Positions 1 through 64,000 of a DNA stretch of 64,000 bases are shown one piece after another (the first letter of the stretch is position 1; every line of letters begins with the position of its first letter). Both the position numbers and the translations under genes were made by a program. The notes beneath the pieces were generated by a model that worked only from the letters and a program-made list of their open reading frames with translations, was not told the origin of the DNA and ran no database searches. This DNA comes from Betaproteobacteria bacterium (GTDB lineage: Bacteria > Pseudomonadota > Gammaproteobacteria > Burkholderiales > Casimicrobiaceae). The stretch covers positions 1,061 through 65,060 of the forward strand of contig JADIZG010000017.1 of assembly GCA_016704895.1 (NCBI GenBank). The letters are read 5' to 3'.

Positions 1-1429
1 GCGTCCGCTTGAGCAAAGGCAGCATGACGAAGAACGCGAGCCCCGAGAACAGCAGGAGCTGCAGCATCTCGACGACGTGGGCGCCCGTGTAGGGGACGTA
101 GTCGACCGGGTAGGGCAGCAGCCGGTACAGCGGCGCGTAGTACACGCCCAGGCCGATGCAGAGCGCCGCGAACAGGACCATCGCGAGCCGCTGGCTCCAC
201 GGCGGGTCGGGCGGGCGCAGCCCGGAGTCCTTCTGGAAGAACACGAACCACGGGAACTTGATGCCCGCGTGCAGGAACACGCCCGCCGAGGCCGCGGCCA
301 GGAGCAGCCAGACGACGCCCATGTGCCCGTCGAGCGCCGCCTGCCCGACCATCGACTTGCTCACGAATCCCGAGGTGAGCGGGAACGACGAGATCGACAG
401 CGCGCCGATCGTGCCGCAGACCATCGTGAGCGGCATCGTCCGGAACAGGCCGCCCAGGTCGGTGCACTTGCGCCGCCCGGTCTCGTAGAGGACCGCGCCG
501 GCCGACATCAGGAGCAGCGCCTTGTAGAGGATGTGCGTGAACGCGTGCGCGGCCGCGCCGTTGAGCGACATCTCGGTCCCGATGCCGATGCCGACGATCA
601 TGAAGCCCACCTGGTTCACGATGCTGTAGGCGAGGATGCGGCGCATGTCGTTCTCGAGCAGCGCGTACACGATGCCGTAGAAGATCATGAACAGCCCGAC
701 GAAGACGAGCAGCTCGGTGCCGGGGAACGCGCGCAGCAGCACGTAGACCGCGGTCTTGGTCGTGAACGCGGACAGGAACACGGTGCCGCTCCACGACGCT
801 TCCGGGTAGGCGTCGGGCAGCCACGCGGACAGCGGCGGCGCGCCGGCGTTGACCAGGAAGCCCGCGAGGATGAGCCAGTGCGCCGGCGAGTCGAGCGCGA
901 TGCGCACGAAGGCGGTGGAGCCCGTGCCGGCGACGTGTCCCGCGATGCCGGCCATCAGGACCACGCCGCCCAGCAGGTGGACCATCAGGTAGCGCATGCT
1001 CGCCCGGTAGGCGGACGCGGTCCCCGCGCTCCAGATCACGAGCGTCGAGCCCAGCGCCATCAGCTCCCAGAACACGAACACGGTGATGAGGTCGCCGGCC
1101 AGCGTCACGCCGATGGCCGAGCCCGCGTACACGAAGGCGGCGGGAACCTCGACGCGGCTTTCCTGCTTCAGCGCGAACAGGCCGCCGCCGAACGCCATGA
1201 TCGCGAAGACCAGCGCGAACAGGCGCGACAGCGCGTCGACCGTGTAGGGGACGACCGGGTAGCCCAGGATCGTGCCGCGCCAGGCCACGCCGTCGGGCGC
1301 GGCGAGCACCAGCGCCACCGCGGCGGCGGGCGCGAGCAGCGTCAGCGCGGTCCGGGCGCGCCCCGACAGCAACGTCAGCGCGAGGCCCGCGGCGACGAGG
1401 ACCAGCCCGGGATGCAGGAGCTCAGCCAT
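1..1429 (-). CDS. Mrp/Mnh subunit D-like proton-conducting membrane transporter (NuoL/M/N family); 3' end lies outside the window
   Basis: Own translation of the minus strand from ATG 1429 (MAELLHPGLVLVAAGLAL...WELMALGSTLVIW...LAYSIVNQVGFM...FPLTSGFVSKS) gives a polytopic NuoM/N-like protein that stays open to the window edge. It is absent from the ORF track because no stop is present. Its start overlaps the stop of the upstream small ORF. Confidence 0.8.
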   Translation of the reverse strand, partial: MAELLHPGLVLVAAGLALTLLSGRARTALTLLAPAAAVALVLAAPDGVAWRGTILGYPVVPYTVDALSRLFALVFAIMAFGGGLFALKQESRVEVPAAFVYAGSAIGVTLAGDLITVFVFWELMALGSTLVIWSAGTASAYRASMRYLMVHLLGGVVLMAGIAGHVAGTGSTAFVRIALDSPAHWLILAGFLVNAGAPPLSAWLPDAYPEASWSGTVFLSAFTTKTAVYVLLRAFPGTELLVFVGLFMIFYGIVYALLENDMRRILAYSIVNQVGFMIVGIGIGTEMSLNGAAAHAFTHILYKALLLMSAGAVLYETGRRKCTDLGGLFRTMPLTMVCGTIGALSISSFPLTSGFVSKSMVGQAALDGHMGVVWLLLAAASAGVFLHAGIKFPWFVFFQKDSGLRPPDPPWSQRLAMVLFAALCIGLGVYYAPLYRLLPYPVDYVPYTGAHVVEMLQLLLFSGLAFFVMLPLLKRT

Positions 1430-1675
1430 CGCGGCGCTCGTCGTAGTAGGTGTCCTGGCGCTTGAGGAACACGCCGAGCCCCTTGGCGAACAGGATCAGC
1501 ACGGCGCACGCGGCGAACCCGAACCAGGCGCCGAACCCGAACATGCCCGCGATTCCCTCGTGGCCTCCTCGACGAACGCGCCGGCCACCACCATCAGGGC
1601 GAGCACGACGACGAACAGCGTCCACAGCAGGCGGATCGTCCGCGGGCGTACGAGCCAGTGCATCCGTTCGTTCAT
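1422..1675 (-). CDS. small two-TM membrane protein inside the Mrp operon, split by an apparent frameshift
   Basis: ATG 1675 gives MNERMHWLVRPRTIRLLWTLFVVVLALMVVAGAFVEEA (TM helix). The second helix plus tail (GIAGMFGFGAWFGFAACAVLILFAKGLGVFLKRQDTYYDERRDG, stop 1422) is in another frame. The switch is near 1555-1565. Confidence 0.35.
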
Positions 1676-1678
1676 CGG

Positions 1679-3139
1679 CTAGCCTCCGACGAGCTGCCGC
1701 GCGAGCGACAGCGGCAGGTCGGCGAAGAAGAACATCAGCACCGTCGCGGTGGCCGTCGCGACCATCGCGACGACCATCGGCAGCGGCGCCTCGCCGTGCG
1801 CGTGTCCGTGGCCGTCGGCCGAGGGCCGGAAGAACGCGCGGAACACGATCGGCAGCAGGTAACCCGCGCTCAGGAGCGTGCTCGCGGCGATCGTGGCGAT
1901 CGCCACCCAATGCCCGGCCTCGTAGGCGCCCGACAGGATGAACCACTTGCTCGCGAAACCGGCGGTCGGGGGCAACCCGATCATCGACACGGCGCCGACG
2001 GCGAACGCCCCCATCGTCCAGGGCATGCGGCGGCCGATGCCGTCGAGCTGGCTCACCTCGGTCTTGTGCGCGGCCGTGTAGATCGCGCCGGCCGCGAAGA
2101 ACAGCGTGATCTTGCCGAACGCGTGGGCGGCGATGTGCATCGCTGCACCCATGACCGAGAGCGGCGTCAGCAGCGCGGCGGCCAGGATCACGTAGGAGAG
2201 CTGGCTCACCGTCGAGTACGCGAGCCTGCGCTTCAGGTTGTCCGAGCGCAGCGCGACGATCGACGCGGCGACGATCGTGAACGCGGCGACGGTCGGCAGC
2301 CAGTCGACGCTGGAGAGGCCGCGGATCGAGTCGATGCCGAACACGTAGACGATCACCTTGACCACGGTGAACACGCCCGCCTTGACCACCGCCACCGCGT
2401 GCAGCAGCGCGCTCACCGGCGTGGGCGCGACCATCGCCGCGGGCAGCCAGCGGTGGAACGGCATCAGCGCGGCCTTGCCGATGCCGAACATGTACAGCGC
2501 GAGCAGTCCGCCGATCGCCGCGTTGCCGAGCCGTCCCGAGAGGATGCCGCCCGGCACGAAGTCGAGCGTCCCCGCCGCGTGCCAGGTGATCGCGAGCGCG
2601 AACAGGAAGAACATGATCGAGGTCGAGAGCAGGACGCCGAGGTAGACGCGTCCGCCCCGCTTCGCGTCCTCGGTGCCGTGGTGCGTGACCAGCGGATAGG
2701 TGACGAGCGTGAGCATCTCGTAGAACAGGAACAGCGTGAGCCCGTTCGCGGCGAACGCCACGCCCATCGTCGCGGCGATCGCGCCGGCGAAGCAGACGTA
2801 GAAGCGCGTCTGGTGCTTCTCGGCGTTGCCGCGCATGTAGCCGATCGAGTAGAGCGAGTTCACGATCCACAGCCCGGACGCGACCAGCGCGAACAGGAGC
2901 CCGAGCGGCTCGACCGTGAACGCGATCGGCATCCCGGGCAGCATCTCGACGAGCGTGACCGACGGGCGCTCGCCGGAGCGCACCGGCGCGACGAGCGAGA
3001 CCACCGTCGCCAGCAACGCGACGCCGGTGGCCAGCGTCGCGGCCTCGCGCGCGTTCGGCGACCGGTTCGCGAGCGCGATCATGGCCGCGCCCAGCAGCGG
3101 CAGCGCGAGGGCCCCCAGGATCGCGAGCTCGGCGGTCAC
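1679..3139 (-). CDS. mnhD: Mrp/Mnh antiporter subunit D-like (NuoM/N family)
   Basis: GTG 3139 overlaps the stop of the upstream gene (GTGA). The C-terminal half of track ORF 1679..4570 reads VTAELAILGALALPLL...FHRWLPAAMVAPTPVSALLHAVAVVKAG...LAYSTVSQLSYV, typical of the NuoN/MnhD family. Confidence 0.85.
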   Translation of the reverse strand: MTAELAILGALALPLLGAAMIALANRSPNAREAATLATGVALLATVVSLVAPVRSGERPSVTLVEMLPGMPIAFTVEPLGLLFALVASGLWIVNSLYSIGYMRGNAEKHQTRFYVCFAGAIAATMGVAFAANGLTLFLFYEMLTLVTYPLVTHHGTEDAKRGGRVYLGVLLSTSIMFFLFALAITWHAAGTLDFVPGGILSGRLGNAAIGGLLALYMFGIGKAALMPFHRWLPAAMVAPTPVSALLHAVAVVKAGVFTVVKVIVYVFGIDSIRGLSSVDWLPTVAAFTIVAASIVALRSDNLKRRLAYSTVSQLSYVILAAALLTPLSVMGAAMHIAAHAFGKITLFFAAGAIYTAAHKTEVSQLDGIGRRMPWTMGAFAVGAVSMIGLPPTAGFASKWFILSGAYEAGHWVAIATIAASTLLSAGYLLPIVFRAFFRPSADGHGHAHGEAPLPMVVAMVATATATVLMFFFADLPLSLARQLVGG

Positions 3140-4620
3140 CTGGGACCCGCGAGCAGCGCCTCGGCGGCGCCGGACGCGGCGCCGAGGGTGAGCGAAGGCA
3201 CGAGGCCGAAATACACGGACGCGGCGAGCAGGATGCCGGCCGGCACGAGCAGGGCGGCCGGCCCTTCCTTGAGCCGCGACGTTTCGTCGGAGGGCGCGCG
3301 GAAGTAGGCGACCTCGACGAAGCGCCAGACGTAGGCGACCGCGATCATCGAGCTCGCGACGACGACGAAGGCGATCCCCCAGGCGCCGGCCTCGATCGCT
3401 GCCAGCACGAGATACCATTTCGAGACGAAGCCCGCGGTGCCCGGCACGCCGATCAGGCCCAGCCCGCCGACGACGATTCCCGCGCAGGTGATCGGCATCG
3501 ACCGGGCGAGGCCGGCCATGCGGTCGAGGCGCGTGCTGCCGAGGCGGAACACGATCGTGCCGGCGAGCATGAACAGCGCGCCCTTGGTCACGCCGTGATT
3601 GAACAGGTGCACGATGCCGCCGGTGAGACCGGTCGCGCTCGCGAAGCTGACCCCGAGCGTGATGTATCCGATCTGCGCGACGCTCGAGTAGGCGAGCAGC
3701 CGCTTGAGGTCGGACTGGAAGAACGCCGCGATCGACGCGACGATCATCGCGACGATCGACAGCGCCAGCAGCACGTCGCCCATCGGCATCGCGGTGAAGA
3801 CGGTCGTCGTGCCGAACACGGAGAAATAGAAGCGCAGCAGCACGTAGACCGACACCTTGGTCGCGGTCGCCGCGAGCAGCGCCGACACGGCCGACGGCGC
3901 GTGGGCGTAGGCGCCGGGCAGCCACATGTGCAGCGGGAACAGCGCGGCCTTGAGCGAGATGCCGACCGTCAGGAACGCGAGCGCCGCCAGCACCGGGCGG
4001 GACTGGCGGACGTCGCCCAGGCGCGTCGCGATGTCCGCGAGATTGAGCGTCCCGGTCATCAGGTAGAGCAGGCCGACGCCGATCACGATGAACGTCGCGC
4101 CGATCGTCCCGAGGATCAGGTACTGGTAGGCGGCGAGCAGCGCGCGACGGTCGCGGTCGAGCGCGATCAGCACGTAGCTCGCGAGCGACGAGATCTCGAG
4201 GAACACGAACAGGTTGAACGCGTCGCCGGTCACCGTGATGCCGCCCAGGCCGGCGAGCGCGAGGCAGTAGAGCGCGTAGAACAGGTAGTGGTTCTCGCGC
4301 GGGACCTCGACCCGCACGCTCGCCCACGCGTAGGGCGCGACGACCGCCGCCACGAACCCGAGCAGGACGAGCATGAACGCGTTGGCCGCGTCGATCCGGT
4401 ACTCGATGCCCCAGGGCGCGGGCCAGCTGCCGATCGCGTAGCTGATGACGCCCGCGCGCTGGACCTCCATCAGGATCGCGATCGACGCGCCGAGGAAGAA
4501 GACGCTCGCCGCGACCGCGATCGCCCAGCCTGCCCGGCTGCCGCGCACGAGCACGATCAGCGGCGCGCACACGAGCGGCACGACGACCTGCAGGACCGGC
4601 AGGTGCGCGCTGTCGATCAC
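3136..4620 (-). CDS. Mrp/Mnh antiporter subunit D-like (NuoL/M/N family), second paralogue
   Basis: Track ORF 3136..4620 (494 aa), GTG start overlapping the mnhC stop. Motifs: LHMWLPGAYAHAPSAVSALLAATATKV, LLAYSSVAQIGYI. Confidence 0.85.
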   Translation of the reverse strand: MIDSAHLPVLQVVVPLVCAPLIVLVRGSRAGWAIAVAASVFFLGASIAILMEVQRAGVISYAIGSWPAPWGIEYRIDAANAFMLVLLGFVAAVVAPYAWASVRVEVPRENHYLFYALYCLALAGLGGITVTGDAFNLFVFLEISSLASYVLIALDRDRRALLAAYQYLILGTIGATFIVIGVGLLYLMTGTLNLADIATRLGDVRQSRPVLAALAFLTVGISLKAALFPLHMWLPGAYAHAPSAVSALLAATATKVSVYVLLRFYFSVFGTTTVFTAMPMGDVLLALSIVAMIVASIAAFFQSDLKRLLAYSSVAQIGYITLGVSFASATGLTGGIVHLFNHGVTKGALFMLAGTIVFRLGSTRLDRMAGLARSMPITCAGIVVGGLGLIGVPGTAGFVSKWYLVLAAIEAGAWGIAFVVVASSMIAVAYVWRFVEVAYFRAPSDETSRLKEGPAALLVPAGILLAASVYFGLVPSLTLGAASGAAEALLAGPR

Positions 4621-4988
4621 GTCGCTTCGTCGCGGAGGGCGGCCTCTTCGGCGCGCAGGATCTCGTCCTCCTCGACGCTGCCGTAGGACTCGCGGATGCG
4701 CACGACGAGCGCGAGGCCGAGCGCGAGCGTCGCGATGCCGACGACGATCGCCGTGAGGATCAGCACGTGCGGCAGCGGGTTCGAGTAGACCGTGATGCCG
4801 GTGCCGACGATCGGCGCCGTGCCGCCGATGAGCTTGCCGGGCGCGATGTAGAGCAGGTACACCGAGGTCTGGAAGATCGACAGGCCGATCAGCTTCTTCA
4901 CGAGGTTGCCGCGGGCGATGACGATGAAGAGCCCCGCGACGAGCAGGAAGATCGTGACCCAGTAGCTGAAGTGGCCGAGCGCGCTCAC
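4617..4988 (-). CDS. mnhC: Mrp/Mnh antiporter subunit C (NuoK-like)
   Basis: Track ORF of 123 aa with three TM helices, NuoK/MnhC-like (LIGLSIFQTSVYLLYI). Start/stop overlaps with both neighbours. Confidence 0.85.
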   Translation of the reverse strand: MSALGHFSYWVTIFLLVAGLFIVIARGNLVKKLIGLSIFQTSVYLLYIAPGKLIGGTAPIVGTGITVYSNPLPHVLILTAIVVGIATLALGLALVVRIRESYGSVEEDEILRAEEAALRDEAT

Positions 4989-5416
4989 GCGTCGTCCTCG
5001 CGGCGGCGTCGGCCGGCGAACATGTAGAAGATCTTCAGCATGACGCTGGACACGGTCAGGCAGACGCCGACCTCGACCCAGAAGATGCCCCGGTGCTGGC
5101 CGTGCGCGGGATCCCGGTCGAGCACGAAGTAATCGAGGTAGTTGCCGCCCAGCAGCAGGCCGATGAAGCCGACGCCGGCGTAGACGAGCACGCCGGCCGC
5201 GATGCCCGTCTCGACGAGGCGGTCGGGCACGAGGCGCCGCGTGGTCGGCAACCCGAAGATCAGCGCGAAGAAGACGAATGCGGCGGCGAGGATGACGCCC
5301 GCCTGGAACCCGCCGCCCGGACCGAAGTCCCCGTGGAACTGGACGTAGAGCGCGAACAGCAGCATGAACGGGACGACGATCTTCGCGGCGACCCGCAGGA
5401 CCAGGTAGTTTCTCAT
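4985..5416 (-). CDS. mnhB: Mrp/Mnh antiporter subunit B
   Basis: Internal ATG 5416 of track ORF 4985..5698 gives MRNYLVLRVAAKIVVPFMLLFALYVQFHGDFGPGGGFQAG, the MnhB signature. The upstream part of the track ORF is Arg/Gly-rich junk. Confidence 0.8.
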   Translation of the reverse strand: MRNYLVLRVAAKIVVPFMLLFALYVQFHGDFGPGGGFQAGVILAAAFVFFALIFGLPTTRRLVPDRLVETGIAAGVLVYAGVGFIGLLLGGNYLDYFVLDRDPAHGQHRGIFWVEVGVCLTVSSVMLKIFYMFAGRRRREDDA

Positions 5417-5922
5417 CGGCGGTCCCGGTCCTTGCGCTTGCGCTGGCGTAGCAGCGCGATGACGCCGATGCCGGCGGTGAACACGACCGTCGTCTCGCCG
5501 AGCGTGTCGTAGCCGCGGTAGCTCGCGAGGACCGCGGTGACCACGTTGGGCACCCCGGTTTCCTTCAGCGACTCGTTGATGTAGCGCGGCGCGACGTGCT
5601 TGTGGATCGGGGCCTCCGGGTCCGAGAACGCCGGCAGGCCGAGCGTCCCGTAGACCAGCACGCCCCCCACCGCGATCGAGACCGCGAGGGGGAGCCACGG
5701 CCGGCCGAGCGGCTTCGCCTCGTCGCCGCGGACGAGGTGCAGTGCGCCCAGCAGCAGCACCGTCGAGATGCCCGCGCCGACCGAGGCCTCGGTCATCGCG
5801 ACGTCGACGGCATCCAGCGCGACCAGCGCGGTCGCCATCAGGAAGCTGTAGATGCCGCCCAGCACGACGACCGCGAACAGGTTTCGCTGGATCACGATGG
5901 CGGCGGCGATCACCGCCATCAT
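5413..5922 (-). CDS. DUF4040 / MrpA C-terminal-like (MnhB-related) membrane protein
   Basis: Track ORF of 169 aa (VDVAMTEASVGAGISTVLLL...NVVTAVLASYRGYDTLGETTV), as seen in split MrpA/MbhD-E type subunits. Confidence 0.75.
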   Translation of the reverse strand: MMAVIAAAIVIQRNLFAVVVLGGIYSFLMATALVALDAVDVAMTEASVGAGISTVLLLGALHLVRGDEAKPLGRPWLPLAVSIAVGGVLVYGTLGLPAFSDPEAPIHKHVAPRYINESLKETGVPNVVTAVLASYRGYDTLGETTVVFTAGIGVIALLRQRKRKDRDRR

Positions 5923-5942
5923 CGCGAGCAGGACGTTGACGA

Positions 5943-6647
5943 TCAGCGCTTCGATGACGCGCCCTCCCGTGGGCCGAGTAGCGGCTCGATGCCGCGAGCC
6001 ATGCCGGCCTTCGCGAGCGCGTTCGTGGCCGCGGGGCTGGTGAACAGGATCAGCATGCCGATGATGGCGAGCTTGACCGCGACGAGCGTGAACCCCGCCT
6101 GCAGCATCAGGCCCAGCAGGATCAGCCCGGCGCCGAGCGTCTCGGTGACGCTCGCGGCGTGCATGCGCGTGTAGAAGTCCGGCATGCGCAGCAACCCGAT
6201 GCCGCCGACCACGCAGAAGAAGCCGCCCCCGGCGAGCGAGATCCAGCTCGCGATGTCCAGCACGACGGTCAACGGGTGTCCTCCCCCAGGCTTGCCGCTG
6301 ACGCGCCCTAGGAGGGGCGAGGCCTGGGACGCCCTGCGGCGCTCAACGGGGTCCTCCCGGGTTGCCGCGGGGGGCGGCTCGGCCTCGCCGGGGTCGCCCA
6401 GGTCGCCGTAGCGGAAGAACTTGAGGACCGCGATCGTGCCGACGAGGTTGAGGAGCCCGTAGACGATGGCCAGGTCGAGGAACTCGGGCCGGCCGTTCAG
6501 GAACCCGATGACCGCGAGGAGCAGGACGGCCATCGTGCCCGTCGTGTTGCCCGCCTGCGCCCGGTCGAAGACCGTCGGGCCGAGGATCGCCCGGATGATG
6601 GCGAGCGCCAGCGTGACCAGGATCGCGAGCGTCGCCGCGGCGAACAT
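5943..6647 (-). CDS. MnhF and MnhG encoded in one open frame as given (F core 6400-6647; G core 5943-6272)
   Basis: ATG 6647 (ATGA overlap with the mnhE stop) gives the MnhF-like MFAAATLAILVTLALAIIRAILGPTVFDR...LKFFRYGDLG. No stop follows. After a 45-aa Pro/Gly/Arg linker, the MnhG-like VLDIASWISLAGGGFFCVVGGIGLLRMPDFYTRMHAAS continues in frame. An internal TTG at 6272 is preceded by GGAGGA 6 nt upstream. Confidence 0.6.
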   Translation of the reverse strand: MFAAATLAILVTLALAIIRAILGPTVFDRAQAGNTTGTMAVLLLAVIGFLNGRPEFLDLAIVYGLLNLVGTIAVLKFFRYGDLGDPGEAEPPPAATREDPVERRRASQASPLLGRVSGKPGGGHPLTVVLDIASWISLAGGGFFCVVGGIGLLRMPDFYTRMHAASVTETLGAGLILLGLMLQAGFTLVAVKLAIIGMLILFTSPAATNALAKAGMARGIEPLLGPREGASSKR

Positions 6648-7123
6648 CACGCCCCGCGCTCGAAGCGGGCGACGCGGGCGTCCATGTCCCCGCCCGTGAC
6701 GCCTTCCGCGCCGGCGGTCGTCAGCGCGTGGACCAGGAACTCGTCGCGACTTGCCTCGATCGTGATCGTGCCCGGCGTGAGCGTGATCGAGTTCGCGTGC
6801 GTGACCAGGCCGACCTCGGTGTGCTGCGAGGGCCGGAAACGGACGAGCGTCGGCTGGATCGGCAGCCGCGGCGACAGGATGACCTTCGTGACGTCCCAGG
6901 CCGACTTCACGATCTCCTTGGCGAGCCACGGCCAGTAGAGCGTCGCGCGCGGCGCGAGGTGGATGGGATGGCCCTCGGGATCCACGAGCCCCATCCGCCG
7001 GACGATCCACACGACGGCGATCGACGACGCGAGTCCCGCGGCGAGGAGGAACGGCGTGAAGAAGCCGGAGAGCACGACCCAGTAGACGAACATCACGACG
7101 ACGGAACTGACGGTGCGAAGCAA
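6647..7123 (-). CDS. mnhE: Mrp/Mnh antiporter subunit E
   Basis: Track ORF of 158 aa (WPWLAKEIVKSAWDVTKVILSPRLPIQP...ANSITLTPGTITIE), the MnhE family signature. TTG start at 7123; ATG 7093 is an alternative. Confidence 0.8.
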   Translation of the reverse strand: MLRTVSSVVVMFVYWVVLSGFFTPFLLAAGLASSIAVVWIVRRMGLVDPEGHPIHLAPRATLYWPWLAKEIVKSAWDVTKVILSPRLPIQPTLVRFRPSQHTEVGLVTHANSITLTPGTITIEASRDEFLVHALTTAGAEGVTGGDMDARVARFERGA

Positions 7124-7288
7124 GGGAAGCCTTCCCGGACCGGTGTCGCGGCGCGTCGCGACGGAACCGCCGCGGGCGAATCGCTGGATGACGACGGGCG
7201 TAGTCTAATGGGTGTCCCCGCAGGGGGACAACCGAGCCGGACCGCGTCGCGGGGCGCGAGGCGCCGAGCGACGCCCGCGTCCCCCGGT

Positions 7289-7801
7289 TCAATCGACGAC
7301 CTGGACGACGCCCGGCAACCAGGGCAGGTCCGTCGCTCCGGGATCGACACCGGCCTGCCTGAGCAGCGTCGTCACCTGCCCGCGGTGGTGGGTGGCGTGG
7401 TTGAACAGGTGCGTCGCGGCGACCCACGCGGGAAGGCGTCGCAGCTTCCCGTCGGAGGCGGCGCGGTATTCGAGCGTCGAGGAGAGCAATTCGGGCGCGA
7501 GCACGCCCGTCCACGAAAGGATGTCGCGGTCGGCGTTCTCGCGCTCGCGTGCGAGATCCGGCCAGTGCGGATGCTCGTCGGCACCGAACGCGGCGATCCG
7601 ATGAGGCGTGCCGATGAAGCGCCCGAGCCACGTGCGGTCGCCCCACAGGATGTGCGCGAGCGTCCGGTGGATCGAGCCGAAGAACGCGCCGCGGTCGCGC
7701 TTGCGTTCGTCGTCGGGAATCGTCGACGCGGCCACGTAGAGCCGCTCGTTCATCCAGCGGTTGTAGCGCGCGAGGAGCCGGCAGTACTCGACGTCGACCA
7801 T
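7289..7801 (-). CDS. DinB-family metal-dependent protein
   Basis: ATG 7801 within track ORF 7289..9154. MVDVEYCRLLARYNRWMNERLY...HILWGDR...HLFNHATHHRGQV shows the DinB His triad pattern. Confidence 0.85.
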   Translation of the reverse strand: MVDVEYCRLLARYNRWMNERLYVAASTIPDDERKRDRGAFFGSIHRTLAHILWGDRTWLGRFIGTPHRIAAFGADEHPHWPDLARERENADRDILSWTGVLAPELLSSTLEYRAASDGKLRRLPAWVAATHLFNHATHHRGQVTTLLRQAGVDPGATDLPWLPGVVQVVD

Positions 7802-7803
7802 CG

Positions 7804-9114
7804 TCACGCGGTCGCGGCGGCGACCGGTGCGGCGGACCCGACGTCGCGCTCCGCGAGCTGCTCGACCTCGATCGCCGCGGCGACCTGCGCGAGGCGCGCG
7901 ACGACGCCGTACGCGTAGAACCGGTTCGGCGGGCACCCCGCGGGCGCGCCGAGGTCGGGGATGCACGGCGACTCGAACGCGAGCGGCACGAACTCGGCGC
8001 CGGGCGCGTTCAGGTTCTCGTCGCGGCCGCGCGACGCGTGCACGCGGTAGAAGCCGCCGACGACGTAGCGGTCGATCATGTAGACGACCGGCTCGGCGAT
8101 CGCGTCGTTGATCGCCTCGTAGGTCGGCACGCCCTCCTGGATGATCACCGACGTGACCTCGAGGCCTTCCTTGACGACCGCCATCTTGTTGCGCTGCTTG
8201 CGGTTCAGGCCCTGCACCTCGGACGCGTCGCGCACCGTCATGATGCCCATGCCGTAGGTGCCCGCGTCGGCCTTGACGATCACGAACGGCTTCTCGTCGA
8301 GGCCGTATTCGTCGTACTTGGCACGGATGCGCCCGAGCAGCCAGTCGACGTTCGACGCGAGGCACTCCTCGCCCGCGCGCTCCTGGAAGTCGATCTGGCC
8401 GCAGACGCCGAAGTAAGGATCGATCAGCCACGGATCGATGCCGACGAGCGCGCCGAACTCGTCGGCGACCGCGTGGTAGGCCTCGAAGTGGTGCGACTTC
8501 AGCCGGTTGTACCAGCCGGCCGCGAGCGGCGGCGCGATCGGCTGCTCGATCCCCTGCAGGATCGCGGGCGGCCCGGCGGACAGGTCGTTGTTGAGCAGCA
8601 CCATGCACGGGTCGAAGCCGGCGAGGCCGACACGGTTGCCGGTGCGCACGATCGGCTCGAGCGTGAGCGACGACCCGTCGGGCAGGTCGATCTTCGTGGG
8701 CGCGGTGATGTCCGGAATCAGCGTGCCGATGCGCACCGAGAGGCCCGCCTGCTTCAGGATGCCTTCGAGGGTCGCGACGTTGCGCAGGTAGAACGTGTTG
8801 CGCGTGTGGTTCTCGGGCACGAGCAGCACGCCGCGCGCGTCGGGACACACGCGCTCGACCGCGGCCTGGACCGCCTGCACGCACAGCGGCAGGAACGCGG
8901 GATTCAGGTTGTTGAATCCGCCCGGGAACAGGTTCGTGTCGACCGGCGCGAGCTTGAAGCCCGCGTTGCGCAGGTCGACCGACGCGTAGAACGGGATCGC
9001 GTGCTCGTGCCACTTCGACCGCAGCCAGCGCTCGATGTCGGGCATGCGGTCGAGGAACGTCCGCTCGAGGGCCATCAGCGGGCCGGCGAGCGCGGTGGTG
9101 AGGTGCGGGACCAT
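7804..9114 (-). CDS. gshA: glutamate--cysteine ligase (beta-proteobacterial / T. ferrooxidans-type GshA)
   Basis: Track ORF 7804..9147. The likely start is ATG 9114 (MVPHLTTALAGPLMALERTFL). YASVDLRNAGFKLAPVDTNLFPGGFNNL is characteristic of this GshA family. Confidence 0.85.
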   Translation of the reverse strand: MVPHLTTALAGPLMALERTFLDRMPDIERWLRSKWHEHAIPFYASVDLRNAGFKLAPVDTNLFPGGFNNLNPAFLPLCVQAVQAAVERVCPDARGVLLVPENHTRNTFYLRNVATLEGILKQAGLSVRIGTLIPDITAPTKIDLPDGSSLTLEPIVRTGNRVGLAGFDPCMVLLNNDLSAGPPAILQGIEQPIAPPLAAGWYNRLKSHHFEAYHAVADEFGALVGIDPWLIDPYFGVCGQIDFQERAGEECLASNVDWLLGRIRAKYDEYGLDEKPFVIVKADAGTYGMGIMTVRDASEVQGLNRKQRNKMAVVKEGLEVTSVIIQEGVPTYEAINDAIAEPVVYMIDRYVVGGFYRVHASRGRDENLNAPGAEFVPLAFESPCIPDLGAPAGCPPNRFYAYGVVARLAQVAAAIEVEQLAERDVGSAAPVAAATA

Positions 9115-9218
9115 GCGGTGGGCCTTTGACGCGGGGATTCTGATCATAACGCAACCCGGCCCGTCCCCCGGCCGGCCCTCTCGCCGCGCCTGCCGCTACG
9201 GCGGCTTTCCCGACCGGA

Positions 9219-9692
9219 TCACGGCATCAGCGCCGCCTCGCAGCTAGGCTTGACACCTTTGGCCAGGTGGCTGAAGTCTCCGATCGCGTCTCCGACCTCG
9301 ACGCTCTGTCCCGGAAGCAGCACGGCCTCCAGGACGAACTCGCCGCCGTCCAACTTGCGCTACCGGACCATCGGATCCTGCGTCCGGCGGGCAACGGCAG
9401 ACGGCCGCCGAGACTGTTGGTGACGGTGTAGGTGCGTAATTTGCCGCCTCCGCCAAGTGGAGTCTTTACGACCTTCACCCATGCGACGCACTCGAGCGGC
9501 GTCCCTGCGGTGATGGCAGATGCGCCGGGTGCGCGGGGCGCGACGGGCTTGGCCGCGGTCGGCGCGACGCTGCGGCGGGGTCGGGCACTCTCACGCAGAC
9601 GGTGCCGACGATGACGCCGGTTTGTCGGCCGCCAGCGCGGGAACGGCGGCCATCAGGATGCAGGCGATCAGCGTGCAACGAATCCTCGGCAT
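9219..9692 (-). pseudogene. small secreted protein, reading frame broken twice as given
   Basis: RBS GGAGG plus ATG 9692 gives the signal peptide MPRIRCTLIACILMAAVPALAADKP, then a stop at 9591. Plausible continuation runs in two other frames (..ITAGTPLECVAWVKVVKTPLGGGGKLRTYTVTNSLGG.. then ..RKLDGGEFVLEAVLLPGQSVEVGDAIGDFSHLAKGVKPS, stop 9219). Confidence 0.3.
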
Positions 9693-9878
9693 GATCAACC
9701 TCCTGTGGAGCAGGGTCGGACTCGACTTTCCCCTCGACCGCCGCCTCGCGCGGAGCAGCCGCCCCAAGTCGAGCCTGGGCGGATTCAATCCGATGAATCA
9801 GCAGTTGCCCTGAGCGCAACGAGCGGGGTAATCCTGACCTGGGCGTTTCGCGTGGGCGCTCATCGAGCCCGAGCGCGA

Positions 9879-10253
9879 TTACGGCTTGCCGCGAACGTCG
9901 ACCTGAAAGGAAAAACTGCCGTTCAGCGACGGGGCCCCCTTCTGCATGGGGTTTCGTCCGTACAGTTCGACCACGAACGTATCTGAACCGACGTATCCGG
10001 GGTCCGGAAGATACTTCGCCGTGCTGCCGCCGGCCTCGACCTTGCCGTGCTTTGGCGAGTCAAGCACCTTCCACCCGTCGGGGTCGAATGAGCCCTGGAA
10101 CTTGAACGAGAACACGCATGGATTCCCATTGTTCAGCACACTCATTTTCGCTGGCGCGACGCCGCCTCTGACGAAATTTTCACGAGTGATCTCGCAGTCA
10201 GGACTTTGGGCCATAGCGGTGCCGGCGCAAACGGCCAACACTACGGCGACCAT
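9879..10253 (-). CDS. secreted protein with Ig-like/cadherin-like fold features
   Basis: Within track ORF 9879..10409. ATG 10253 gives the signal peptide MVAVVLAVCAGTAMAQ, then ..GKVEAGGSTAKYLPDPGYVGSDTFVVELYG.., a pattern common in bacterial Ig-like domains. Local GC is visibly lower than in the flanks. Confidence 0.5.
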   Translation of the reverse strand: MVAVVLAVCAGTAMAQSPDCEITRENFVRGGVAPAKMSVLNNGNPCVFSFKFQGSFDPDGWKVLDSPKHGKVEAGGSTAKYLPDPGYVGSDTFVVELYGRNPMQKGAPSLNGSFSFQVDVRGKP

Positions 10254-10405
10254 CCCAATCGGGCAGATCGATTTCCAGTCCTCTCCCTCTCCATTTGATG
10301 GTAGGTGGCGGAGACCGCACGAGCCGATCTTCGCGTCGCCGGACCGAAACATCCGCGTATTCGGCGGGGCCCAACGTGAATCGGCCCGAGTCCCCATGCC
10401 TCTGG

Positions 10406-11022
10406 TCACGGCGCCGCAAGAAATGTGGTCAGCACCGACGTTGCCGTCGACTCACCGTTGCTGGCGGGATTCGCAACGGAATGTATTCTGGTCGTGAGCA
10501 CCTGCTTTGCGAGCCACTTGATCTCCGGGCAATACCAACGAGTCCAGATCTGGTATTGGGTGTAGTACCTGGACCCGTAGGAGGATTCAGCCTCGACCCG
10601 ATAGCATTGAAAGGTTCCTGCCGGAACCGTTAGCGATTCATAGGCGCCACCTTGGCGTGACCAAGCTCGACAACGCCCGGGTGCTCGAAATTGATCGAAA
10701 ACGTCCACTCGTCACCCACGCGCAGCGGATATCTCACCAGCAAACGTGCCGCGTCGTCGCGACCGCCGCGAAGTGGGTTCAGGGCTGAGTCGCAGAAAAC
10801 TTCTCGGTTGTTTATCTTGGTCGCGATACGTTCGGGCGACTCGATCGCCTCGACCCTGAGCCTCCACTTGTCGAATTTGTCGTCTTTCGTATCCGTCCGA
10901 TGAAAAAACCACGAATCGCCGGGCCGGAACTCCGGCTTGTCGGCGATCGGTTGGGCATTGCCGTCATTCGGCGCGCCGGACAGCAGGATCGTGGTCCACG
11001 CGACTGCCAGGGTTCGGTTCAT
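10406..11022 (-). CDS. secreted hypothetical protein (one frameshift as given)
   Basis: ATG 11022 gives MNRTLAVAWTTILLSGAPNDGNAQP... (C-terminal part of track ORF 10630..12789, stop 10630). The sequence clearly continues in track ORF 10406..10708 (YESLTVPAGTFQCYRVEAESSY...). The switch is near 10635-10650. Confidence 0.45.
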
Positions 11023-11075
11023 CGTCGTCACTGGAAGTGATGCATCGACGGGTTTGCGTCGCCCTGATCCCGCGT

Positions 11076-12039
11076 TCACGGCTGCTGCGCGAGCGCCGGA
11101 TCCGCGTAGAGGCACGGCCCGACGATCGCGCGGGTCTCGTCGCTGCCCGCGTCGAGCACCGACACCGTCGCGCCTGGATGCCCCGGCGTATGGCGGACGC
11201 ACGACGACTCGATGCGCGTGTCGCGTTGGGCACCCTGCCTCCCGGATGCATGAAGTCGAGGAAGACCGCCTGGTGCGGGTCCAGGCCGAGAACGTCGGCT
11301 CGCCAGCACATTGCCTTGCCCGTCGAGCACGTCGGCGACGATGGCTTCCGATCTTTCGGGTAGTGCTCAGGATCGCGGGGATACCCGCCGGATTGTTGGG
11401 GAAAAACTCGGGATCGTCCGGGAAATGGGCCGGATCGTAGCCATGCCTGACCATCGACACCCGCAGCGCCTGACCGCGCACGAAGCCGATGGTGCCAGGC
11501 AGCGGGACGTCGGCGGGGATCGGGTCGTTGGCCTGGCCGCTGCCCAGCGCCGGGTCTTGAAAGTGCTCAGGATTACTGGGGTACAGCGTCAGCCCACTGC
11601 CGTCGTCGACGATCTGCAGCGAGCCGCCGACGGTGGATCCCGGCGAGTAACGGACGCGCGCGAACAGCTCGATCCGCGTGTCGCCCGGTTTCCCCTTCTT
11701 CTCCGGATGCACGAAATCGAGGAACCGCGCTTCGTTCGGCCCGAGTTGCGAGAATTCCGCGCTGGCCAGCACCTGCCCGTCGGCGCCGAAGATCTCCGCG
11801 ACGATCAGGTCGGGACTGATAATGCCGCCGGGATCGCCGTGGTCGTGGTTGACCACCGCGAGGCGGGCGAACTGGCCACGCAGCAGGCCGACGGTGCCCG
11901 GCAGCGGCGGCAGCCGTTCCTGATCGGACGAGGGAGGCGGGTCGACCGGGTCCTGCGCTCGGGCGCCGTGCGTCACGCCCCCCAGGCCGAGCATTCCGAG
12001 TCCCTGCAGCACGCGTCGACGCGAGACGGTGGGGGTCAT
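11076..12039 (-). CDS. TAT-signal protein with an internal ~120-aa duplication (second copy broken by at least 3 frameshifts)
   Basis: ATG 12039 gives MTPTVSRRRVLQGLGMLGLGGVTHGARAQ (twin-arginine signal). Repeat 1 is LPPLPGTVGLLRGQFARLAVVNHDHGDPGG...ARFLDFVHPEKKG...DTRIELFARVRYSPGSTVGGSLQIVDDGSG. Repeat 2 (VPLPGTIGFVRGQALRVSMVRHGYDP..) continues in track ORFs 11076..11330 and 10964..11311 (LDGQGNVLAS / AVFLDFMHPGG / DTRIESSCVRHTPGHPGATVSVLDAGSD). Confidence 0.5.
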
Positions 12040-12092
12040 GGGAATCCCTCCTCGAACGATGACCCTACTCCCATCATGGGCGATGTCAATGC
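12040..12092 (-). promoter_or_regulatory. conserved promoter/leader, copy A (TTGACA-16 nt-TAGGGT, RBS GAGGAGGG, then ATG 12039)
   Basis: The minus-strand sequence GCATTGACATCGCCCATGATGGGAGTAGGGTCATCGTTCGAGGAGGGATTCCC lies immediately 5' of the TAT-protein ATG. It is about 80% identical to copy B at 15731-15784. Confidence 0.45.
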
Positions 12093-12101
12093 TTTCTCCG
12101 A

Positions 12102-13116
12102 CTACCGCCGGGCGTCGAGCGTGCATCGCTCGACCTTGCGCTCCCGCCGCATCGCTTCGCAGCGGTCGAAGCCCGCGCGCGTTGCGCAGGTGAAGCGCCC
12201 TTCGCCTGGCGCCGCGGTGCACGACAACGCCGCGAGTTCGCGTGCCGCACCGCCAGCGGCCGCGGCGGGGACGACGCTCGAGGATCCGCCAGCCAACGTC
12301 GCCTGCGCACGCTGCCCGCCGGCCGCTCCAGACGGCGCGGCGTGGGTGGAGGGGGTCGAGAGCGCACCCCGCTGCGGTGTCGTCGCCGGCGGGGCGACCG
12401 AGCCCGCTGAGGGCTGCATCGCGGGCGCCACGCGCATGGCCGTCCCGCCAACGGTCGGCGTCCCCGCGCCCGCGCTCGCGCCGGCCTTGGCCCCGGCGCT
12501 CGACGCGTCGTATGCGCCCGCGCCGGTCTTGGCCCCCGCGCTCGACGCGTCGTTCGCGCCCCCGCCGGCAGGCGACTTCTGCCCCAGCTTGCTGGTCTCC
12601 TTCAACGCCGCCGCGGCGCCTTCCAGCGGAGGCTTCGAAAACTGGGCGGCCTCCGCCATCGTCGTCCTGCCCTTGAGAATCGGCTGATGCTGCTTGAGCG
12701 GCGGTCCCGAGAACTCGTCGAGCTTGGTCGAATTGTTGTGCGAGACGACGACGCACGCCGCCGCGCCGATCAGCGGGTCGCCGCCGCACTTGAACACGCT
12801 CTCCACGTCGCCGGAATGCTTGCCGAGCGAGCCTTCCACCCGAAGGCGCCCCCGAGGGTTCCGGTCGTCGCGTTCCACGCTGCGACGCCGTCGACGATCA
12901 GCGTCCGCTGCTGGACTGGTTCATGCCGCCAAAGGCAACGACCTGGCAGCTGCCGGCGAACTTGTAGTCGTGCAGCGTCAGCGCGGGAACGCCCTTCGCC
13001 GCTGCGAGCTTCAGGCCCGCGCAGTTCAACAGCGCGGCATGCGCCGGCATCGCGAGGCCGGCCGCGCCCAGGCAGGCTGCCGCAAGCAGCACGCGGACCG
13101 CAGGAAACTCGTTCAT
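12102..13116 (-). CDS. secreted Cys-containing, Ala/Gly/Ser-rich protein ending in a 4-Cys module (2 frameshifts as given)
   Basis: ATG 13116 gives the signal peptide MNEFPAVRVLLAAACLGAAGLAMPAHA (track ORF 12898..13116). It continues in track ORF 12770..13147 (LIVDGVAAWNATTGTLGGAFGWK) and then in 12102..12878 (GSLGKHSGDVESVFKCGGDPL ... ARELAALSCTAAPGEGRFTCATRAGFDRCEAMRRERKVERCTLDARR). Confidence 0.45.
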
Positions 13117-13207
13117 GGCAGCCTCCTTTCACCGTCGCACAACGCACCCCACTGCCCGAGGCTGCGCGCCGATCCCCGACGGGCGGCCGCAGCGCTCGCC
13201 GTGCCGT

Positions 13208-15605
13208 TCATCGCCGCTCGACCAGCGTGCATCGCTCGACCTTGCGCTCGCGCCGCAGCGCTTCGCAGCGGTCGAAGCCCGCTCGCGTCGCGCAGGTGAA
13301 GCGCCCTTCGCCTGGCGCCGCGGTGCACGACAACGCCGCGAGTTCGCGTGCAGGCGTAATCGCCCTGGCGACGAGCGCCGTGTTGGTCCTCGGTGCGGGC
13401 GCCGCGGCGGCCGGCGCGGGCGGGGTCACCGCAACGGCCTGACGACTGGTCGAACCCCAGTTCGGCGTTGCCGCCGGCACCGGGGTGCGCGCGACGGTCG
13501 GCGCGGACTGCACGGACGGGGACGGTTGCGGCTGCGGTCCCGGCAGCGAGCGAACCGCACTCACGGGCGCCTGGGCCGCCGGCAGCGCGGACCTCGGCCG
13601 GCCGAACTCGCCGCCCGCCGCCGCCTGCGGACCGGCCTGCGCGGGCATCGCCGCCCTGCCCGTCGTCGTGAACGCCGTCGACGGCTCGATCGCCGGGTCG
13701 GGCTCGCCGGGCCGGACGAGCTTCAGTCGTCCGGCCGGCACCGGCGGCGTCACGTCAGGCCGCGGGTGGACCGCCGTTGGCGGCGCCGCGGCCAACTCGC
13801 CCGGATGCAGCGCGACACCCTGGTTCGCGTTATCGGCCATCAGGAAGTTCTCGAGGCGCGTCGGCACCGCCGCCGTTGGGATCGGACGGACAGTAGTCGA
13901 CGCCGAGGTTCGGCATCAGGCCGAGTTGCGTCTTCAGCGCCTGCTTGCCGGCACAGCGGATCGCCACCGGGTCGGGCGAGCCTGGCTGGCAGGCTGCGCC
14001 GGAATCCATCGCGGCCGACACCATCAGCGTCGGCGGCGTGCCCGCCTTCACGTTGAGCTGACCGGCGATCTGCAGCGCGTCGAGCTTGGCGCTCTCGAAC
14101 GACGGATCGGACAACGGCGTGCAGGCGATGGCGAGCGTGCCGAACCAGGGGGCGCCCTTCTGCGCCTGCATGCCTGCCACCAGGCTCTTGCACCGGTCCA
14201 CCTTCCAGGGGCGGGTGCACTGCACGGTCGAGGCGGTCTGCGCCGGCTTGCAGCGCTTTCCCAGTTGCTGCGCGATCTGCGGCGCGAGTGCCGCGTTGGC
14301 CTTGGCGGCGTCGACCACGCACTGGCTCGCGTGCGTCGGCAGCGCCGCGAGACAGCTCGCCCTCGCGTCGTAGTTGACGCAGTACAAGTTGCTGCTGCTC
14401 GTCGCCGTGCACCCCTGCTTGGCGAGCAGCGCGAGCTGCATCTCGAGCATCTGCTTCTGGCCGACCGGCCAGGAGCAGGTCCTGGCCCTGCAGCGTGATC
14501 CCAACGTCGGGCGCGGCTGGGTGGAGGCAGGCCGTCGCCTCCAGCAGCGGGAATTTCCATCAGGTGGCAGGCGTTGCCTCCCAGTTGGCCGGGGACTTGC
14601 CCCGAACTCCTGTAGAAAAGATAGTGGTACAGCAGGTTCGTCCGCAGGTTCAGCTCGAAGTAGGCGGCCGCCGCACCGTCGAGTTGCGCTGCCACCGGAT
14701 TCACCGTGTCGAGAAAGACCTTGCGCATCGCGTCGCAGGGCTTGGCGCTGCCGAAGTACTCGTTGCACGACGAGTGCTTGTCGTTGACGAAAGCCGTCAG
14801 CGCCGCGTCGCCCTTCACGTACTTGAGCCACGCGCCCAGGTGCGTGGTGTTGGCCCAGTAGGCCTTGAAGTACGCCTTCGGCGTCTGCTTCGCGTGGTAG
14901 GAGCCGAGCACTTTGTCGCCCGCGTCGAAGACGTATCCCGCGGCGTCGACCGCAAGGCCGGCCAGCTCGGCCAATCCTTCCGCCAGCTCCTTGCCGGCCG
15001 CGAGGATCTCGCCGAGCGCGCCGCAGGCGATCTCGCGCATCGCCGCCGGTATGACGTCGACTCGCAGGCCAGACCGGGACCGAGGATCGACACGAGTCCA
15101 GCACGTCGGGCGGAGAGTCCGATACCGCCGCGACCACGCCGCTCAGGACCGGCTTGGCCAGCTTGGCCAGTTCGGAGGAAATGCTCGAGCAGAGGACGGC
15201 CTTGACGGGCCCGGGCGGCATCGCCGCCGTGCAGGCGAGTTGGACGACCAGCTCGCTCCCTCCGATCTCGATCACCTTGCCCCACTGCTTCTTCGACGCA
15301 GCGATGCCCACGGTGACCACCGTCTGCGCGGTGGAGTGGGACGCGAGGTAGCCGTCGGCCTTCGCCTTGGCGAGTGCGCCGCCGCACACCTGCAGCGTCT
15401 TGTCGTTGAGCGCGCCCTGGCCGATCGCGCACTTGAGCAGCTGCTTCGCGTTGAAGAGGTCCGGGTCGACCGACTGCAGCACCAGGTCGAGGATGGTGTC
15501 CATCACGTCCGCGCGCGCGGCTGGCGCCGCGAGCATCAATGCGCACAGGCCGGCGGTGATCGCCGCGAGCCGCGAGCCCTGGAATACGTGGCGCCAGCCG
15601 TTCAT
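13208..15605 (-). CDS. large (~800 aa) secreted Cys-rich protein with Pro/Ala-rich tail and the same 4-Cys C-terminal module (at least 3 frameshifts as given)
   Basis: ATG 15605 gives MNGWRHVFQGSRLAAITAGLCALMLAAPAARA (signal peptide) in the frame of track ORF 13830..17252. It continues in 14048..15040 (MREIACGALGEILAAGKEL...), returns to the 13830 frame (QKQMLEMQLALLAKQGCTATSSSNLYCVNYDARASC...), then runs in 13208..13867 (...ARELAALSCTAAPGEGRFTCATRAGFDRCEALRRERKVERCTLVERR). An alternative start is ATG 15730, directly after leader copy B. As given, that ATG opens only a 40-codon ORF ending at 15608. Confidence 0.45.
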
Positions 15606-15730
15606 GACTACCGCGCTGCTCGAGGTCCTGCGAACGGCCGGATGATAGACGATCGCGTGACGATCGTGGGTGGACCGGGCCGCCGGGATAGCCGAGCCGT
15701 GATGGACCGTGGCGGAACGACGGGGGCCAT

Positions 15731-15784
15731 GGGAATCCCTCTTCGACCGAAAGACCCTACCCCGTTCATGGGCGAAGTCAATGC
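15731..15784 (-). promoter_or_regulatory. conserved promoter/leader, copy B
   Basis: The minus-strand sequence GCATTGACTTCGCCCATGAACGGGGTAGGGTCTTTCGGTCGAAGAGGGATTCCC is followed by ATG 15730. It is a paralogue of copy A at 12040-12092. Confidence 0.45.
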
Positions 15785-15940
15785 TGCGCCGCGCGGCTCG
15801 GGGACGCCCCAAAAAAAACGGGACGCCGGAGAGGCGTCCCGCAAGGCCACTGAGGAGAAACGATCGAGGAGGAGACCCCGACTTGCTGCTTACCCGCGGA
15901 CGGGCACGGGCCCGCCCGCGGACAACCTTCCCGGCGACGC

Positions 15941-17464
15941 CTACATCCGGTAGGCCGACTCGCCGTGCGAGCTGATGTCGAGGCCCTCGCGCTCCTCTTC
16001 CTCGGAGACGCGCAACCCGACGACCATGTCGACGACCTTGTACGAGAGGTAGGCGACCACGCCCGACCAGATCACGGTCACGCCCACCGCCTTCGCCTGG
16101 ATCCACACCTGGCCCGCGATCGAGTAGTCCGCCGCCTTGACGATCTCGCCGGTCACCCAGTTCGACACGTAGCCGGGGCCGCCGAGCGACGGGTCGTTGA
16201 ACACGCCGGTGAGCAGCGCGCCCAGGATGCCGCCCAGCGCGTGCACGCCGAACACGTCGAGCGAGTCGTCGACGCGCAGCATGCGCTTGAGCCCGCTGAC
16301 GCCCCAGAAGCAGACGAGTCCCGCCGCGATGCCGATCGCGAACGCGCCCGGGATGCCGACGTTGCCGGCGGCCGGGGTGATCGCGACCAGGCCCGCCACG
16401 GCGCCCGAGGCCGCGCCGAGCATCGACGGCTTGCCCTTCAGCATCCACTCGGCGAGGATCCACGACATCACGGCGCAGGCGGTGGCGAGGAACGTGTTCA
16501 CGAACGCGAGCACCGCCGAGTTGCCTGCTTCCAGCGCGGAACCCGCGTTGAACCCGAACCAGCCGGTCCACAGCAGCGCCGCGCCGATCATCGTGAGCGG
16601 CAGGTTGTTCGGCGGCATCGCTTCGCGGCCGTAGCCGATGCGCTTGCCGAGCACGTAGGCGCCGACGAGGCCCGCGATGCCGGCGTTGATGTGCACGACC
16701 GTGCCGCCCGCGAAGTCCAGCGCGCCCCACTGCCAGATCATGCCGGCCTTGGCGGTGAGCTCGTCGATCAGCTTCGGATCCGTGTAGGCGTCCGGGCCCA
16801 TCCAGAACCACACCATGTGCGCGATCGGCGTGTAGGCGAACGTGAACCAGAGGATCGAGAACAGCAGCAGCGCCGAGAACTTGATGCGCTCGGCGAACGC
16901 GCCGACGATCAGGCACACGGTGATCGCCGCGAACGTCGCCTGGAACGCCACGAACAGCAGCTCGGGGATCGGCGTGTTCTTCGAGAACGTCGCCGCCATC
17001 GCGAACGCGCCCGTCGACGAGTCGAACGTTCCCTTGAGGAACAGCCGGTCGAAGCCGCCGATGTAGGCGTTGCCCTCGGTGAACGCGAGGCTGTAGCCGT
17101 AGACGCACCACAGCACCGTGATCATCGAGAACACGACGAACACCTGCATCAGCACCGACAGGATGTTCTTCGACCGCACCATGCCGCCGTAGAACAGCGC
17201 GAGCGCCGGGATGCTCATCATGATGACGAGCAGCGTCGACGTCAGCATCCACGCGACGTCGCCCTTGTTGGGCGTCGGCGCCGGGGCGGCGGTGGCGGCG
17301 GGGGTCGCCGCAGGGGCTGCCGCCGGGGCGGCGGCTGGCGCGTCGGCGGGAGCCGTGGCCGCAGGGGTCGCCGCGGCTGCGGGCGCCTTGTCCTGCGCGA
17401 GCGCCGCGGGGACCGCGAACGCGACCGCGCCGACGAGCGCGATCAGTGCGAATAGCTTCTTCAT
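15941..17464 (-). CDS. amtB: ammonium transporter AmtB (signal peptide plus Ala/Pro-rich N-terminal linker)
   Basis: Track ORF of 507 aa with Amt family motifs (DFAGGTVVHINAGIAGL, GFNAGSA, VFGVHALGGILGALLTG). It lies directly downstream of glnK. Confidence 0.95.
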   Translation of the reverse strand: MKKLFALIALVGAVAFAVPAALAQDKAPAAAATPAATAPADAPAAAPAAAPAATPAATAAPAPTPNKGDVAWMLTSTLLVIMMSIPALALFYGGMVRSKNILSVLMQVFVVFSMITVLWCVYGYSLAFTEGNAYIGGFDRLFLKGTFDSSTGAFAMAATFSKNTPIPELLFVAFQATFAAITVCLIVGAFAERIKFSALLLFSILWFTFAYTPIAHMVWFWMGPDAYTDPKLIDELTAKAGMIWQWGALDFAGGTVVHINAGIAGLVGAYVLGKRIGYGREAMPPNNLPLTMIGAALLWTGWFGFNAGSALEAGNSAVLAFVNTFLATACAVMSWILAEWMLKGKPSMLGAASGAVAGLVAITPAAGNVGIPGAFAIGIAAGLVCFWGVSGLKRMLRVDDSLDVFGVHALGGILGALLTGVFNDPSLGGPGYVSNWVTGEIVKAADYSIAGQVWIQAKAVGVTVIWSGVVAYLSYKVVDMVVGLRVSEEEEREGLDISSHGESAYRM

Positions 17465-17474
17465 GATGGCTCCC

Positions 17475-18654
<1,180 letters not shown>

Positions 18655-18700
18655 GGGAATCCTCGAAGGGTGGATGAGGTAAGACGTCCGGACCCTCTTC

Positions 18701-18716
18701 AGCATTTCGTGTGCCA
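18701..18716 (-). promoter_or_regulatory. sigma54 (-24/-12) promoter for torF-glnK-amtB
   Basis: The minus strand reads TGGCACACGAAATGCT (GG and GC at canonical spacing), 47 nt upstream of ATG 18654. Confidence 0.5.
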
Positions 18717-18789
18717 CCGCAGCAAACGATTATAAAACAACTAGTTAGACTATTCGCGGCGACAGTGTCCCCCGCATGGCCTCCTCTGG

Positions 18790-18805
18790 CGCACCAAACG
18801 GTGCG
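18790..18805. promoter_or_regulatory. palindrome resembling an NtrC enhancer half-site pair
   Basis: CGCACCAAACGGTGCG lies about 75 nt upstream of the sigma54 element. The spacer is 1 nt shorter than the E. coli TGCACC-N5-GGTGCA consensus. Confidence 0.25.
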
Positions 18806-18948
18806 GTCGGACTCCGCCGCACCACCGCGGCGCGGCGCGCGAGCGCGGCCCCTTTCCAGGGATCGTTCGTTCAGCCGCGACCGTCGCGTCGGGTGCATTT
18901 GCTAGACTGGACCGGATCGAGCGAAGCAATCCCCACGAGGACCGGCAG

Positions 18949-19191
18949 ATGATCAGCAGCGCGACCCTGGACGACCTGGCGCGGCGCATCGGGCGCGCGA
19001 TCGAGGCCTCGCCCGCGAAGGACATCGAGAAGAACGTGAAGGCGCTGCTGCAGGGCGGCCTCGCGAAGCTCGACGTCGTGCCCCGTGCCGAGTTCGACGT
19101 GCAGGCGAAGGTGCTCGCGCGCACGCGCGAGAAGCTCGACGCGCTCGAGCGGAGGGTGGCTGAACTCGAGGCGCGGCAGGCCGGCGGCTAG
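18949..19191 (+). CDS. ubiK: ubiquinone biosynthesis accessory factor UbiK (YqiC/BMFP family)
   Basis: Track ORF of 80 aa. LDVVPRAEFDVQAKVLARTREKLDALERRVAELE matches the YqiC coiled-coil core. Confidence 0.7.
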   Translation: MISSATLDDLARRIGRAIEASPAKDIEKNVKALLQGGLAKLDVVPRAEFDVQAKVLARTREKLDALERRVAELEARQAGG

Positions 19192-19299
19192 CGCCCAAGT
19201 GCGGGTTGGCCGCCGACCGGTCGTCGGCGCGCGAACGCCTCCGACCATCGGCACATGCGCGTCGTGGCCGACGCGTGCGGCAGCGGGCGGCTCAGGAAC

Positions 19300-20862
19300 T
19301 CAATTCGGCGAGCACATCACCACGCCTTCGTTCACGTATCCCTCGCCGACCATCTGCGACACGATCGCGGGGCTCGTCGTGTAGCGGTGGTTGCTTCCCC
19401 ACGCGGCTGCGTTGGCCTGGCCGTTCCAGAGCCGGTACACCGGGGCCGTCCCGCCGGCGCACGTTCCCTGCGCCGGCACCGCGACGTGGAACGCGCTCGG
19501 CGACTCGTGCACGTACCCCGCGTACCACGCATGGCTGGGATGCGCCGGATTCGTCGAGGCATCGAGGATGGCCGCGCACTCCGGCGCGGACGCCGAGAAG
19601 AAATGCGAATCGCCGAGCCCCGGCGGAATGTAGAAGCGACAGACGGGTTGCGAACCGGCCGGCTGGCCGACATGGGCTCTCCACGTGAAGCCGGTGGTCG
19701 CCCAGCCCTTGATCACGGCCCCGGATACCAGTGCCGCGATCTCGACCGGATCGATGCTGATGAAGAAATGGTGCAGACCGGCATGATAGAACTCGACGAC
19801 CGGCACCGTCGCGGCCCCCGCGCCCGCGTCGTTCGTTGCGGCGCAGACGGCGTAGCCGTTGAATCCGGTGCCCGTATTGGTGGCGTCCACGTCCCTGATC
19901 GCGGCTGTGGTCCAGGCCGGCCCGATCGGATAGTTGCCGGGGTTGCGCTGGTACAGCGCCAGTGCGGTATCGTCACCGAACAGCGGTTCCAGGCCCACGA
20001 GCCATTGACCGGGCAGGCGCGAACCGCCCGCCAGCGCGCCCGTCCCCGCGGGACAGCTCGCTGATTCGCGGAACACGACATAGTTCGACGAGGTGGCGTC
20101 GAACGACGTGGCGACGCGCGCGTCGGTGCCCTGCGCGCAGATCGAGCCCACCTTGAACACGGGTCCCGGCGGAGGCGGCACGACGAAGATGAGCGGCGCG
20201 CCGTACACGCCCGCGCGCCAGCCGACCGACGGCGGCCAGGTCTGGTCGGAGCCGTCGGATTGCGGATGGCTCGCGCTGATCCGGTACTTCTCCGACGTCA
20301 GCGTGTCCGCGCGCTCCACGTCGATGCCTCCGCCGAGCGCGCGGTAGTTCGCGGGGCACTCAGCCGTTGCGGAGACGTCCGAGAAGTAGCCCGCCTGTCC
20401 GCTCTCGACGACGGTCACCACTGGTCCCGACAGCTGTGCGCAGCTCACGGCGAGCGCGATCGTCGACGGCCCTTCGAGCATGTCGATGCTCGCATACCAG
20501 CCGTCGGGGGCGCCGGCCTGCACGCCGTCGGCCAGCTGGAACAGCGCCAGGTTGCCGAAGGTCGGCGCGAGCGTCGTGACCGTCCACGCGCTCCCCGACG
20601 AGATGCCGCCCGAGAGCGCGACGTAACCGGCCGGGCAACGCGCCGCGATGTCGGCGTAGCCGTTGGTCGTGACGGTGCGTTTCGCGACGACGACCAGCGC
20701 ATCGCCGACCTGCGCCGAGGCGGCCTGCGAGGCGAGGCCGACTGTCGCCAGTGCCAATGCCGCAACCCATCTCCTGCATGCGCTCGTCGTCACCGGGTTG
20801 CTCCGTCGAAGGGACTCGGGCACCGATTCTACGTCGGGAACCGTGGCGAGCCAACAAGACAT
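19300..20862 (-). CDS. secreted hypothetical protein: three CPxG-x-x-A-L-x-GG repeats plus a conserved C-terminal Cys-containing domain
   Basis: Track ORF of 520 aa. The probable true start is GTG 20793 (TTSACRRWVAALALATVGLASQAASAQ signal peptide, GGAG 7 nt upstream). Repeats: CPAGYVALSGG, CPANYRALGGG, CPAGTGALAGG. The C-terminus reads VVEFYHAGLHHFFISIDPVEIAAL...VCRFY...HFFSASAPEC...APVYRLWN...NHRYTT. Confidence 0.6.
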   Translation of the reverse strand: MSCWLATVPDVESVPESLRRSNPVTTSACRRWVAALALATVGLASQAASAQVGDALVVVAKRTVTTNGYADIAARCPAGYVALSGGISSGSAWTVTTLAPTFGNLALFQLADGVQAGAPDGWYASIDMLEGPSTIALAVSCAQLSGPVVTVVESGQAGYFSDVSATAECPANYRALGGGIDVERADTLTSEKYRISASHPQSDGSDQTWPPSVGWRAGVYGAPLIFVVPPPPGPVFKVGSICAQGTDARVATSFDATSSNYVVFRESASCPAGTGALAGGSRLPGQWLVGLEPLFGDDTALALYQRNPGNYPIGPAWTTAAIRDVDATNTGTGFNGYAVCAATNDAGAGAATVPVVEFYHAGLHHFFISIDPVEIAALVSGAVIKGWATTGFTWRAHVGQPAGSQPVCRFYIPPGLGDSHFFSASAPECAAILDASTNPAHPSHAWYAGYVHESPSAFHVAVPAQGTCAGGTAPVYRLWNGQANAAAWGSNHRYTTSPAIVSQMVGEGYVNEGVVMCSPN

Positions 20863-20968
20863 TCGCGCTTCAGCGACGAATGAACATCGGCCGCACGGTC
20901 GAGCGCTCGCAGGATGGCGTCGGCAATGCGCACCGCCGCGGGCCTGCGCGCAGGCGCGCGCGCGCGCT

Positions 20969-21418
20969 CTAGAGCCAGTACTCGGGGTAGCGCCGGAACC
21001 GCGGGATGTTGTTCACGACGAGCGCCACCGCGAGCAGCACGAGCGGCGCCAGCGTGCAGGGCACGAGCACGTACAGGAAGCCCAGCGCGTGGACGTCGGG
21101 CGATCCGATCACCGCGATCAGCGCGGTCGCGCCGCCGGGCGGGTGCAGCGTGCGCGTGGCGTGCATCAGCGCGATCGCCGTGGCGACCGCCACGGATGCG
21201 GCGAGCCACGGCCACGGGTGCAGCAGCTTCCAGCACGCGACGCCGACGATCGCGGACAGCAGGTGTCCCGCGACGAGGTTGCGCGGCTGCGCCAGCGGGC
21301 TGCGCGGCGCGCCGTAGACCAGCACGGCGGACGCGCCGATCGAGCCGACCATCAGCGTGAGGTCGACCGTCAGGAACGCGGAACGCCGCGGGGCGATGCC
21401 GAGGAACGCGCCATCCAC
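20969..21418 (-). CDS. HPP-family membrane protein (N-terminus possibly truncated by indels in upstream homopolymers)
   Basis: Track ORF of 149 aa: GASAVLVYGAPRSPLAQPRN, HPPGGATAL. G8 (21421-21428) and C12 (21481-21492) lie immediately upstream. Confidence 0.7.
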   Translation of the reverse strand: MDGAFLGIAPRRSAFLTVDLTLMVGSIGASAVLVYGAPRSPLAQPRNLVAGHLLSAIVGVACWKLLHPWPWLAASVAVATAIALMHATRTLHPPGGATALIAVIGSPDVHALGFLYVLVPCTLAPLVLLAVALVVNNIPRFRRYPEYWL

Positions 21419-21742
21419 CAGGGGGGGGCCAACCCATCACCGCGCCCGTCACCCAGGAACCCGGCCCTCCCCGAAACCCGCCCCCCCCCCCCATCCTCAC
21501 CGCACGACCCTGCAGGTAGCAGGCTGCATGGCATCGAGGATGTCCGGACGGGCGGTCGGAGCGGGTCTCAGGCGCGCGCGGTCTGCCGGTTTCGCTCACG
21601 ACAATAGCTGCGCGCCGCGCGCGCGCAAGACGCGCCGCCCCCCCCCGGCGCATCGTCCGGATGGCCGAACGCGGCGTGGCGAGGTCCCCGGCACAGTGGC
21701 GAAGCGGATCTTCGCAGGTCTCGCCGGGGAAGGCAGCCCACC

Positions 21743-23300
21743 ATGTCGGTCGCCGTCGTACGCAGCCGCGCGCTCGCGGGTCTCGCGGCGCCGCCGGTCA
21801 GCGTCGAGGTGTACCTCGGCGGCGGGCTGCCGGCGGTCAACATCGTCGGGCTGCCCGATACCGAGGTCCGCGAGGCGCGCGACCGCGTGCGCGCCGCGCT
21901 GCAGAACGCGAACTTCGACTTCCCGGCGCGCAAGGTCACCGTCAACCTCGCGCCTGCCGACCTTGCCGAAGGAGAGCGGCCGCTTCGACCTGCCGATCGC
22001 GCTGGGCATCCTCGCGGCGAGCGGACAGATTCCCTCGGCGGCGCTCGATCGCCACGAGTTCGCGGGCGAGCTCGCGCTGACCGGCGAGCTCCGCGCGGTG
22101 CGCGGTGCGCTCGCGATGGTGCTCTCGGCGCGCCACGACGGGCGCGCGTTCGTGCTGCCGCGCGCGAGCGCGGCCGAGGCGGCGCTCGTTCCCGACGCGT
22201 CGGTGCATCCCGCGCGCACGCTGCTCGAGGTCTGTGCGCACCTGACCGGCGACGCGCCGCTGCCGCGGCTCGCGCCGATGGCGGTCGACGCGGGCCAGGC
22301 GAGCGCGCCGGATCTCGCCGAGGTCCGCGGCCAGCATCAGGCGAAGCGCGCGTTGGAGATCGCCGCGGCCGGCGGCCATTCGCTGCTGCTGTGCGGGCCG
22401 CCGGGCGCGGGCAAGTCGATGCTCGCGCAGCGCCTGCCCTCGCTCCTGCCGCCGCTGGACGAGGACGAGGCGCTGGAGGTCGCGGCGATCGCGTCGCTCG
22501 CGGGCCGCTTCGATCCGGCGCGCTGGCGCGTGCGTCCCTATCGCGCGCCGCATCACACGGCGAGCGCGGTCGCGATCGTCGGCGGCGGGAGCCACCCGCG
22601 CCCCGGCGAGATCTCGCTCGCGCACCGGGGCGTGCTGTTCCTCGACGAGCTGCCCGAGTGGGAGCGCCGCGTGCTCGAGGTGCTGCGCGAGCCGATCGAG
22701 TCGGGCGTCGTGCAGATCTCGCGCGCGGCGCGGCAGAGCGTGTTCCCGGCGCAGTTCCAGCTCGTCGCCGCGATGAATCCCTGTCCCTGCGGATGGCTCG
22801 GCCACGCGAGCGGGCGATGCCGCTGCTCGCCCGATCGCGTGCTGGCCTACCGCAGCCGCATCTCGGGGCCGCTCCTCGACCGCATCGACCTCGCGATCGA
22901 CGTGCCCGCGCTGCCGCCCGACGAGATTGCCATCGGGGGCGATGCGCCGGACGCGGAGCCGTCGTCGCGCGTCCGCGAGCGCGTCGCGGCGGCACGTGCC
23001 CGACAGCTCGCGCGGCAGGGCGTGTGCAACGCCGGACTCACGGTAGCGGACCTTCAGCGCCACGGCGTGCCGGACGAGCAGGCGCGCGCGCTCGCGACAC
23101 GCGCGATGTCGCGCTTCGGGCTCTCGGCGCGCGCCTACCACCGCATCCTGAAGGTCGCGCGGACGATCGCCGATCTCGCATCGGCCGACACGGTCGGGTC
23201 GGCGCACGTCGCCGAGGCGATCGGCTATCGGCGTTTCGACTCGGCGGAGTTCGCGCGGGACGCGTCGCCGGCCATGCCCGCCAGGCACGGCCCGCCGTGA
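21743..23300 (+). CDS. comM: Mg-chelatase-like ATPase ComM/YifB (one frameshift as given)
   Basis: The N-terminus is in track ORF 21743..23425 (MSVAVVRSRALAGLAAPPVSVEVYLGGGLPAVNIVGLPDTEVREARDRV..VNLAPADL). The rest is in 21357..23300 (KESGRFDLPIALGILAA...LLLCGPPGAGKSM...GVLFLDELPE). An apparent extra base lies near 21963. Confidence 0.85.
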
Positions 23301-23312
23301 GGCCTGGCTGCG

Positions 23313-25892
23313 TCAGGCGGGATGATCCGACGAACGAAGCGAGGCCTCCGCGTCGCGCTGCGTCACCGAGTCCAGCGCTGCGGCAACGCGCGATCCGAGC
23401 ACGCCGGCACGCCACGATTCGATGAGGTTGAGGTGATGGCCCGGGATGTCGACGACCGTAACGCCGCGCATCGCGTAGCGCCCCCAGCCGAGTTGCGGGT
23501 CGGCGATGGAAGGAGGGTCGACGGCACGGAAGACGGTGATCGCGCCGTCGAAAGGCGTGAGGTCGTGGTGGCCCAGCGCGCCCTGAAGCCCGGGCACGTA
23601 CCGCAGCATCACGCCGCGCCGCAGCGACGCGCGTCCCGGCACGACCGCACGCGCGACGGTGCGCAGGCGCATCGAGACGCGGACGCGCGCGCGGGCACCC
23701 AGGTGCGCGCGCGGCAGGCGCCAGAACGGAATCGTCAGGTCCAGGTAGCCGCCGTTCGCGTTCTGCGCCGCCGTGTCGATCACGCCGAGGAACGTGACCT
23801 CGGCGCGGCGGCCCGCGAGCGCGCGGGCGATCTCGACCGCGACCATGCCGCCGATCGAGTAGCCGATCAGCAGATAGGGTCCTTCCGGCTGCGCGGCGAG
23901 CATCGCGTCGACACAGTGCTTCGCCGTCTCGACGATCGATACGCGCTGCTCGAGGCGTATCAGCGAAAGGCCCGCGACCGGCCGGCGCGGGTCGAGATGT
24001 CGCAGCAGCGGCGCGTACCAGATCGGGTCGCCGACCATCCCCGGAACGCACCACAGGCGGGGCAAGTCCCCGCCGGCCCGGAGCGTCACTGCCTCGACCG
24101 GAACACCGTCGCTTGCGTCGATCGCCCGCGCGAGCGCTTCGACGGTCGGCGACGCGACGAGCGTCGCCGCGGGCAGCGCCTTGCCCTCCGTCCTGGCGAT
24201 GCGGGCGAGCAGTTCGACGGCGAGGAGCGAATCGCCGCCGAGCGCGAAGAAGTCGTCGTTCGCGCCGGCGTGCGGCGAACGAAGCACGTCCCGGAAGTGC
24301 GCGAGGATCCGGCGTTTCCTGTCGTTCGCCGGCGATGTCTCGCTGTGCGCGCCGGCGTCGGGCGGCACGAGCCGCGCGAGGGCGAAACGGTCGACCTTCC
24401 CGGTCGCGGTCGTCGGAAGCTCGTCGAGGAACACGAACGTCGACGGCAGCATGTAGGGCGGGAGGCGGTCGGCGAGCCTTCGGCGCAACGCGGGTCCATC
24501 GGCATCGGCAGGCGATGCCGCGGTCACGTAGGCGACGATCCGGTCGGCCTCCGCGCGCCGTCCGGGGACCGGCGCGAGCGCGGCGGCCCGCGCGACGCCT
24601 CTCGTGGCCGCCAGCGCGGCCTCGACCTCGGCCAGGTCGACCGAGTGGCCGCGGATCTTGACGCGGCTGCCGGTGCGGCCGAGGAAATGCAGCCGACCCT
24701 CGGCGTCGATGCGGCCCCGGTCGCCGCTCACGTAGCAGCGCCGCCCGGGATGCCGCGGATCGGGGGGAAGGAACTGCGCGTCCAGATCGGGGCGCTTCCA
24801 GTAGCCGGGACTCACGTGCGCGCTGCACACGACGATCGCACCTGCTTCGTCGACGGCGGCGTCGCTGCCGTCGTCGCGCCGGATCCGCACGTCGACGCCC
24901 GGCGTGGGGCGACCGAGCGGCAGGATGGCGTCCCTCGGCGGCGGGTCGCCGTGCGAGACGACGTGCTGGGCGATGCAGTCGGCCTCGGACGCGCCGAGCT
25001 GGTTGACCAGGATCGCGTCGTCACGCGTGTGCGCCGCGAAGAGCGCGGCGTCGCTCGTGTACGTGGCCTCCGCGCCGATGTCGATCACGCGCACGTGCCG
25101 GAGCTTCGCGCCCGGCGGCAGCGTCGCGCACAGTCCGCGGAAGACGGTCGGAAACGCGTGGATCGCGGTGATCCGCTCGCGATCCAGCCATTGCGCGAGT
25201 CCGTCGATGCCGTCGCGGCGCAGGTCGTACGCGCACACGGTGGCGCCGTTCAGCAGTCCTCCGTAGACGTGCATGTTGGCCGCCGCGAAGCTCATCGTCC
25301 AGAGGAGCGACAGCCGGTCGTCCTCGCCGAGCGAGAGTCGGCGCACGAAGGCGTCGGCGAAGAACATGACGCCGCGCTGGGTCTGCGTCACGCCCTTGGG
25401 CGAACCGGTGGACCCCGACGTGTAGAGGACGTACGCGAGCGCGTCCGGCGCGACCTCGGGCAACGCGAACGCCGGATCGGGCCGTTCGTCGCCGTCGATC
25501 TCGACGACCGCGCAGGTCGCGCCCGCGAGCGAACGGGCTCGCGCCGCGAGTGTCCGATCCGTCAGGAGGATGGCCGGGGCGCCATCGCGCAGGACGAAGC
25601 CCAGGCGCTCGTCGGGATCGCCGCCATCGAGCGGCACGTAGGCCCGGCCGCAACGCAGCGACGCGACCATCGCCTGGACGGTCGTCGTCTTGCGCGAGAA
25701 CAGCAACGCCGCGAAGCCGGGACGGCCGGCCGCCGCCGCCTCGCTGCGCGCGGCGATCGCGCGCGACGTCGACTCGAGCGTCGCGTAGTCGATCGCGCGG
25801 CCGTCCTCGACGAGCGCCGTCTTGTGCGGCAACCGCCGCGCGACGTCCTCGAACCGCGCCCCGAAGGCGCGCGCCTGTGATTCCTCCGCCAT
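23313..25892 (-). CDS. stand-alone NRPS-like adenylation-PCP-thioesterase protein (859 aa, frame intact)
   Basis: ATG 25892 within track ORF 23313..26441. A-domain cores: LYTSGSTGSPKGV, YVSGDRG, GRTGSRVKIRG, PTTATGKVDR. PCP: FFALGGDSLLAVEL. TE: GYSIGG. Confidence 0.85.
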   Translation of the reverse strand: MAEESQARAFGARFEDVARRLPHKTALVEDGRAIDYATLESTSRAIAARSEAAAAGRPGFAALLFSRKTTTVQAMVASLRCGRAYVPLDGGDPDERLGFVLRDGAPAILLTDRTLAARARSLAGATCAVVEIDGDERPDPAFALPEVAPDALAYVLYTSGSTGSPKGVTQTQRGVMFFADAFVRRLSLGEDDRLSLLWTMSFAAANMHVYGGLLNGATVCAYDLRRDGIDGLAQWLDRERITAIHAFPTVFRGLCATLPPGAKLRHVRVIDIGAEATYTSDAALFAAHTRDDAILVNQLGASEADCIAQHVVSHGDPPPRDAILPLGRPTPGVDVRIRRDDGSDAAVDEAGAIVVCSAHVSPGYWKRPDLDAQFLPPDPRHPGRRCYVSGDRGRIDAEGRLHFLGRTGSRVKIRGHSVDLAEVEAALAATRGVARAAALAPVPGRRAEADRIVAYVTAASPADADGPALRRRLADRLPPYMLPSTFVFLDELPTTATGKVDRFALARLVPPDAGAHSETSPANDRKRRILAHFRDVLRSPHAGANDDFFALGGDSLLAVELLARIARTEGKALPAATLVASPTVEALARAIDASDGVPVEAVTLRAGGDLPRLWCVPGMVGDPIWYAPLLRHLDPRRPVAGLSLIRLEQRVSIVETAKHCVDAMLAAQPEGPYLLIGYSIGGMVAVEIARALAGRRAEVTFLGVIDTAAQNANGGYLDLTIPFWRLPRAHLGARARVRVSMRLRTVARAVVPGRASLRRGVMLRYVPGLQGALGHHDLTPFDGAITVFRAVDPPSIADPQLGWGRYAMRGVTVVDIPGHHLNLIESWRAGVLGSRVAAALDSVTQRDAEASLRSSDHPA

Positions 25893-26070
25893 GGCCCCCC
25901 CGCCTTGGCCCCTCCCCGCGAGAATCATAGCGCTCGTCGCGTTCCCGTGCCGGGTCGCCGCTCCGGCAGGTGCGCCGGTTCGGGTCGTACGCGCTTCGCA
26001 CGATGGTAGGCTCACCGTCCATGCGCACGCCCCTCGTCCCCGGTGGGTTTCCCGCGCGCGTGCCCGGCCG

Positions 26071-26493
26071 ATGAACGCGGAGGCGGGGTCGCTCGCGGGC
26101 CTGTTCGCGTCGAGCTTCCTGTCGGCGACGCTGCTGCCCGGTAATTCCGAGATCGTGCTCGCGGCGGTCGTGGCCAACCTGCCGCACCTGTTCTGGACGG
26201 CGGTCGCCGTCGCGACGCTCGGCAACACCGTCGGCGGCATGACGTCGTACGCGCTGGGCCGGCTGATTCCCGCGGAAGGCGGACGAAAGCTCGCGCCGCG
26301 GGCGGTCGCGCTCGCGCAGCGGTACGGCATTCCGATGCTGCTGCTGTCCTGGGTGCCGGTCATCGGCGACGCGCTGTGCGTCGCGTCGGGATGGCTGCGC
26401 CAGGACTGGCGACTCGCGACGCTCGCGATCGCGGCGGGCAAGCTCGCGCGCTACGTCGTCGTCGCGGAGGGCGTGCGGCGGGTCGTGGGCTGA
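26071..26493 (+). CDS. YqaA-family (DedA-related) membrane protein
   Basis: ATG 26071 within track ORF 25822..26493. Motifs: LLPGNSEIVLAAVV..GNTVGGMTSYALGR..LLLSWVPVIGDALCVASGWLR. Confidence 0.7.
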   Translation: MNAEAGSLAGLFASSFLSATLLPGNSEIVLAAVVANLPHLFWTAVAVATLGNTVGGMTSYALGRLIPAEGGRKLAPRAVALAQRYGIPMLLLSWVPVIGDALCVASGWLRQDWRLATLAIAAGKLARYVVVAEGVRRVVG

Positions 26494-26816
26494 TGGATCG
26501 CCGGCGCCGGCGCATCGCCCTCGGACGACGTGCAGCGCCGTCGCCGGACGCGCTCGGCCGGAGCGGCCGCGACGCGGTGACGATGGACACGGCCCGAGGC
26601 ATTGTCTATCGTGCCTCGTCCGCCTCGCTGCGCGCCGTGCGCCGCCGACCTGGCGATGCGCGTGACGTCGACGACACCGCGTCCGACTGACACGCTTCCG
26701 GTGGCAGGTGCGGGGCATCGACCTTCCGGCAACGCGGGAGTCCGGCGATCCCGGTCGCGTGACGCGGGGTCGAAGGCTTGCTTCGGCCGTTCGCGCTACA
26801 TGGGATCGTTCGCCGC

Positions 26817-29800
26817 ATGAATCTCCAGGGACAGGGCAGCAACGGCGCCGCGAGAACGGCGCCGCCGTCGTTCGCCCAGCAGCGCCTGTGGCTGCTCGAC
26901 CGGCTGTATTCCGATGAGGCGATCTACAACGAGCCGCAGGCCTTTCGTCTCCGCGGGCCGCTCGACTGCGACGCGCTGAGGCGGGCAGTGAACGAGGTCG
27001 TTCGGCGCCACGAGGCGCTGCGCACGCGCTTCGCCGTCGATGACGCGCGGTTGGTGCAGGTGATCGCGCCGGCGCTCGACGTCCCTCTCGACGTCGAGGA
27101 CCTGCGCGCGCTGGCGGAGACGGAGCGCGACGCGGAGGCCAGGCGGATCGCGCAGGCCGAACGCCGCGCACGCTTCGATCTCGCGCGGGGACCGCTGCTG
27201 CGAGTACGCCTGCTGTGCCTGCGCGAAGGCGAGCACTGGCTGCTGCTGACCATGCACCACATCGCCACCGACGGGTGGTCGGTGGGCGTGCTGTGGCGCG
27301 AGCTCGCGGTGCTCTACGCCGCATTCCATGCCGGGCAGCCGTCGCCGCTGCCCGCGCTGGCCGCGCAGTACGCCGACTACGCGGTGCGCCAGCGCGAGGG
27401 GTTGAAGGGGGAAGCGCTGGAGAGGGCGCTCGCCTACTGGAAGAGGACGCTGGCAGGAATGCACGCGCTGGAGCTCCCGACCGACCGGCCGCGGCCGGCG
27501 ACGGCGAGCCATCGCGGCGACGTCGTGGGGTTCGAGATCGACGCCGATCTCACGCGCAGGTTGAAGGAGCTCGCCCGGCGCGAGCGGGCGACGCTGTTCA
27601 TGACGCTGCTCGCGGCCTTTCAGGTCCTGCTGCATCGCTACTCGGGCCAGGAGGACGTCGCCGTCGGCGTGCCGGTCGCCGGACGCAGCGCGCCCGAGGT
27701 CGAGCCGCTGATCGGGTTCTTCGTCAACATGCTGGTGATGCGCGGCGACCTGAGCGGGCAGCCCGGCTTCGACGCTTTGCTCGGCCGCGTTCGGCAGCAG
27801 GCGCTCGATGCGTACGAGCACCAGGAGCTGCCGTTCGAGCGGATCGTGATGGAGCTCGCGCCCGCCCGGGCGACGACGCGCAATCCGCTGTTCCAGGTGT
27901 CGTTCGCCCTGCACAACGCGGGGCAGGTGACGTTCCGCCTGCCGGGACTCGCCGTCGAGGAGATCGACGACCTCGGCGGCGACGACGTCAAGTTCGACCT
28001 GTCGCTCACGCTGACGGAAGCGTCGGCGTCCTGCGCGGCACCTTCCACTTCGCGACGGCGTTGTTCGATGCGGCCACGATCGGGCGCATGGCGGTCCAGC
28101 TCCGGACGCTGCTCTCGTCGATCGCGGCGGATCCGCGGCAGCGCATCGGGCGCCTGGCGCTGCAGAGTGCAGAGGAGCGCGAGCGGCGCCTGGCCGAGGG
28201 AATGCGCGCCCCGTCGCCCTATCCCGAGTCGACGCGGCTCGAGCGGCTGTTCGAGGCGCAGGCGGCCCTGCGGCCCGATGCGACAGCGGTGATCGGCGCG
28301 AGCGAATCGCTCACCTACCGCGATCTGGACCTGCGGGCCAACCGGCTCGCTCGCGAGCTCGACGCCTCCGGGTCCGGCGCGCCGCGCCGCGTGGGCATCT
28401 GTCTCGAGCGCGGACCGGACCTCGTCGTCGCGCTGCTCGCGACCCTCAAGGCCGGCGCGGCCTACGTGCCGCTCGACCCGGACCTTCCCGCCGAGCGCCT
28501 CTCCGCGATGCTCGCGGATGCGTCGGTCGCGCTGGTGCTCACCGACGAGCGCCTGTCGGCACGCCTGCCGGCCGGCGCCCATCGCGTCGTGTGCATCGAC
28601 CGGGACGCGCTGCGGATCGCGCAGCGTCCCGGCGGCGCCGTCGGCGCGGGCGACGATGCCGACGACCTCGCCTGCGTGATGTACACGTCGGCTCGTCCGG
28701 CCGGCCGAAGGGCGTGCTGATCGCGCACCGCGCGGTGTCCCGTCTCGTGTGCGGCAGCGACTACGTGAGGCTCGGTGCGGACGACGTGGTGGCGCACCTC
28801 TCGAATCCGGCGTTCGACGCGACGACGTTCGAGGTCTGGGGCGCACTGCTCAACGGTGCGGCCCTCGTCCCGATCGACAAGGCCACGGTGCTCGCGCCGC
28901 GAGCGCTCGCGACGGCGTTGCGCGCGAACGGCGTCACGACGCTGTTTCTCACGACCGCGTTGTTCAACGCGGTGGCGCGAGAGGTCCCCGACGCGTTCTC
29001 GGGCTGCCGCCAGGTCCTGTTCGGCGGCGAGGCGGTCGAGCCGCGCTGGGTCCGCGACGTGCTGAACGCGGGACCGCCGGGCCGGCTCCTGCACGTCTAC
29101 GGCCCGACCGAGGCGACGACGTTCGCGACCTGGCATCAAGTGCGCGCCGAGGACGCCGACCGGTCCACGATCCCGATCGGCCGGCCGATCGCCAACACCG
29201 AGGTGCTCATCCTCGACGCCGAGCGCGAGCCGGTTCCCGTCGGCGTTCCGGGCGAGATACACATCGGCGGACCCGGGCTGGCGCGCGGGTATCTCGGTCT
29301 GCCCGAACTCACCGCCGAGCGATTCGTGCCGCATCCGTTCGACGTCGATCCCGCCGCCCGTCTCTACCGGACCGGCGATCGCGCGCGCCACCGGGCCGAC
29401 GGCGCCATCGAGTTCCTCGGTCGCGTCGATCGCCAGGTGAAGATCCGCGGGCATCGCATCGAGCTCGCCGAGATCGAAGCTGCGCTCGCGCGGCTACCCT
29501 ACGTGCGCGAGGCGGTGGTGCTGGTGCGGGGCGCGACCAGCGACACGCGCCGGATCGTGGCGTGGGTCGTCCCGACCGACGCCGACGGGCCGCCCCCCGC
29601 GAACCTGCGCAAGGACCTGCGCCGGAGCCTTCCCGACTACATGCTGCCGGCGGCGACGGTGTGGTTGCCGGCGCTTCCGCTCAACGCGAACGGGAAGGTC
29701 GACCCTCTCGCGTTGCCGGAGCCCGGTGACACCGCCCGGCCTGCCGCGGGCGTCGCGGTCCCGCCGCGCGACATGTTCGAGGGCGTGCTGGTCCGCATCT

Positions 29801-30771
29801 GGGAGGACCTGCTCGGGATCACGGGCATCGGCGTGTTCGACCACTTCTTCGAGATCGGGGGCCATTCGCTGCTCGCCGCGCGCCTCGTCGACACGATCGA
29901 GCGCGAGACCGGGCTCGCGGTGCCGCTCACCGCGCTTTTCGCCGACGACACGATCGACGGACTGGCGAGGGCGCTGCGCGACGGGGCGCCCGACGCGAAC
30001 GCACCGATCGTCGCGATCAACGCGCAAGGCACGCGGCCGCCGTTCGTGTTCCTGCACGGGGACTTCCAGGCGGGCGGCTTCTACAGCCGCGCGCTGGCCC
30101 GCGCGCTCGGACCCGATCAGCCGACGCTGATCGTGCATCCGCACGGCCTCGTCGGCGACGCGATCCCCGAATCGATCGAGGCGATGGCCGCCGACCGCCT
30201 GCGTGCGCTGCAGGCCATCCGCCCGGTCGGGCCGTACGTGATCGGCGGGCACTGCAACGGCGCGCTGGTGGCGTTCGAGATGGCGCGCCAGCTCATCTCG
30301 CGCGGCGAGTCGGTCCCCGCGGTCGTGCTGATCGAGGCGCGCGCCGGCGCCCGGCGCCCGCTCGCGCGACGCCGGCGGTGCGTACGTCAAGTTCGACGCC
30401 GCGGGCCGCCCCGAGGCGCTCGTGCCACGCGACCGGGTCTCGGAAGCGGAGCTCCGCTATGCGCGCGCGATCGACCGTTACGAGGGCGGGCACTTCGACG
30501 GCCACCTGGTGATCGTCCAGGCGCAGGAATTGCACGATCCCGCTCCGGACGCCGGCTGGTCGCGCTTCGCGCGGTCCTGGGAAGGCCACATCGTGCCCGG
30601 CGGGCACGTGACGCTCATCACGCGACACCTCGCCGATCTGACGCGCACGGTCCGCGACGCCGTCACGCGCGCGCGGGTCTCCGTCCGACGGATCCGGCGC
30701 AGAGGCGGGGAAACGCCGACGAGCCAGCCGCGAACGCGCAGGCAGCGCAACGGGCAGGCCGCGGCGGCTGA
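26817..30771 (+). CDS. NRPS module C-A-PCP-TE(Cys) (3 frameshifts as given; true 3' end unresolved)
   Basis: ATG 26817. C domain MHHIATDGWS (track 26778..28292). A domain: LTYRDLDLRANRLA, VMYTS-(G)SSGRPKG, FDATTFE, YGPTEAT, GEIHIGGPGLARGY, YRTGDRA, GRVDRQVKIRG, NGKVD (tracks 27215..28720 and 28591..30771). PCP: FFEIGGHSLLA. TE-like: GGHCNG ... PGGHVTLI (continues in track 30422..31912). Frame switches lie near 28015, 28690 and 30350. Confidence 0.75.
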
Positions 30772-30901
30772 GGCGTCGCGGGTCTCGGCGCGGGCGTTCG
30801 TCCTGCTCCCGTATCATTCACTGTCGAACGAGTCTCCGCGGTACAACCGGCATCCGGCCCCGCCCTCCGAAGTCGACTCCGCCGGAAACCCCTGGTTGCC
30901 C

Positions 30902-33900
30902 ATGCCCAAGTCACGAATCGCCCCCTCTCCCTCGTTGCCGATCGCGGTCATCGGCATGGCGCTGCGCGTCCCCGGGGCGTCCTCCACGCAGCGGTTCTGG
31001 CGGAACCTCGTCGAAGGCCGCGACTGCCTCACCCGTCCCACTGCCGACGCGCTTCGCCAGGCGGGAATCGGACAGGAGAGGCTTTCCCATCCGGACTTCG
31101 TCCGGGCCTTGCCGATCCTCGACGACGTCGAGCATTTCGACGCCGACTTCTTCGACATGTCGGCATTGGAGGCCGAGGTCACCGACCCCGCGCAGCGCCT
31201 GTTCCTCGAGTGCGCCTGGGAAAGTCTCGAGAGCGCCGGCGTGGTGCCCGGGCGGTCGGGGCCCGTCACCGGCGTGTTCGGCGGCTACGAGGGAAACTAC
31301 CGGGAGAAGGTGCTCTCCGGCGTCATCGACCTGCGCCGCGACCCCGGATTGAACCTTCCGGTGCGCATCGGCAACGCGGTGGATTTCCTCACCACGCGGG
31401 TGTCCCACAAGCTCGATCTGACCGGACCCAGCTTCGGGGTGATGGCGGCCTGCGCGACCTCGCTGATGGCCGTCGACCTCGCGGTCCAGAGCCTGCGGCG
31501 CGGCGAATGCGAGGTTGCGCTGGCCGGGGGGGTCACGGTCAGCCTGCCCCGGCTCGACGGCTACGTCGCCGGAGTCGAGGGCATGCTCTCGGCATCGGGG
31601 CGCCTCCGGCCCTTCGACGCCGCGGCCGACGGCACGATCTTCGGGAGCGGCGTGGGCGTGGTCACGCTGCGTCCGCTCGCCGATGCGCTGGCGGCAGGCA
31701 ATCCGATCCACGGCGTGATCCTGGGGGTGGGCGCGAGCAACGACGGGAACCCGCCGGGCAAGGAGAGCTTCGTCGCGCCGAGCCCGAGGGTCAGATCGCT
31801 GCGATCGAGGCTGCGCTTCGCGATGCGGCGATCGCGCCGGAGACCCTCGGTTACGTGGAAGCCCACGGCACCGGCACGCGGCTCGGGGATCCCGTCGAGA
31901 TCGCGGCGCTGACCGACGTCTTTCGCCGGCACACGGACCGGACCGGCTATTGCTCGCTGGGATCGGTCAAGGCCAACGTCGGGCATCTGCGCTGCGGCGC
32001 GGGCGTCGCCAGCCTGATCAAGGCGTGCCTCGTCCTGTCCCACCGCACGCTGCCGCCGCTCGCGAACTTCGAGCGCGCCAATCCCAGGATCGACTTCGAG
32101 CGCAGCCCCTTCCACGTTCACACCGACGCGCGTCCGTGGCAGGCGGGAACGACCCCGCGGCGCGCGGCGGTGTCCTCGTTCGGCTTCGGAGGGTCCAACG
32201 TCCACGTCGTTCTGGAGGAACACCTGCCGGTGCCGTCCCGGCCCTCCGCGCGGCGTACCCACCTGCTCGTTGTGTCGGCTCGCACGGAGGCGGCGCTGGC
32301 GCGCAGGGTCGCGGAGCTTGGCGCGCACCTCGAAGAGCACCCGGCGCTTCCCGCTGCGGATGTCGCCCACACGCTGCAACGGGGACGGCGCGCGTTCCGC
32401 ACCGCGCCTGCTTCCTCGCCGACGGCGAGCGGATCCCGCCCCGGACGCTGGACGTCCGCCGTCCGCTGGCGTCCGGCGTCGCGCCCGCGCGCGCGGCGTC
32501 GCCGGTCTTCGTCTTCCCGGGCCAGGGGGCACAGCGGGTTGGCGCAGGGCGCGAGCTCTACGCGCGCGAGGCGCTGTTCCGGGATCTGGTCGACGAGTGT
32601 GCGGAAGCGCTCGCGCCCGAACTGGGCGTCGACGTTCGCGCGCTGCTGGGATACGTCGCGGGACGCGACGACGCGGACGCCGCCGAGATCCTGAGGCGCA
32701 CCGCCAACGCCCAGCCCTCGCTGTTCGTGGTCGGGTACGCGACCGCGCGCCTCTTCATGTCCTGGGGCTTGAGGCCCGCGGCGATGCTGGGGCACTCGCT
32801 GGGCGAGCTCGTCGCTGCCTGTCTCGCCGACGTCTTCTCGCTCGCCGACGGCTTGAAGCTGGTGGCCGCCCGTGCCCGCCTGATGCAGGAGTGCGAGGCG
32901 GGATCCATGGCTGCGGTCCTCCTGCCGGAAGGCGCCCTCGCGTCCCGGCTTCCGCCATCCCTCGAGATCGCCGCCGTCAACGCTCCATCGATCTCGGTAG
33001 TGTCGGGTCCCGTCGAGGCCGTCGCGCGGTTCTGCGAGTCGCTGGAACGGGAGGGTGTCGGGACGCAGCGCATCGCGACGTCGCACGCGTTCCACTCGCG
33101 GATGATGGAACCCGCGCTGCCCGGGTTCGCGCGCGTGCTCGCCGGCGTCGCGCTCCACGCCCCCCGGATCCCGGTGATCTCGAACGCCACCGGCGTTCCC
33201 CTTCGTCCCGACCAGGCGACGGATCCGCGCTACTGGGTCGACCACGTCCGGCACCCGGTCCGCTTCTCGGCCGGCGTCGAGCATCTCCTTTCGCTCGACA
33301 ACCCGGCCTTCGTCGACATGGGACCCGGTTCGACGTTGAGCGACCTGATCCGCCGTCACGATCCGGCGGCCCGCGTCTTTCCTGTCCTCGCGCCTTCGGC
33401 GTCCGGCAACGACGAGGCAACGATCGCCCGCGCCGCGCTCGGCGGCCTCTGGTGCGCGGGAGTGGAGGTCGACTGGGGCGCGGCCGAGGCCGGCGAACGG
33501 CGCCAGTTGCTGTCGCTGCCGACCTATCCGTTCCAGCGCACGCGCCATTGGCGCGACGACGAATCGGGCCCGCCTGCCGATCCCCGGAAGATGCTGTACG
33601 AGCGGGGCTTCCGCGAATCGCCCCTCGCGGCCGACGCGACGCTCGACGTCGCGCGCCCGTGGGTGATCCTCGGCGCGGACCGGGGGCTGGCTGGCGCGCT
33701 ACGCGAACGGCTCGAAGCCGCGGGAGCGCGCGTCACGACGCTCGTCCCCGGCGACGCGTTCGCGTGCGCGGGCGAGAACCGGTTCGACGTCCGGCCGGAT
33801 TCGCGGGAGGACCTGGGCGCGGCCCTCGCGGCCAGCGTTGCGACCGGAGGCGGGCGCGCCATTCGCGTGCTCCACCTGGGATCGGTGACAGGGTCGTCGG

Positions 33901-36900
33901 GTCCGCACAACAGCGCGCAGGCCTTCGAGGATGCGGCCCGGACCGGGTTTTTCTCCCTCGTGGCGCTGACCCAGGCCGCCTACGATCGGAATCTCGACGA
34001 CGGACTCGAGGTCACGGTGGTCGCCGACGGATTGGCGCAGCTGGAAGGCGAGACGAACGTGCGCTTCGCCGAAAAGGCAGCGGTGCTGGGCGCCTGCCGC
34101 GACATCCCGCTGGAGTTGCCGGGCGTACGCGTGCGGGTCGTCGACGTTCCATGCTTCGACGCGGCTGGGGTCCCCGCCTGGTTGCCCGACGCCCTGCTCC
34201 GCGAGGCGGGCGCGGACGATGCGCCTGCCCTGGCTTGCCTCCGGCCCGCAGCCCGGTACGTCGAGCAGCTCTATGCGCTGCCGGCGATTCCGGAGTCGAG
34301 CCCCAGATTGCGCGAGGGCGGCGTGGTGATGATCACCGGCGGGACCGGCGGCCTGGGACTGCTGTTCGCGGGGGCGCTCTTCGACCTGTGTCGTGCGCGT
34401 CTCGCGCTCACCGCGCGATGGACGCCTCCACCGGAGGAAACGTGGCCCGAGCGGGCGCGGCAGGACGACAGGATCGGCCGGTCCCTTGCCGGCGTACTCG
34501 ACCTCAAGGCCCGCGGAGCGGAAGTCCTGATCGTGACGGCCGACGTGTCCGATCGCGACCAGGTGGCGCGTGCACTCGACGCGACCCGAGCCCGCTACGG
34601 CGGCCTCCACGGCGTCGTCCACGCGGCAGGGGCGCTGCAGCCGACCCCCGTGATCGACAAGACGCGGGAGGGCGCTGCGCGCGTGTTCGGCCCCAAGGTC
34701 CACGGCGCGTTCCACCTCGACGAGCTGCTCGCCGACGAGCCCCTCGACGTGTTCCTGCACGTCTCGTCGCAGGCGTCCCAGTTCCCCGGTCCCGGGCAGG
34801 TCGACTACGCGGCCGCCAACGCGGTGCTCGACGTCCTCGCGCAGAATCGCGCCGTGCGTCACGGCGGCCTCTCGTGCGCCACGGGGTGGGGCGCGTGGCA
34901 GGAAGCGGGCCTCGCGGCGGATCGCGTTCGGCAGACGCTGCAAGCCGACGCCGCACGCGCGGTTGCACGCGGCAAGCGCCCGCCGGACGAGGACTCGACG
35001 CCCATCGATCATCCGATCTTCCGGTCCCGGGCGCGCGCTCCGGGCGGCGACCTCGTGTACCGGGGTGTGCTCCGTTCGGGTTTCTGGCTGGTGGACGACC
35101 ATCTGCTCGACGGCAGGCCGCTCCTCAGCGGCACGACGACGCTGCAACTTGCCCGGACCGCGTTCCTCGACCACTCGACCGACGTCGGCGCGGTCGAGCT
35201 CTCCCGCGTTGCGTTCCTGCGCCCGCTCTTCGTGGCGGAGGGCGGGATGGAGATCGAGCTTCGCTTCAGTCGCTCCCGCGACGACGAGGCCTTCACGCTG
35301 CGCTCGCGCGCCGCGACCTCGCAGGGCGAGTGGCAGGTCAATTCGACTGGGTACGTTCGCAGGACTGCGGCGTCCCCCCGGCCGGTCCCGCGCGTTCCGC
35401 CGGTTCACCGATGGCAGGAGGCCGCCACTCGCAGGGTCTTTGGCGGCGCCCGCCTGACCGGCGGCCCTCGGTGGCAATGGCCGCGCCTCGAGCTCGAGCA
35501 CGAGGGTCGCGTCTGGGATCGGATGACGCTTCCGACGGCGTTCGCCGCCGACGTCGTGGCGTTCGATCTGCACCCGGCGCTCCTGGACGTTGCCACGATG
35601 GGCGCCGCGCGAACGCTGCGGACCGAGTCGGTGCCCCACACCTACGATTGCATCCGCATCTTCGCGGGGCTCATCCCGGACGTGCTCGCGCTTGCCGTCG
35701 AGCGCGATGCGGGGACGTCCACCGCCACGGACATCACGATCACCGACCTCGACGGCAGGACGCTGCTCGAGATCGAGGGGTACGTGATGCGTCCGATCGA
35801 GGGCTCGAGCCTCGCGCAGGAGCCGGGAGCGCGCAGTCCCGGCGACGCGCCCTCCGACCCCGGCTCCGGTCCGCGCAGGGTGGTCGTCGGCGAGGTCGGC
35901 AGCCTGGATTCGCTGCGCGTCGAAGCGTTCGCGCCGCGGAACCCGGGGCATGGCGAGGTTCGGATCGACGTCCACGCCACCGGACTCAACTTCCGCGACG
36001 TCCTCTCGGCGCTCGGCCAGATGCCGGGCGTCGGGTCCGGCCCTCCGGTGCCCGGCGGCGAGTGCAGCGGCATCGTCCGCGCCGTGGGACCCGGGGTGCG
36101 CCACCTCGCGCCCGGAGACGCAGTCGTGGCCATCGCCCGCGGATGCCTGGGCACCGACGTCACCACTGCGGCCCACGCCGTGGCGCGCATGCCCGGGAAC
36201 CTCGACTTCAACCGCGCCGCCGGACTGCCCATCGTCTTCCTCACCGCGCAGTACGCACTCGAGACGCTCGCGCACGTCGCGCGCGGGGAACGGGTCCTGA
36301 TCCACGCGGCGGCCGGCGGCGTGGGCCTGGCGGCCATCCAGATCGCCAAGTTCCTCGGCGCAGAGATCTACGCCACTGCCGGTCACCCGGAAAAGCGCGA
36401 ATACCTGCACTCGCTCGGCATCGAGCACGTCTTCGACTCGCGTTCGCTCAGCTTCGTCGACGGCATCCGCGACGCCACTGCCGGGCAGGGCGTCGACGTC
36501 GTGCTCAACTCGCTCGCCGGCGAGTTCATCCCCGCGAGCCTGGGGCTGCTGCGGCCGCAGGGGCGCTTCATCGAGATCGGCAAGCGCGACCTGCTGGCTG
36601 ACACGCCGCTGCACCTCGCGCCGTTCCTGCGCAACCTCACGTTCTCGGCGTTCGACCTGGGCCAGATCGTCGATGCGCAGCATCCGATGCTGCCGGCCAT
36701 GTTCGACGCGCTGCTCGATCGCTTCGCGCGCGGGGAGCTTCGCGCACTGCCTACCGGCGTGGTGCCGTTCGCGCGTGCCGACGAGGGCTTCCGTCGCATG
36801 GCGCGCGCGCAGCACATCGGCAAGATCGTGTTCGAGGTGCGGGCGGACACGAGCGAGCGCGGCGCCGTCGCCCGCGCGTTCGAGGAGACCTACGGGACGG

Positions 36901-37334
36901 GCGTTTCCGTCGAATGGGGGCTCGACGTGTTCCGCCGCATCCTCACGTGGAGCGAGGCGCCGGCCTACCTGCTGGCGATGGGCTCGGCCGTCGAGGGTGT
37001 GGGCACCTACGCGACGCGGCCCCGGAACGTGGCCGGCGGGGGGCGGGGCCGGGATTCCCTGCAGACCGCGTACCGGGCGCCGGAAACGGCCGTCGAGAAG
37101 GCGCTCGCGCTGTTGTGGGAGAAGACGCTGGGCATCCAGCCGATCGGCATCGACGACGACTTCATCGAGCTCGGCGGGGACTCGATCGAGGCGATCCAGG
37201 TCCAGCACGCCATCCACCGCGATTTCGACCTGCGCGTCAAGAACACGGAGTTCCTGGCCGAGCCCACGATCGCGGCGCTCGCGGCGCTGATCGCTGCTCG
37301 TGCCGAGGGCGACGCTGCGACGAGGCCTGCATGA
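30902..37334 (+). CDS. type I polyketide synthase, single fully reducing module KS-AT-KR-DH-ER-ACP (2 frameshifts as given)
   Basis: ATG 30902 gives MPKSRIAPSPSLPIAVIGMALRVPGAS. KS: AACATSL, EAHGTGT, NVGH (tracks 30422..31912 and 31210..32694). AT: FPGQGAQ, GHSLGE, AFHS. KR: ITGGTGGLG .. YAAANA. DH: HPIF .. LVDDHLLDGRPLLSG. ER: LNFRDV .. AAGGVGLAA. ACP: LGGDSIE (track 31950..37334). Switches lie near 31787 and 32400. Confidence 0.8.
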
Positions 37335-37410
37335 GCCTGGCGATGCAGAGGCGATCGCGAAAACGCTGCGCATGCCTGCCGCCACGGCCGGCAGGCCAGG
37401 GCGGAGGGCG

Positions 37411-38168
37411 ATGAAGGCGCCTGACGACGCCTGCGCCACGCTTCTGCACGCTCGTCGCAGCCGGGACGGGTGCGCCCCTCTACCTCGTGCCGTCGGTCGG
37501 CTCCACGCCACTGTCGCTGATGCGGCTGGCGAGGGCGATCGATCCCCGGCGCCCGGTCCGTTCGTTCGCCTACGCCGGCCTCGAGGACGACGCGGCGCCC
37601 CACCGCACGCTTGAGTCCATGGCGGCAGCCTGCGTCGAGGAACTGCTCGCGGCGTCGCCGGAGGGTCCGTACCTGCTCGGCGGGCATTGCCTCGGCGGAA
37701 CGGTCGCGCTCGAGATCGCGCTGCAACTGGAGGCGCGAGGTCGCAACGTGGCGCGACTCGTGGTCCTCGATTCCATCGCGCCGTTGATCGAGGGCACGCA
37801 TCGGGCGTCCGTCGGCCCGGACGCCTTCGGGTCGCGAGCCGCAGCCGCCGAGAGCAGCTTTCGCCGGGCGATCGAGGAGATCGTCAGCCGCACGATCGGC
37901 GCCTATCCGGTCATCGGCCCCGATGCGTTCCGCCGGTTGGGCGCCCTGCTCAAGCTGCACATCGAGGCGGGCGTCGCCTATCGCGCCCGCCCGCTCCGTG
38001 CGCGAACCTGCGTGCTGCGCACCGCGGGGTGTGGCGACGCCGTGCTGGACGGGTGGTCGAGCGTCGCGCCGGGTCGTCCCGGGCGACACGTTCTCGATGC
38101 TGCGCTTGCCGCACGTCGAGACCGTCGGGCGCATCCTGGGTCGGCTGCTCGTGGATGCCGTGCAATGA
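37411..38168 (+). CDS. stand-alone type II-like thioesterase with Cys at the nucleophile position (2 frameshifts as given)
   Basis: ATG 37411 (MKAPDDA..), then the frame of track ORF 37487 (APLYLVPSVGSTPLSLMRLA..PYLLGGHCLGGTVALEIA), then track 37923..38168 ([31 protein letters not shown], stop 38168). It is a paralogue of the TE in the NRPS. Confidence 0.6.
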
Positions 38169-38649
38169 CGTCACCAGCGACGCCCGTTCCCGGAGAGCCT
38201 CCGAACGCGCCAGGCGACGCGACCGACGGCCGCGACACGTCGTCCCCGCCTCCGCCGGCGCCGCGGGCGCTCCCCACCGCGTACGTCGCGCCGCGCAACG
38301 AGCTCGAGGCGCAACTGGCGCAGCTTTGGGAGAGCGTGCTGGCGGTCGTGCCGATCGGGATGGACGACGACTTCTTCGACCTGGGCGGCGAGTCGCTCCA
38401 CGCGTTCGCGTTGATCTCGCGCGTGCAGCGCGACCACGGCGTGACGCTGTCGCCCAGGGACCTGTTCGCGTGCTCCAGCGTGGGGGCGATGGCGGTCGTG
38501 GTCGGCGAGCGCCGGCAGCGCGCAGACCCCGCGGCGCGGCGGCGCGCGGCGCGCCGGCCGCAGGTCGCGCCGCGCGCCGCGCGAAGCCTCACGCGCGTCA
38601 AGGACTTGCCGCGGCATGCGTGCGGCCCCTCTGTTGCGCTGCGGTATGA
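38165..38649 (+). CDS. stand-alone peptidyl/acyl carrier protein (3' end uncertain)
   Basis: ATG 38165 overlaps the TE stop (ATGA). [46 protein letters not shown] is the carrier-protein core. As given this frame has no stop until 42514. The only nearby stop (38647-38649) is in another frame. Confidence 0.5.
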
Positions 38650-38660
38650 TCGGTGCCGTC

Positions 38661-41600
38661 ATGAATGCCGTGGCCGAACCGGTCGTTTCCGTCGGTGCCG
38701 ATGCAGGCGTCGACGCGCCGCGCCTGCGCGAGATCCCGTACAACTACACGTCGTTCTCGGACCGCGAGATCGTCATCCGGCTGCTGGGCGCGGACGAATG
38801 GACGCTGCTCGACGAGCTGCGCGGCGAGCGGCGCACCGGGCGCTCGGCGCGGATGCTCTTCGAGGTGCTGGGCGACATCTGGGTCGTCGAGCGCAATCCG
38901 TACCTGCAGGACGACCTCACCGACAACCCGAAGCGACAGGCGCTGATCGTCGAGGCGCTGCGCCACCGGATCGCCGAGATCGAGAAGCGGCGGCAGGCGC
39001 AGTCGGGCGCCGACCCCGACCGCGACGCGAAGGTCGCGCGCCTGGTCGCGTCGGCATCGCGCGCGATCGACCGCTTCGAGGCGTCGTTCCCCGAAACGGC
39101 CGCCCTGCGCAAGCGCACGCGACGCGTGCTCGGCCGCCACACGCACCGCGACAACATCGCGTTCGACGGGCTCGCGCGCGTCTCGCACGTGACCGACGCG
39201 ACCGACTGGCGCGTCGAGTACCCGTTCGTCGTGCTCTACCCCGACACCGAGGACGAGGTGCGGGGGCTGGTGGAAGGCTGCATCGAGCTCGGGCTGACGA
39301 TCGTGCCGCGCGGCGGCGGCACCGGTTACACCGGCGGCGCCTGCCCGCTCACGCCGCGCGCGGCCGTGATCAACACCGAGAAGCTCGAGCGGCTCTCGGG
39401 AGTCGAGCGCATCGCGATTCCCGGACGCGCGGAACCGGTGACGACGATCGACGCGGGCGCGGGCGTGGTCACCCGGCGCGTGATGGAAGCGGCGGAACGC
39501 GAGGGCCTCGTGTTCGCGGTGGATCCGACGTCGGCGGACGCGTCGTGCATCGGCGGCAACGTCGCGATGAACGCGGGCGGCAAGAAGGCGGTGCTGTGGG
39601 GCACGGCGGTCGACAACCTGCTGTCGTGGCGGATGGTGACGCCCGACGCCGAGTGGATCGAGGTCGAGCGGCAGGACCACAACCTCGGCAAGATCCACGA
39701 TGCGCCGGTCGCGACGTTCGCGGTGCGCCGGCTCGCGCGCGACGGCACGTCGGTGATCTCGACCGAGACGATTCGCGTGCCGGGCGCGCGCTTCCGCAAG
39801 GAAGGGCTCGGCAAGGACGTGACCGACAAGTTCCTCGAGGGGCTGCCGGGCGTCCAGAAGGAAGGCTGCGACGGGATCATCACGAGCGCGCGCTTCGTGC
39901 TGCACCGGATGCCGCCCGCGGTCCGCACCGTGTGCCTGGAGTTCTTCGGCCAGGTGCGCGACAGCGTGCCGTCGATCGTCGAGATCAAGCGCTACCTCGA
40001 CCAGGGCCCGGCGGCGCGATCCTCGCGGGCCTCGAGCACCTCGACGAGCGCTACGTGAAGGCGGTCGGCTACGCGACCAAGGCGAAGCGCCACGGCCGGC
40101 CGAAGATGGTGCTGATCGGCGACATCGTCGGCGAGTCCGACGACGCGGTCGCCCGCGCCGCGAGCGAGGTCGTGCGCATGGCGGCCGCCCGGGGCGCCGA
40201 GGGCTTCGTCGCGGTGTCGGCCGAGAGCCGCAGGAAATTCTGGCTCGACCGCGCGCGCACGGCCGCGATCGCGAAGCACACGAACGCGTTCAAGATCAAC
40301 GAGGACGTCGTCATCCCGCTCGAGCGGCTCGGCGACTATTCCGACGGCGTCGAGCGCATCAACATCGAGCTGTCGATCGGCAACAAGCTGAAGCTCGCCG
40401 ACGCGCTCGCGGCGCTGTTCGCGCGCCCCGATGCGCTGCACCTGTGGGGTCCGGACGACGAAGTGCGTCCGCCGCAGGAGCAGGTCGACGAGCGCTTCGA
40501 GGAGGCGCGCGGGATCGTCGCCGCGGTGCGCTCGCGCTGGCAGGACCTGCTCGACCGGATCGACGAGACGTTCCCGGCCCTGCAGAGCCACGCGAGCGTC
40601 GTGTCGTGGAAGGCCGAGCTGCGCGCGCCGCTCGAGGACCTGTTCGACGGCCGGGCGTTCGCGCCCGTGCTCGCGGCGATCGGCGAGACGCACGCGCGCG
40701 TGCTGCGGAGCCGCGTCTTCGTCGCGCTGCACATGCACGCGGGCGACGGCAACGTGCACACGAACCTGCCGGTCAACTCGGACGACTACGGGATGCTGCG
40801 AGAGGCGACCGCGGCGGTCTCGCGCATCATGGCGCTCGCGAGGAGCCTCGACGGCGTCGTGTCGGGCGAGCACGGCATCGGCATCACCAAGCTCGAGTAC
40901 CTGACCGACGCGGAGCTCGCGCCGTTCGCCGACTACAAGCGGCGCGTCGACCCGCACGGGCGCTTCAACGCCGGCAAGCTGCTGCGCGATCCCGCGTGTC
41001 CGGCCGACCTCACGAACGCGTACACGCCGTCGTTCTCGCTGATCGGCGCCGAGAGCCTGATCCTCGAGGCGTCCGAGATCGGGAGGATCGCCGACTCGGT
41101 CAAGGACTGCCTGCGCTGCGGCAAGTGCAAGCCGGTGTGCTCGACGCACGTGCCGCGCGCGAACCTGCTCTACAGCCCGCGCAACAAGATCCTGGCGACG
41201 TCGCTGCTGATCGAGGCGTTCCTCTACGAGGAGCAGACGCGGCGCGGCGTCTCGCTGCGCCATTTCGACGAGTTCTCGGACGTGGCCGACCACTGCACCG
41301 TGTGCCACAAGTGCGAGGCGCCCTGCCCGGTCGACATCGACTTCGGCGACGTGTCGATCGCGATGCGCAACCTGCTGCGGCGCGAGGGCAAGCGCAAGTT
41401 CAGCCCCGGCACCGCGGCGGCGATGGCGTTCCTGACCGTGACCGACCCGTCGACGATCAAGGCGATGCGCGCCGGCATGATCGGGCTCGGCTACCGGGCG
41501 CAGCGCCTCGGCTACCGGATCGCGAAGCGCCTGGGGCTCGCGGGCATCCAGGCGAAGCGCCCGCCGGCGACCGTCGGCAAGCCGTCGCTCAAGGCGCAGG

Positions 41601-42514
41601 TGATCCACTTCGTCAACAAGCCGATGCCGGGCGGCCTGCCCAAGCGCACGTCGCGCGCGCTGCTCGACATCGAGGACGACGCGATCGTGCCGATCATCCG
41701 CGACCCGGCGAAGGTCACCGACGATGCCGACGCGGTGTTCTACTTCCCGGGCTGCGGCTCGGAGCGGCTGTTCTCGCAGGTCGGGCTCGCGACGCAGGCG
41801 ATGCTCTACCACCTGGGCGTGCAGACCGTGCTTCCGCCGGGCTACCTGTGCTGCGGCTATCCGCAGAGCGCCTCGGGCGACCACGGCAAGGGGCAGGCGA
41901 TCACGACGGCGAACCGCGTGCTGTTCCACCGCGTCGCCAACACGCTGAACTACCTCGACATCAAGACCGTGCTCGTTTCCTGCGGCACGTGCATGGACCA
42001 GCTGCTCAAGTACGAGTTCGGCCGGATCTTCCCGGGATGCCGGCTGCTCGACATCCACGAGTACCTGATGGAGAAGGGCGTGAAGCTCGACGGCGTCGCC
42101 GGCGCGCGCTACATGTACCACGACCCCTGCCACGCGCCGATGAAGACCTACGCGCCGGCCAGGGTCGTCGGGACGCTGATGGGCACGCAGGTGCCGCTCA
42201 ACGAGCGTTGCTGCGGCGAGTCGGGGACGCTCGCGGTGTCGCGGCCCGACGTGTCGACGCAGGTGCGCTTCCGCAAGGAAGAGGAGATGCGCCGCGGCGC
42301 GGACGCGCTGCGTGCCGACGGCCACGGCGGCCCGGTGAAGATCCTCACGTCCTGTCCGTCGTGCCTGCAGGGCCTCGGGCGCTTCTCCGACGACGCGGGT
42401 ACCGAGGCCGACTACGTGGTCGTCGAGATCGCGCGCCACCTGCTCGGCGAGCGCTGGCTCGAGGACTACGTCGCGAAGGCGAACGCGGGCGGAATCGAGC
42501 GGGTGCTGGTCTGA
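38661..42514 (+). CDS. DUF3683 / FAD-linked oxidase / (Fe-S)-binding CCG-domain fusion dehydrogenase, YdiJ-like (one frameshift as given)
   Basis: ATG 38661. [22 protein letters not shown] (DUF3683), FAD-binding PCMH region (track 38616..40058). The rest is in the frame of track 37487..42514 ([35 protein letters not shown], two CCG-type Cys motifs). The switch is near 40006-40016. Confidence 0.8.
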
Positions 42515-42529
42515 ACGCCGCGGCGGGGC

Positions 42530-42766
42530 TCAGCGCATCGAGCTCGACGCCGGCCTGACTGCCGACGCGAAGTGCGGAACCGTCGCGATCACGCGCGGCT
42601 GCATCTCGCGGGCCCAGAGCGTCCCGGCCTCGGGAGGGGCATCGGCGATGATCCACGGCAGCCCGACGCCGAAGGCCAGCGACGCCAGCGCGATGGCGGC
42701 GAGTATCCCGAGCGCGCGACGGATCGGATGCGTCGACGGGGTGTTGTGGGTCGAGGTTGCGTTCAT
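42530..42766 (-). CDS. small single-TM hypothetical protein
   Basis: ATG 42766 within track ORF 42530..42880: MNATSTHNTPSTHPIRRALGILAAIALASLAFGVGLPWII. Confidence 0.35.
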   Translation of the reverse strand: MNATSTHNTPSTHPIRRALGILAAIALASLAFGVGLPWIIADAPPEAGTLWAREMQPRVIATVPHFASAVRPASSSMR

Positions 42767-43069
42767 GGTGTCTTTGCCTGTCGTCTTCGATGGCGGGGGC
42801 CCGTCCGGGGTTCGGTGCGGTGCGCCGTGGATCGATGGCTCCACGTTGCGCCGGGACATGGCTCCGCCGCGACGTAACAACCCGCTGCTGCAGTGCAGAA
42901 AATTCGCGCAACCGCTCCCGGGAACGTGCCCTCCGGACGGCGTCAGGCGCCCGCCCGGCGGCCAACGAACGAATATGCCGTTGTGCTATAAACGCCCGAT
43001 GAACGCCCTTGCGCGAGAGCCTGCCCGTCTCGTCCGCAGCCCGGCCGGAGACAGGAGCGGAGCGTTGCC

Positions 43070-44716
43070 ATGAATTCCGAAGCCGGCGCCCCCGCGGTCC
43101 CGCTGGCGGCGCCCGCGCCTCAGGTCGGCGCGGTGCCCGCACGCGCAGCCGGGGAGCAAGTCTCGCTGGCATTCGCGGACGCCGACGGGGCCGCCCGGTG
43201 GGCGGACGCGCTTCCGTTCGCGACGGTCGGGCAGGCCTACGAGGGCCTCGTCGGCCAGATCCGGGCAGTGACCGCGGCACCTTTCTCCGCGCGCGAGCGT
43301 GCGACGATCGCCGAGGTGCTGCGCGATCCCGCCGGCCACCTGCACACCGAGCTCGCGCGACGCTACGCCGGCAAGCCGCAGCCCGCCATCGGGCGCGAGC
43401 GCGAGGCGGCGGACCAGGCGATCACGCTCTGGCAGTCGATGTGGGAGCTCTATTCGAGCTGCCTCAAGCCGCTTCTCGAGGGTGACAGCGAGCTCGCCGG
43501 CGTCAAGGCGAAGCTCCTGCAGCGCGGTCTCCACGTCGGCAAGCAGCTCGTGCTGGTCCACGGGCTTGCGCGCCGCGTGCTGCCCCCGTCGCTGTGGCAG
43601 GAGCTGCATGCCTACTACCGGCTGGCCGAGATGCTGGACTGCGCGGTGACTGCCGTGTCGGACGACGCGACGCCCAACGCCGTCGGGATCTCCTGCTACT
43701 CGACCTACAGCCATGCGCTCCTGCTCGCGCTGGCCGACCCCTATGCGATGTCGGTGCGGCAGATCGAGCTCGCCGACCGGTGGCTCGCGCAGTGGGCGCG
43801 CAAGGTGTTCCCGTACGCGCAGCAGCGCGAGACCGAGGGCCCGGTGATCGTCGTCGACTTGGACGGCGCGTCGCCGGGCGTGCTCCTCGCGAGCGCGCCG
43901 CCGTCCGCGACTCCGTCGATGCGCTTCGGCTACCCCGGCAAGCTCGCCACCAGTGTGCGCGGGCGCCTCAAGCGCCTCGCCGGAGGCGCGACGCCCGCGG
44001 AGCTCGCGCTGGGGAGCGACCCGTCGGTCGAGCAGTGCGTCGCGCTGCTGTCCCACCTGGACGCCCACTGGTACCAGGCGCAGCGCCGCGACGATTCGAC
44101 GCGCGCCGCGATCGACGCTTGCGGAGGCGGCGTGCCGGGCGCGTACTTCCGCGTCGCGGGACGGACCTTCGACCGGCAGGATCCGCTCGGCAGGCTCTCG
44201 TACGCGAACTCGCAGCACCTCGCGACGCTGGGCGCGCTCACCGACTACGACCGCCACAAGGAAGACGCCGAGCGGCGCCTGCCGTGGGAGCGGCTCGAGG
44301 GCCGCTACAGCTGGCGCGAGGCGCACGTCACGCGCGCCGCGCCGACGCAGCACCGCTGGTTCCTCGAGCAGCTCGTCGTCGTCCGGGACGAGGAGCGCAC
44401 GCGGCTGGGCGTGGTGTCGCGCATCTCGCTCGGCCCCGACGGCGAGCTCGACGTCACGATGAAGCTCTGGCCGGGGTCGCCGAAGACGCGCGCGATGCGC
44501 CCGTTCATGACGGCGCATTCCGAGGATCCGCCGGTACCCTCGATCCTGCTCGCCGAGACCCAGGAAGAGCCTGCCTCGCTGATCGTGCCGCCGCGCACGT
44601 TCTCGCCGGGGCGCACGCTGCGCTCGATGGACGCCGGCCCCGAGCGCACCTACAAGCTCACGCGCCTCCTCCAGCGCGGCGCGGATTTCGAGCGCGTCGC
44701 GTTCGACGAGTCGTAG
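43070..44716 (+). CDS. conserved hypothetical protein (548 aa, cytoplasmic, no family recognised with confidence)
   Basis: Intact track ORF with coding-like composition. The C-terminal beta-rich part (WFLEQLVVVRDEERTRLGVVSRISLGPDGELDVTMKLW) is faintly PilZ-like. Confidence 0.65.
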   Translation: MNSEAGAPAVPLAAPAPQVGAVPARAAGEQVSLAFADADGAARWADALPFATVGQAYEGLVGQIRAVTAAPFSARERATIAEVLRDPAGHLHTELARRYAGKPQPAIGREREAADQAITLWQSMWELYSSCLKPLLEGDSELAGVKAKLLQRGLHVGKQLVLVHGLARRVLPPSLWQELHAYYRLAEMLDCAVTAVSDDATPNAVGISCYSTYSHALLLALADPYAMSVRQIELADRWLAQWARKVFPYAQQRETEGPVIVVDLDGASPGVLLASAPPSATPSMRFGYPGKLATSVRGRLKRLAGGATPAELALGSDPSVEQCVALLSHLDAHWYQAQRRDDSTRAAIDACGGGVPGAYFRVAGRTFDRQDPLGRLSYANSQHLATLGALTDYDRHKEDAERRLPWERLEGRYSWREAHVTRAAPTQHRWFLEQLVVVRDEERTRLGVVSRISLGPDGELDVTMKLWPGSPKTRAMRPFMTAHSEDPPVPSILLAETQEEPASLIVPPRTFSPGRTLRSMDAGPERTYKLTRLLQRGADFERVAFDES

Positions 44717-44741
44717 GTAGGGGTCGGTAGGGGTCAGAGCC

Positions 44742-44834
44742 GTCGGTAGGGGTCAGAGCCGTAACATTCGCCGGCACGATCGGCGGTCTGCGGTACCGGC
44801 GCACGCGAATGTTACGGCTCTGACCCCTACCGAC
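44742..44834. repeat. REP-like perfect 30-bp inverted repeat (33-nt loop), preceded by a tandem copy of its outer 19 nt
   Basis: GTCGGTAGGGGTCAGAGCCGTAACATTCGC (44742-44771) and its exact reverse complement (44805-44834). GTCGGTAGGGGTCAGAGCC is also present at 44724-44742. The element fills the gap between the stop at 44716 and the yyaL start at 44849. Confidence 0.85.
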
Positions 44835-44848
44835 AGACCCCTACCGAC

Positions 44849-46907
<2,059 letters not shown>

Positions 46908-47033
46908 TGCGGGTCAACGCGCGGGGCGGCCGGTCCGTTAGAGACTTCGACACCCGGCGACCCGCGGATGGCGGGGGCAGCGAGCTTCCAGTAACATAGG
47001 CCGGTTTCAACCCCTGCTTTGGAGAATTGATCC

Positions 47034-47357
47034 ATGAAGGTTTCGATGTTGGTCCTCGCCGGCGCCGCGATGCTCGCGGCCGGTGCCGCCCAAGCAAGCG
47101 ACGACGACGCCAAGAAGCTCCTCCAGAAATCCGGTTGTACGGCATGCCATTCGGAGGACAAGAAGCTCGTCGGCCCGGCCTACAAGGACGTGGCGGCCAA
47201 GTACAAGGGCGACGCCGCCGCGGCCGGCAAGCTCGCCGAGAAGGTCAAGAAGGGCGGATCGGGCGTCTGGGGCCCGGTGCCGATGCCGCCGAACGCGAAC
47301 GTCAAGGACGACGACATCAAGACGATGGTCGCCTACGTCCTCGCGCTCAAGAAGTAA
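47034..47357 (+). CDS. class I cytochrome c (c551/c552-type)
   Basis: Track ORF of 107 aa with a signal peptide, CTACH haem motif, GPVPMPPN Met ligand region, and RBS GGAG upstream. Confidence 0.85.
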   Translation: MKVSMLVLAGAAMLAAGAAQASDDDAKKLLQKSGCTACHSEDKKLVGPAYKDVAAKYKGDAAAAGKLAEKVKKGGSGVWGPVPMPPNANVKDDDIKTMVAYVLALKK

Positions 47358-47386
47358 GCGTCAGTAAGCACTAGCTTCACCGACAG

Positions 47387-47415
47387 AGCCGGCCTCGGGC
47401 CGGCTTTGTCGTTTC
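47387..47415 (+). terminator. rho-independent terminator after the cytochrome c gene
   Basis: AGCCGGCC-TCG-GGCCGGCT stem-loop followed by TTGTCGTTTC. Confidence 0.6.
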
Positions 47416-47544
47416 TGGGGTGCCGCGATGGCCCTTGCGGCCCGATGCCGCCCGCCAGGCGTCCGGTCCCGGACGCCGGGGTGCCCGCGCACGCCTCCCC
47501 ATCGCGCTTCCTGGAGGCGAGAACCTGGCAGGCCGGTCGCGGCA

Positions 47545-47610
47545 CCCCCCCCCCCCCGGCCCGGGCCCTCTCCCTCTCCCGCTTGCGGGAGAGGGTCGGG
47601 GTGAGGGTGC
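47545..47610. repeat. C13 homopolymer plus REP-type hairpin (CTCTCCCGC-TT-GCGGGAGAG)
   Basis: C run at 47545-47557. A 9-bp stem at 47574-47593 lies inside CCCTCTCCCTCTCCCGCTTGCGGGAGAGGGTCGGGGTGAGGG, a motif type common as intergenic REP in GC-rich proteobacteria. Confidence 0.6.
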
Positions 47611-47699
47611 CGGCTTCGCCGCAGAAACCTCTGCTGAGTTTCATCGCTAATCAGGTCGCGCTTTGACCCATCCGGCGAGGCGCGGTACATTCGCCCCGC

Positions 47700-47920
47700 T
47701 CCCCGCAGGAGAGCGCGCCGGCCGGACACAGGCAGCGGCGCCGCCGAAGGCGTAATCCCCGAAGATCGCTCAGGCAAAAGGACTGCGGGCAGGACGAGCC
47801 ATCTGGAGAGCGGTCGCGCGGGCGAGCCGGAGTCGGCAGCCGCGACGGCCCACCGAAGGGGCACCCGGCGCGGGACGTCCGCCGCCGGCAATCTCTCAGG
47901 TAAAAGGACAGACGGGGCGG
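47700..47920 (+). promoter_or_regulatory. tandem glycine riboswitch (two aptamers) upstream of gcvT
   Basis: Aptamer 1: GGAGAGCGCGCC ... CGCCGAAGGCG ... CTCAGGCAAAAGGAC (about 47707-47785). Aptamer 2: CTGGAGAGCGG ... CACCGAAGGGGCA ... CTCAGGTAAAAGGACAG (about 47803-47912). These are the conserved GGAGAG / CCGAAGG / CTCAGG-AAAAGGAC cores. Confidence 0.8.
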
Positions 47921-47973
47921 AACGGCGTGGCGCCGTGCCGCCCACGCATCGCTGTCCCGCGCCGGAGGTCGTC

Positions 47974-49178
47974 GTGCCGAAAACCACCCCCCTGAACGCG
48001 GTCCACCGCGCCGCCGGCGCGCGCATGGTCGACTTCGGCGGCTGGGACATGCCGCTGCACTACGGCTCGCAGATCGACGAGCACCACGCGGTGCGTCGCG
48101 ACGCGGGCATGTTCGACGTCTCGCACATGCGCGTCGTCGACGTGGAAGGGATGTGACCCCCCCGGAGCTCGCGATGCGAGCCGCCCCCCAGGGGGCCCCG
48201 CGTGCTCGGGGCGGCCCATGGGGGGGAGCCCAGGGCCCGCGTGCTCGGGGCGGCCCATCGCACGCGGATGTCCGAGCCTTCCTGCGCGGCGCGCTCGCGA
48301 ACAACGTCGACAAGCTCACGGTGCCCGGCAAGGCGCTCTACACGTGCATGCTCGACGAGAGCGGCGGCGTGCGCGACGACCTGATCGTCTATTTCCTGCG
48401 CGAGGACTTCTTCCGGCTCGTCGTCAACGCGGCGACGGCGGACGCGGACGTCGCCTGGCTGTCCGCGCTGCGCGACGCGCGCAGTCCCGGGATGTCGATC
48501 CGGCCGCGGACCGACTTCGCGATGATCGCCGTGCAGGGGCCGAACGCGCGCGCGAAGGCCTGGCAGGCGCTGCCCGGCAGCGAGGCCGCGACCTCCGCGC
48601 TCAAGCCGTTCTCGGCCGCGATGTGGGACGACTGCTTCATCGCGCGCACCGGCTACACGGGCGAGGACGGATTCGAGATCGTGATGCCCGCGGCGCGCGC
48701 CGCGGAGGTCTGGGCCGCGCTCGTCGCGGCGGGCGTGAAGCCCTGCGGACTGGGCGCGCGCGACACGCTGCGCCTCGAGGCCGGGATGAACCTGTACGGC
48801 CAGGACATGGACGCGCGCACCTCGCCGCTCGAGTCCGCGCTCGCGTGGACCGTCGACCTCGAGAGCCCGCGCGACTTCGTCGGCAAGGCCGCGCTCGTCG
48901 CCAACCCGCCGGTGCGCCAGCTCGTCGGCCTCCTGCTCCTCGACGGCGGCGGCGTGCTGCGCGCGCATCAGGCGGTGCGCACCGCGCAGGGCGCGGGCGA
49001 GATCACCAGCGGCACGTTCAGCCCGACGATGTCGCGCTCGATCGCGCTCGCGCGCGTGCCTGCAGGCGTCGCGACCGGCGACGTCGTCGAGGTCGAGGTG
49101 CGCGACAAGCGCCTGCGCGCGCGCGTCGTGAAGCCGCCGTTCGTGCGCAACGGCGCGGTCAAGGTGAGCGTCGAGTGA
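47974..49178 (+). CDS. gcvT: glycine cleavage system aminomethyltransferase GcvT, interrupted by a 113-nt insertion (two ORFs as given)
   Basis: GTG 47974 (RBS GGAGG) gives [59 protein letters not shown], then a stop at 48154. The protein resumes in track ORF 48153..49178 at [18 protein letters not shown]... through the normal C-terminus. Confidence 0.85.
48151..48263. repeat. GC-rich structured insertion inside gcvT, containing a 23-nt direct repeat and short palindromes
   Basis: CCCGCGTGCTCGGGGCGGCCCAT occurs twice (48197-48219 and 48236-48258). Palindromes are GCTCGC-GAT-GCGAGC and CCCCC-A-GGGGG; runs are C7 and G7. GGATGT is present at both borders (48149 and 48266). Confidence 0.7.
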
Positions 49179-49714
49179 CCGAGCCGACGATCCGGCCGCT
49201 GGTCGCGGGCGACCTCGTCGCCTACCGCAGCCTCCGGCTGCGCGGCCTCGCCGAGCACCCGGAAGCCTTCACGTCGAGCGCTTCCGAGGAGGCCGCCCGA
49301 CCGGCGGACGCGCTCGCGAAGCGCCTCGCCGCGGATCCCTCGCGGCCCCACGACGCGGTGTTCGGCGCCTTCGACGGAGCCACGCTCGTCGGCCTGTGCG
49401 GCGTCGACGTCGACATGCGCGAGAAGGTGCGCCACAAGGGCCACGTGTTCGGCCTGTACGTGCCCGCCGAGCAGGCGGGCAGGCGCGTCGGCGGCGCGCT
49501 GATGGACCGCGTGATCGGGCACGCGCGCGCCGCCGGCCTGCGGCAGCTCGTGCTCACCGTCACCGCCGACAACGCGCCGGCGCGCCGCGTGTACGAGCGC
49601 GCCGGCTTCGGCGTCTGCGGCCGTGAGCCGCAGGCGGTGCGCATCGGCGACCGCGCGTACGACAAGCTCGCGATGATCCTGTTCCTGCCCGCGGCGCGCG
49701 CGCCGCGCGGCTGA
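49175..49714 (+). CDS. GNAT-family N-acetyltransferase
   Basis: GTG 49175 overlaps the gcvT stop (GTGA). The C-terminal part of track ORF 48218..49714 reads [55 protein letters not shown], the acetyl-CoA binding motif A region. Confidence 0.75.
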
Positions 49715-49738
49715 TTCCCACCCACGTCCGGAGACGCG

Positions 49739-50119
49739 ATGAACATTCCCGCCCACCTGCGCTACACCTCGAGTCACGAATGGCTGCGCCGCGAGTCCGA
49801 CGGCACGGTCACCGTCGGCATCACCGACCACGCGCAAGGCGCGCTCGGCGACCTCGTCTTCGTCGAACTGCCCGCGGTCGGCCGCAAGGTCGCCGCCGGC
49901 GAGGCCTGCGCGGTCGTCGAGTCGGTGAAGGCCGCCTCCGACGTGTACGCGCCGCTCGCCGGCGAGGTCGTCGCCGCGAACGAGGCGGTGCCCGCTGCGC
50001 CCGAGGCCGTGAACCAGGACGCGTACGCCGCGTGGCTGTTCCGCATCAGGCCGACGGATCCGGCCGCGATGGACGCGATGCTCGACGCCCGCGGCTATCA
50101 GGCGGTGATCGGCGACTGA
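49739..50119 (+). CDS. gcvH: glycine cleavage system protein H
   Basis: Track ORF of 126 aa; [12 protein letters not shown] is the lipoyl-lysine motif. Confidence 0.95.
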
Positions 50120-50157
50120 CGCCGCGCCCGCGCCCCTCTTCCAGGACGACCCGCCCC

Positions 50158-53085
<2,928 letters not shown>

Positions 53086-53087
53086 CG

Positions 53088-54356
53088 ATGCGCGTCCTCG
53101 TCCTGGGCGGCGGCGTCGTCGGCGTCACCGCCGCGTGGTATCTCGCCGCCGACGGCCACGAGGTCACGCTCGTCGACCGCCAGCCCGGCGCGGCGCTGGA
53201 GACCTCGTACGCGAACGGCGGGCAGATCTCGGCGTCGTACGCGGAGCCCTGGGCGAATCCCGAGGCGCCGCTCAAGGTGCTGAAGTGGCTGGGCAAGGAG
53301 GACGCGCCGCTGCTCTTCCGGCTGCGCGCGGACTGGCGGCAATGGCGCTGGGGGCTGCAGTTCCTCGTCGAGTGCCTGCCGTCGCGCACGCGCCACAACA
53401 CGATCCAGTGCCTGAACCTCGCGCTCTACTCGCGCGACTGCCTGAAGGCGCTGCGCGCGGCGACCGGCATCGCGTACGACCACCTCGAGCGCGGCATCCT
53501 GCAGTTCTACACCGACGCGAACGAGTACGAGCACGGCGTCGCGGCCGCGGCGCTGATGCGCGAGTACGGCTGCGACCGCGTCGTCCGCTCGGCGGACGAG
53601 TGCGTCGCGATCGAGCCGGCGCTCGCCGCGTGCCGCGACCGGATCGCCGGCGGCATCTACACGGCGAGCGACGAGACGGGCGACGCGCACGCGTTCACCG
53701 TCGAGCTCGCGAAGCTCGCCGCGACGCGCGGTGCGGCGTTCCGATGGGGCGCGACCGTCGAGGCGATCGAGACGGCGGGCGACACGGTCTCCGGCGTGCG
53801 CGTGCGGGACGCCGGCGGACGGGCCGAGACGCTGTCGGCCGACGCGGTGGTCGTCGCGCTCGGAAGCTACAGCCCGTTCCTGCTCGATCCGATCGGCGTG
53901 CCCTGCGGCGTGTATCCGGCCAAGGGCTACTCGATCACGCTCGACGTCGGCGACCATCGCGGCGCGCCGACGGTCTCGCTCACCGACCTCGCGTGGAAGA
54001 TCGTGCTGACGAGGCTGGGCAACCGCCTGCGCGTCGCGGGCACGGCCGAGCTCGACGGCTGGAACCTGGCGATGAACGATCTGCGCTGCCGGTCGCTCGT
54101 CCGGCGCACGTTCGACCTGTTCCCGGACGCCGCGGAGCGCGACAGCGCGGTGTTCTGGACGGGCCTGAGGCCCGCGACGCCGTCGAACGTGCCGCTGATC
54201 GGGCGGACGCGCTACCGCAACCTCTGGCTCGACACCGGGCACGGCACGCTCGGCTGGACGATGGCCTGCGGCTCCGGGCGCGCGCTCGCCGACCTCGTCG
54301 CCGGGCGGCGGCCGGACGTCGACTTCGCGTTTCTCGGCGAGCGCCGAACAGTGTAA
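53088..54356 (+). CDS. dadA: D-amino acid dehydrogenase-like FAD oxidoreductase
   Basis: ATG 53088 (2 nt after the gcvP stop) within track ORF 50583..54356. MRVLVLGGGVVGVTAAWYLAADGHEVTLVDRQPGAALETSYANGGQIS closely parallels the DadA N-terminus. Confidence 0.8.
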   Translation: MRVLVLGGGVVGVTAAWYLAADGHEVTLVDRQPGAALETSYANGGQISASYAEPWANPEAPLKVLKWLGKEDAPLLFRLRADWRQWRWGLQFLVECLPSRTRHNTIQCLNLALYSRDCLKALRAATGIAYDHLERGILQFYTDANEYEHGVAAAALMREYGCDRVVRSADECVAIEPALAACRDRIAGGIYTASDETGDAHAFTVELAKLAATRGAAFRWGATVEAIETAGDTVSGVRVRDAGGRAETLSADAVVVALGSYSPFLLDPIGVPCGVYPAKGYSITLDVGDHRGAPTVSLTDLAWKIVLTRLGNRLRVAGTAELDGWNLAMNDLRCRSLVRRTFDLFPDAAERDSAVFWTGLRPATPSNVPLIGRTRYRNLWLDTGHGTLGWTMACGSGRALADLVAGRRPDVDFAFLGERRTV

Positions 54357-54369
54357 GGTTCGCCTCGCC

Positions 54370-55128
54370 ATGCCCGCCCTAGCCACGCTCAATCGCTTCC
54401 AGGCCGCCGGCATCCACCTCGCGATCTCGGTCCTGGTCGCTGCGGTGGTGCTCGCGGCGCTCCTGCTCGTCTGGTACCCGCAGCCGTACTTCCGGCTGGC
54501 CGGCGGGGCCGGGCTCATGATGATCCTGATCGGCGTCGACGTCGTGATGGGGCCGCTCCTGACGCTCGTGGTGTTCAATCCGGCGAAGAAGAGCCTGCGG
54601 CTCGATCTCGCGGTGATCGTGGCGCTGCAGGTCGCGGCGCTGATCTACGGCATCACGGTGATCGCGCAGGCGCGTCCCGTCTTCGTCGTGTTCGCGGGGG
54701 AGCGCTTCACCGTCGTCCCGGCCAACGCGATCGACCCCGAGTCGCTCGCGTCCGCGAAGCCCCCGTTCGACACGCTGCCGATCAACGGCCCCCGGATCGT
54801 GGGCGCGCGCCTCCCGGACGACCCGGCGGGTCGCGAGCGGGCGATGCTGCTCGCCGCGGCCGGGATCGACCTGCCGATGCTGCCGCGCTACTACGTGCCG
54901 TTCGCCGAGATCGTCGGCCAGCTCAAGGCGAAGGCGCGGCCGATCGAGGAGCTCGAGCGGCTCAATCCGCAGGCGCCCGGCACGGTCGCCGCGGCGATCG
55001 CGCGATCCGGACGCACGCGCGAATCGCTCGCGTGGGTGCCGGTCGTCGGACGCCTGGAAATCGGTTCCGCGATCGTCGACACCGCGCGCGGCGAGGTCGT
55101 GGCCGTCCTCCCGATCAGCCCGTTCTGA
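54370..55128 (+). CDS. TfpX/TfpZ-family type IV pilin accessory-like membrane protein
   Basis: Track ORF of 252 aa. AAGIHLAISVLVAAVV..WYPQPYF..GVDVVMGPLLTLVVFNPAKKSLRLDLAVIVALQ..ARPVFVVFAGERF matches my recollection of this family. No pilin gene is nearby. Confidence 0.55.
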   Translation: MPALATLNRFQAAGIHLAISVLVAAVVLAALLLVWYPQPYFRLAGGAGLMMILIGVDVVMGPLLTLVVFNPAKKSLRLDLAVIVALQVAALIYGITVIAQARPVFVVFAGERFTVVPANAIDPESLASAKPPFDTLPINGPRIVGARLPDDPAGRERAMLLAAAGIDLPMLPRYYVPFAEIVGQLKAKARPIEELERLNPQAPGTVAAAIARSGRTRESLAWVPVVGRLEIGSAIVDTARGEVVAVLPISPF

Positions 55129-55233
55129 CGCGGCGGCCTTCGGGTTCCGCTCGACGTCGCCGCTCCGTGGCCCCCGGGAGAGCGCGTCGCGGGCGGCGCT
55201 ATAATTTCGCTCCCCTCCGACCGCGCCTCCCGA

Positions 55234-56367
55234 ATGCTCCGTTTCCTCGCGGCGCTCGCGTTTTCCGCCTGCGCGCTCGCATCGACGTCCGCCCCGGCGC
55301 AGGCGCCCGCGCCGCCCGCGATCGCCGCCGCCGCATGGACGCTCGTCGACGTGACGAGCGGGCAGACGATCGCGTCGCACCAGGCCGACGAGCGGCGCGA
55401 TCCCGCCTCGATCACGAAGCTGATGACCGCGTACGTCGTCTTCGGGGCGCTGCGGCAGAAGTCGATCGTCCCGTCGCAGATGGTGAGCGTTTCCGAGCGT
55501 GCGTGGCGCGCCGAGGGATCGCGCATGTTCATCGAGCCGCGCAAGTCGGTGTCGGTCGACGAGCTGTTGCACGGCATGATCGTGCAGTCGGGCAACGACG
55601 CCTCGATCGCGCTCGCCGAACTGGTCGCGGGGTCGGAGCCCGCGTTCGTCGAGCGCATGAACCAGGAGGCGAAGCGCCTCGGGATGGCGAGCACGCAGTT
55701 CGTGAACGCGACCGGGCTCGCCGATCCGCAGCACTGGTCGACCGCGGGCGACGTCGCGACGCTCGCGCAGGCCGTGATCCGCGACTACCCCGAGTACTAT
55801 CCGCTCTACTCGCTGCGCGAGTACCGCTACAACAAGATCACGCAGCCCAACCGGAACCGCCTCCTGTGGTCCGATCCGTACGTCGACGGCATGAAGACCG
55901 GGCACACCGAGGCCGCGGGCTGGTGCCTCGTCGCCTCGGCGAAGCGCGGCGAGCGGCGCCTGCTGTCGGTGGTGCTGGGCGCGCTGTCCGACGCGGCCCG
56001 CGCGGCGGAGAGCCAGAAGCTGCTGAACTTCGGCTTCCAGGCGTTCGACACCGTGCAGCTCTACCAGTCGGGCAAGCCCGTGTCCGCGCTCAGGGTGTGG
56101 AAGGGGGCGGAGCGGGAGGTCAACGCCGGATTCCTCGCCGACCGCTACATCACGCTTCCGCGCGGCCGCGCGGGCGACCTCAAGCTGACGCTGGAGGCGC
56201 TCGAGCCGCTCGTGGCCCCGGTCTCGCGGGGGCAGCGCGTCGGCGTCGTCCGCGTCGCGCTCGATGGCCGGGCGATGGCCGAGTTTCCGCTGATCGCGCT
56301 CGACGAGGTCGGCCCGGCGAACGTCTTCGTCCGCGCGTGGGACAGCGTGCGCCTTTGGTTCAAGTGA
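55234..56367 (+). CDS. D-alanyl-D-alanine carboxypeptidase (PBP5/6 class)
   Basis: Track ORF of 377 aa with a signal peptide and the SITK, SGND and KTGHT active-site motifs. Confidence 0.9.
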   Translation: MLRFLAALAFSACALASTSAPAQAPAPPAIAAAAWTLVDVTSGQTIASHQADERRDPASITKLMTAYVVFGALRQKSIVPSQMVSVSERAWRAEGSRMFIEPRKSVSVDELLHGMIVQSGNDASIALAELVAGSEPAFVERMNQEAKRLGMASTQFVNATGLADPQHWSTAGDVATLAQAVIRDYPEYYPLYSLREYRYNKITQPNRNRLLWSDPYVDGMKTGHTEAAGWCLVASAKRGERRLLSVVLGALSDAARAAESQKLLNFGFQAFDTVQLYQSGKPVSALRVWKGAEREVNAGFLADRYITLPRGRAGDLKLTLEALEPLVAPVSRGQRVGVVRVALDGRAMAEFPLIALDEVGPANVFVRAWDSVRLWFK

Positions 56368-56403
56368 GGTCGAATGAGCAGCGTCGGCCGCGAGGAAAGC
56401 AGG

Positions 56404-56492
56404 GTCAGAAAAAGCAGGGTCAGACTCGACTTTGCCCGAACGCATGGCGGCAGTGTTCGGGCAAAGTCGAGTCTGACCCTGCTTTTTCTGAC
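56404..56492. repeat. perfect 38-bp inverted repeat (13-nt loop), REP-like / bidirectional terminator candidate
   Basis: GTCAGAAAAAGCAGGGTCAGACTCGACTTTGCCCGAAC (56404-56441) and its exact reverse complement (56455-56492). It lies between the carboxypeptidase stop and the dat start. Confidence 0.85.
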
Positions 56493-56527
56493 GCTGCCGT
56501 TTTCCCGGATGCGTGGAGGAGGGATCG

Positions 56528-57394
56528 ATGAGCGACGCTGAGCAGATCGTCTACCTGAACGGCGCGTTCCTGCCGATGGGCGAGGCGAAGGTCCCGGTCC
56601 TCGACCGCGGCTTCATCTACGGCGACGGCGTGTACGAGGTGATCCCCGTCTACCATCGGGCGCCCTTCCGGATGTCGCACCACCTGAAGCGGCTGCAGTA
56701 CAGCCTCGACGGCATCAGGCTCGCCAATCCGATGGACGACGACGCGTGGGACGCGCTCGTCCGCGAGCTCGTCGCCCGCCAGCCCTTCGACGACCAGGCC
56801 GTGTACCTGCAGGTCACGCGCGGCGTCGCGAAGCGCGACCACGCGTTCCCCAAGGGCGCGCGGCCGACCGTGTTCATGATGAGCAATCCGCTGCCGCTGC
56901 CGTCGCGCGAGCAGGTCGAGCGGGGCGTCGCGGTCGTCACCGCCGACGACAACCGGTGGCACCGCTGCGACCTCAAGACGACGTCGCTCCTCGGCAACGT
57001 GCTGATGCGCCAGCGTGCCGCCGACCTGGACGCGGTGGAGACGGTGATGTTCCGCGACGGCTGGCTCACCGAGGCGTCGGCGTCGAACGTGCTGATCGTG
57101 CGCGGCGGGACGATCGTCGCGCCGCCCAAGGACCACCAGATCCTCCCCGGCATCACCTACGATGCGACGATCGAGTTCGCGCGCGAGGCCGGCATGCCGA
57201 TGGAGATCCGCCCGGTGCGGCGCGAGGAGGCGCTCTCGGCCGACGAGATGTGGCTGTCGTCGTCGACCAAGGAGGTGCTCGCGATCACGACGCTCGACGG
57301 CAGGCCCTTCGGCAGCGGCGTGCCCGGCCCGGTGTTCCGCCGCATGTACGCGGCGTTCCAGGCGCACAAGCCGGCCGCGTCGCGGCGGGCGTGA
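56528..57394 (+). CDS. dat: D-amino-acid (class IV) aminotransferase
   Basis: ATG 56528 (RBS GGAGGAGGG) within track ORF 56513..57394. Class IV fold motifs: RGFIYGDGVYEVI, YLQVTRG, CDLKTTSLL, EASASNV. It sits in the usual position between the dac gene and ybeD. Confidence 0.8.
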   Translation: MSDAEQIVYLNGAFLPMGEAKVPVLDRGFIYGDGVYEVIPVYHRAPFRMSHHLKRLQYSLDGIRLANPMDDDAWDALVRELVARQPFDDQAVYLQVTRGVAKRDHAFPKGARPTVFMMSNPLPLPSREQVERGVAVVTADDNRWHRCDLKTTSLLGNVLMRQRAADLDAVETVMFRDGWLTEASASNVLIVRGGTIVAPPKDHQILPGITYDATIEFAREAGMPMEIRPVRREEALSADEMWLSSSTKEVLAITTLDGRPFGSGVPGPVFRRMYAAFQAHKPAASRRA

Positions 57395-57409
57395 AGACGG
57401 GGTCACGGG

Positions 57410-57490
57410 AAACGGGGTCAGACCCTGCTTTCGATCGGCCCGTGGGCTATCGACCGTCGGCCAGGGGCGAAAGCAGGATCTGACCCCGTT
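57410..57490. repeat. imperfect 24-bp inverted repeat sharing the GGGGTCAGACCCTGCTTT core with the 56.4 kb hairpin
   Basis: AAACGGGGTCAGACCCTGCTTTCG (57410-57433) pairs with CGAAAGCAGGATCTGACCCCGTTT (57467-57490), with one mismatch. Confidence 0.7.
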
Positions 57491-57504
57491 TCGGGATCCG
57501 GGGC

Positions 57505-58014
57505 TCAGATCGGCGCCGTCGTCGCGTAGCGGTGCTCGTGGAACACGAGGCCGCGGCCTTCGCCGCGCGCGCAGTCCTGCACGTCGCCGATGAACACGAC
57601 GTGGTCGCCGGCGCGGTGGCGCGCATGGTGCGAGCACTCGATCCACGCGACGCACCCGTCGATCAGCGGGGTGCCTGCCCAGCCGAGCCGATACGAAACG
57701 CCTTCGAAGCGGTCGGCGTGCGGCCGCGAGAACCGGCGAGCGAGGTCGACCTGGTCCGCAGCCAGCACGTTGACGCTGTAGCGCTCGGACCCCTCGAACG
57801 CCGGGAGCGATGCCGACCGGCGCGACAGGCTCCACAGGACGAGAGGCGGGTCGAGCGACACCGAGTTGAACGAGTTCGCGGTGAAGCCGACGTAGCGCCC
57901 GTCGGGGTGACGCGCGCAGATCACGGTGACGCCGGTCGCGAACTGCGCGAGCGCGTCGCGGAACTGGTGCTCGGAGAACGCGCGCGCGGGGGCGGCGGAA
58001 GGGGCGCGGGTCAA
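57505..58014 (-). CDS. flavin reductase family protein (HpaC/RutF-like)
   Basis: Track ORF of 169 aa: FRDALAQFATGVTVI..GFTANSFNSVSLDPPLVLWSL. Confidence 0.85.
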   Translation of the reverse strand: MTRAPSAAPARAFSEHQFRDALAQFATGVTVICARHPDGRYVGFTANSFNSVSLDPPLVLWSLSRRSASLPAFEGSERYSVNVLAADQVDLARRFSRPHADRFEGVSYRLGWAGTPLIDGCVAWIECSHHARHRAGDHVVFIGDVQDCARGEGRGLVFHEHRYATTAPI

Positions 58015-58152
58015 GGTCGCGGGGGGCGGGCGGGCGCGCGGGGGCGCGAGCGTCCCCGGATGGTACCGGCAAATCGGGAAACTCCCCCTCGCGCCGGCGC
58101 TTTGCTACACTTTTCGGGCGTCAAGCCGATCCGCCTCCGTTCCCATCCGACG

Positions 58153-59355
58153 ATGGCCGAACCGCTGCAGAAGCTCATCGCGAGCCGCTACGCGGGCCGC
58201 AATGTCCCGGTGGCGCTCGTGTTGCCCGACGGCGGGCGCGTCGCGCTCTCGGAGTCGCCCGAGGTGGAGATCGTCGCCCGCACCTGGTCCGGCCTGAAGG
58301 CATTGGCCTCGCCGGCGATGGGGGCTCTCGCGCGGGCCTACGTCAGGAACGACATCGACTTCTCCGGCAGCGCGCGTCGCATGCTGGACGTCGCCGAATC
58401 GCTCGTCGGCGACATCGCGCACGGCAAGGATCCGCTGACCGCCCGGCTGCGCCTGTGGAAGCACCAGCATCGCGCGAACCGCGCGAACATCCAGCACCAC
58501 TACGACGTCAGCAACGCGTTCTTCCGGCTGTGGCTCGACGAGCGCATGGTCTACTCGTGCGCGTACTTCGAGCACGACGGCGACACGCTGGGGCGCGCGC
58601 AGCTCGCGAAGCTCGACCACGTCTGCCGCAAGCTCCGCCTCCAGCCCGGCGAGCGCTTCCTCGACATCGGTTGCGGCTGGGGCGCGCTCGTCCTGCACGC
58701 CGCGGAAACCTACGGCGTGCGCGCGACCGGCATCACGCTGTCGCGCAACCAGTACGAGCACGTCAAGGCCGAGGTCGCCGCGCGCGGCCTCGCATCGCGC
58801 GTCGACGTGCGCCTGCAGGACTACCTCGACCTGCCGGAGGGCGAGCTCTACGACAAGGTCGCGAGCATCGGCATGTTCGAGCACGTCGGCGTCGCACGCT
58901 TCCCGAAGTACTTCGGCAAGATCTGGCGTGTCCTCGCGCCCGGCGGCTTCGTGCTGAACCACGGCATCACGCACAACCCGCTCGGGGCGCAGAGCCTCGG
59001 CAGCGGCATCGGCGATTTCGTCGAGGAGTACGTGTTCCCGGGCGGCGAGCTCACGCACGTGCACCGCGTGATCGAGGGGATGGCGGCGGCGGGGCTCGAG
59101 GTCGTCGACGCCGAGGCGCTGCGCGAGCACTACGCGCGGACGCTGTGGAAGTGGACCGAGGGCATCGAGGCCAACGCCGAGCCCGCGCGCCGCGAGGCGG
59201 GCGAGGAGCGTTACCGGGTCTGGCGCGTCTACCTCGCCGGGTCCGCGCACGCGTTCGACCGCGGCTGGCTCTCGCTGTGGCAGATTCTCGCCGGGAAGCC
59301 GCTGCCGGACGGCAAGCTTCCGCATCCGCTCACGCGGCGTTACATGTATCCGTAG
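58153..59355 (+). CDS. cyclopropane-fatty-acyl-phospholipid synthase family SAM-dependent methyltransferase
   Basis: ATG 58153 within track ORF 57532..59355. Motifs: HYDVSNAFFRLWLDERMVYSCAYF, LDIGCGWG, SIGMFEHVG. Confidence 0.85.
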   Translation: MAEPLQKLIASRYAGRNVPVALVLPDGGRVALSESPEVEIVARTWSGLKALASPAMGALARAYVRNDIDFSGSARRMLDVAESLVGDIAHGKDPLTARLRLWKHQHRANRANIQHHYDVSNAFFRLWLDERMVYSCAYFEHDGDTLGRAQLAKLDHVCRKLRLQPGERFLDIGCGWGALVLHAAETYGVRATGITLSRNQYEHVKAEVAARGLASRVDVRLQDYLDLPEGELYDKVASIGMFEHVGVARFPKYFGKIWRVLAPGGFVLNHGITHNPLGAQSLGSGIGDFVEEYVFPGGELTHVHRVIEGMAAAGLEVVDAEALREHYARTLWKWTEGIEANAEPARREAGEERYRVWRVYLAGSAHAFDRGWLSLWQILAGKPLPDGKLPHPLTRRYMYP

Positions 59356-59385
59356 TCGTCCTGGGGGTCGGGCTGTGGGGGGGGG

Positions 59386-59795
<410 letters not shown>

Positions 59796-59846
59796 AACGG
59801 CGAGCCACCCTTGCGGGTCTCCGGTGAAGGCGCAACATATCGCCCG

Positions 59847-60122
59847 ATGAAGGCCACCGACACTTCCGCCTCCGCCCTCGAATTTCCGACCGCCTTCCCG
59901 ATCAAGGTGATGGGGCGGCGCAGGGACGACTTCGCCCAGGCGATCGTCGAGGTCGTCCTGCGCCATGCGCCGGACTTCGATGCCGGCACGCTCGAGATGC
60001 GCGCGTCACGCGAAGGCAACTATCTTTCGGTCACCGCGACCATCACGGCGACCTCGCGCGAGCAGCTCGACGCCCTCTATCGCGAGCTCACGTCGCACCC
60101 GCTCGTCGCGATGGTGCTGTAG
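59847..60122 (+). CDS. ybeD: YbeD/DUF493 family protein
   Basis: ATG 59847 within track ORF 59811..60122. LEFPTAFPIKVMG..YLSVTATITATSREQLDALYREL is typical of YbeD upstream of lipB. Confidence 0.85.
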   Translation: MKATDTSASALEFPTAFPIKVMGRRRDDFAQAIVEVVLRHAPDFDAGTLEMRASREGNYLSVTATITATSREQLDALYRELTSHPLVAMVL

Positions 60123-60255
60123 CGGCGCCGGGTCCGTACGGGCCGCAGGGTCCTGCGGCCGATGGAGGGGGCGGTGTGTCCCACGCCGCCAGCCGGGGCC
60201 TTGCGGCCGATGTCGGGGATCGGCGGGCCCGCGCCCTTGCCGAAACGACGTTTCC

Positions 60256-60699
60256 ATGGCAACATTATATGAGACTTTATATCTGCAGAAAGGCGAATTC
60301 GTGAGGGTGTCCCGGCACGGAGAGGCGCGGACGGCGGCCCCCGAAGCCCCCGCGCCGTCGCGCGTCCTGGGCAAGGCGGTCGTGCGGGCTGCGGATCTCC
60401 TCGGCCTGACGCAGAAGGAGTTGTCGCGCATCCTCGGCGTATCGGAAGCGACGGCGTCCCGGCTGCGGTCGGACAAGTACCGGCTCTCGCCTGATCGCGC
60501 GAAGGAATGGGAGCTCGCGCGCCTGTTCGTGCGCCTGTTCCGTTCGCTCGACGCGCTGTGGGGGCACGACGACGTCGCCCGCACGTGGCTCGCGAGCCCG
60601 AATCTCGCGCTCGGCACGCGCCCGCGCGACCTGTTGGCGTCGGTCGAGGGTCTGGTCCGTGTCGTCGCGTACCTGGACGCCGCAAGAGGCCGCGTCTAG
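60256..60699 (+). CDS. Xre-HTH / DUF2384 (MbcA/ParS-type) antitoxin
   Basis: ATG 60256 in the frame of track ORF 59965..60699. HTH: LGLTQKELSRILGVSEATASRL. C-terminal toxin-binding motif: [35 protein letters not shown]. Confidence 0.75.
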   Translation: MATLYETLYLQKGEFVRVSRHGEARTAAPEAPAPSRVLGKAVVRAADLLGLTQKELSRILGVSEATASRLRSDKYRLSPDRAKEWELARLFVRLFRSLDALWGHDDVARTWLASPNLALGTRPRDLLASVEGLVRVVAYLDAARGRV

Positions 60700-61459
60700 C
60701 GCCGTCCGCCACGCGGGCGACGCGTGGCGCGCGGTCGAGGCGCAGCACATCGTGTCGACCAACGTGCTCGTCGACAACGCCGACGAGCAGCGCGTGCTCG
60801 AGGACCTGCTCGACGAGGGCAAGCCCCCGGTGCCGCCGAACGCCCGCCGGCTCGACTTCCTGCTGTTCACGCCGTTCAGGTATCCGCCGCCTCCCGGCGG
60901 ATCGCGGTTCCGCGGCGACGTGGATCCCGGCGTGTTCTACTGCGCGGACGAGGTCCGTACCGCCTGCGCCGAGCTGGGGTACTGGCGCTGGCGCCATCTG
61001 CTGGATACGCCCGCGCTTTCCCGGATGCCGCCCGCCAGCCAGACCGTGTTCCGCGTGCGCCTGGACGCGCCCGCGATCGATCTCCGCGCGCCGCCGTTGA
61101 ACGTCGATCGCCGGGCGTGGACGCATCCGCACGACTACCGCGACTGCCAGGCGATGGCGCGGGTCGCCCGGGCGGCCGGCGTGCGTGCGATCCGCTACGA
61201 GTCGGTGCGCGATCCGGTGCACGCAGGATGCTGCGCCGTGCTCGATCCGGACGCCTTCGCGAAACGTTCGCCGCTCGACCAGCAGACGTGGATGCTGTCG
61301 GTCTTCCGCGAGCGCGTCGTGTGGCAGCGGTCGCATGTCCTCGGCGACGAGATGTTCGAGTTCCCGGCCGCCGGCTGGTCCGCGCCGCCCGTCGTGCCCG
61401 GGCCGAAACGGACCGCGTCCGCGGCCCGCGGAGAGGCTGCGCGGGGACGCCGCCCATGA
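60659..61459 (+). CDS. RES-domain toxin (MbcT/ParT-type NAD+-targeting family)
   Basis: Track ORF of 266 aa. The GTG start overlaps the antitoxin by 41 nt. GGSRFRG (R), [27 protein letters not shown] (E and S). Confidence 0.8.
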
Positions 61460-62151
61460 CCTCGCTCATGGCTGCCGAGGCCGGCTGGATCGCCAGTGTC
61501 CCCGCACGACGCGACGAAGCGACCGGCTTCGTGCTGCGCACGCTCGGGCGCACCGACTACGAGCGTTGCTGGCGCGCGATGCAGGCGTGGACCGACGCGC
61601 GCGACGACGACACGCCCGACGAGCTGTGGATCACCGAGCACCCGCCGATCTACACGCTGGGCCTCGCCGGACGGCGCGAGCACGTGCTGCGCGAGAACGC
61701 GATCCCCGCGCTCAAGGTCGACCGCGGCGGACAGGTGACCTACCACGGGCCCGGTCAGCTCGTCGTCTACGTGCTGGTCGACCTGAAGCGCCGCAGGCTC
61801 GGCGTGCGCGAGCTGGTCCGGCGCCTCGAGGCCGCGGTAGTAGAATGGCTCGGTTCGTCGGGGATATCCGCCTTCGGGAAGCCGTCGGCGCCCGGCGTGT
61901 ACGTCTCGCGCGACGGCGTCGAGGCGAAGATCGCGGCGCTGGGCCTCAAGGTGCGCAACGGCTGCACCTACCACGGCATCGCGGTCAACGTCGCGATGGA
62001 TCTCTCGCCGTTCGCGGACATCGACCCGTGCGGCTATCCGGGCCTCGCCGTCACGCAGTTGCGCGACCTCGGCGTGGCGACGACCGTCGAGCGGGCCGGC
62101 GAGACGCTCGCGCCGATCCTCGCTGCCTCGATCTGCCGACGCCACCCATGA
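61456..62151 (+). CDS. lipB: octanoyltransferase LipB
   Basis: ATG 61456 overlaps the RES toxin stop (ATGA), in the frame of track ORF 60724..62151. Motifs: [38 protein letters not shown]. Confidence 0.9.
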
Positions 62152-63128
62152 GCCTCGATTCCCCGCCGCCCCCCGACAACCGCGCGGGCGTCAAGCAGAA
62201 GGGCGCGTCGAAGACCGCCCGCATCCCGATCAAGGTCGTCGCCGCCGAGCCGCTGAAGAAGCCGGACTGGATCCGCGTGCGCGCCGCGTCCTCGCCGCGC
62301 TTCGCCGAGATCAAGCGGATCCTGCGCGAGCACAAGCTGCACACGGTGTGCGAGGAAGCCTCGTGCCCGAACATCGGCGAGTGCTTCGGCAAGGGCACCG
62401 CGACGTTCATGATCATGGGCGACGTCTGCACGCGCCGCTGCCCGTTCTGCGACGTCGGGCACGGGCGCCCGCTGCCGCTCGACGCCGACGAGCCCGCGAA
62501 TCTCGCGACGACGATCGCGGCGATGGGGCTCTCGTATGTCGTGATCACGAGCGTCGACCGCGACGACCTGCGCGACGGCGGCGCGCAGCACTTCGTCGAC
62601 TGCATCCGCGCGGTGCGCGAGCGCTCGCCCGCGACGCAGATCGAGGTGCTGGTGCCGGACTTCCGCGGCCGGATGGACCGCGCGCTCGCGATCCTCGAGG
62701 CCGCGCCGCCCGACGTGATGAACCACAACCTCGAGACCGTGCCGCGCCTCTACAAGCAGGCGCGGCCCGGGTCCGACTACGCGCACTCGCTCGCGCTGCT
62801 GCGCGAGTTCAAGGCGCGCGTGCCCGGCGTGCCGACCAAGTCCGGGCTGATGGTCGGCCTGGGCGAGACCGACGAGGAGATCCTCGCGGTGATGCGCGAC
62901 ATGCGCGCGCACGACATCGACATGCTGACGATCGGCCAGTACCTGCAGCCGACCGGCGGCCACCTGCCGGTCCAGCGGTACGTGCACCCGGACGCTTTCG
63001 CCGAGCTCGAGCGCGCGGCCTACGCGATGGGATTCAGGCACGCGGCTGTCGGCGCGCTCGTGCGATCCTCCTACCACGCCGACCGCCAGGCCGAAGACGT
63101 CCTCCACCGGGGCCAAATTCAGCTCTGA
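62148..63128 (+). CDS. lipA: lipoyl synthase LipA
   Basis: ATG 62148 overlaps the lipB stop, in the frame of track ORF 61185..63128. [13 protein letters not shown] and CTRRCPFC are the radical-SAM clusters. Confidence 0.95.
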
Positions 63129-63291
63129 TCCCGGTTTGCCGCATGCCTCGGCCGGCGACGATCCCCGCGGTGCACGAGCGAGGGCAGTGTGACGCTCGCG
63201 TGACGCCCGCGGCTCTAGCGTGGAGTCTCCCGGGCAGGTCAGGACCGACGGGGTCCGCCGCTTCCGGGCCCGCTGCTTCCCGACCGTGACG

Positions 63292-64000
63292 ATGCCTGCC
63301 CGACGACCCTCCCCGGCGCCCGCCGCGCGGCTTTGGTTGAGCCGCGGAGGCCGATTCGAGGTCCCGGGCGGGACGACCGGCGACCTCGAGCCCAAGGACG
63401 CGCTGCTGCTCGCCTACCTCGCGATCGAGGGCCCGACGCCGCGCTCGCGCCTTGCGGCGCTCCTGTGGCCCGACGTCGACGACGAGCGCGCTCGCGGCAA
63501 CCTGCGGCAGCGGCTGCTGCGGCTCAACCGCGCGGCCGGCGTCGAGCTCGTCACCGGCCATCCGCTCGCGCGCCTCGCCGACGGCGTCGAGCACGATCTC
63601 GCCGCCGCGCACGAGCTGCTGCTGGCGATCGAGCCTGACGAGGCCGCCGGCCTGGCGGAATGGCTCGAAACGCAGCGCGAGCGTCGTCGGAGCGAGAGGG
63701 TCGGCACGCTGACGGTTCAGGCCGCGCAGGCCGAGGCGCGCGGCGACCTGCCGTCGGCGCTCGAACGGGCCCGCGAAGCGGCCAGCCTCGAGACTTTGAG
63801 CGAAGAGGCGCACCGGCGCGTGATGCGATTGCATTACCTGGCCGGCGACACCGCGGCGGCGCTGGCCGCGTACGACCGCTGCGTGCTGCGGCTGCGCAGC
63901 GAGCTCGGCGTCGCGCCGAGTGCCGAAACCAGGCATCTCAAGAGCCAGATCGAAGCGGCCAAGCCGTCCGTGCCGGCCACGGCACCGGGGCGGGCCATTC
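63292..64000 (+). CDS. SARP/AfsR-type transcriptional regulator (winged-helix plus BTAD), 3' end outside the window
   Basis: Own translation from ATG 63292: MPARRPSPAPAARLWLSRGGRFEVPGG..LLLAYLAIEGPTPRSRLAALLWPDVDDERARGNLRQRL ... EEAHRRVMRLHYLAGDTAAALAAYDRCVLRLRSELGVAPSAETRHL (BTAD signature). The frame is open to the window edge. Confidence 0.7.
   Translation, partial: MPARRPSPAPAARLWLSRGGRFEVPGGTTGDLEPKDALLLAYLAIEGPTPRSRLAALLWPDVDDERARGNLRQRLLRLNRAAGVELVTGHPLARLADGVEHDLAAAHELLLAIEPDEAAGLAEWLETQRERRRSERVGTLTVQAAQAEARGDLPSALERAREAASLETLSEEAHRRVMRLHYLAGDTAAALAAYDRCVLRLRSELGVAPSAETRHLKSQIEAAKPSVPATAPGRAI

Follow-up and report, generated by a model that had tools for sequence, protein, structure and literature searches.

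Gene content and layout of the gshA-amtB interval

In the 64,000-nucleotide stretch of DNA analysed here (the window), positions 9219-15605, between gshA (TIGR02049, 606 bits) and the ammonium transporter gene amtB (TIGR00836, 441 bits), hold six minus-strand genes for exported proteins; the other flanking genes are glnK and a gene for a TorF-family porin. The first-pass annotation had described six consecutive genes with signal peptides, and a three-frame reading together with intact orthologues confirmed this description, the signal peptides of all six proteins being judged by inspection of the intact orthologues. As had also been stated, searches of Pfam and NCBIfam revealed no domain of an enzyme, transporter or regulator in the six proteins. 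None of them reached a family at the curated cut-off in either collection, and searches by sequence and fold identified no toxin, pore or adhesin family. The further statement that no family could be named agrees with these cut-offs but is slightly too strong, because the beta-rich protein resembles DUF3108-like proteins. The families of the six exported proteins are essentially unannotated.

The largest gene (13208-15605, minus strand) encodes 808 aa in the orthologues, with a Sec signal peptide (MNGWRHV..LAAPAARA/D); a separate 219-aa ORF at 13208-13867 is the C-terminus of the same protein. From the N-terminus to the C-terminus, the protein consists of a helical domain, four hairpin-helix Cys modules, a DPNxDGAD motif, a disordered Pro/Ala-rich linker and a four-Cys module. 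The many Cys noticed at first reading amount to 27, and among 47 members of the family 17 Cys are invariant and another four show at least 90% conservation. The large helical Cys-rich domain (~590 residues) had no match in Pfam, PDB sequences or Foldseek, and apparently represents a new fold. In 9 of the 47 members, CARDB domains replace the four-Cys tail at the C-terminal end, a domain content that hints at a surface location; the window proteins differ from these CARDB surface proteins in carrying no CARDB domain.

The Ala/Gly/Ser-rich protein (12102-13116, minus strand; 322-338 aa in orthologues) has a Sec signal peptide (MNEF..GLAMPAHA/A), a Cys-containing N-domain of ~150 aa, a low-complexity linker and a C-terminal four-Cys module; a homologue of its N-domain in relatives L001 and L004 ends in CARDB domains instead of the four-Cys tail. 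The C-terminal module is common to the 808-aa and Ala/Gly/Ser-rich proteins, in which it follows a disordered Pro/Ala- or Ala/Gly/Ser-rich linker, and lies in two minus-strand copies of a 140-nt repeat that are 94% identical, at 13212-13351 (808-aa protein; 90 bits to the module HMM) and 12106-12245 (Ala/Gly/Ser-rich protein). Both proteins would be stabilised by many disulfides.

The Tat protein (11076-12039, minus strand; 324-331 aa in orthologues) starts with the signal MTPTVSRRRVLQGLG..GARA/Q, in which the Tat motif S/T-R-R-x-F/V-L, a hydrophobic segment and an AxA site are present (MTPTVSRRRVLQGLGMLGLGGVTHGARA/Q); across 14 homologues, R7 and R8 reach at least 90% conservation. TIGR01409 scored 14.1 bits on this protein, under its cut-off of 16.7, and PF10518 matched one of the 14 homologues (E = 0.078). 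The internal duplication was recovered (42% identity, E = 2e-34), and the predicted structure is a tandem beta-sandwich of two duplicated domains with pLDDT ~90 in the cores. The protein is similar to Tat-exported beta-sandwich proteins, with which it shares a twin-arginine leader (SRRRVLQGLG) and two Ig-like/beta-sandwich domains. Foldseek ranked sandwich domains from GH2 enzymes and from complement C3 highest, with TM-scores of at most 0.2, and no catalytic or cofactor motif was recognised. The family comprises only 17 clusters among 5.8 billion proteins.

The beta-rich protein (10406-11022, minus strand; 205 aa; signal peptide MNRTLAVAW..GNA/Q) matched PF21347 (DUF3108_like) with 19.6 bits (E = 8.7e-4), below the 27-bit gathering threshold, over its C-terminal part (model positions 139-179 of 199). 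PF21347 is precomputed in 19 of 27 homologues, two of these also having PF11306 (39-48% identity, E = 1e-34 to 1e-47). The homology to these members is significant over the full length, and the beta-rich protein is a divergent DUF3108-like protein. The DUF3108-like family (PF21347 / PF11306) is itself without known function; homologues of the beta-rich protein are found inside Opp-type peptide ABC operons, unlike the window copy. The Ig-like protein (9879-10277, minus strand; 132 aa in orthologues; signal peptide MNSICPIGMVAVV..AMA/Q) scored 17.2 bits (E = 0.0097) against Big_9 (PF17963), short of the 23.6-bit threshold, and its intact orthologue in L023 gave no Big_9 match at E <= 0.01. The small exported protein (9219-9692, minus strand; ~157 aa if continuous; signal peptide MPRIR..VPALA/A) is poorly constrained.

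GC content is 0.587 in the beta-rich gene, 0.589 in the Ig-like gene and 0.686 in the small gene, compared to 0.714 in the window. The GC dip that had been placed at 9.2-11 kb is thus real but narrower: it spans 9.75-11.0 kb and corresponds to the beta-rich and Ig-like genes. GC3 is 0.70-0.71 in these two genes vs. a comparison value of 0.96-0.97, so that the proposed horizontal acquisition appears to hold for this pair only. The acquisition is older than the divergence from the relatives that share 88% nucleotide identity.

The division of the locus into two units, each behind a near-identical promoter/leader copy, was borne out: the window contains exactly two copies of the leader repeat, vs. 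0 expected by chance, and the repeat is also present in L003. Leader copy A (15712-15785, minus strand), upstream of the 808-aa gene, reads TTGACT, 17-nt spacer, TAGGGT, GAGGGATTCCC-ATG and includes copies of the first Tat-gene codons; leader copy B (12021-12093, minus strand) reads TTGACA, 17-nt spacer, TAGGGT, GGAGGGATTCCC-ATG, starts immediately past the Ala/Gly/Ser-rich gene's stop codon and heads the Tat gene. A short minus-strand ORF (15608-15730) is left over from the duplicated 5' end of the Tat gene: it begins at the copied ATG (MAPVVPPRS...) and extends as far as the 808-aa gene start. Between the window and L003, which differ by six indels here, its amino acid sequence shows no conservation. 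Behind amtB lies an intrinsic terminator (15818-15842, minus strand; GCGGGACGCC-loop-GGCGTCCCG, then T8) with a 10-pair stem, 8 of the pairs being G-C, and a T-run, conserved in L003, which is predicted to insulate the locus from amtB transcription. On this layout, there would be two transcription units, each after a ~75-nt copy of promoter, Shine-Dalgarno sequence and start, the first beginning past the amtB terminator, and both units may be co-regulated.

Frame disruptions in the window

Frame repair, which the first-pass annotation had called for, proved necessary: five of the six genes are frameshifted in the window, and the sixth, the Ig-like gene, has an intact frame with TGG at the position of the orthologues' ATG, the next ATG being at 10253. 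The 808-aa gene contains 14 deletions (at 15098, 15060, 14458-14603 and 13854), the Tat gene 8 (within 11176-11380; the broken ORF is the NCBI MAG protein MBK6394549.1 / IPF73_07560) and the beta-rich gene one (at 10645); single-base deletions number two in the Ala/Gly/Ser-rich gene (12905 and 12853) and three in the small gene (~9596, 9562 and 9358). All genes are uninterrupted, and in the same order, in L003 and L023, two independent short-read contigs with 96% DNA identity, in comparison to which there are at least 27 frame-breaking deletions over five genes. Judging from these contigs, the genes are real, and intact in sister strains. Against L003, 30 of 33 indels are deletions on the window side, clustered at 14458-14603 (11), 11176-11380 (8) and 15610-15666. 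Pattern scans of JGI metagenomes found neither allele. All other long genes of the window, ~45 kb of coding sequence, are unbroken; damage so strictly confined to the locus is not what a genome-wide error process alone would predict.

With L019, a contig of a sister lineage, as the outgroup, we assigned 32 substitutions to the window branch (12 synonymous and 20 non-synonymous) and 24 to the L003 branch (8 synonymous and 16 non-synonymous), that is, no excess of unconstrained substitutions on the disrupted lineage (32 vs. 24). In the compared segments, ~20 deletions fall on the window branch vs. none on the L003 branch.

We consider it likely that the deletions are consensus errors rather than real decay; they would be uncorrected long-read errors in a strain-variable region. 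The source of the window is an NCBI MAG, presumably one from a Nanopore activated-sludge study, an origin that its accession and locus-tag style make probable. The long-read MAG pipeline for activated sludge ran CANU at corMinCoverage=0 and Racon under the --include-unpolished option, together with one round of Illumina polishing, and it retains unpolished sequence. The alternative, that the deletions are real and the six genes are non-functional remnants of an inactivated, decaying accessory locus, is consistent with the sheer number of frame-breaking deletions and the loss of the Ig-like ATG, with the restriction of the damage to 6.4 kb next to unbroken coding sequence, with the high non-synonymous share on both branches, and with the deletion bias that is known for bacterial pseudogenes. 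However, ~20 deletions to 32 substitutions is far above the ratio of neutral decay, the substitution count of the window matches that of the intact sister branch, the deletions lie in patches of 150-200 nt with a density of ~15%, resembling raw-read error, and the densest patch falls in the most conserved protein segment; taken with the MAG source, these observations make wholesale decay a rather unlikely account, albeit one that retains some weight. Some decay at the locus is nevertheless real, because the small gene has a genuine in-frame TAG in L019 and L020, two short-read assemblies of the sister lineage.

Gene content in relatives

In L019 and L020 (88% nucleotide identity), the order of the 808-aa, Tat, beta-rich, Ig-like and small genes and gshA is kept, and L019 lacks the Ala/Gly/Ser-rich gene. 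Past ~77% protein identity, the co-occurrence of the locus genes fails. The 808-aa family of the more distant relatives is in every case located elsewhere, with a BTAD/AAA regulator; the different, conserved operon that it occupies there also has genes for 58-, 179- and 249-aa proteins, a CsgG-family lipoprotein and a 210-aa protein. None of these partners was found within the window, and a tblastn search of the whole window with the L001, L010 and L011 CsgG-family proteins as queries gave no match. Tat-protein homologues at 44-45% identity have neighbours unrelated to the locus genes.

The cluster is a mosaic and not one machine. The first-pass annotation had proposed that the six proteins jointly form one self-contained extracytoplasmic structure, adhesin or toxin-like system, a reading in line with the succession of six exported proteins without a cytoplasmic component, with the same leader on both units (suggesting co-regulation) and with the retention of gene order in close relatives. 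The gene co-occurrence survey does not support it: the components part company beyond close relatives, the 808-aa family has other, conserved partners elsewhere, the Tat and beta-rich homologues occupy differing, unrelated contexts, and the Ala/Gly/Ser-rich gene is dispensable. In addition, the beta-rich and Ig-like genes differ in composition from the other genes, the family searches gave no toxin, pore or adhesin, and the present sample already suggests independent gain and loss in phylogenetic profiles, so that we regard a single system as improbable. Still less credible is a role in the pathways of the adjacent genes, nitrogen assimilation (amtB-glnK) or thiol/redox metabolism (gshA), e.g., as periplasmic proteins that nitrogen limitation induces. 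In its favour, the window, L003, L019 and L023 all have the locus between amtB and gshA. Against it, a strong terminator stands behind amtB, the locus has its own promoter-like elements, inspection of the leader revealed no sigma-54-like motif, and the more distant 808-aa relatives all sit elsewhere with the BTAD/AAA regulator.

On balance, and by a modest margin over even chances, we favour the explanation that the mosaic is a lineage-restricted accessory set of an uncultured activated-sludge betaproteobacterium. Its proteins would be disulfide-stabilised envelope or surface proteins, docked through the shared tail.

A four-Cys tail on unrelated proteins

The tail module is 45 residues long; its four conserved Cys are spaced C-x10/11-C-x8-C-x11-C, and its end is basic (..ERR). 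Elsewhere, at least five N-terminal domains that are unrelated to each other bear it, and 15 representative proteins align solely over the linker and module, their N-domains being different. Tail-bearing proteins had no match at E <= 1 to NCBIfam or Pfam models (PEP-CTERM, Por_Secre_tail, GlyGly-CTERM and others), and the tail appears to be a hitherto undescribed module. Like the tags of the PEP-CTERM/exosortase, T9SS C-terminal domain, LPXTG/sortase and GlyGly-CTERM/rhombosortase systems, it is short, lies at the extreme C-terminus and is preceded by a low-complexity spacer; as with such tags, it is found on several unrelated N-domains, in a narrow lineage and on clustered genes. Unlike them, it lacks a transmembrane helix and any known motif, matches no model and comes with no sortase-like or other dedicated processing enzyme that we could identify; sorting is a purely putative function. 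The tail might dock a range of cargo proteins to a shared partner in the envelope or at the surface; the likely genes for this partner (the CsgG-family lipoprotein, the 249-aa membrane protein and the BTAD/AAA regulator) lie outside the window.

The 245-aa lipoprotein in the 808-aa operon of relatives scores 81 bits against Pfam CsgG (cut-off 20.8), which recalls curli (type VIII) secretion; it also resembles LpoB. In contrast to curli loci, the window has no CsgG-family gene and no CsgA/CsgB-like repeat protein, and Pfam detected no curlin repeat in the six proteins. Folded, disulfide-bonded proteins would not pass a CsgG-type channel, and 808-aa-type proteins are unlikely to be CsgG cargo because they are Cys-rich and presumably folded.

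It is a speculative, and in our estimate doubtful, proposal that the four-Cys module with its Pro/Ala-rich spacer is a new sorting or anchoring tag on Sec-exported cargo, intended for a dedicated envelope or surface assembly system encoded elsewhere. If it is true, the tag would mark at least five types of N-domain, including the ~590-residue helical Cys-rich domain, and the assembly system would belong to some Burkholderiales-like bacteria, with the BTAD/AAA regulator, the 58-, 179- and 249-aa proteins, the CsgG-family lipoprotein and the 210-aa protein as its core; the window locus would then be a satellite cargo island of this tag-based assembly system.

Layout and composition of the locus

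The locus is flanked by the genes for glutamate-cysteine ligase (gshA, 7804-9147, minus strand; TIGR02049, 606 bits) and an ammonium transporter (amtB, 15941-17464, minus strand; TIGR00836, with a clear intrinsic terminator at 15818-15842), beyond which lie glnK and then a TorF-family porin, the whole neighbourhood being on the minus strand. The GC3 frame plot and three-frame translations show that minus-strand coding signal spans 9.2-15.6 kb, within which the best coding frame shifts again and again without stop or start signals. Using peptide anchors, we placed six minus-strand genes here, which encode an 808-aa Cys-rich protein (13208-15605), an Ala/Gly/Ser-rich protein (12102-13116), a Tat protein (11076-12039), a beta-rich protein (10406-11022), an Ig-like protein (9879-10277) and a small protein (9219-9692). 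Three-frame reading, together with intact copies in two sister short-read contigs, L003 and L023, confirms the first-pass annotation of six exported-protein genes between gshA and amtB. Reading an 808-aa orthologue against the window identifies the 219-aa ORF at 13208-13867 as the C-terminus of the 808-aa gene.

L003 (ENA, 5.7 kb; 96% DNA identity to the window) carries the end of amtB, genes of 808, 322 and 324 aa and the first part of the beta-rich gene, all without interruption. The second, independent contig, L023, likewise 96% identical, contains the C-terminus of the 808-aa gene, genes of 338, 331, 205 and 132 aa, and the beginning of the small gene. In L019 and L020, from a sister lineage (~88% nucleotide identity), we identified the 808-aa, Tat, beta-rich, Ig-like and small genes and gshA, without the Ala/Gly/Ser-rich gene. 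Gene order is kept in all four contigs, and hence the cluster is a stable feature of the clade at this chromosomal site, of which one component, the Ala/Gly/Ser-rich gene, is dispensable.

The GC content of the window is ~71%. GC3 is 0.96-0.97 in gshA and amtB, 0.86-0.91 in the three larger genes of the locus, and 0.70-0.71 in the beta-rich and Ig-like genes (GC 0.59). The horizontal acquisition originally proposed from low GC is thus plausible for the beta-rich/Ig-like pair, the arrival of which, however, is older than the split from L019. A tRNA scan of the window found none, so that this classical landmark of an island is absent. Elsewhere, a gene run at 19300-37300, which includes a 1631-codon plus-strand ORF (32400-37292), has a GC3 of 0.88-0.93 vs. 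0.96-0.99 in housekeeping genes and possibly represents another accessory region.

The same leader heads two units, as had been claimed: a sequence of ~75 nt occurs in exactly two copies in the window (15712-15785 and 12021-12093; 0 expected by chance), and also at the corresponding positions in L003 and L019. It consists of GCATTGAC(W)TCGCCCATGAnnGGnGTAGGGTC, 10-11 nt and GAGGGATTCCC-ATG, followed by the first codons of the Tat gene. Given that the copy 5' of the 808-aa gene holds the Tat-gene ATG and first codons, where they open a short non-conserved ORF, the leader appears to be a duplication of promoter plus 5' end rather than a structured RNA. An Rfam scan of 9000-16100 at E <= 1 returned no RNA families, so that the leader belongs to no known class of riboswitch or sRNA. 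A strict sigma-70 consensus scan gave no sites, the TTGAC-N17-TAGGGT elements falling below its threshold; no sigma-54 motif was seen by eye, and a JGI metagenome pattern scan for the leader produced no matches.

Origin of the broken reading frames

Comparison of the window to L003 shows 124 mismatches and 33 indels; in 30 of the indels, the window lacks 1-5 nt. These deletions cluster at 14458-14603 (11 events), 11176-11380 (8 events) and the intergenic 15610-15666, with single deletions at 15098, 15060, 13854, 12905, 12853 and 10645 and three more in the small gene; the same sites recur when the window is compared with L023. The reading frame switches many times inside the most conserved segment of the 808-aa gene, KFPLLEGDGLQxTQPRPTVWDHACKK, and the start codon of the Ig-like gene (10275-10277) is TGG in the window and ATG in the L019 and L023 orthologues (the next in-frame ATG is at 10253, and a signal peptide starting there has no charged n-region). 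No such break affects the other long genes of the window, among them GC3 segments of 1631, 947, 831 and 819 codons.

We consider it probable that the deletions in the locus are errors of the consensus sequence. The local error in the deletion patches, ~15%, resembles that of uncorrected long reads. The broken ORF is exactly the NCBI protein MBK6394549.1 ('MAG: hypothetical protein IPF73_07560 [Betaproteobacteria bacterium]', from an 88.6-kb contig), a 469-aa database entry that fuses parts of two genes. From the style of its accession, we take this record to belong to the Danish activated-sludge long-read MAG set, and the naming style of that project is also seen on L004 and L006, loci of relatives. 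The methods used for that set comprised CANU with corMinCoverage=0, Racon with --include-unpolished, two rounds of medaka and one of Illumina Racon. Strain-variable places are where the polishing of a population consensus is most prone to fail, and the 4% divergence of the sister contigs, with length polymorphisms of 48 nt and 21 nt, indicates that the locus is strain-variable. The low-complexity part of the Ala/Gly/Ser-rich gene holds a 42-nt tandem repeat (12472-12555) and is longer by 48 nt (16 aa), in frame, in the window and L023 than in L003.

True pseudogenisation of the locus in this strain appears rather unlikely. When substitutions were polarised with L019 as the outgroup, leaving out columns close to gaps, the window branch had 32 substitutions (12 synonymous and 20 non-synonymous) and the branch of the intact L003 had 24 (8 synonymous and 16 non-synonymous), and ~20 deletions in the polarised segments fell solely on the window branch. 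Long drift leading to that many deletions would be expected to produce a clear excess of substitutions, which the window branch does not have. In favor of decay, a genuine TAG interrupts the small gene in frame in L019 and L020, two independent short-read assemblies, and in this lineage the gene is probably either under weak constraint or a true pseudogene; this TAG (…ECVAWV*VKTPLGG…; gene at 4013-4483 in L019 and 2407-2712 in L020) corresponds to AAG in the window. Programmed frameshifting or a contingency locus was rejected because the indels lie outside simple repeats and hit conserved codons in all frames. A JGI metagenome pattern scan for one deletion site matched neither allele.

Two further minus-strand genes, outside the locus, have unusual frames. 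A small gene for a protein with two TM helices (1437-1680), which has an antiporter subunit gene on either side and no usable Pfam match, shows an apparent frame change between these hydrophobic helices, which may be another uncorrected indel. The ORF at 5943-6650 joins MrpF/PhaF and MnhG/PhaG domains through a Pro/Arg-rich linker of ~55 aa and is either a natural fusion or the product of a lost stop or frameshift.

Protein families and a shared four-Cys tail

All six proteins score below the curated thresholds of Pfam and NCBIfam, such that the description of their families as unrecognisable largely stands, for the 808-aa protein down to the level of the fold, except that the beta-rich protein is DUF3108-like. 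The stitched 576-aa translation of the 808-aa gene matched 15 protein clusters (756-972 aa) out of 5.8 billion, the best of which is 808 aa long and 89% identical. A profile search identified 136 relatives among 1.84 billion representatives (100 at <1e-10), and 6 of 185,579 species genomes contain a family member. Across 47 members, 17 Cys are invariant and four more are at least 90% conserved; a DPNxDGAD motif is conserved as well. In the AlphaFold2 model built from these 47 sequences (mean pLDDT 76, ~90 in the core), a helical domain (33-404) is followed by four hairpin-helix Cys modules (405-575), a disordered region (600-757) and a small C-terminal module. Foldseek found no match to the model below E 0.5 in the PDB and BFVD, and a PDB sequence search with the family profile yielded nothing credible.

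The 808-aa and Ala/Gly/Ser-rich genes both end in a 140-nt repeat (94% identical), which encodes ELAALSCTAAPGEGRFTCATRAGFDRCEALRRERKVERCTL downstream of a low-complexity spacer. The search of representatives yielded 15 proteins that match this linker-plus-module region alone; these include proteins with Ala/Gly/Ser-type N-domains, a beta-rich type of 320-377 aa, a 587-aa type, and a second Cys-rich type of 750-907 aa, the N-domain of which is not detectably related. Wherever the protein is complete, the module forms its very C-terminal end. From sequence comparison, we infer that it behaves like a docking or sorting tag; searches gave no match to a known model and no processing enzyme. Its origin as a copy of the internal Cys modules was not upheld (the C-x10-C-x8-C spacing is common with residues 460-483, and the HMM score, -1.3 bits, is not significant), nor was kinship between the N-domains of the 808-aa family and the large tail-bearing family P0138, for which hhalign aligns only the tail. 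In 9 of the 47 members of the 808-aa family, CARDB domains take the place of the tail, which hints at a surface location. Relatives L001, L004, L010 and L013 (e.g., L013 5438-5977) encode proteins of repeated CPPG(Q/T)xxYR Cys-rich modules, either as genes of their own or as the C-terminus of an 808-aa homologue, replacing the four-Cys tail.

The Tat protein has 17 homologue clusters and a conserved RR pair, and its internal duplication, noted at first pass, is borne out (42% identity, E 2e-34). Its predicted structure comprises two beta-sandwiches, for which Foldseek against the PDB gave only generic beta-sandwich matches (TM <= 0.2). By its sequence, the beta-rich protein can be classed as a divergent DUF3108-like protein: its own score is 19.6 bits, and most homologues, at 39-48% identity, carry PF21347. 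Both homologues checked for context lie inside Opp-type ABC operons, a possible functional lead for DUF3108-like proteins. In these loci (L021 and L022, 5001-5636), the conserved peptide transporter operon also carries an M20 peptidase and DUF2817. The Ig-like protein has only a sub-threshold Big_9 match, and PDB sequence searches with the beta-rich and Ig-like proteins returned nothing credible.

Operon context in relatives and implications

In relatives at 54-65% identity, the 808-aa gene is inside a different, conserved operon, which encodes a BTAD/AAA_16 regulator, proteins of 58, 179 and 249 aa (the last polytopic), the 808-aa homologue, variable Cys-rich proteins, a coiled-coil protein of ~100 aa, a CsgG-family lipoprotein (81 bits) and a 210-aa protein, often with a protein joining an Ala/Gly/Ser-type N-domain to CARDB at the 3' side. 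A distant Thiobacillus homologue is preceded by a membrane protein of the 249-aa type. None of the partner-operon genes was found in the window, the sole match being a 34%-identical BTAD N-terminus (63406-63987), and these findings do not support the proposal of a self-contained system. This match belongs to the start of a plus-strand BTAD-type regulator (63355-64000; 34% identity over 214 aa to the BTAD/AAA_16 regulators of the partner operon) that is cut short by the window edge.

Three results are of most use, namely the diagnosis reached for the broken frames, the recognition that two of the proteins share a four-Cys tail, and the finding that the 808-aa family is linked, outside this locus, to an operon containing CsgG; the function of the locus we infer. 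The locus shows how a strain-variable accessory region of a long-read MAG turns into chimeric 'hypothetical proteins', such as MBK6394549.1, by which family building and pseudogene counts are misled. Repair with the sister contigs reveals a protein family that is rare (about 136 of 1.8 billion representatives) and unannotated, and for which a helical, Cys-rich fold is predicted with confidence; as modelled, this fold has no PDB match. It also reveals a tail shared by unrelated exported proteins and, in relatives, the link to the CsgG-family lipoprotein operon. Should the tail prove to be a docking or sorting signal, it would add to the few C-terminal sorting systems of bacteria and would offer a way into the cell-surface biology of wastewater bacteria that are abundant and uncultured.

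Follow-up and report, generated by a model that had tools for sequence, protein, structure and literature searches.

Between comM and the gene for a DUF3683/FAD/Fe-S dehydrogenase lies a block of biosynthetic genes that raises the question of whether its NRPS and PKS enzymes work together and, if so, in which direction and towards what product. The window, which is the whole 64,000-nucleotide stretch of DNA that was analysed, derives from an uncultured Burkholderiales lineage of wastewater and soil. A preliminary description had read the interval as a hybrid NRPS-PKS cluster between two core genes, and this is borne out, with all six described genes and their domains present where it had located them (Table 1; Pfam E-values down to 1e-99). 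The flank borders were also placed correctly, at the comM stop (23300) and the dehydrogenase start (38661), but the end given for the block, 38649, is where an off-frame ORF stops and not where the carrier gene ends. The core of the cluster is a four-gene hybrid operon, consisting of the NRPS, the PKS, a free TE-fold protein (TE2) and a free-standing PCP, that lies between the VTT gene and the dehydrogenase. As had been reported, no PPTase, MbtH, exporter or regulator is found within the block, and the same is true of the intact orthologous loci L162 and L164. The view that the genes belong to no characterised pathway holds as well: no curated family or characterised pathway was matched, all NCBIfam matches fall far under their cut-offs, and the homologues come from metagenomes and MAGs only, under generic names. 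The cluster is an uncharacterised orphan of an ordinary class, within which the pair of TEs is unusual.

Table 1. Genes and domains of the comM-dehydrogenase interval, in window coordinates
Feature	Position	Strand	Motif or evidence
comM (Mg-chelatase-like)	21743-23300	+	left backbone flank
A-PCP-TE	23313-25892	-	Pfam AMP-binding 1.6e-50, PP-binding, Thioesterase
VTT/DedA-YqaA-like small membrane protein, 140 aa	26071-26493	+	Pfam VTT_dom 1.2e-5, under gathering score
NRPS C-A-PCP-TE, ~1320 aa frame-corrected	26817-30771	+	Pfam Condensation 2.3e-99
NRPS C domain	26853-28184	+	MHHIATDG
NRPS A domain	28250-29698	+	code DAFFLGVTFK
NRPS PCP	29788-29977	+	GGHSL
NRPS TE	30088-~30680	+	GHCNG, Glu at +27, GGH
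PKS KS-AT-KR-DH-ER-ACP, 2144 aa frame-corrected	30902-37334	+	Pfam domains
PKS KS	30939-32074	+	AACATS, HGTGT, NVGH
PKS AT	32505-33354	+	GHSLGE, HAFH (malonyl)
PKS KR	34320-34905	+	Pfam
PKS DH	35010-35808	+	HPALLD
PKS ER	35949-36831	+	HAAAGGVG
PKS ACP	37104-37293	+	GGDS
TE2, free TE-fold protein, ~265 aa	37372-38168	+	Pfam; P0121 match in three frames
Free-standing PCP-type carrier protein	38165-~38524	+	Pfam PP-binding
DUF3683/FAD/Fe-S dehydrogenase	38661-42514	+	right backbone flank; L011 protein match

The reading frames of the core genes are broken, at ~28027, 28692, ~30341 and 30670-30718 in the NRPS, at 31783 and 32398 in the PKS (junctions relative to L011 and L161) and near 37440 and 38075 in TE2. 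The carrier ORF lacks a stop codon, the window reading GCA at 38522-38524 where the L164 orthologue has TAG. With at least eight breaks within 12 kb and a lost stop codon, the frameshifts might be taken as real and the cluster as an array of pseudogenes that is decaying in this strain, the outcome that the preliminary description had equated with a dead cluster. Decay of this kind is nevertheless highly improbable, as the same type of break occurs in comM, in the dehydrogenase and in gcvT. In comM there is a 1-nt T insertion near 21963, where two frames of the window (21743-21964 and 21963-23243) are needed to align the L002 protein and where, in the DNA alignment, L002 reads GACC-TGCC opposite GACCTTGCC of the window. 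The dehydrogenase is missing one base near 40007, in a C run (DNA alignment against three orthologues), and the L011 protein matches it in two frames, 90-93% identical, that join at 40007-40010; gcvT carries the same kind of indel. Relative to the intact orthologue L161, which is 94.8% identical in DNA over 7.2 kb, single bases are missing from G/C runs of the window at 28027, 28692, 31783 and 32398, and most of the breaks are single-base losses in G/C runs of 3-4. The broken genes contain no in-frame stop codons and no large deletions, and GC3 remains high to either side of each junction with codon bias unchanged. Moreover, intact orthologues of the NRPS (P0001, 94%), TE2 (P0121, 93%) and the A-PCP-TE protein (P0192, 93%, of equal length) are found in other wastewater assemblies, the C-terminal tail of P0001 following the third frame of the window as far as the TGA at 30771. 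Given the shared breaks in comM, the dehydrogenase and gcvT, the losses in G/C runs and the intact orthologues, the frame breaks are almost certainly sequencing or assembly errors and not gene decay; the cluster genes are probably intact in the organism, and the case for a dead cluster does not apply.

The whole 15.3 kb had initially been viewed as a single six-gene insertion, and a comparison of the interval among related genomes had been suggested. This comparison upholds a variable site and dismisses a single island, with the VTT backbone gene, the four-gene core and the A-PCP-TE gene as separate elements. Empty sites in contigs L107 and L115 read comM-VTT-dehydrogenase, with neither NRPS nor PKS, and hence the YqaA/VTT gene is part of the backbone and not of the cluster; in L162 it adjoins comM. 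Nor is the cluster private to this genome, as it occupies the same locus in at least ten related contigs (syntenic clusters in L162, L164, L011, L016, L001, L002, L082, L170 and L174), with the NRPS, PKS, TE2 and PCP genes keeping a constant order and strand and short gaps at 58-94% identity. No compositional island signature, flanking repeats or mobility genes are present at the locus. Between comM and VTT, the A-PCP-TE gene forms a variable insertion of its own. It is present in L164, L170 (without the TE), L011 and L165-167 and missing from L162, L002 and L082; in L168 and L171 it stands alone at another place.

Prediction of the A and AT specificities, also proposed at the outset, gives Ile for the NRPS A domain (DAFFLGVTFK) and malonyl for the PKS AT domain (HAFH). 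The Ile code is kept in the orthologues and is identical to that of Ile/Val-incorporating domains in cyanopeptolin/aeruginosin-type synthetases (PMC2533009, PMC13122637). The NRPS C domain, previously called a starter C domain, is so only by its N-terminal position, being LCL-type in sequence (Txo2 6e-102 versus ~1e-17 for starter C domains). The nucleophile of the NRPS TE is a Cys, which forms a complete and conserved triad with Glu and His, and the best solved match to this domain is the TE of Acinetobacter baumannii AB3403 (9e-12). AB3403 and EntF are stand-alone C-A-PCP-TE termination modules to which a separate carrier protein delivers the donor (PMC10510592), and it is on account of this shared four-domain architecture that the NRPS is read as a termination module. 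As here, AB3403 and EntF have a free carrier protein in the same operon, and AB3403 likewise has a Cys at the GxCxG alignment position. Their C domains are only distantly related to the one described here (4e-37), and the present cluster differs in its Ile code and its second, His-less TE. Whilst a free-standing adenylating enzyme provides the donor for AB3403 and EntF, the type I PKS would supply it here. AB3403, for its part, has no defined product (PMC10510592).

The GxCxG motif is also shared with the Cys-dependent NRPS TEs of ObiF (beta-lactone) and SulM (beta-lactam), with an Asn after the Cys in both SulM (QCN) and the TE here (HCN) (PMC6668435, PMC11298585). In ObiF and SulM the acidic residue sits at 'position II', whereas the Glu here is at the EntF/AB3403 position. 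Furthermore, the A domain here is not one for beta-hydroxy or beta-amino acids, no sulfotransferase is present, and the ObiF1 C domain is a weak match (1e-18).

The PKS is classed by its motifs as a single-module, malonyl-specific, fully reducing type I enzyme. In other lineages the PKS and TE2 are found as a pair with no accompanying C-A module, either alone (L173), with a PCP (L003 and L172) or with a PCP-TE (L006 and L013), from which it follows that the PKS needs no NRPS for priming. All of these variants except L173 possess a further carrier in addition to the ACP of the PKS. The lone pair in L173 would also fit functionally separate neighbours, where a fatty-acid-like lipid comes from the PKS and TE2 and an unrelated small Ile peptide from the NRPS together with the free PCP, the A-PCP-TE or both, the adjacency of the genes reflecting a shared insertion hotspot. 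The variable content of the interval, the occurrence of the A-PCP-TE family on its own and an NRPS relative (P0042, C-C-A-PCP-TE) that is paired with a divergent A-PCP and no PKS point the same way. Such independence is decidedly unlikely, however, in light of the gene arrangement conserved across at least ten contigs and of the N-terminal C domain of the NRPS, which has only the PKS ACP and the free PCP as donor sources consistently encoded nearby.

In TE2 the nucleophile is a Cys (motif GHCLG), with Asp at +27, and the family alignment shows Thr where the canonical His would stand (PGDTFSML); distant members share these motifs. Its structure model (pLDDT 83) matches TE folds, with the AB3403 TE as the best solved fold match. 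The earlier statement that all catalytic core motifs checked are present does not quite hold: two of the TEs have Cys nucleophiles, and TE2 is missing its canonical His. As it lacks a general base, TE2 may be inactive. The free PCP (motif LGGESL) has NRPS PCP regions as its best NCBIfam matches, and its ATG overlaps the TE2 stop (ATGA), an arrangement that reads as translational coupling of the two.

The reading that we favour, tentatively, is that an autonomous PKS chain passes through TE2 and the free PCP to an Ile termination module. The self-sufficient and probably iterative PKS would use malonyl-CoA to assemble a saturated acyl chain on the ACP that it carries; TE2 would take this chain onto its Cys and hand it to the free PCP. 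The LCL-type C domain would then use the acyl-PCP as donor to acylate Ile on the module's own PCP, and the Cys-Glu-His TE would free the product by hydrolysing or cyclising it. An N-acyl-isoleucine-type lipoamino acid is predicted to result, and the lipo-amino-acid originally guessed at is still, by inference, the best-supported product class. This PKS to NRPS direction is favoured by the termination-module architecture shared with EntF and AB3403, by the match of the NRPS TE to the Cys-bearing TE of AB3403, by the PKS-TE2 pairs that lack a C-A module, by the further carrier in most of those variants and by the overlap between the TE2 stop and the PCP start. Carrier-to-carrier transfer has precedents in CmaE, SyrC and the type II TE LgnA, a TE-fold enzyme that moves a chain between T domains via an acyl-enzyme intermediate (PMC8748450). 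From their descriptions these are, as with TE2, small free-standing enzymes next to a free-standing carrier in an NRPS context. The transfer role of TE2 is predicted by analogy: LgnA uses Ser77 whereas TE2 has a Cys and no canonical His, and, unlike all three, TE2 always partners a reducing PKS. Nor can TE2 be a shuttle only, since L173 has no second carrier. The missing general base of TE2 also speaks against the PKS to NRPS route, as does the C domain, which is not of the lipo-initiation type usual for fatty-acyl donors.

A further argument against this route comes from ClbB of colibactin (C-A-T-KS-AT-KR-DH-ER-T), in which an NRPS feeds a PKS (PMC5490422). It is matched both by the succession of the genes (NRPS-PKS-TE2-PCP) and by that of the domains (C-A-T / KS-AT-KR-DH-ER-T), including the unusual KR-DH-ER. 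In a colinear line of this type, which we regard as rather unlikely, the NRPS would condense Ile with a donor, which the A-PCP-TE or the free PCP might provide. The KS would take the (acyl-)Ile from the PCP and add one malonate, and full reduction by KR, DH and ER would yield an (acyl-)4-amino-5-methylheptanoyl unit for TE2 and the free PCP to off-load. In a PDB ranking the matches of the KS include ClbC (5e-114) and ClbK, colibactin KSs to which it is related. Many relatives of the PKS (33-52% identity) sit directly behind a C-A-PCP module, within ~400 nt, and L009 (KS 65% identical) has a C-A-PCP without a TE upstream of its PKS. An LCL-type C domain would suit a PCP-bound donor, and roughly half of the cluster loci also carry an A-PCP(-TE) gene. 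KS identity, however, does not separate NRPS-fed from PKS-fed relatives, three of the clusters (L162, L002 and L082) manage without an A-PCP-TE, and PKS-TE2 units exist without any NRPS. Moreover, the conserved, complete TE behind the NRPS PCP marks a termination module, and the sole TE downstream of the PKS has no catalytic His, leaving release unexplained. ClbB is also a single protein with an Ala code, whereas here there are two proteins with a TE inserted behind the PCP and an Ile code, and the locus has no ClbN-like prodrug module, ClbP peptidase or other clb gene.

The A-PCP-TE gene (start ATG at 25892) encodes an intact, stand-alone NRPS-like protein of 859 aa, which resembles the NRPS-like A-T-TE enzymes in its three-domain architecture and in having an A domain without Asp235. 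At this Stachelhaus position its A domain has Ala in place of Asp (code AAMH..QCIK), which hints that the substrate is something other than an alpha-amino acid. The thioesterase has GYSIG and a His (PGHH), and the protein belongs to a large, uncharacterised family that is common in Casimicrobiaceae MAGs.

With a G+C content of about 72%, the window produces so many spurious frames that they swamp plain open reading frame (ORF) lists, and coding regions were therefore called from third-position GC and a simple frame-state segmentation. Between comM and the DUF3683/FAD/Fe-S dehydrogenase gene the coding signal occupies the minus strand between 23328 and about 25900 and the plus strand thereafter, with frame switches that far outnumber the genes in the interval. 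Pfam profile scans of its stop-to-stop pieces returned the domains listed in the table, and the gene and domain content of the preliminary description proved correct. The frame-corrected proteins carry the motifs HHIATDG, YTSGSSGRPKG, GGHSL, AACATS/HGTGT/NVGH, GHSLGE/HAFH and GGDS. The core is a hybrid type I NRPS-PKS system, in which C, A and PCP domains and KS, AT and ACP domains with their catalytic motifs are encoded by adjacent, co-oriented genes.

Features of the comM-dehydrogenase region, with Pfam content and frame junctions placed by protein mapping
Feature	Position	Strand	Pfam content	Frame junctions
comM	21743-23300			
A-PCP-TE	23313-25892	-	A-PCP-TE	
VTT-domain (YqaA-like) protein	26071-26493		VTT (weak match)	
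NRPS	26817-30771	+	Condensation (2.3e-99), split AMP-binding, PP-binding, Thioesterase	28022/28025, ~28690, 30336-30377 (L011 proteins)
PKS	30902-37334	+	split KS, then AT, KR, DH, ER, PP-binding	~31750, 32397/32400 (L011 proteins)
TE2	37372-38168	+	Thioesterase	~37440, ~38075
Free PCP	38165-38524	+	PP-binding	
Dehydrogenase	38661-42514			40007-40010 (L011 proteins)

Junctions were located by mapping the proteins of L011, an intact syntenic locus from a Burkholderiales metagenome-assembled genome (MAG), onto the window. L161, a contig of 7.2 kb from a wastewater metagenome, shares 94.8% DNA identity with the window; relative to it, the window is short by one base at each of 28027, 28692, 31783 and 32398, with further gaps of 2 nt at 30341, 30670 and 30718. 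At three of the four single-base sites (28692, 31783 and 32398) the missing base falls within a G or C run, such that TCGGGCTCG is read as TCGGCTCG and GAGCCCCGAG as GAGCCCGAG; the fourth, 28027, is a loss of this kind only on the assumption of an original GGC codon, the form found for the orthologous NRPS proteins P0002 and P0003, L161 itself having GAC. Core genes are also affected, the dehydrogenase having lost one C from a C run by comparison with three orthologues and comM having gained a T inside a conserved motif. None of the pieces of the broken genes contains an in-frame stop, codon bias is the same on both sides of the junctions, and intact orthologues with 93–94% identity exist for the NRPS, TE2 and A-PCP-TE. 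From these features, namely the G/C-run losses, the damage to core genes, the absence of in-frame stops, the unchanged codon bias and the intact orthologues, we infer that the frame breaks are assembly errors of a homopolymer-sensitive technology and not signs of decay. The case illustrates that a cluster can look pseudogenised because of errors in its assembly. Elsewhere in the window, the GCV_T profile of gcvT (47638-49178) is divided between two frames, with positions 1–55 in ORF 47638-48153 and 57–255 in ORF 47904-49175, which makes it another frameshifted housekeeping gene. In total, about twelve frame breaks fall between 21.7 and 48.3 kb.

Several apparent gene fusions can be set aside. 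As read in the window there is no stop between the NRPS and PKS genes, but the NRPS tail after ‘DAVTR’ runs in the third frame to a TGA at 30771, beyond the TE domain, and matches the tails of the orthologous proteins P0001 and P0002. Hence these are two genes, as they also are in L011, in L002 and in L162 (GCA_030834885.1, contig JAUQWX010000043.1, about 19.9-32.5 kb), an orthologous locus with intact genes. The intergenic regions of the window (30813-30821) and L011 (~8290-8300) have the motif GTATCATTC in common, which may be an internal promoter or regulatory element. A fused TE-carrier protein is likewise an artefact of missing bases; the carrier gene has GCA at 38522-38524 where L164 has TAG. 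A 1699-aa stopless ORF (37415-42514) extends across the TE2 and carrier genes and on through the dehydrogenase gene, whose start it reads out of frame and whose C-terminal part it reads in frame; it was rejected as a giant fusion gene, being a product of high GC and missing bases.

The borders of the cluster were examined in a comparative set drawn from a PKS scan of species-representative genomes and a comM scan of metagenome contigs. The NRPS-PKS-TE2-PCP series lies directly upstream of the same dehydrogenase in L011, in two Casimicrobiaceae MAGs (L016 and L001), in L162 and in the further loci L164, L170 and L174, and a comM-VTT-NRPS-PKS order is found in L002 and L082. Two empty sites, L107 and L115, run from comM through the VTT gene to the dehydrogenase and leave no space for a cluster, while other contigs have different content in the interval. 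From the empty sites it follows that the VTT gene belongs to the backbone and that the four-gene core is inserted between it and the dehydrogenase. The A-PCP-TE gene lies between comM and the VTT gene in the window, L164, L011 (in two copies) and L165-167, has a homologue without the TE in L170, and is absent from L162, L002 and L082; its relatives also stand alone in the unrelated contexts of L168 and L171. The six genes had initially been taken as a single block, a view that does not survive these comparisons, given that one gene is backbone and another varies independently.

The associated proposal of a genomic island holds in so far as the cluster is absent from the same site in L107 and L115, but not in its other expected features. 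GC is 0.70–0.74 throughout the block and equal to the flanks, no flanking direct repeats were found around it (only domain-motif repeats), and none of the six genes is a mobility gene such as an integrase. For these reasons the comM-dehydrogenase interval is a variable spot and not a classic island, at which the cluster has been kept in a clade of uncultured Burkholderiales. Island borders are better set from empty sites than from the nearest recognisable core genes.

The 850-aa A-PCP-TE proteins form a large family (609 matches at E <= 1e-30) that is entirely uncharacterised, and Casimicrobiaceae MAGs frequently contain several copies per genome. The A domain of this protein, the only one at the locus besides that of the NRPS, is accompanied by its own PCP.

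No characterised pathway had been recognised for the cluster, and this still stands. NCBIfam scans of all proteins gave only generic NRPS and PKS models, far below their cut-offs, and no named pathway; the close homologues all carry generic names. The best PKS match among GTDB species representatives is 71% identical, tblastn of a plasmid collection with the PKS gave nothing above 38% identity, and neither set contained a close cultured or plasmid-borne relative. A literature search for the exact domain string KS-AT-KR-DH-ER-ACP returned no match. The cluster is a genuine orphan of a common NRPS-PKS class, with an unusual pair of thioesterases.

The A-domain code of the NRPS was read by alignment to the Phe domain of GrsA; the known GrsA code DAWTIAAICK was recovered, which validates the reference. 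The NRPS code, DAFFLGVTFK, is conserved in the orthologues and is identical to codes reported from cyanopeptolin synthetase (Ile/Val positions) and from synthetases of the aeruginosin/suomilide type (Ile). It is thus an isoleucine code, as predicted from sequence. The TE domain of the NRPS has a GHCNG nucleophile motif, a Glu at +27 and the His of GGH, all conserved in the orthologues, and among solved structures the AB3403 TE, with the aligned motif GWCFG, matches it best. The GxCxG form of the nucleophile motif is shared with ObiF and SulM, whose strained-ring criteria have been set out (PMC11298585). In those enzymes, however, the catalytic Asp is at ‘position II’ and the A domain serves a β-hydroxy or β-amino acid, whereas here the acidic residue is placed as in EntF and AB3403 and the code is that of Ile; moreover, no sulfotransferase, a further SulM criterion, occurs at the orthologous loci examined. 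A β-lactam or β-lactone product was rejected, the Cys being the only one of the SulM/ObiF features present. A 52%-identical NRPS relative in another locus (L169, 8027-15271) has two condensation domains (C-C-A-PCP-TE); its partner is a free A-PCP, transcribed divergently from it, and there is no PKS at that locus.

The order in which the two megasynthases act can be read in two ways. By domain order alone, the NRPS and PKS together resemble ClbB, which has the order C-A-T-KS-AT-KR-DH-ER-T (PMC5490422), and the main rival explanation is a ClbB-like line in which the NRPS feeds the PKS to give a C2-extended, reduced isoleucine unit. The colinear gene order agrees with this, as does the location of PKS relatives after C-A-PCP modules. 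So does the C domain, which had been called a starter domain and is one only in its N-terminal position: in the PDB ranking it groups with LCL domains (Txo2, 6e-102; TycC, 1e-76), starter C domains being far weaker (RzmA, 2e-18; CDA-C1, 8e-17). ClbB, however, is one polypeptide in which the PCP passes directly to the KS without a TE, whereas here there are two genes with a TE between them, and a line from NRPS to PKS accounts neither for this TE nor for the final release step. Neither the window nor the orthologous loci contain other clb-like genes. KS identity does not discriminate between the directions, as NRPS-fed and PKS-fed relatives are both 47–52% identical.

The PKS has the domain order KS-AT-KR-DH-ER-ACP. 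Its AT is predicted to be malonyl-type from the HAFH motif, and the KR (Rossmann motif and YAAAN), DH (HPALLD) and ER (HAAAGGVG) motifs are present. In the PDB ranking the KS and KR resemble those of hybrid systems, trans-AT systems, ClbC and ClbK. A PUFA-synthase-like PKS, suspected because the KR precedes the DH, was dropped, as the same order occurs in ClbB and many hybrid NRPS-PKS modules. TE2 is the constant partner of the PKS, and the two also occur, in most variants together with a second carrier, at loci that lack C-A modules: L173 has only the pair, L003 and L172 add a free PCP, and L006 and L013 add a didomain protein of the PCP-TE type. The PKS therefore appears self-sufficient, which argues for iterative chain building. 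In L013 (3193-20159), from a sponge symbiont, the PCP-TE, PKS and TE2 genes lie among genes for B12-radical SAM, Rieske oxygenase, JmjC/cupin and PhyH dioxygenase proteins, which points to a product of this core with more extensive tailoring.

The TE2 family is small, with 71 matches in 5.8 billion proteins, about 60 of them close, and all from metagenomes or uncultured bacteria. The close members (at least 47% identity) all contain GHC[LF]GG and an Asp at +27, and, in place of the GDH or GGH of canonical TEs, PGDTFS, the His being replaced by Thr; the 32%-identical member in L013 has the same features, including this Thr. There is no invariant His in the family alignment (A1), and TE2 lacks the Ser/Cys-Asp-His triad of a canonical type II thioesterase. 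Its AlphaFold model (pLDDT 83) has a type I TE fold, with the TEs of AB3403, Vlm2 and tautomycetin as top matches. The free carrier is PCP-like by NCBIfam, and its start codon shares bases with the stop of TE2 (ATGA). A TE fold with an active-site nucleophile is thus encoded next to a free carrier protein, as expected of a carrier-to-carrier transferase.

The preferred direction is from PKS to NRPS, based on the C-A-PCP-TE termination architecture, the occurrence of PKS-TE2 without C-A modules and the precedents for transfer between carriers. In EntF and AB3403 a C-A-PCP-TE module on one protein takes its donor from an independent carrier, and the window matches these systems both in its module and in its free operon carrier. 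The carrier of such systems is loaded by a free-standing adenylating enzyme; the one A domain here outside the NRPS, that of A-PCP-TE, comes with its own PCP and is missing from L162, L002 and L082. Small free enzymes that move chains between carriers are known in CmaE, SyrC and the type II thioesterase LgnA. The PKS would build a saturated acyl chain, which the Cys of TE2 would take and pass to the free PCP. The C domain would then acylate the Ile held as a thioester on the PCP of the NRPS, and the Cys TE would release an N-acyl-isoleucine-type product. A broader reading, which we think unlikely, is that TE2 represents a new TE-fold family, with a Cys nucleophile and Thr in place of His, dedicated to a stand-alone iterative PKS that it would serve as acyl relay or in off-loading, and that PKS-TE2(-PCP) is a portable lipid-building cassette plugged by different lineages into different release or condensation modules, in this case the Ile termination module, with a new lipoamino acid as the product.

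Given how many orphan NRPS-PKS clusters exist, this one is of only moderate interest without a product. Should synthesis from PKS to NRPS be correct, an uncultured wastewater and soil lineage of Burkholderiales makes a new N-acyl-isoleucine-type metabolite, using a compact four-gene line that is small enough for synthesis and expression. A Cys thioesterase is combined here with a free carrier and with a TE-fold protein that has Cys but no catalytic His, an arrangement that could reveal how polyketides are handed over between carriers.

Outside the cluster, the coding signal at 9126-13892 is weak or atypical compared with the rest of the window, and a 755-aa ORF (10633-12897, minus strand) has no Pfam match. 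Two Cys-rich, apparently secreted proteins are encoded on the minus strand at 13893-15608 and 19303-21012, the second with a DUF5648 domain; a DUF5648 protein is also found near comM in L164. A toxin-antitoxin pair, an Xre/MbcA/ParS-type antitoxin followed by a RES-domain toxin, lies at 59911-61456 between a ybeD-like gene and lipB. Finally, the window breaks off within a protein that has a transcriptional activator domain of the BTAD (SARP-like) type, at 63193-64000, 25 kb from the cluster.

Follow-up and report, generated by a model that had tools for sequence, protein, structure and literature searches.

In the 64,000-nt stretch of Casimicrobiaceae DNA analysed here (hereafter the window), we found a stand-alone thioesterase (TE)-like gene, TE*, whose product keeps a cysteine at the nucleophile elbow and the acid of the catalytic triad while carrying threonine at the position of the catalytic histidine. 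A second TE, fused to the end of a nonribosomal peptide synthetase (NRPS), also has Cys at its elbow and retains a full triad. Because the catalytic His is absent from TE*, this protein appears more likely to act in acyl transfer than as a hydrolase. Both genes lie between 23.3 and 38.5 kb, a small NRPS-polyketide synthase (PKS) cluster of an uncultured, Burkholderiales/Casimicrobiaceae-like bacterium, the product of which is most likely an N-acyl-Ile/Val lipoamino acid or short lipopeptide. Its features are as follows.

23313..25892, minus strand: A-PCP-TE with a canonical Ser-Asp-His TE (GYSIGG, VIDTAA, IPGHH)
23856-23858, minus strand: codon of the nucleophile Ser of the A-PCP-TE (in GYSIGG)
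25822..26493, plus strand: open reading frame of a putative DedA/VTT-family membrane protein (weak Pfam match, under the cut-off)
26817..30771, plus strand: NRPS, C-A-PCP-TE, A-domain code DAFFLGVTFK (Ile/Val)
30040..30771, plus strand: TE domain of the NRPS, with elbow His-Cys-Asn-Gly, Glu as the acid at position I (VVLIEAR) and His in PGGH
30253..30255, plus strand: TGC codon of the nucleophile Cys of the NRPS TE, within PYVIGGHCNGALVAFEMA
30605..30607, plus strand: CAC codon of the catalytic His of the NRPS TE (VPGGH)
30902..37334, plus strand: fully reducing type I PKS, KS-AT-KR-DH-ER-ACP, its terminal carrier domain directly 5′ of TE*
37372..38168, plus strand: TE*, the stand-alone TE-like gene, with a Cys elbow, Asp as the acid (LVVLDS) and PGDTFSML, Thr for His
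37688..37690, plus strand: TGC codon of the nucleophile-position Cys of TE* (GGHCLGG), within PYLLGGHCLGGTVALEIA
38088..38090, plus strand: ACG codon of the Thr at the catalytic-His position of TE* (GDT, not GDH)
38165..~38525, plus strand: small PCP-like carrier (FFDLGGESL), its start overlapping the TE* stop (ATGA)

The end of the PCP-like gene is an estimate from the related contig L084; its stop codon is missing in the window. Upstream, the cluster is flanked by ordinary genes (ComM/Mg-chelatase), and downstream by a DUF3683 FAD oxidase, FimW, DsbH, cytochrome c and gcv genes. The window as a whole (G+C ~72%) is syntenic with metagenome-assembled genome (MAG) contigs of Casimicrobiaceae/Burkholderiales, at 73-92% amino-acid identity; on this evidence a Streptomyces source, which the high G+C might suggest, is rejected. 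An NCBIfam search assigned neither of the Cys TEs, nor the PCP, nor the putative DedA protein, to a specific family. The A domain of the minus-strand A-PCP-TE has the code AAMHRIQCIK, which lacks Asp235. An open frame runs from the NRPS TE into the KS domain, as if the TE lay inside one continuous NRPS-PKS polypeptide. This arrangement was rejected because the intact homologues stop after the TE and have a separate PKS gene.

Several lines of evidence place both cysteines at the nucleophile elbow of a TE fold. The preliminary description of this DNA had pointed to TGC codons within GHCxG in the two TEs and to the usual GYSIGG in the minus-strand A-PCP-TE, and all of these are present; in a six-frame scan, the GHCxG motif occurs at the TE* and NRPS-TE sites only. 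All three TEs score above the 26.4-bit cut-off of Pfam PF00975 (TE* 82.5, NRPS TE 58.2 and minus-strand TE 64.7 bits). In phmmer alignments to PDB sequences, each of the two cysteines falls on the nucleophile of known enzymes, Cys in AB3403 (GGWCFGG) and Ser in the Vlm2, NocB and DEBS thioesterases. For structure we used AlphaFold models of close intact homologues, P0001 for TE* (93% identical) and P0075 for the NRPS PCP-TE (71% identical); P0074 was left out as a template owing to compensating frameshifts in its contig, in the lid region. In the P0001 model (pLDDT 85.5), Cys108 sits between a strand (102-107) and a helix (109-123), and in the P0075 model (pLDDT 89.7), Cys149 sits likewise between a strand (143-148) and a helix (150-164). 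The best Foldseek matches of both Cys TEs are all PKS/NRPS thioesterases, and the fold of TE* is that of a normal type I TE. The alignments and models thus bear out the elbow position that had been proposed.

Misreading of the TGC codons had also been raised as a concern, and it is not borne out: the same codons stand unchanged in two independent contigs from other samples, L084 and L086, which are 96% identical to the window. The Cys is likewise kept in all 54 TE* homologues and in all 44 members of the NRPS-TE clade. That such thioesterases are rare, as originally noted, agrees with the literature, in which Cys is called the less common nucleophile (PMC11298585, PMC6668435, PMC11792885).

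The window copy of the cluster is interrupted by frame breaks. Taking the proteins of the intact syntenic contig L001 (CAJPFI010000017.1, Casimicrobiaceae) as the reference, a GC3 frame plot and tblastn indicate that no large cluster gene is a single open reading frame in the window. TE* had been described as reading from 37411 to 38168. Its Cys is where it was reported; that reading joins three frames, and the ATG at 37411 corresponds to an internal Met of the intact TE* homologue. The breaks are located as follows.

NRPS: ~28026, 28690, 30341, 30674 and 30718 (tblastn)
PKS: ~31765 and 32398 (tblastn)
TE*: ~37445 (2-nt deletion) and ~38074 (17-nt deletion), relative to L084
TE* segments, in three frames: ~37372-37444, 37445-38074 and 38075-38168
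PCP-like carrier: near the stop codon
DUF3683 oxidase, outside the cluster: ~40008
DsbH, outside the cluster: ~45050

These breaks raise the question of whether the cluster consists of decaying, true pseudogenes, so that the cysteines would no longer serve a purpose in the organism. The number of frame-breaking deletions, at least 10 over the NRPS, PKS, TE* and PCP genes, would fit such decay, and among them is the 17-nt deletion in TE*, which removes 'ALSLHD', the last strand, immediately before the GDT motif. Damage is not confined to the cluster, however: the DUF3683 oxidase and DsbH are also broken, and the Pfam matches of GcvT are truncated. Because housekeeping-type genes are affected too, assembly error is likelier than real decay. 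In DNA alignments with the close-relative contigs L084 and L086, moreover, all length differences are deletions in the window, of 2 nt (four cases), 3 nt (one case) or 17 nt (one case), and it is this restriction to deletions of 2-17 nt that suggests consensus error. Assembly or consensus error is most likely the cause, and we consider pseudogene decay improbable, though the frame-breaking deletions mean that the window copy may not be functional in its own genome. Similar breaks are seen in other contigs that look like long-read assemblies (L083, P0074).

The triad of TE* lacks the canonical His. In HMMER alignments, the Thr of PGDTFSML occupies the column in which AB3403 and Vlm2 have the His of their PGDH motif. 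A downstream Asp/His had been expected in both Cys TEs; this holds for the NRPS TE, in which the His of PGGH is present in 44 of the 44 clade members, and fails for TE*, in which PGD is followed by Thr. The substitution is shared by all 54 TE* homologues, down to ~35% identity, with Thr at this position in 50, Ser in two and Ala in two. The triad acid (Asp135) is D or E in every one of the same 54 proteins, and both the His/Tyr preceding the Cys and Ser43 are retained as well.

The same pattern extends into more distant relatives, which together make up a large family. A profile search covered 1.84 billion representative proteins, and we examined the best 150 matches. About 50 clusters (at 50% identity) among these are free-standing proteins of 240-265 aa with a [HYFQ]-Cys nucleophile, a D/E acid and T, A, S or M in place of the His, which never occurs there. 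The Ser+His and Cys+His proteins among the best 150 matches are C-terminal domains of long synthetases. In the literature that we searched, there is no description of a His-less, Cys-keeping family of free-standing TEs or transacylases. With considerable reserve, and from sequence evidence, we suggest that the TE* members may form an undescribed family of ~250-aa, His-less Cys proteins with a type I TE fold. Their dedicated role could be acyl transfer from thiol to thiol, or from thiol to amine, by which fully reducing PKS or FAAL carrier domains are unloaded, and they would be widespread in uncultured Burkholderiales, Methylomirabilota and other lineages.

A family-wide loss of the canonical His might also mark TE* as a dead adaptor, a pseudo-enzyme that only docks carriers in the manner of PacP TE0, and PacP does offer a precedent for a triad-less TE domain alongside spontaneous transfer (PMC8748450). 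A dead site should drift, however. The Cys persists in 54 of 54 homologues and again in the ~50 divergent clusters, and the D/E acid, Ser43 and the residue preceding the Cys are kept with it, so that we regard the adaptor reading as highly doubtful.

Among GTDB genomes and contigs from metagenomes, TE* orthologues (50-64% identity) are confined to MAGs of Casimicrobiaceae/Burkholderiales/Betaproteobacteria and Methylomirabilota and to one Saprospiraceae bin. The gene directly 5′ of TE* always has an acyl carrier domain at its end, whether it encodes a fully reducing PKS or a FAAL-ACP, and a PCP usually follows TE*. The order PKS(...ACP)-TE*-PCP is kept in L001, L004-L006, L008, L009, L011-L013, L084 and L088, and the TE* stop overlaps the PCP start in the window and in at least 10 loci. 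A C-A-PCP-TE gene lies upstream in about half of the PKS-TE*-PCP loci. The preliminary description had singled out the presence of two Cys TEs in one small cluster, and this pair recurs: it is conserved in several genomes of uncultured Burkholderiales/Casimicrobiaceae. Other loci vary around TE*. One has a PKS-TE* unit and lacks both PCP and NRPS within 10 kb (L087), another continues from PKS-TE* into an Asp/Asn hydroxylase with no PCP after TE* (L014), and in a third the end of a FAAL-ACP gene overlaps the TE* start (L015). Because these variants all keep the upstream carrier gene, the constant partner of TE* is the upstream carrier domain with its fatty acyl chain. The PCP, being absent from L087 and L014, is not a universal acyl acceptor.

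The variable loci also bear on whether TE* might still be a hydrolytic chain-release TE, which would use a Cys-Asp dyad or a lid His and free a fatty acid from the PKS. The smallest conserved unit is PKS plus TE*, as in L087, which would suit such a role, as would the normal type I fold and an acid that every member (100%) has. A further point in its favour is lid residue His198, conserved in 48 of the 54 close homologues, which may serve as a substitute catalytic base. Against this, more distant family members have Q, L or Y in place of His198, with Cys and acid unchanged; relocation of the catalytic base to His198 is disfavoured on this ground, although the residue is still a candidate. The canonical His position itself varies among T, A, S and M, the drift to be expected of a site that does not have to supply a general base, and at most loci a translationally coupled carrier lies directly 3′ of TE*. 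Taken together, hydrolytic release by TE* appears rather unlikely.

Our overall explanation, which we hold at a little short of even confidence and which draws on sequence comparison, is that TE* would be a Cys-based acyl shuttle. Its Cys108 would take the finished fatty acyl chain off the PKS carrier by thiol-thioester exchange, for which a general base would be unneeded once the thiolate has formed. With no His to activate water, TE* would then transfer the chain instead of hydrolysing it, handing it to another thiol, which could be the co-encoded PCP or, where the PCP is absent, another acceptor. The C domain would join the acyl group to Ile/Val-S-PCP, and the cis-acting Cys-His-Glu TE would free the product by hydrolysis or aminolysis, with formation of neither a beta-lactone nor a beta-lactam. 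Covalent carrier-to-carrier shuttles of the hydrolase type are known, among them CmaE, SyrC, CysB and LgnA (PMC7966384, PMC8748450).

The two Cys TEs of the cluster had been called paralogous. This stands at the level of the superfamily, and does not stand if sister paralogs are meant: in BLASTP, TE* matches the NRPS TE at 62-67 bits, below its scores against the Ser TE of its own cluster (75 bits), Ser-type TEs (85-102 bits) and a cyanobacterial NRPS Cys-TE from Tolypothrix (118 bits). Many NRPSs of cyanobacteria, Lysobacter/Xanthomonas and Acidobacteria end in a GHC[FL]GG TE that does bear a His. Since His-bearing Cys TEs thus occur in several lineages, the Cys state is scattered through the TE family.

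In the NRPS TE the triad is complete (Cys, His and, at the canonical site, Glu/Asp), and its closest solved relative is the TE of AB3403. In its clade of 44 members, the elbow reads [H/Y/F]-Cys-Asn-Gly, with Asn in 39 of the 44. An acid stands right after beta6 (position I) in 39 of 44 as E or D; in the window it is Glu (VVLIEAR), which aligns with the Asp of AB3403 (VMIDTR). Candidate acids after beta7 (position II) are kept in 25-29 of 44. By sequence and model, the triad acid of the NRPS TE does not appear to have been relocated to position II. AB3403 is also the best PDB sequence match of both window TEs (E 2.8e-14 and 7e-19).

We examined the substrate side of this module through its C and A domains. 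The C domain is nearest to the elongation-type C domains of Txo1, Txo2 and TycC (1e-93), ahead of known lipoinitiation C domains, and this elongation-type resemblance makes its donor uncertain. The A-domain code was read off an alignment to the GrsA-PheA core, with a numbering that returns the known GrsA code DAWTIAAICK. Both the window and L001 give DAFFLGVTFK. This exact string is the reported Ile/Val code of cyanopeptolin synthetases and the reported Ile code of the aeruginosin/suomilide family, and the Thr code in the same published table is DFWNIGMVHK (PMC2533009, PMC13122637). The predicted C-terminal residue is accordingly Ile/Val, which has no beta-OH or beta-NH to cyclise; with this code, a beta-nucleophile would be absent from the released residue.

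These observations bear directly on the proposal, made in the preliminary description, that Cys TEs are associated with beta-lactone or beta-lactam release. Applied to this cluster, the proposal would have the Cys TEs, chiefly the NRPS TE, close a strained ring as ObiF and SulM do. In ObiF and SulM, an Asp after beta7 (position II) has been linked with four-membered ring closure, and position I of ObiF is Gly (PMC6668435, PMC11298585). The window TEs share the Cys nucleophile with these enzymes, and the His-Cys-Asn of the NRPS TE (39/44) includes the Asn that the SulM authors regard as a special feature of SulTE, which reads Gln-Cys-Asn (PMC11298585). The acid of the NRPS TE, however, stands at position I as in AB3403, rather than at position II. 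Furthermore, a fold search with the NRPS PCP-TE places AB3403 at the top (E 5e-18), with SulM (8W2D) at rank 22 and ObiF (6N8E) at rank 26, and neither ObiF nor SulM was found among PDB sequence matches at E<1 in phmmer searches with the NRPS TE and TE*. Pfam and domain annotation of the cluster genes revealed no hydroxylase or sulfotransferase in the window cluster. An Ile/Val residue with no beta-nucleophile, in a cluster with no hydroxylase, leaves the strained-ring reading unsupported. Nor does a Cys nucleophile by itself point to unusual chemistry. Of the Cys TEs named in the literature, ObiF, SulM, BulbE, the polymyxin TE and AB3403 (PMC11792885, PMC11298585), the polymyxin TE carries out ordinary macrolactamisation and BulbE N-acylation of an indole (PMC11792885). 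We do not find that the proposal holds for these TEs, and give strained-ring release very little credence.

What an assembly line produces depends on chain release and hand-over, and an acyl shuttle of the kind proposed for TE* would bear on both. If the proposal is true, TE* would represent a natural conversion of a hydrolase into a pure transacylase, would supply a design rule for engineering the off-loading of PKSs and NRPSs, and could serve as a marker when uncultured bacteria from soil and wastewater are mined for lipoamino-acid or lipopeptide clusters of an uncharacterised class. The equation of a Cys TE with a beta-lactone or beta-lactam, by comparison, is unsafe unless one first checks where the acid lies and what the A domain selects.

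Among known systems, the closest counterpart of the NRPS TE is AB3403 of A. baumannii (C-A-PCP-TE, PDB 4ZXH/4ZXI), which likewise combines Cys with a position-I acid in a single module. Its TE has been described as Cys-type with an ordinary Asp position, and its product is uncharacterised (PMC6668435, PMC11298585). Identity between the AB3403 TE and the window TEs is just ~25%, and the C domains of AB3403 and the window match at 4e-34, far more weakly than the window C domain matches Txo1, Txo2 and TycC. We considered orthology of the whole NRPS protein with AB3403 and rejected it, as the nearness to AB3403 is limited to the TE and does not extend to the C domain. TE* has its Cys and acid in common with the AB3403 TE, and differs from it in having PGDT for PGDH, and hence no His, and in not being fused to a synthetase.

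Between the NRPS TE and SulTE, the Asn after the Cys is shared and the Gln before it is absent from the window TE, which has His there; this Asn is the sole feature in favour of strained-ring chemistry. The SulTE type is marked by its Gln-Cys-Asn together with a positively charged pocket. The substrates of ObiF and SulM bear a beta-OH or beta-sulfamate, whereas the window A domain is Ile/Val-specific. The TEs of polymyxin and BulbE resemble the NRPS TE, by description alone, as Cys-His TEs of NRPS termination modules. They are macrocyclases that end multi-module lines, in contrast to the single Ile/Val module of the window.

For TE*, the nearest functional parallels are CmaE, SyrC and CysB, together with LgnA. 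These are free-standing proteins that move their cargo from carrier to carrier through a covalent acyl-enzyme and are encoded beside stand-alone carriers (PMC7966384, PMC8748450), as is proposed for TE*. The likeness to CmaE, SyrC and CysB is one of description: those enzymes transfer aminoacyl groups, whereas TE* has the type I TE fold (PF00975) and would move a fatty acyl chain. LgnA, a type II TE, has a canonical Ser-Asp-His triad, and TE* is without the His. PacP TE0, finally, belongs to a carrier-to-carrier transfer system and has a TE fold that lacks the typical triad (PMC8748450); it is regarded as inactive. Unlike this triad-less domain, TE* keeps an invariant Cys together with its acid.

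The chromosomal site of the cassette (the NRPS-PKS-TE*-PCP gene set, where TE* is the stand-alone thioesterase-like gene with Cys at the nucleophile elbow and Thr at the catalytic His position) is identical throughout Casimicrobiaceae-like genomes (window 38445-47354; loci L001, L008, L011-L013 and L088). Directly downstream of the cassette at this site lie genes for a 1289-aa DUF3683/FAD-oxidase/Fer4/CCG protein, FimW, DsbH, cytochrome c and gcvT. Elsewhere in the window, 57484-59352 encodes a cyclopropane-fatty-acyl-phospholipid synthase-like methyltransferase (CMAS) with a long N-terminal extension, of which DUF7884 is a part.

Frame breaks occur in both cluster and housekeeping-type genes of the window, at ~28026, 28690, 30341, 30674, 30718, 31765, 32398, 37445, 38074, ~38520, 40008 and 45050. 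The underlying deletions are mostly of 2 nt and in one case of 17 nt. When the window is compared with two contigs 96% identical to it (L084 and L086), each length difference is a deletion on the window side. The pattern suggests that the assembly consensus is systematically in error.

Within the cluster, the PKS (30902-37334) reads KS-AT-KR-DH-ER-ACP, placing KR ahead of DH and ER; the usual order of PKS domains is KS-AT-DH-ER-KR-ACP. Its terminal carrier gives a PCP-like score with NCBIfam models. The adenylation domain of the minus-strand A-PCP-TE (23313-25892) carries the code AAMHRIQCIK, which is without Asp235. This residue of adenylation domains binds the alpha-amino group, and since it is missing here the domain probably activates a non-amino acid, as judged from the code. 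The long ORF upstream of the likely start of this gene is probably spurious:

25892, minus strand, likely start of A-PCP-TE (MAEESQ)

TE* also occurs in other settings. In an Arenicellales MAG (L015:7854-10756), a FAAL-ACP gene overlaps TE* (GDM) with its end, and the pair has a P450 and an SDR as neighbours. A Spongiihabitans MAG (L014:9968-11736) encodes an Asp/Asn beta-hydroxylase after TE*; a PPTase, PCP-TE, A domain and halogenase-like gene lie nearby. Thioesterase-like proteins with GHCFGG from Paludibaculum, Acidobacteria and Bryobacterales (L025, L027, L029 and L082) have no His at the canonical position, where the motifs are AGKADRIF and PGRAAAIF; in L024, the His is displaced by two residues (PGDLNHIF). 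These proteins represent independent Cys lineages in which the His is either missing or shifted.

Type I thioesterases usually carry a first lid helix. At this place in the NRPS thioesterase, the AlphaFold model of its homologue P0075 predicts a short beta-hairpin (residues 194-204, ~30390-30440 in the window), followed by only a single lid helix. In another homologue, P0074, encoded on a contig from a related organism, ~30 residues of the lid region are out of frame before the frame is regained; its two compensating indels fall within the same lid segment as the window's own break at ~30341. At the elbow, the window encodes His-Cys-Asn-Gly (His-Cys-Asn at 30250-30258), and Asn immediately follows the nucleophile Cys in 39 of the 44 members of the NRPS thioesterase clade (alignment A4). 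According to the SulM structure paper (PMC11298585), an Asn at this position is unique to SulTE among known thioesterases.
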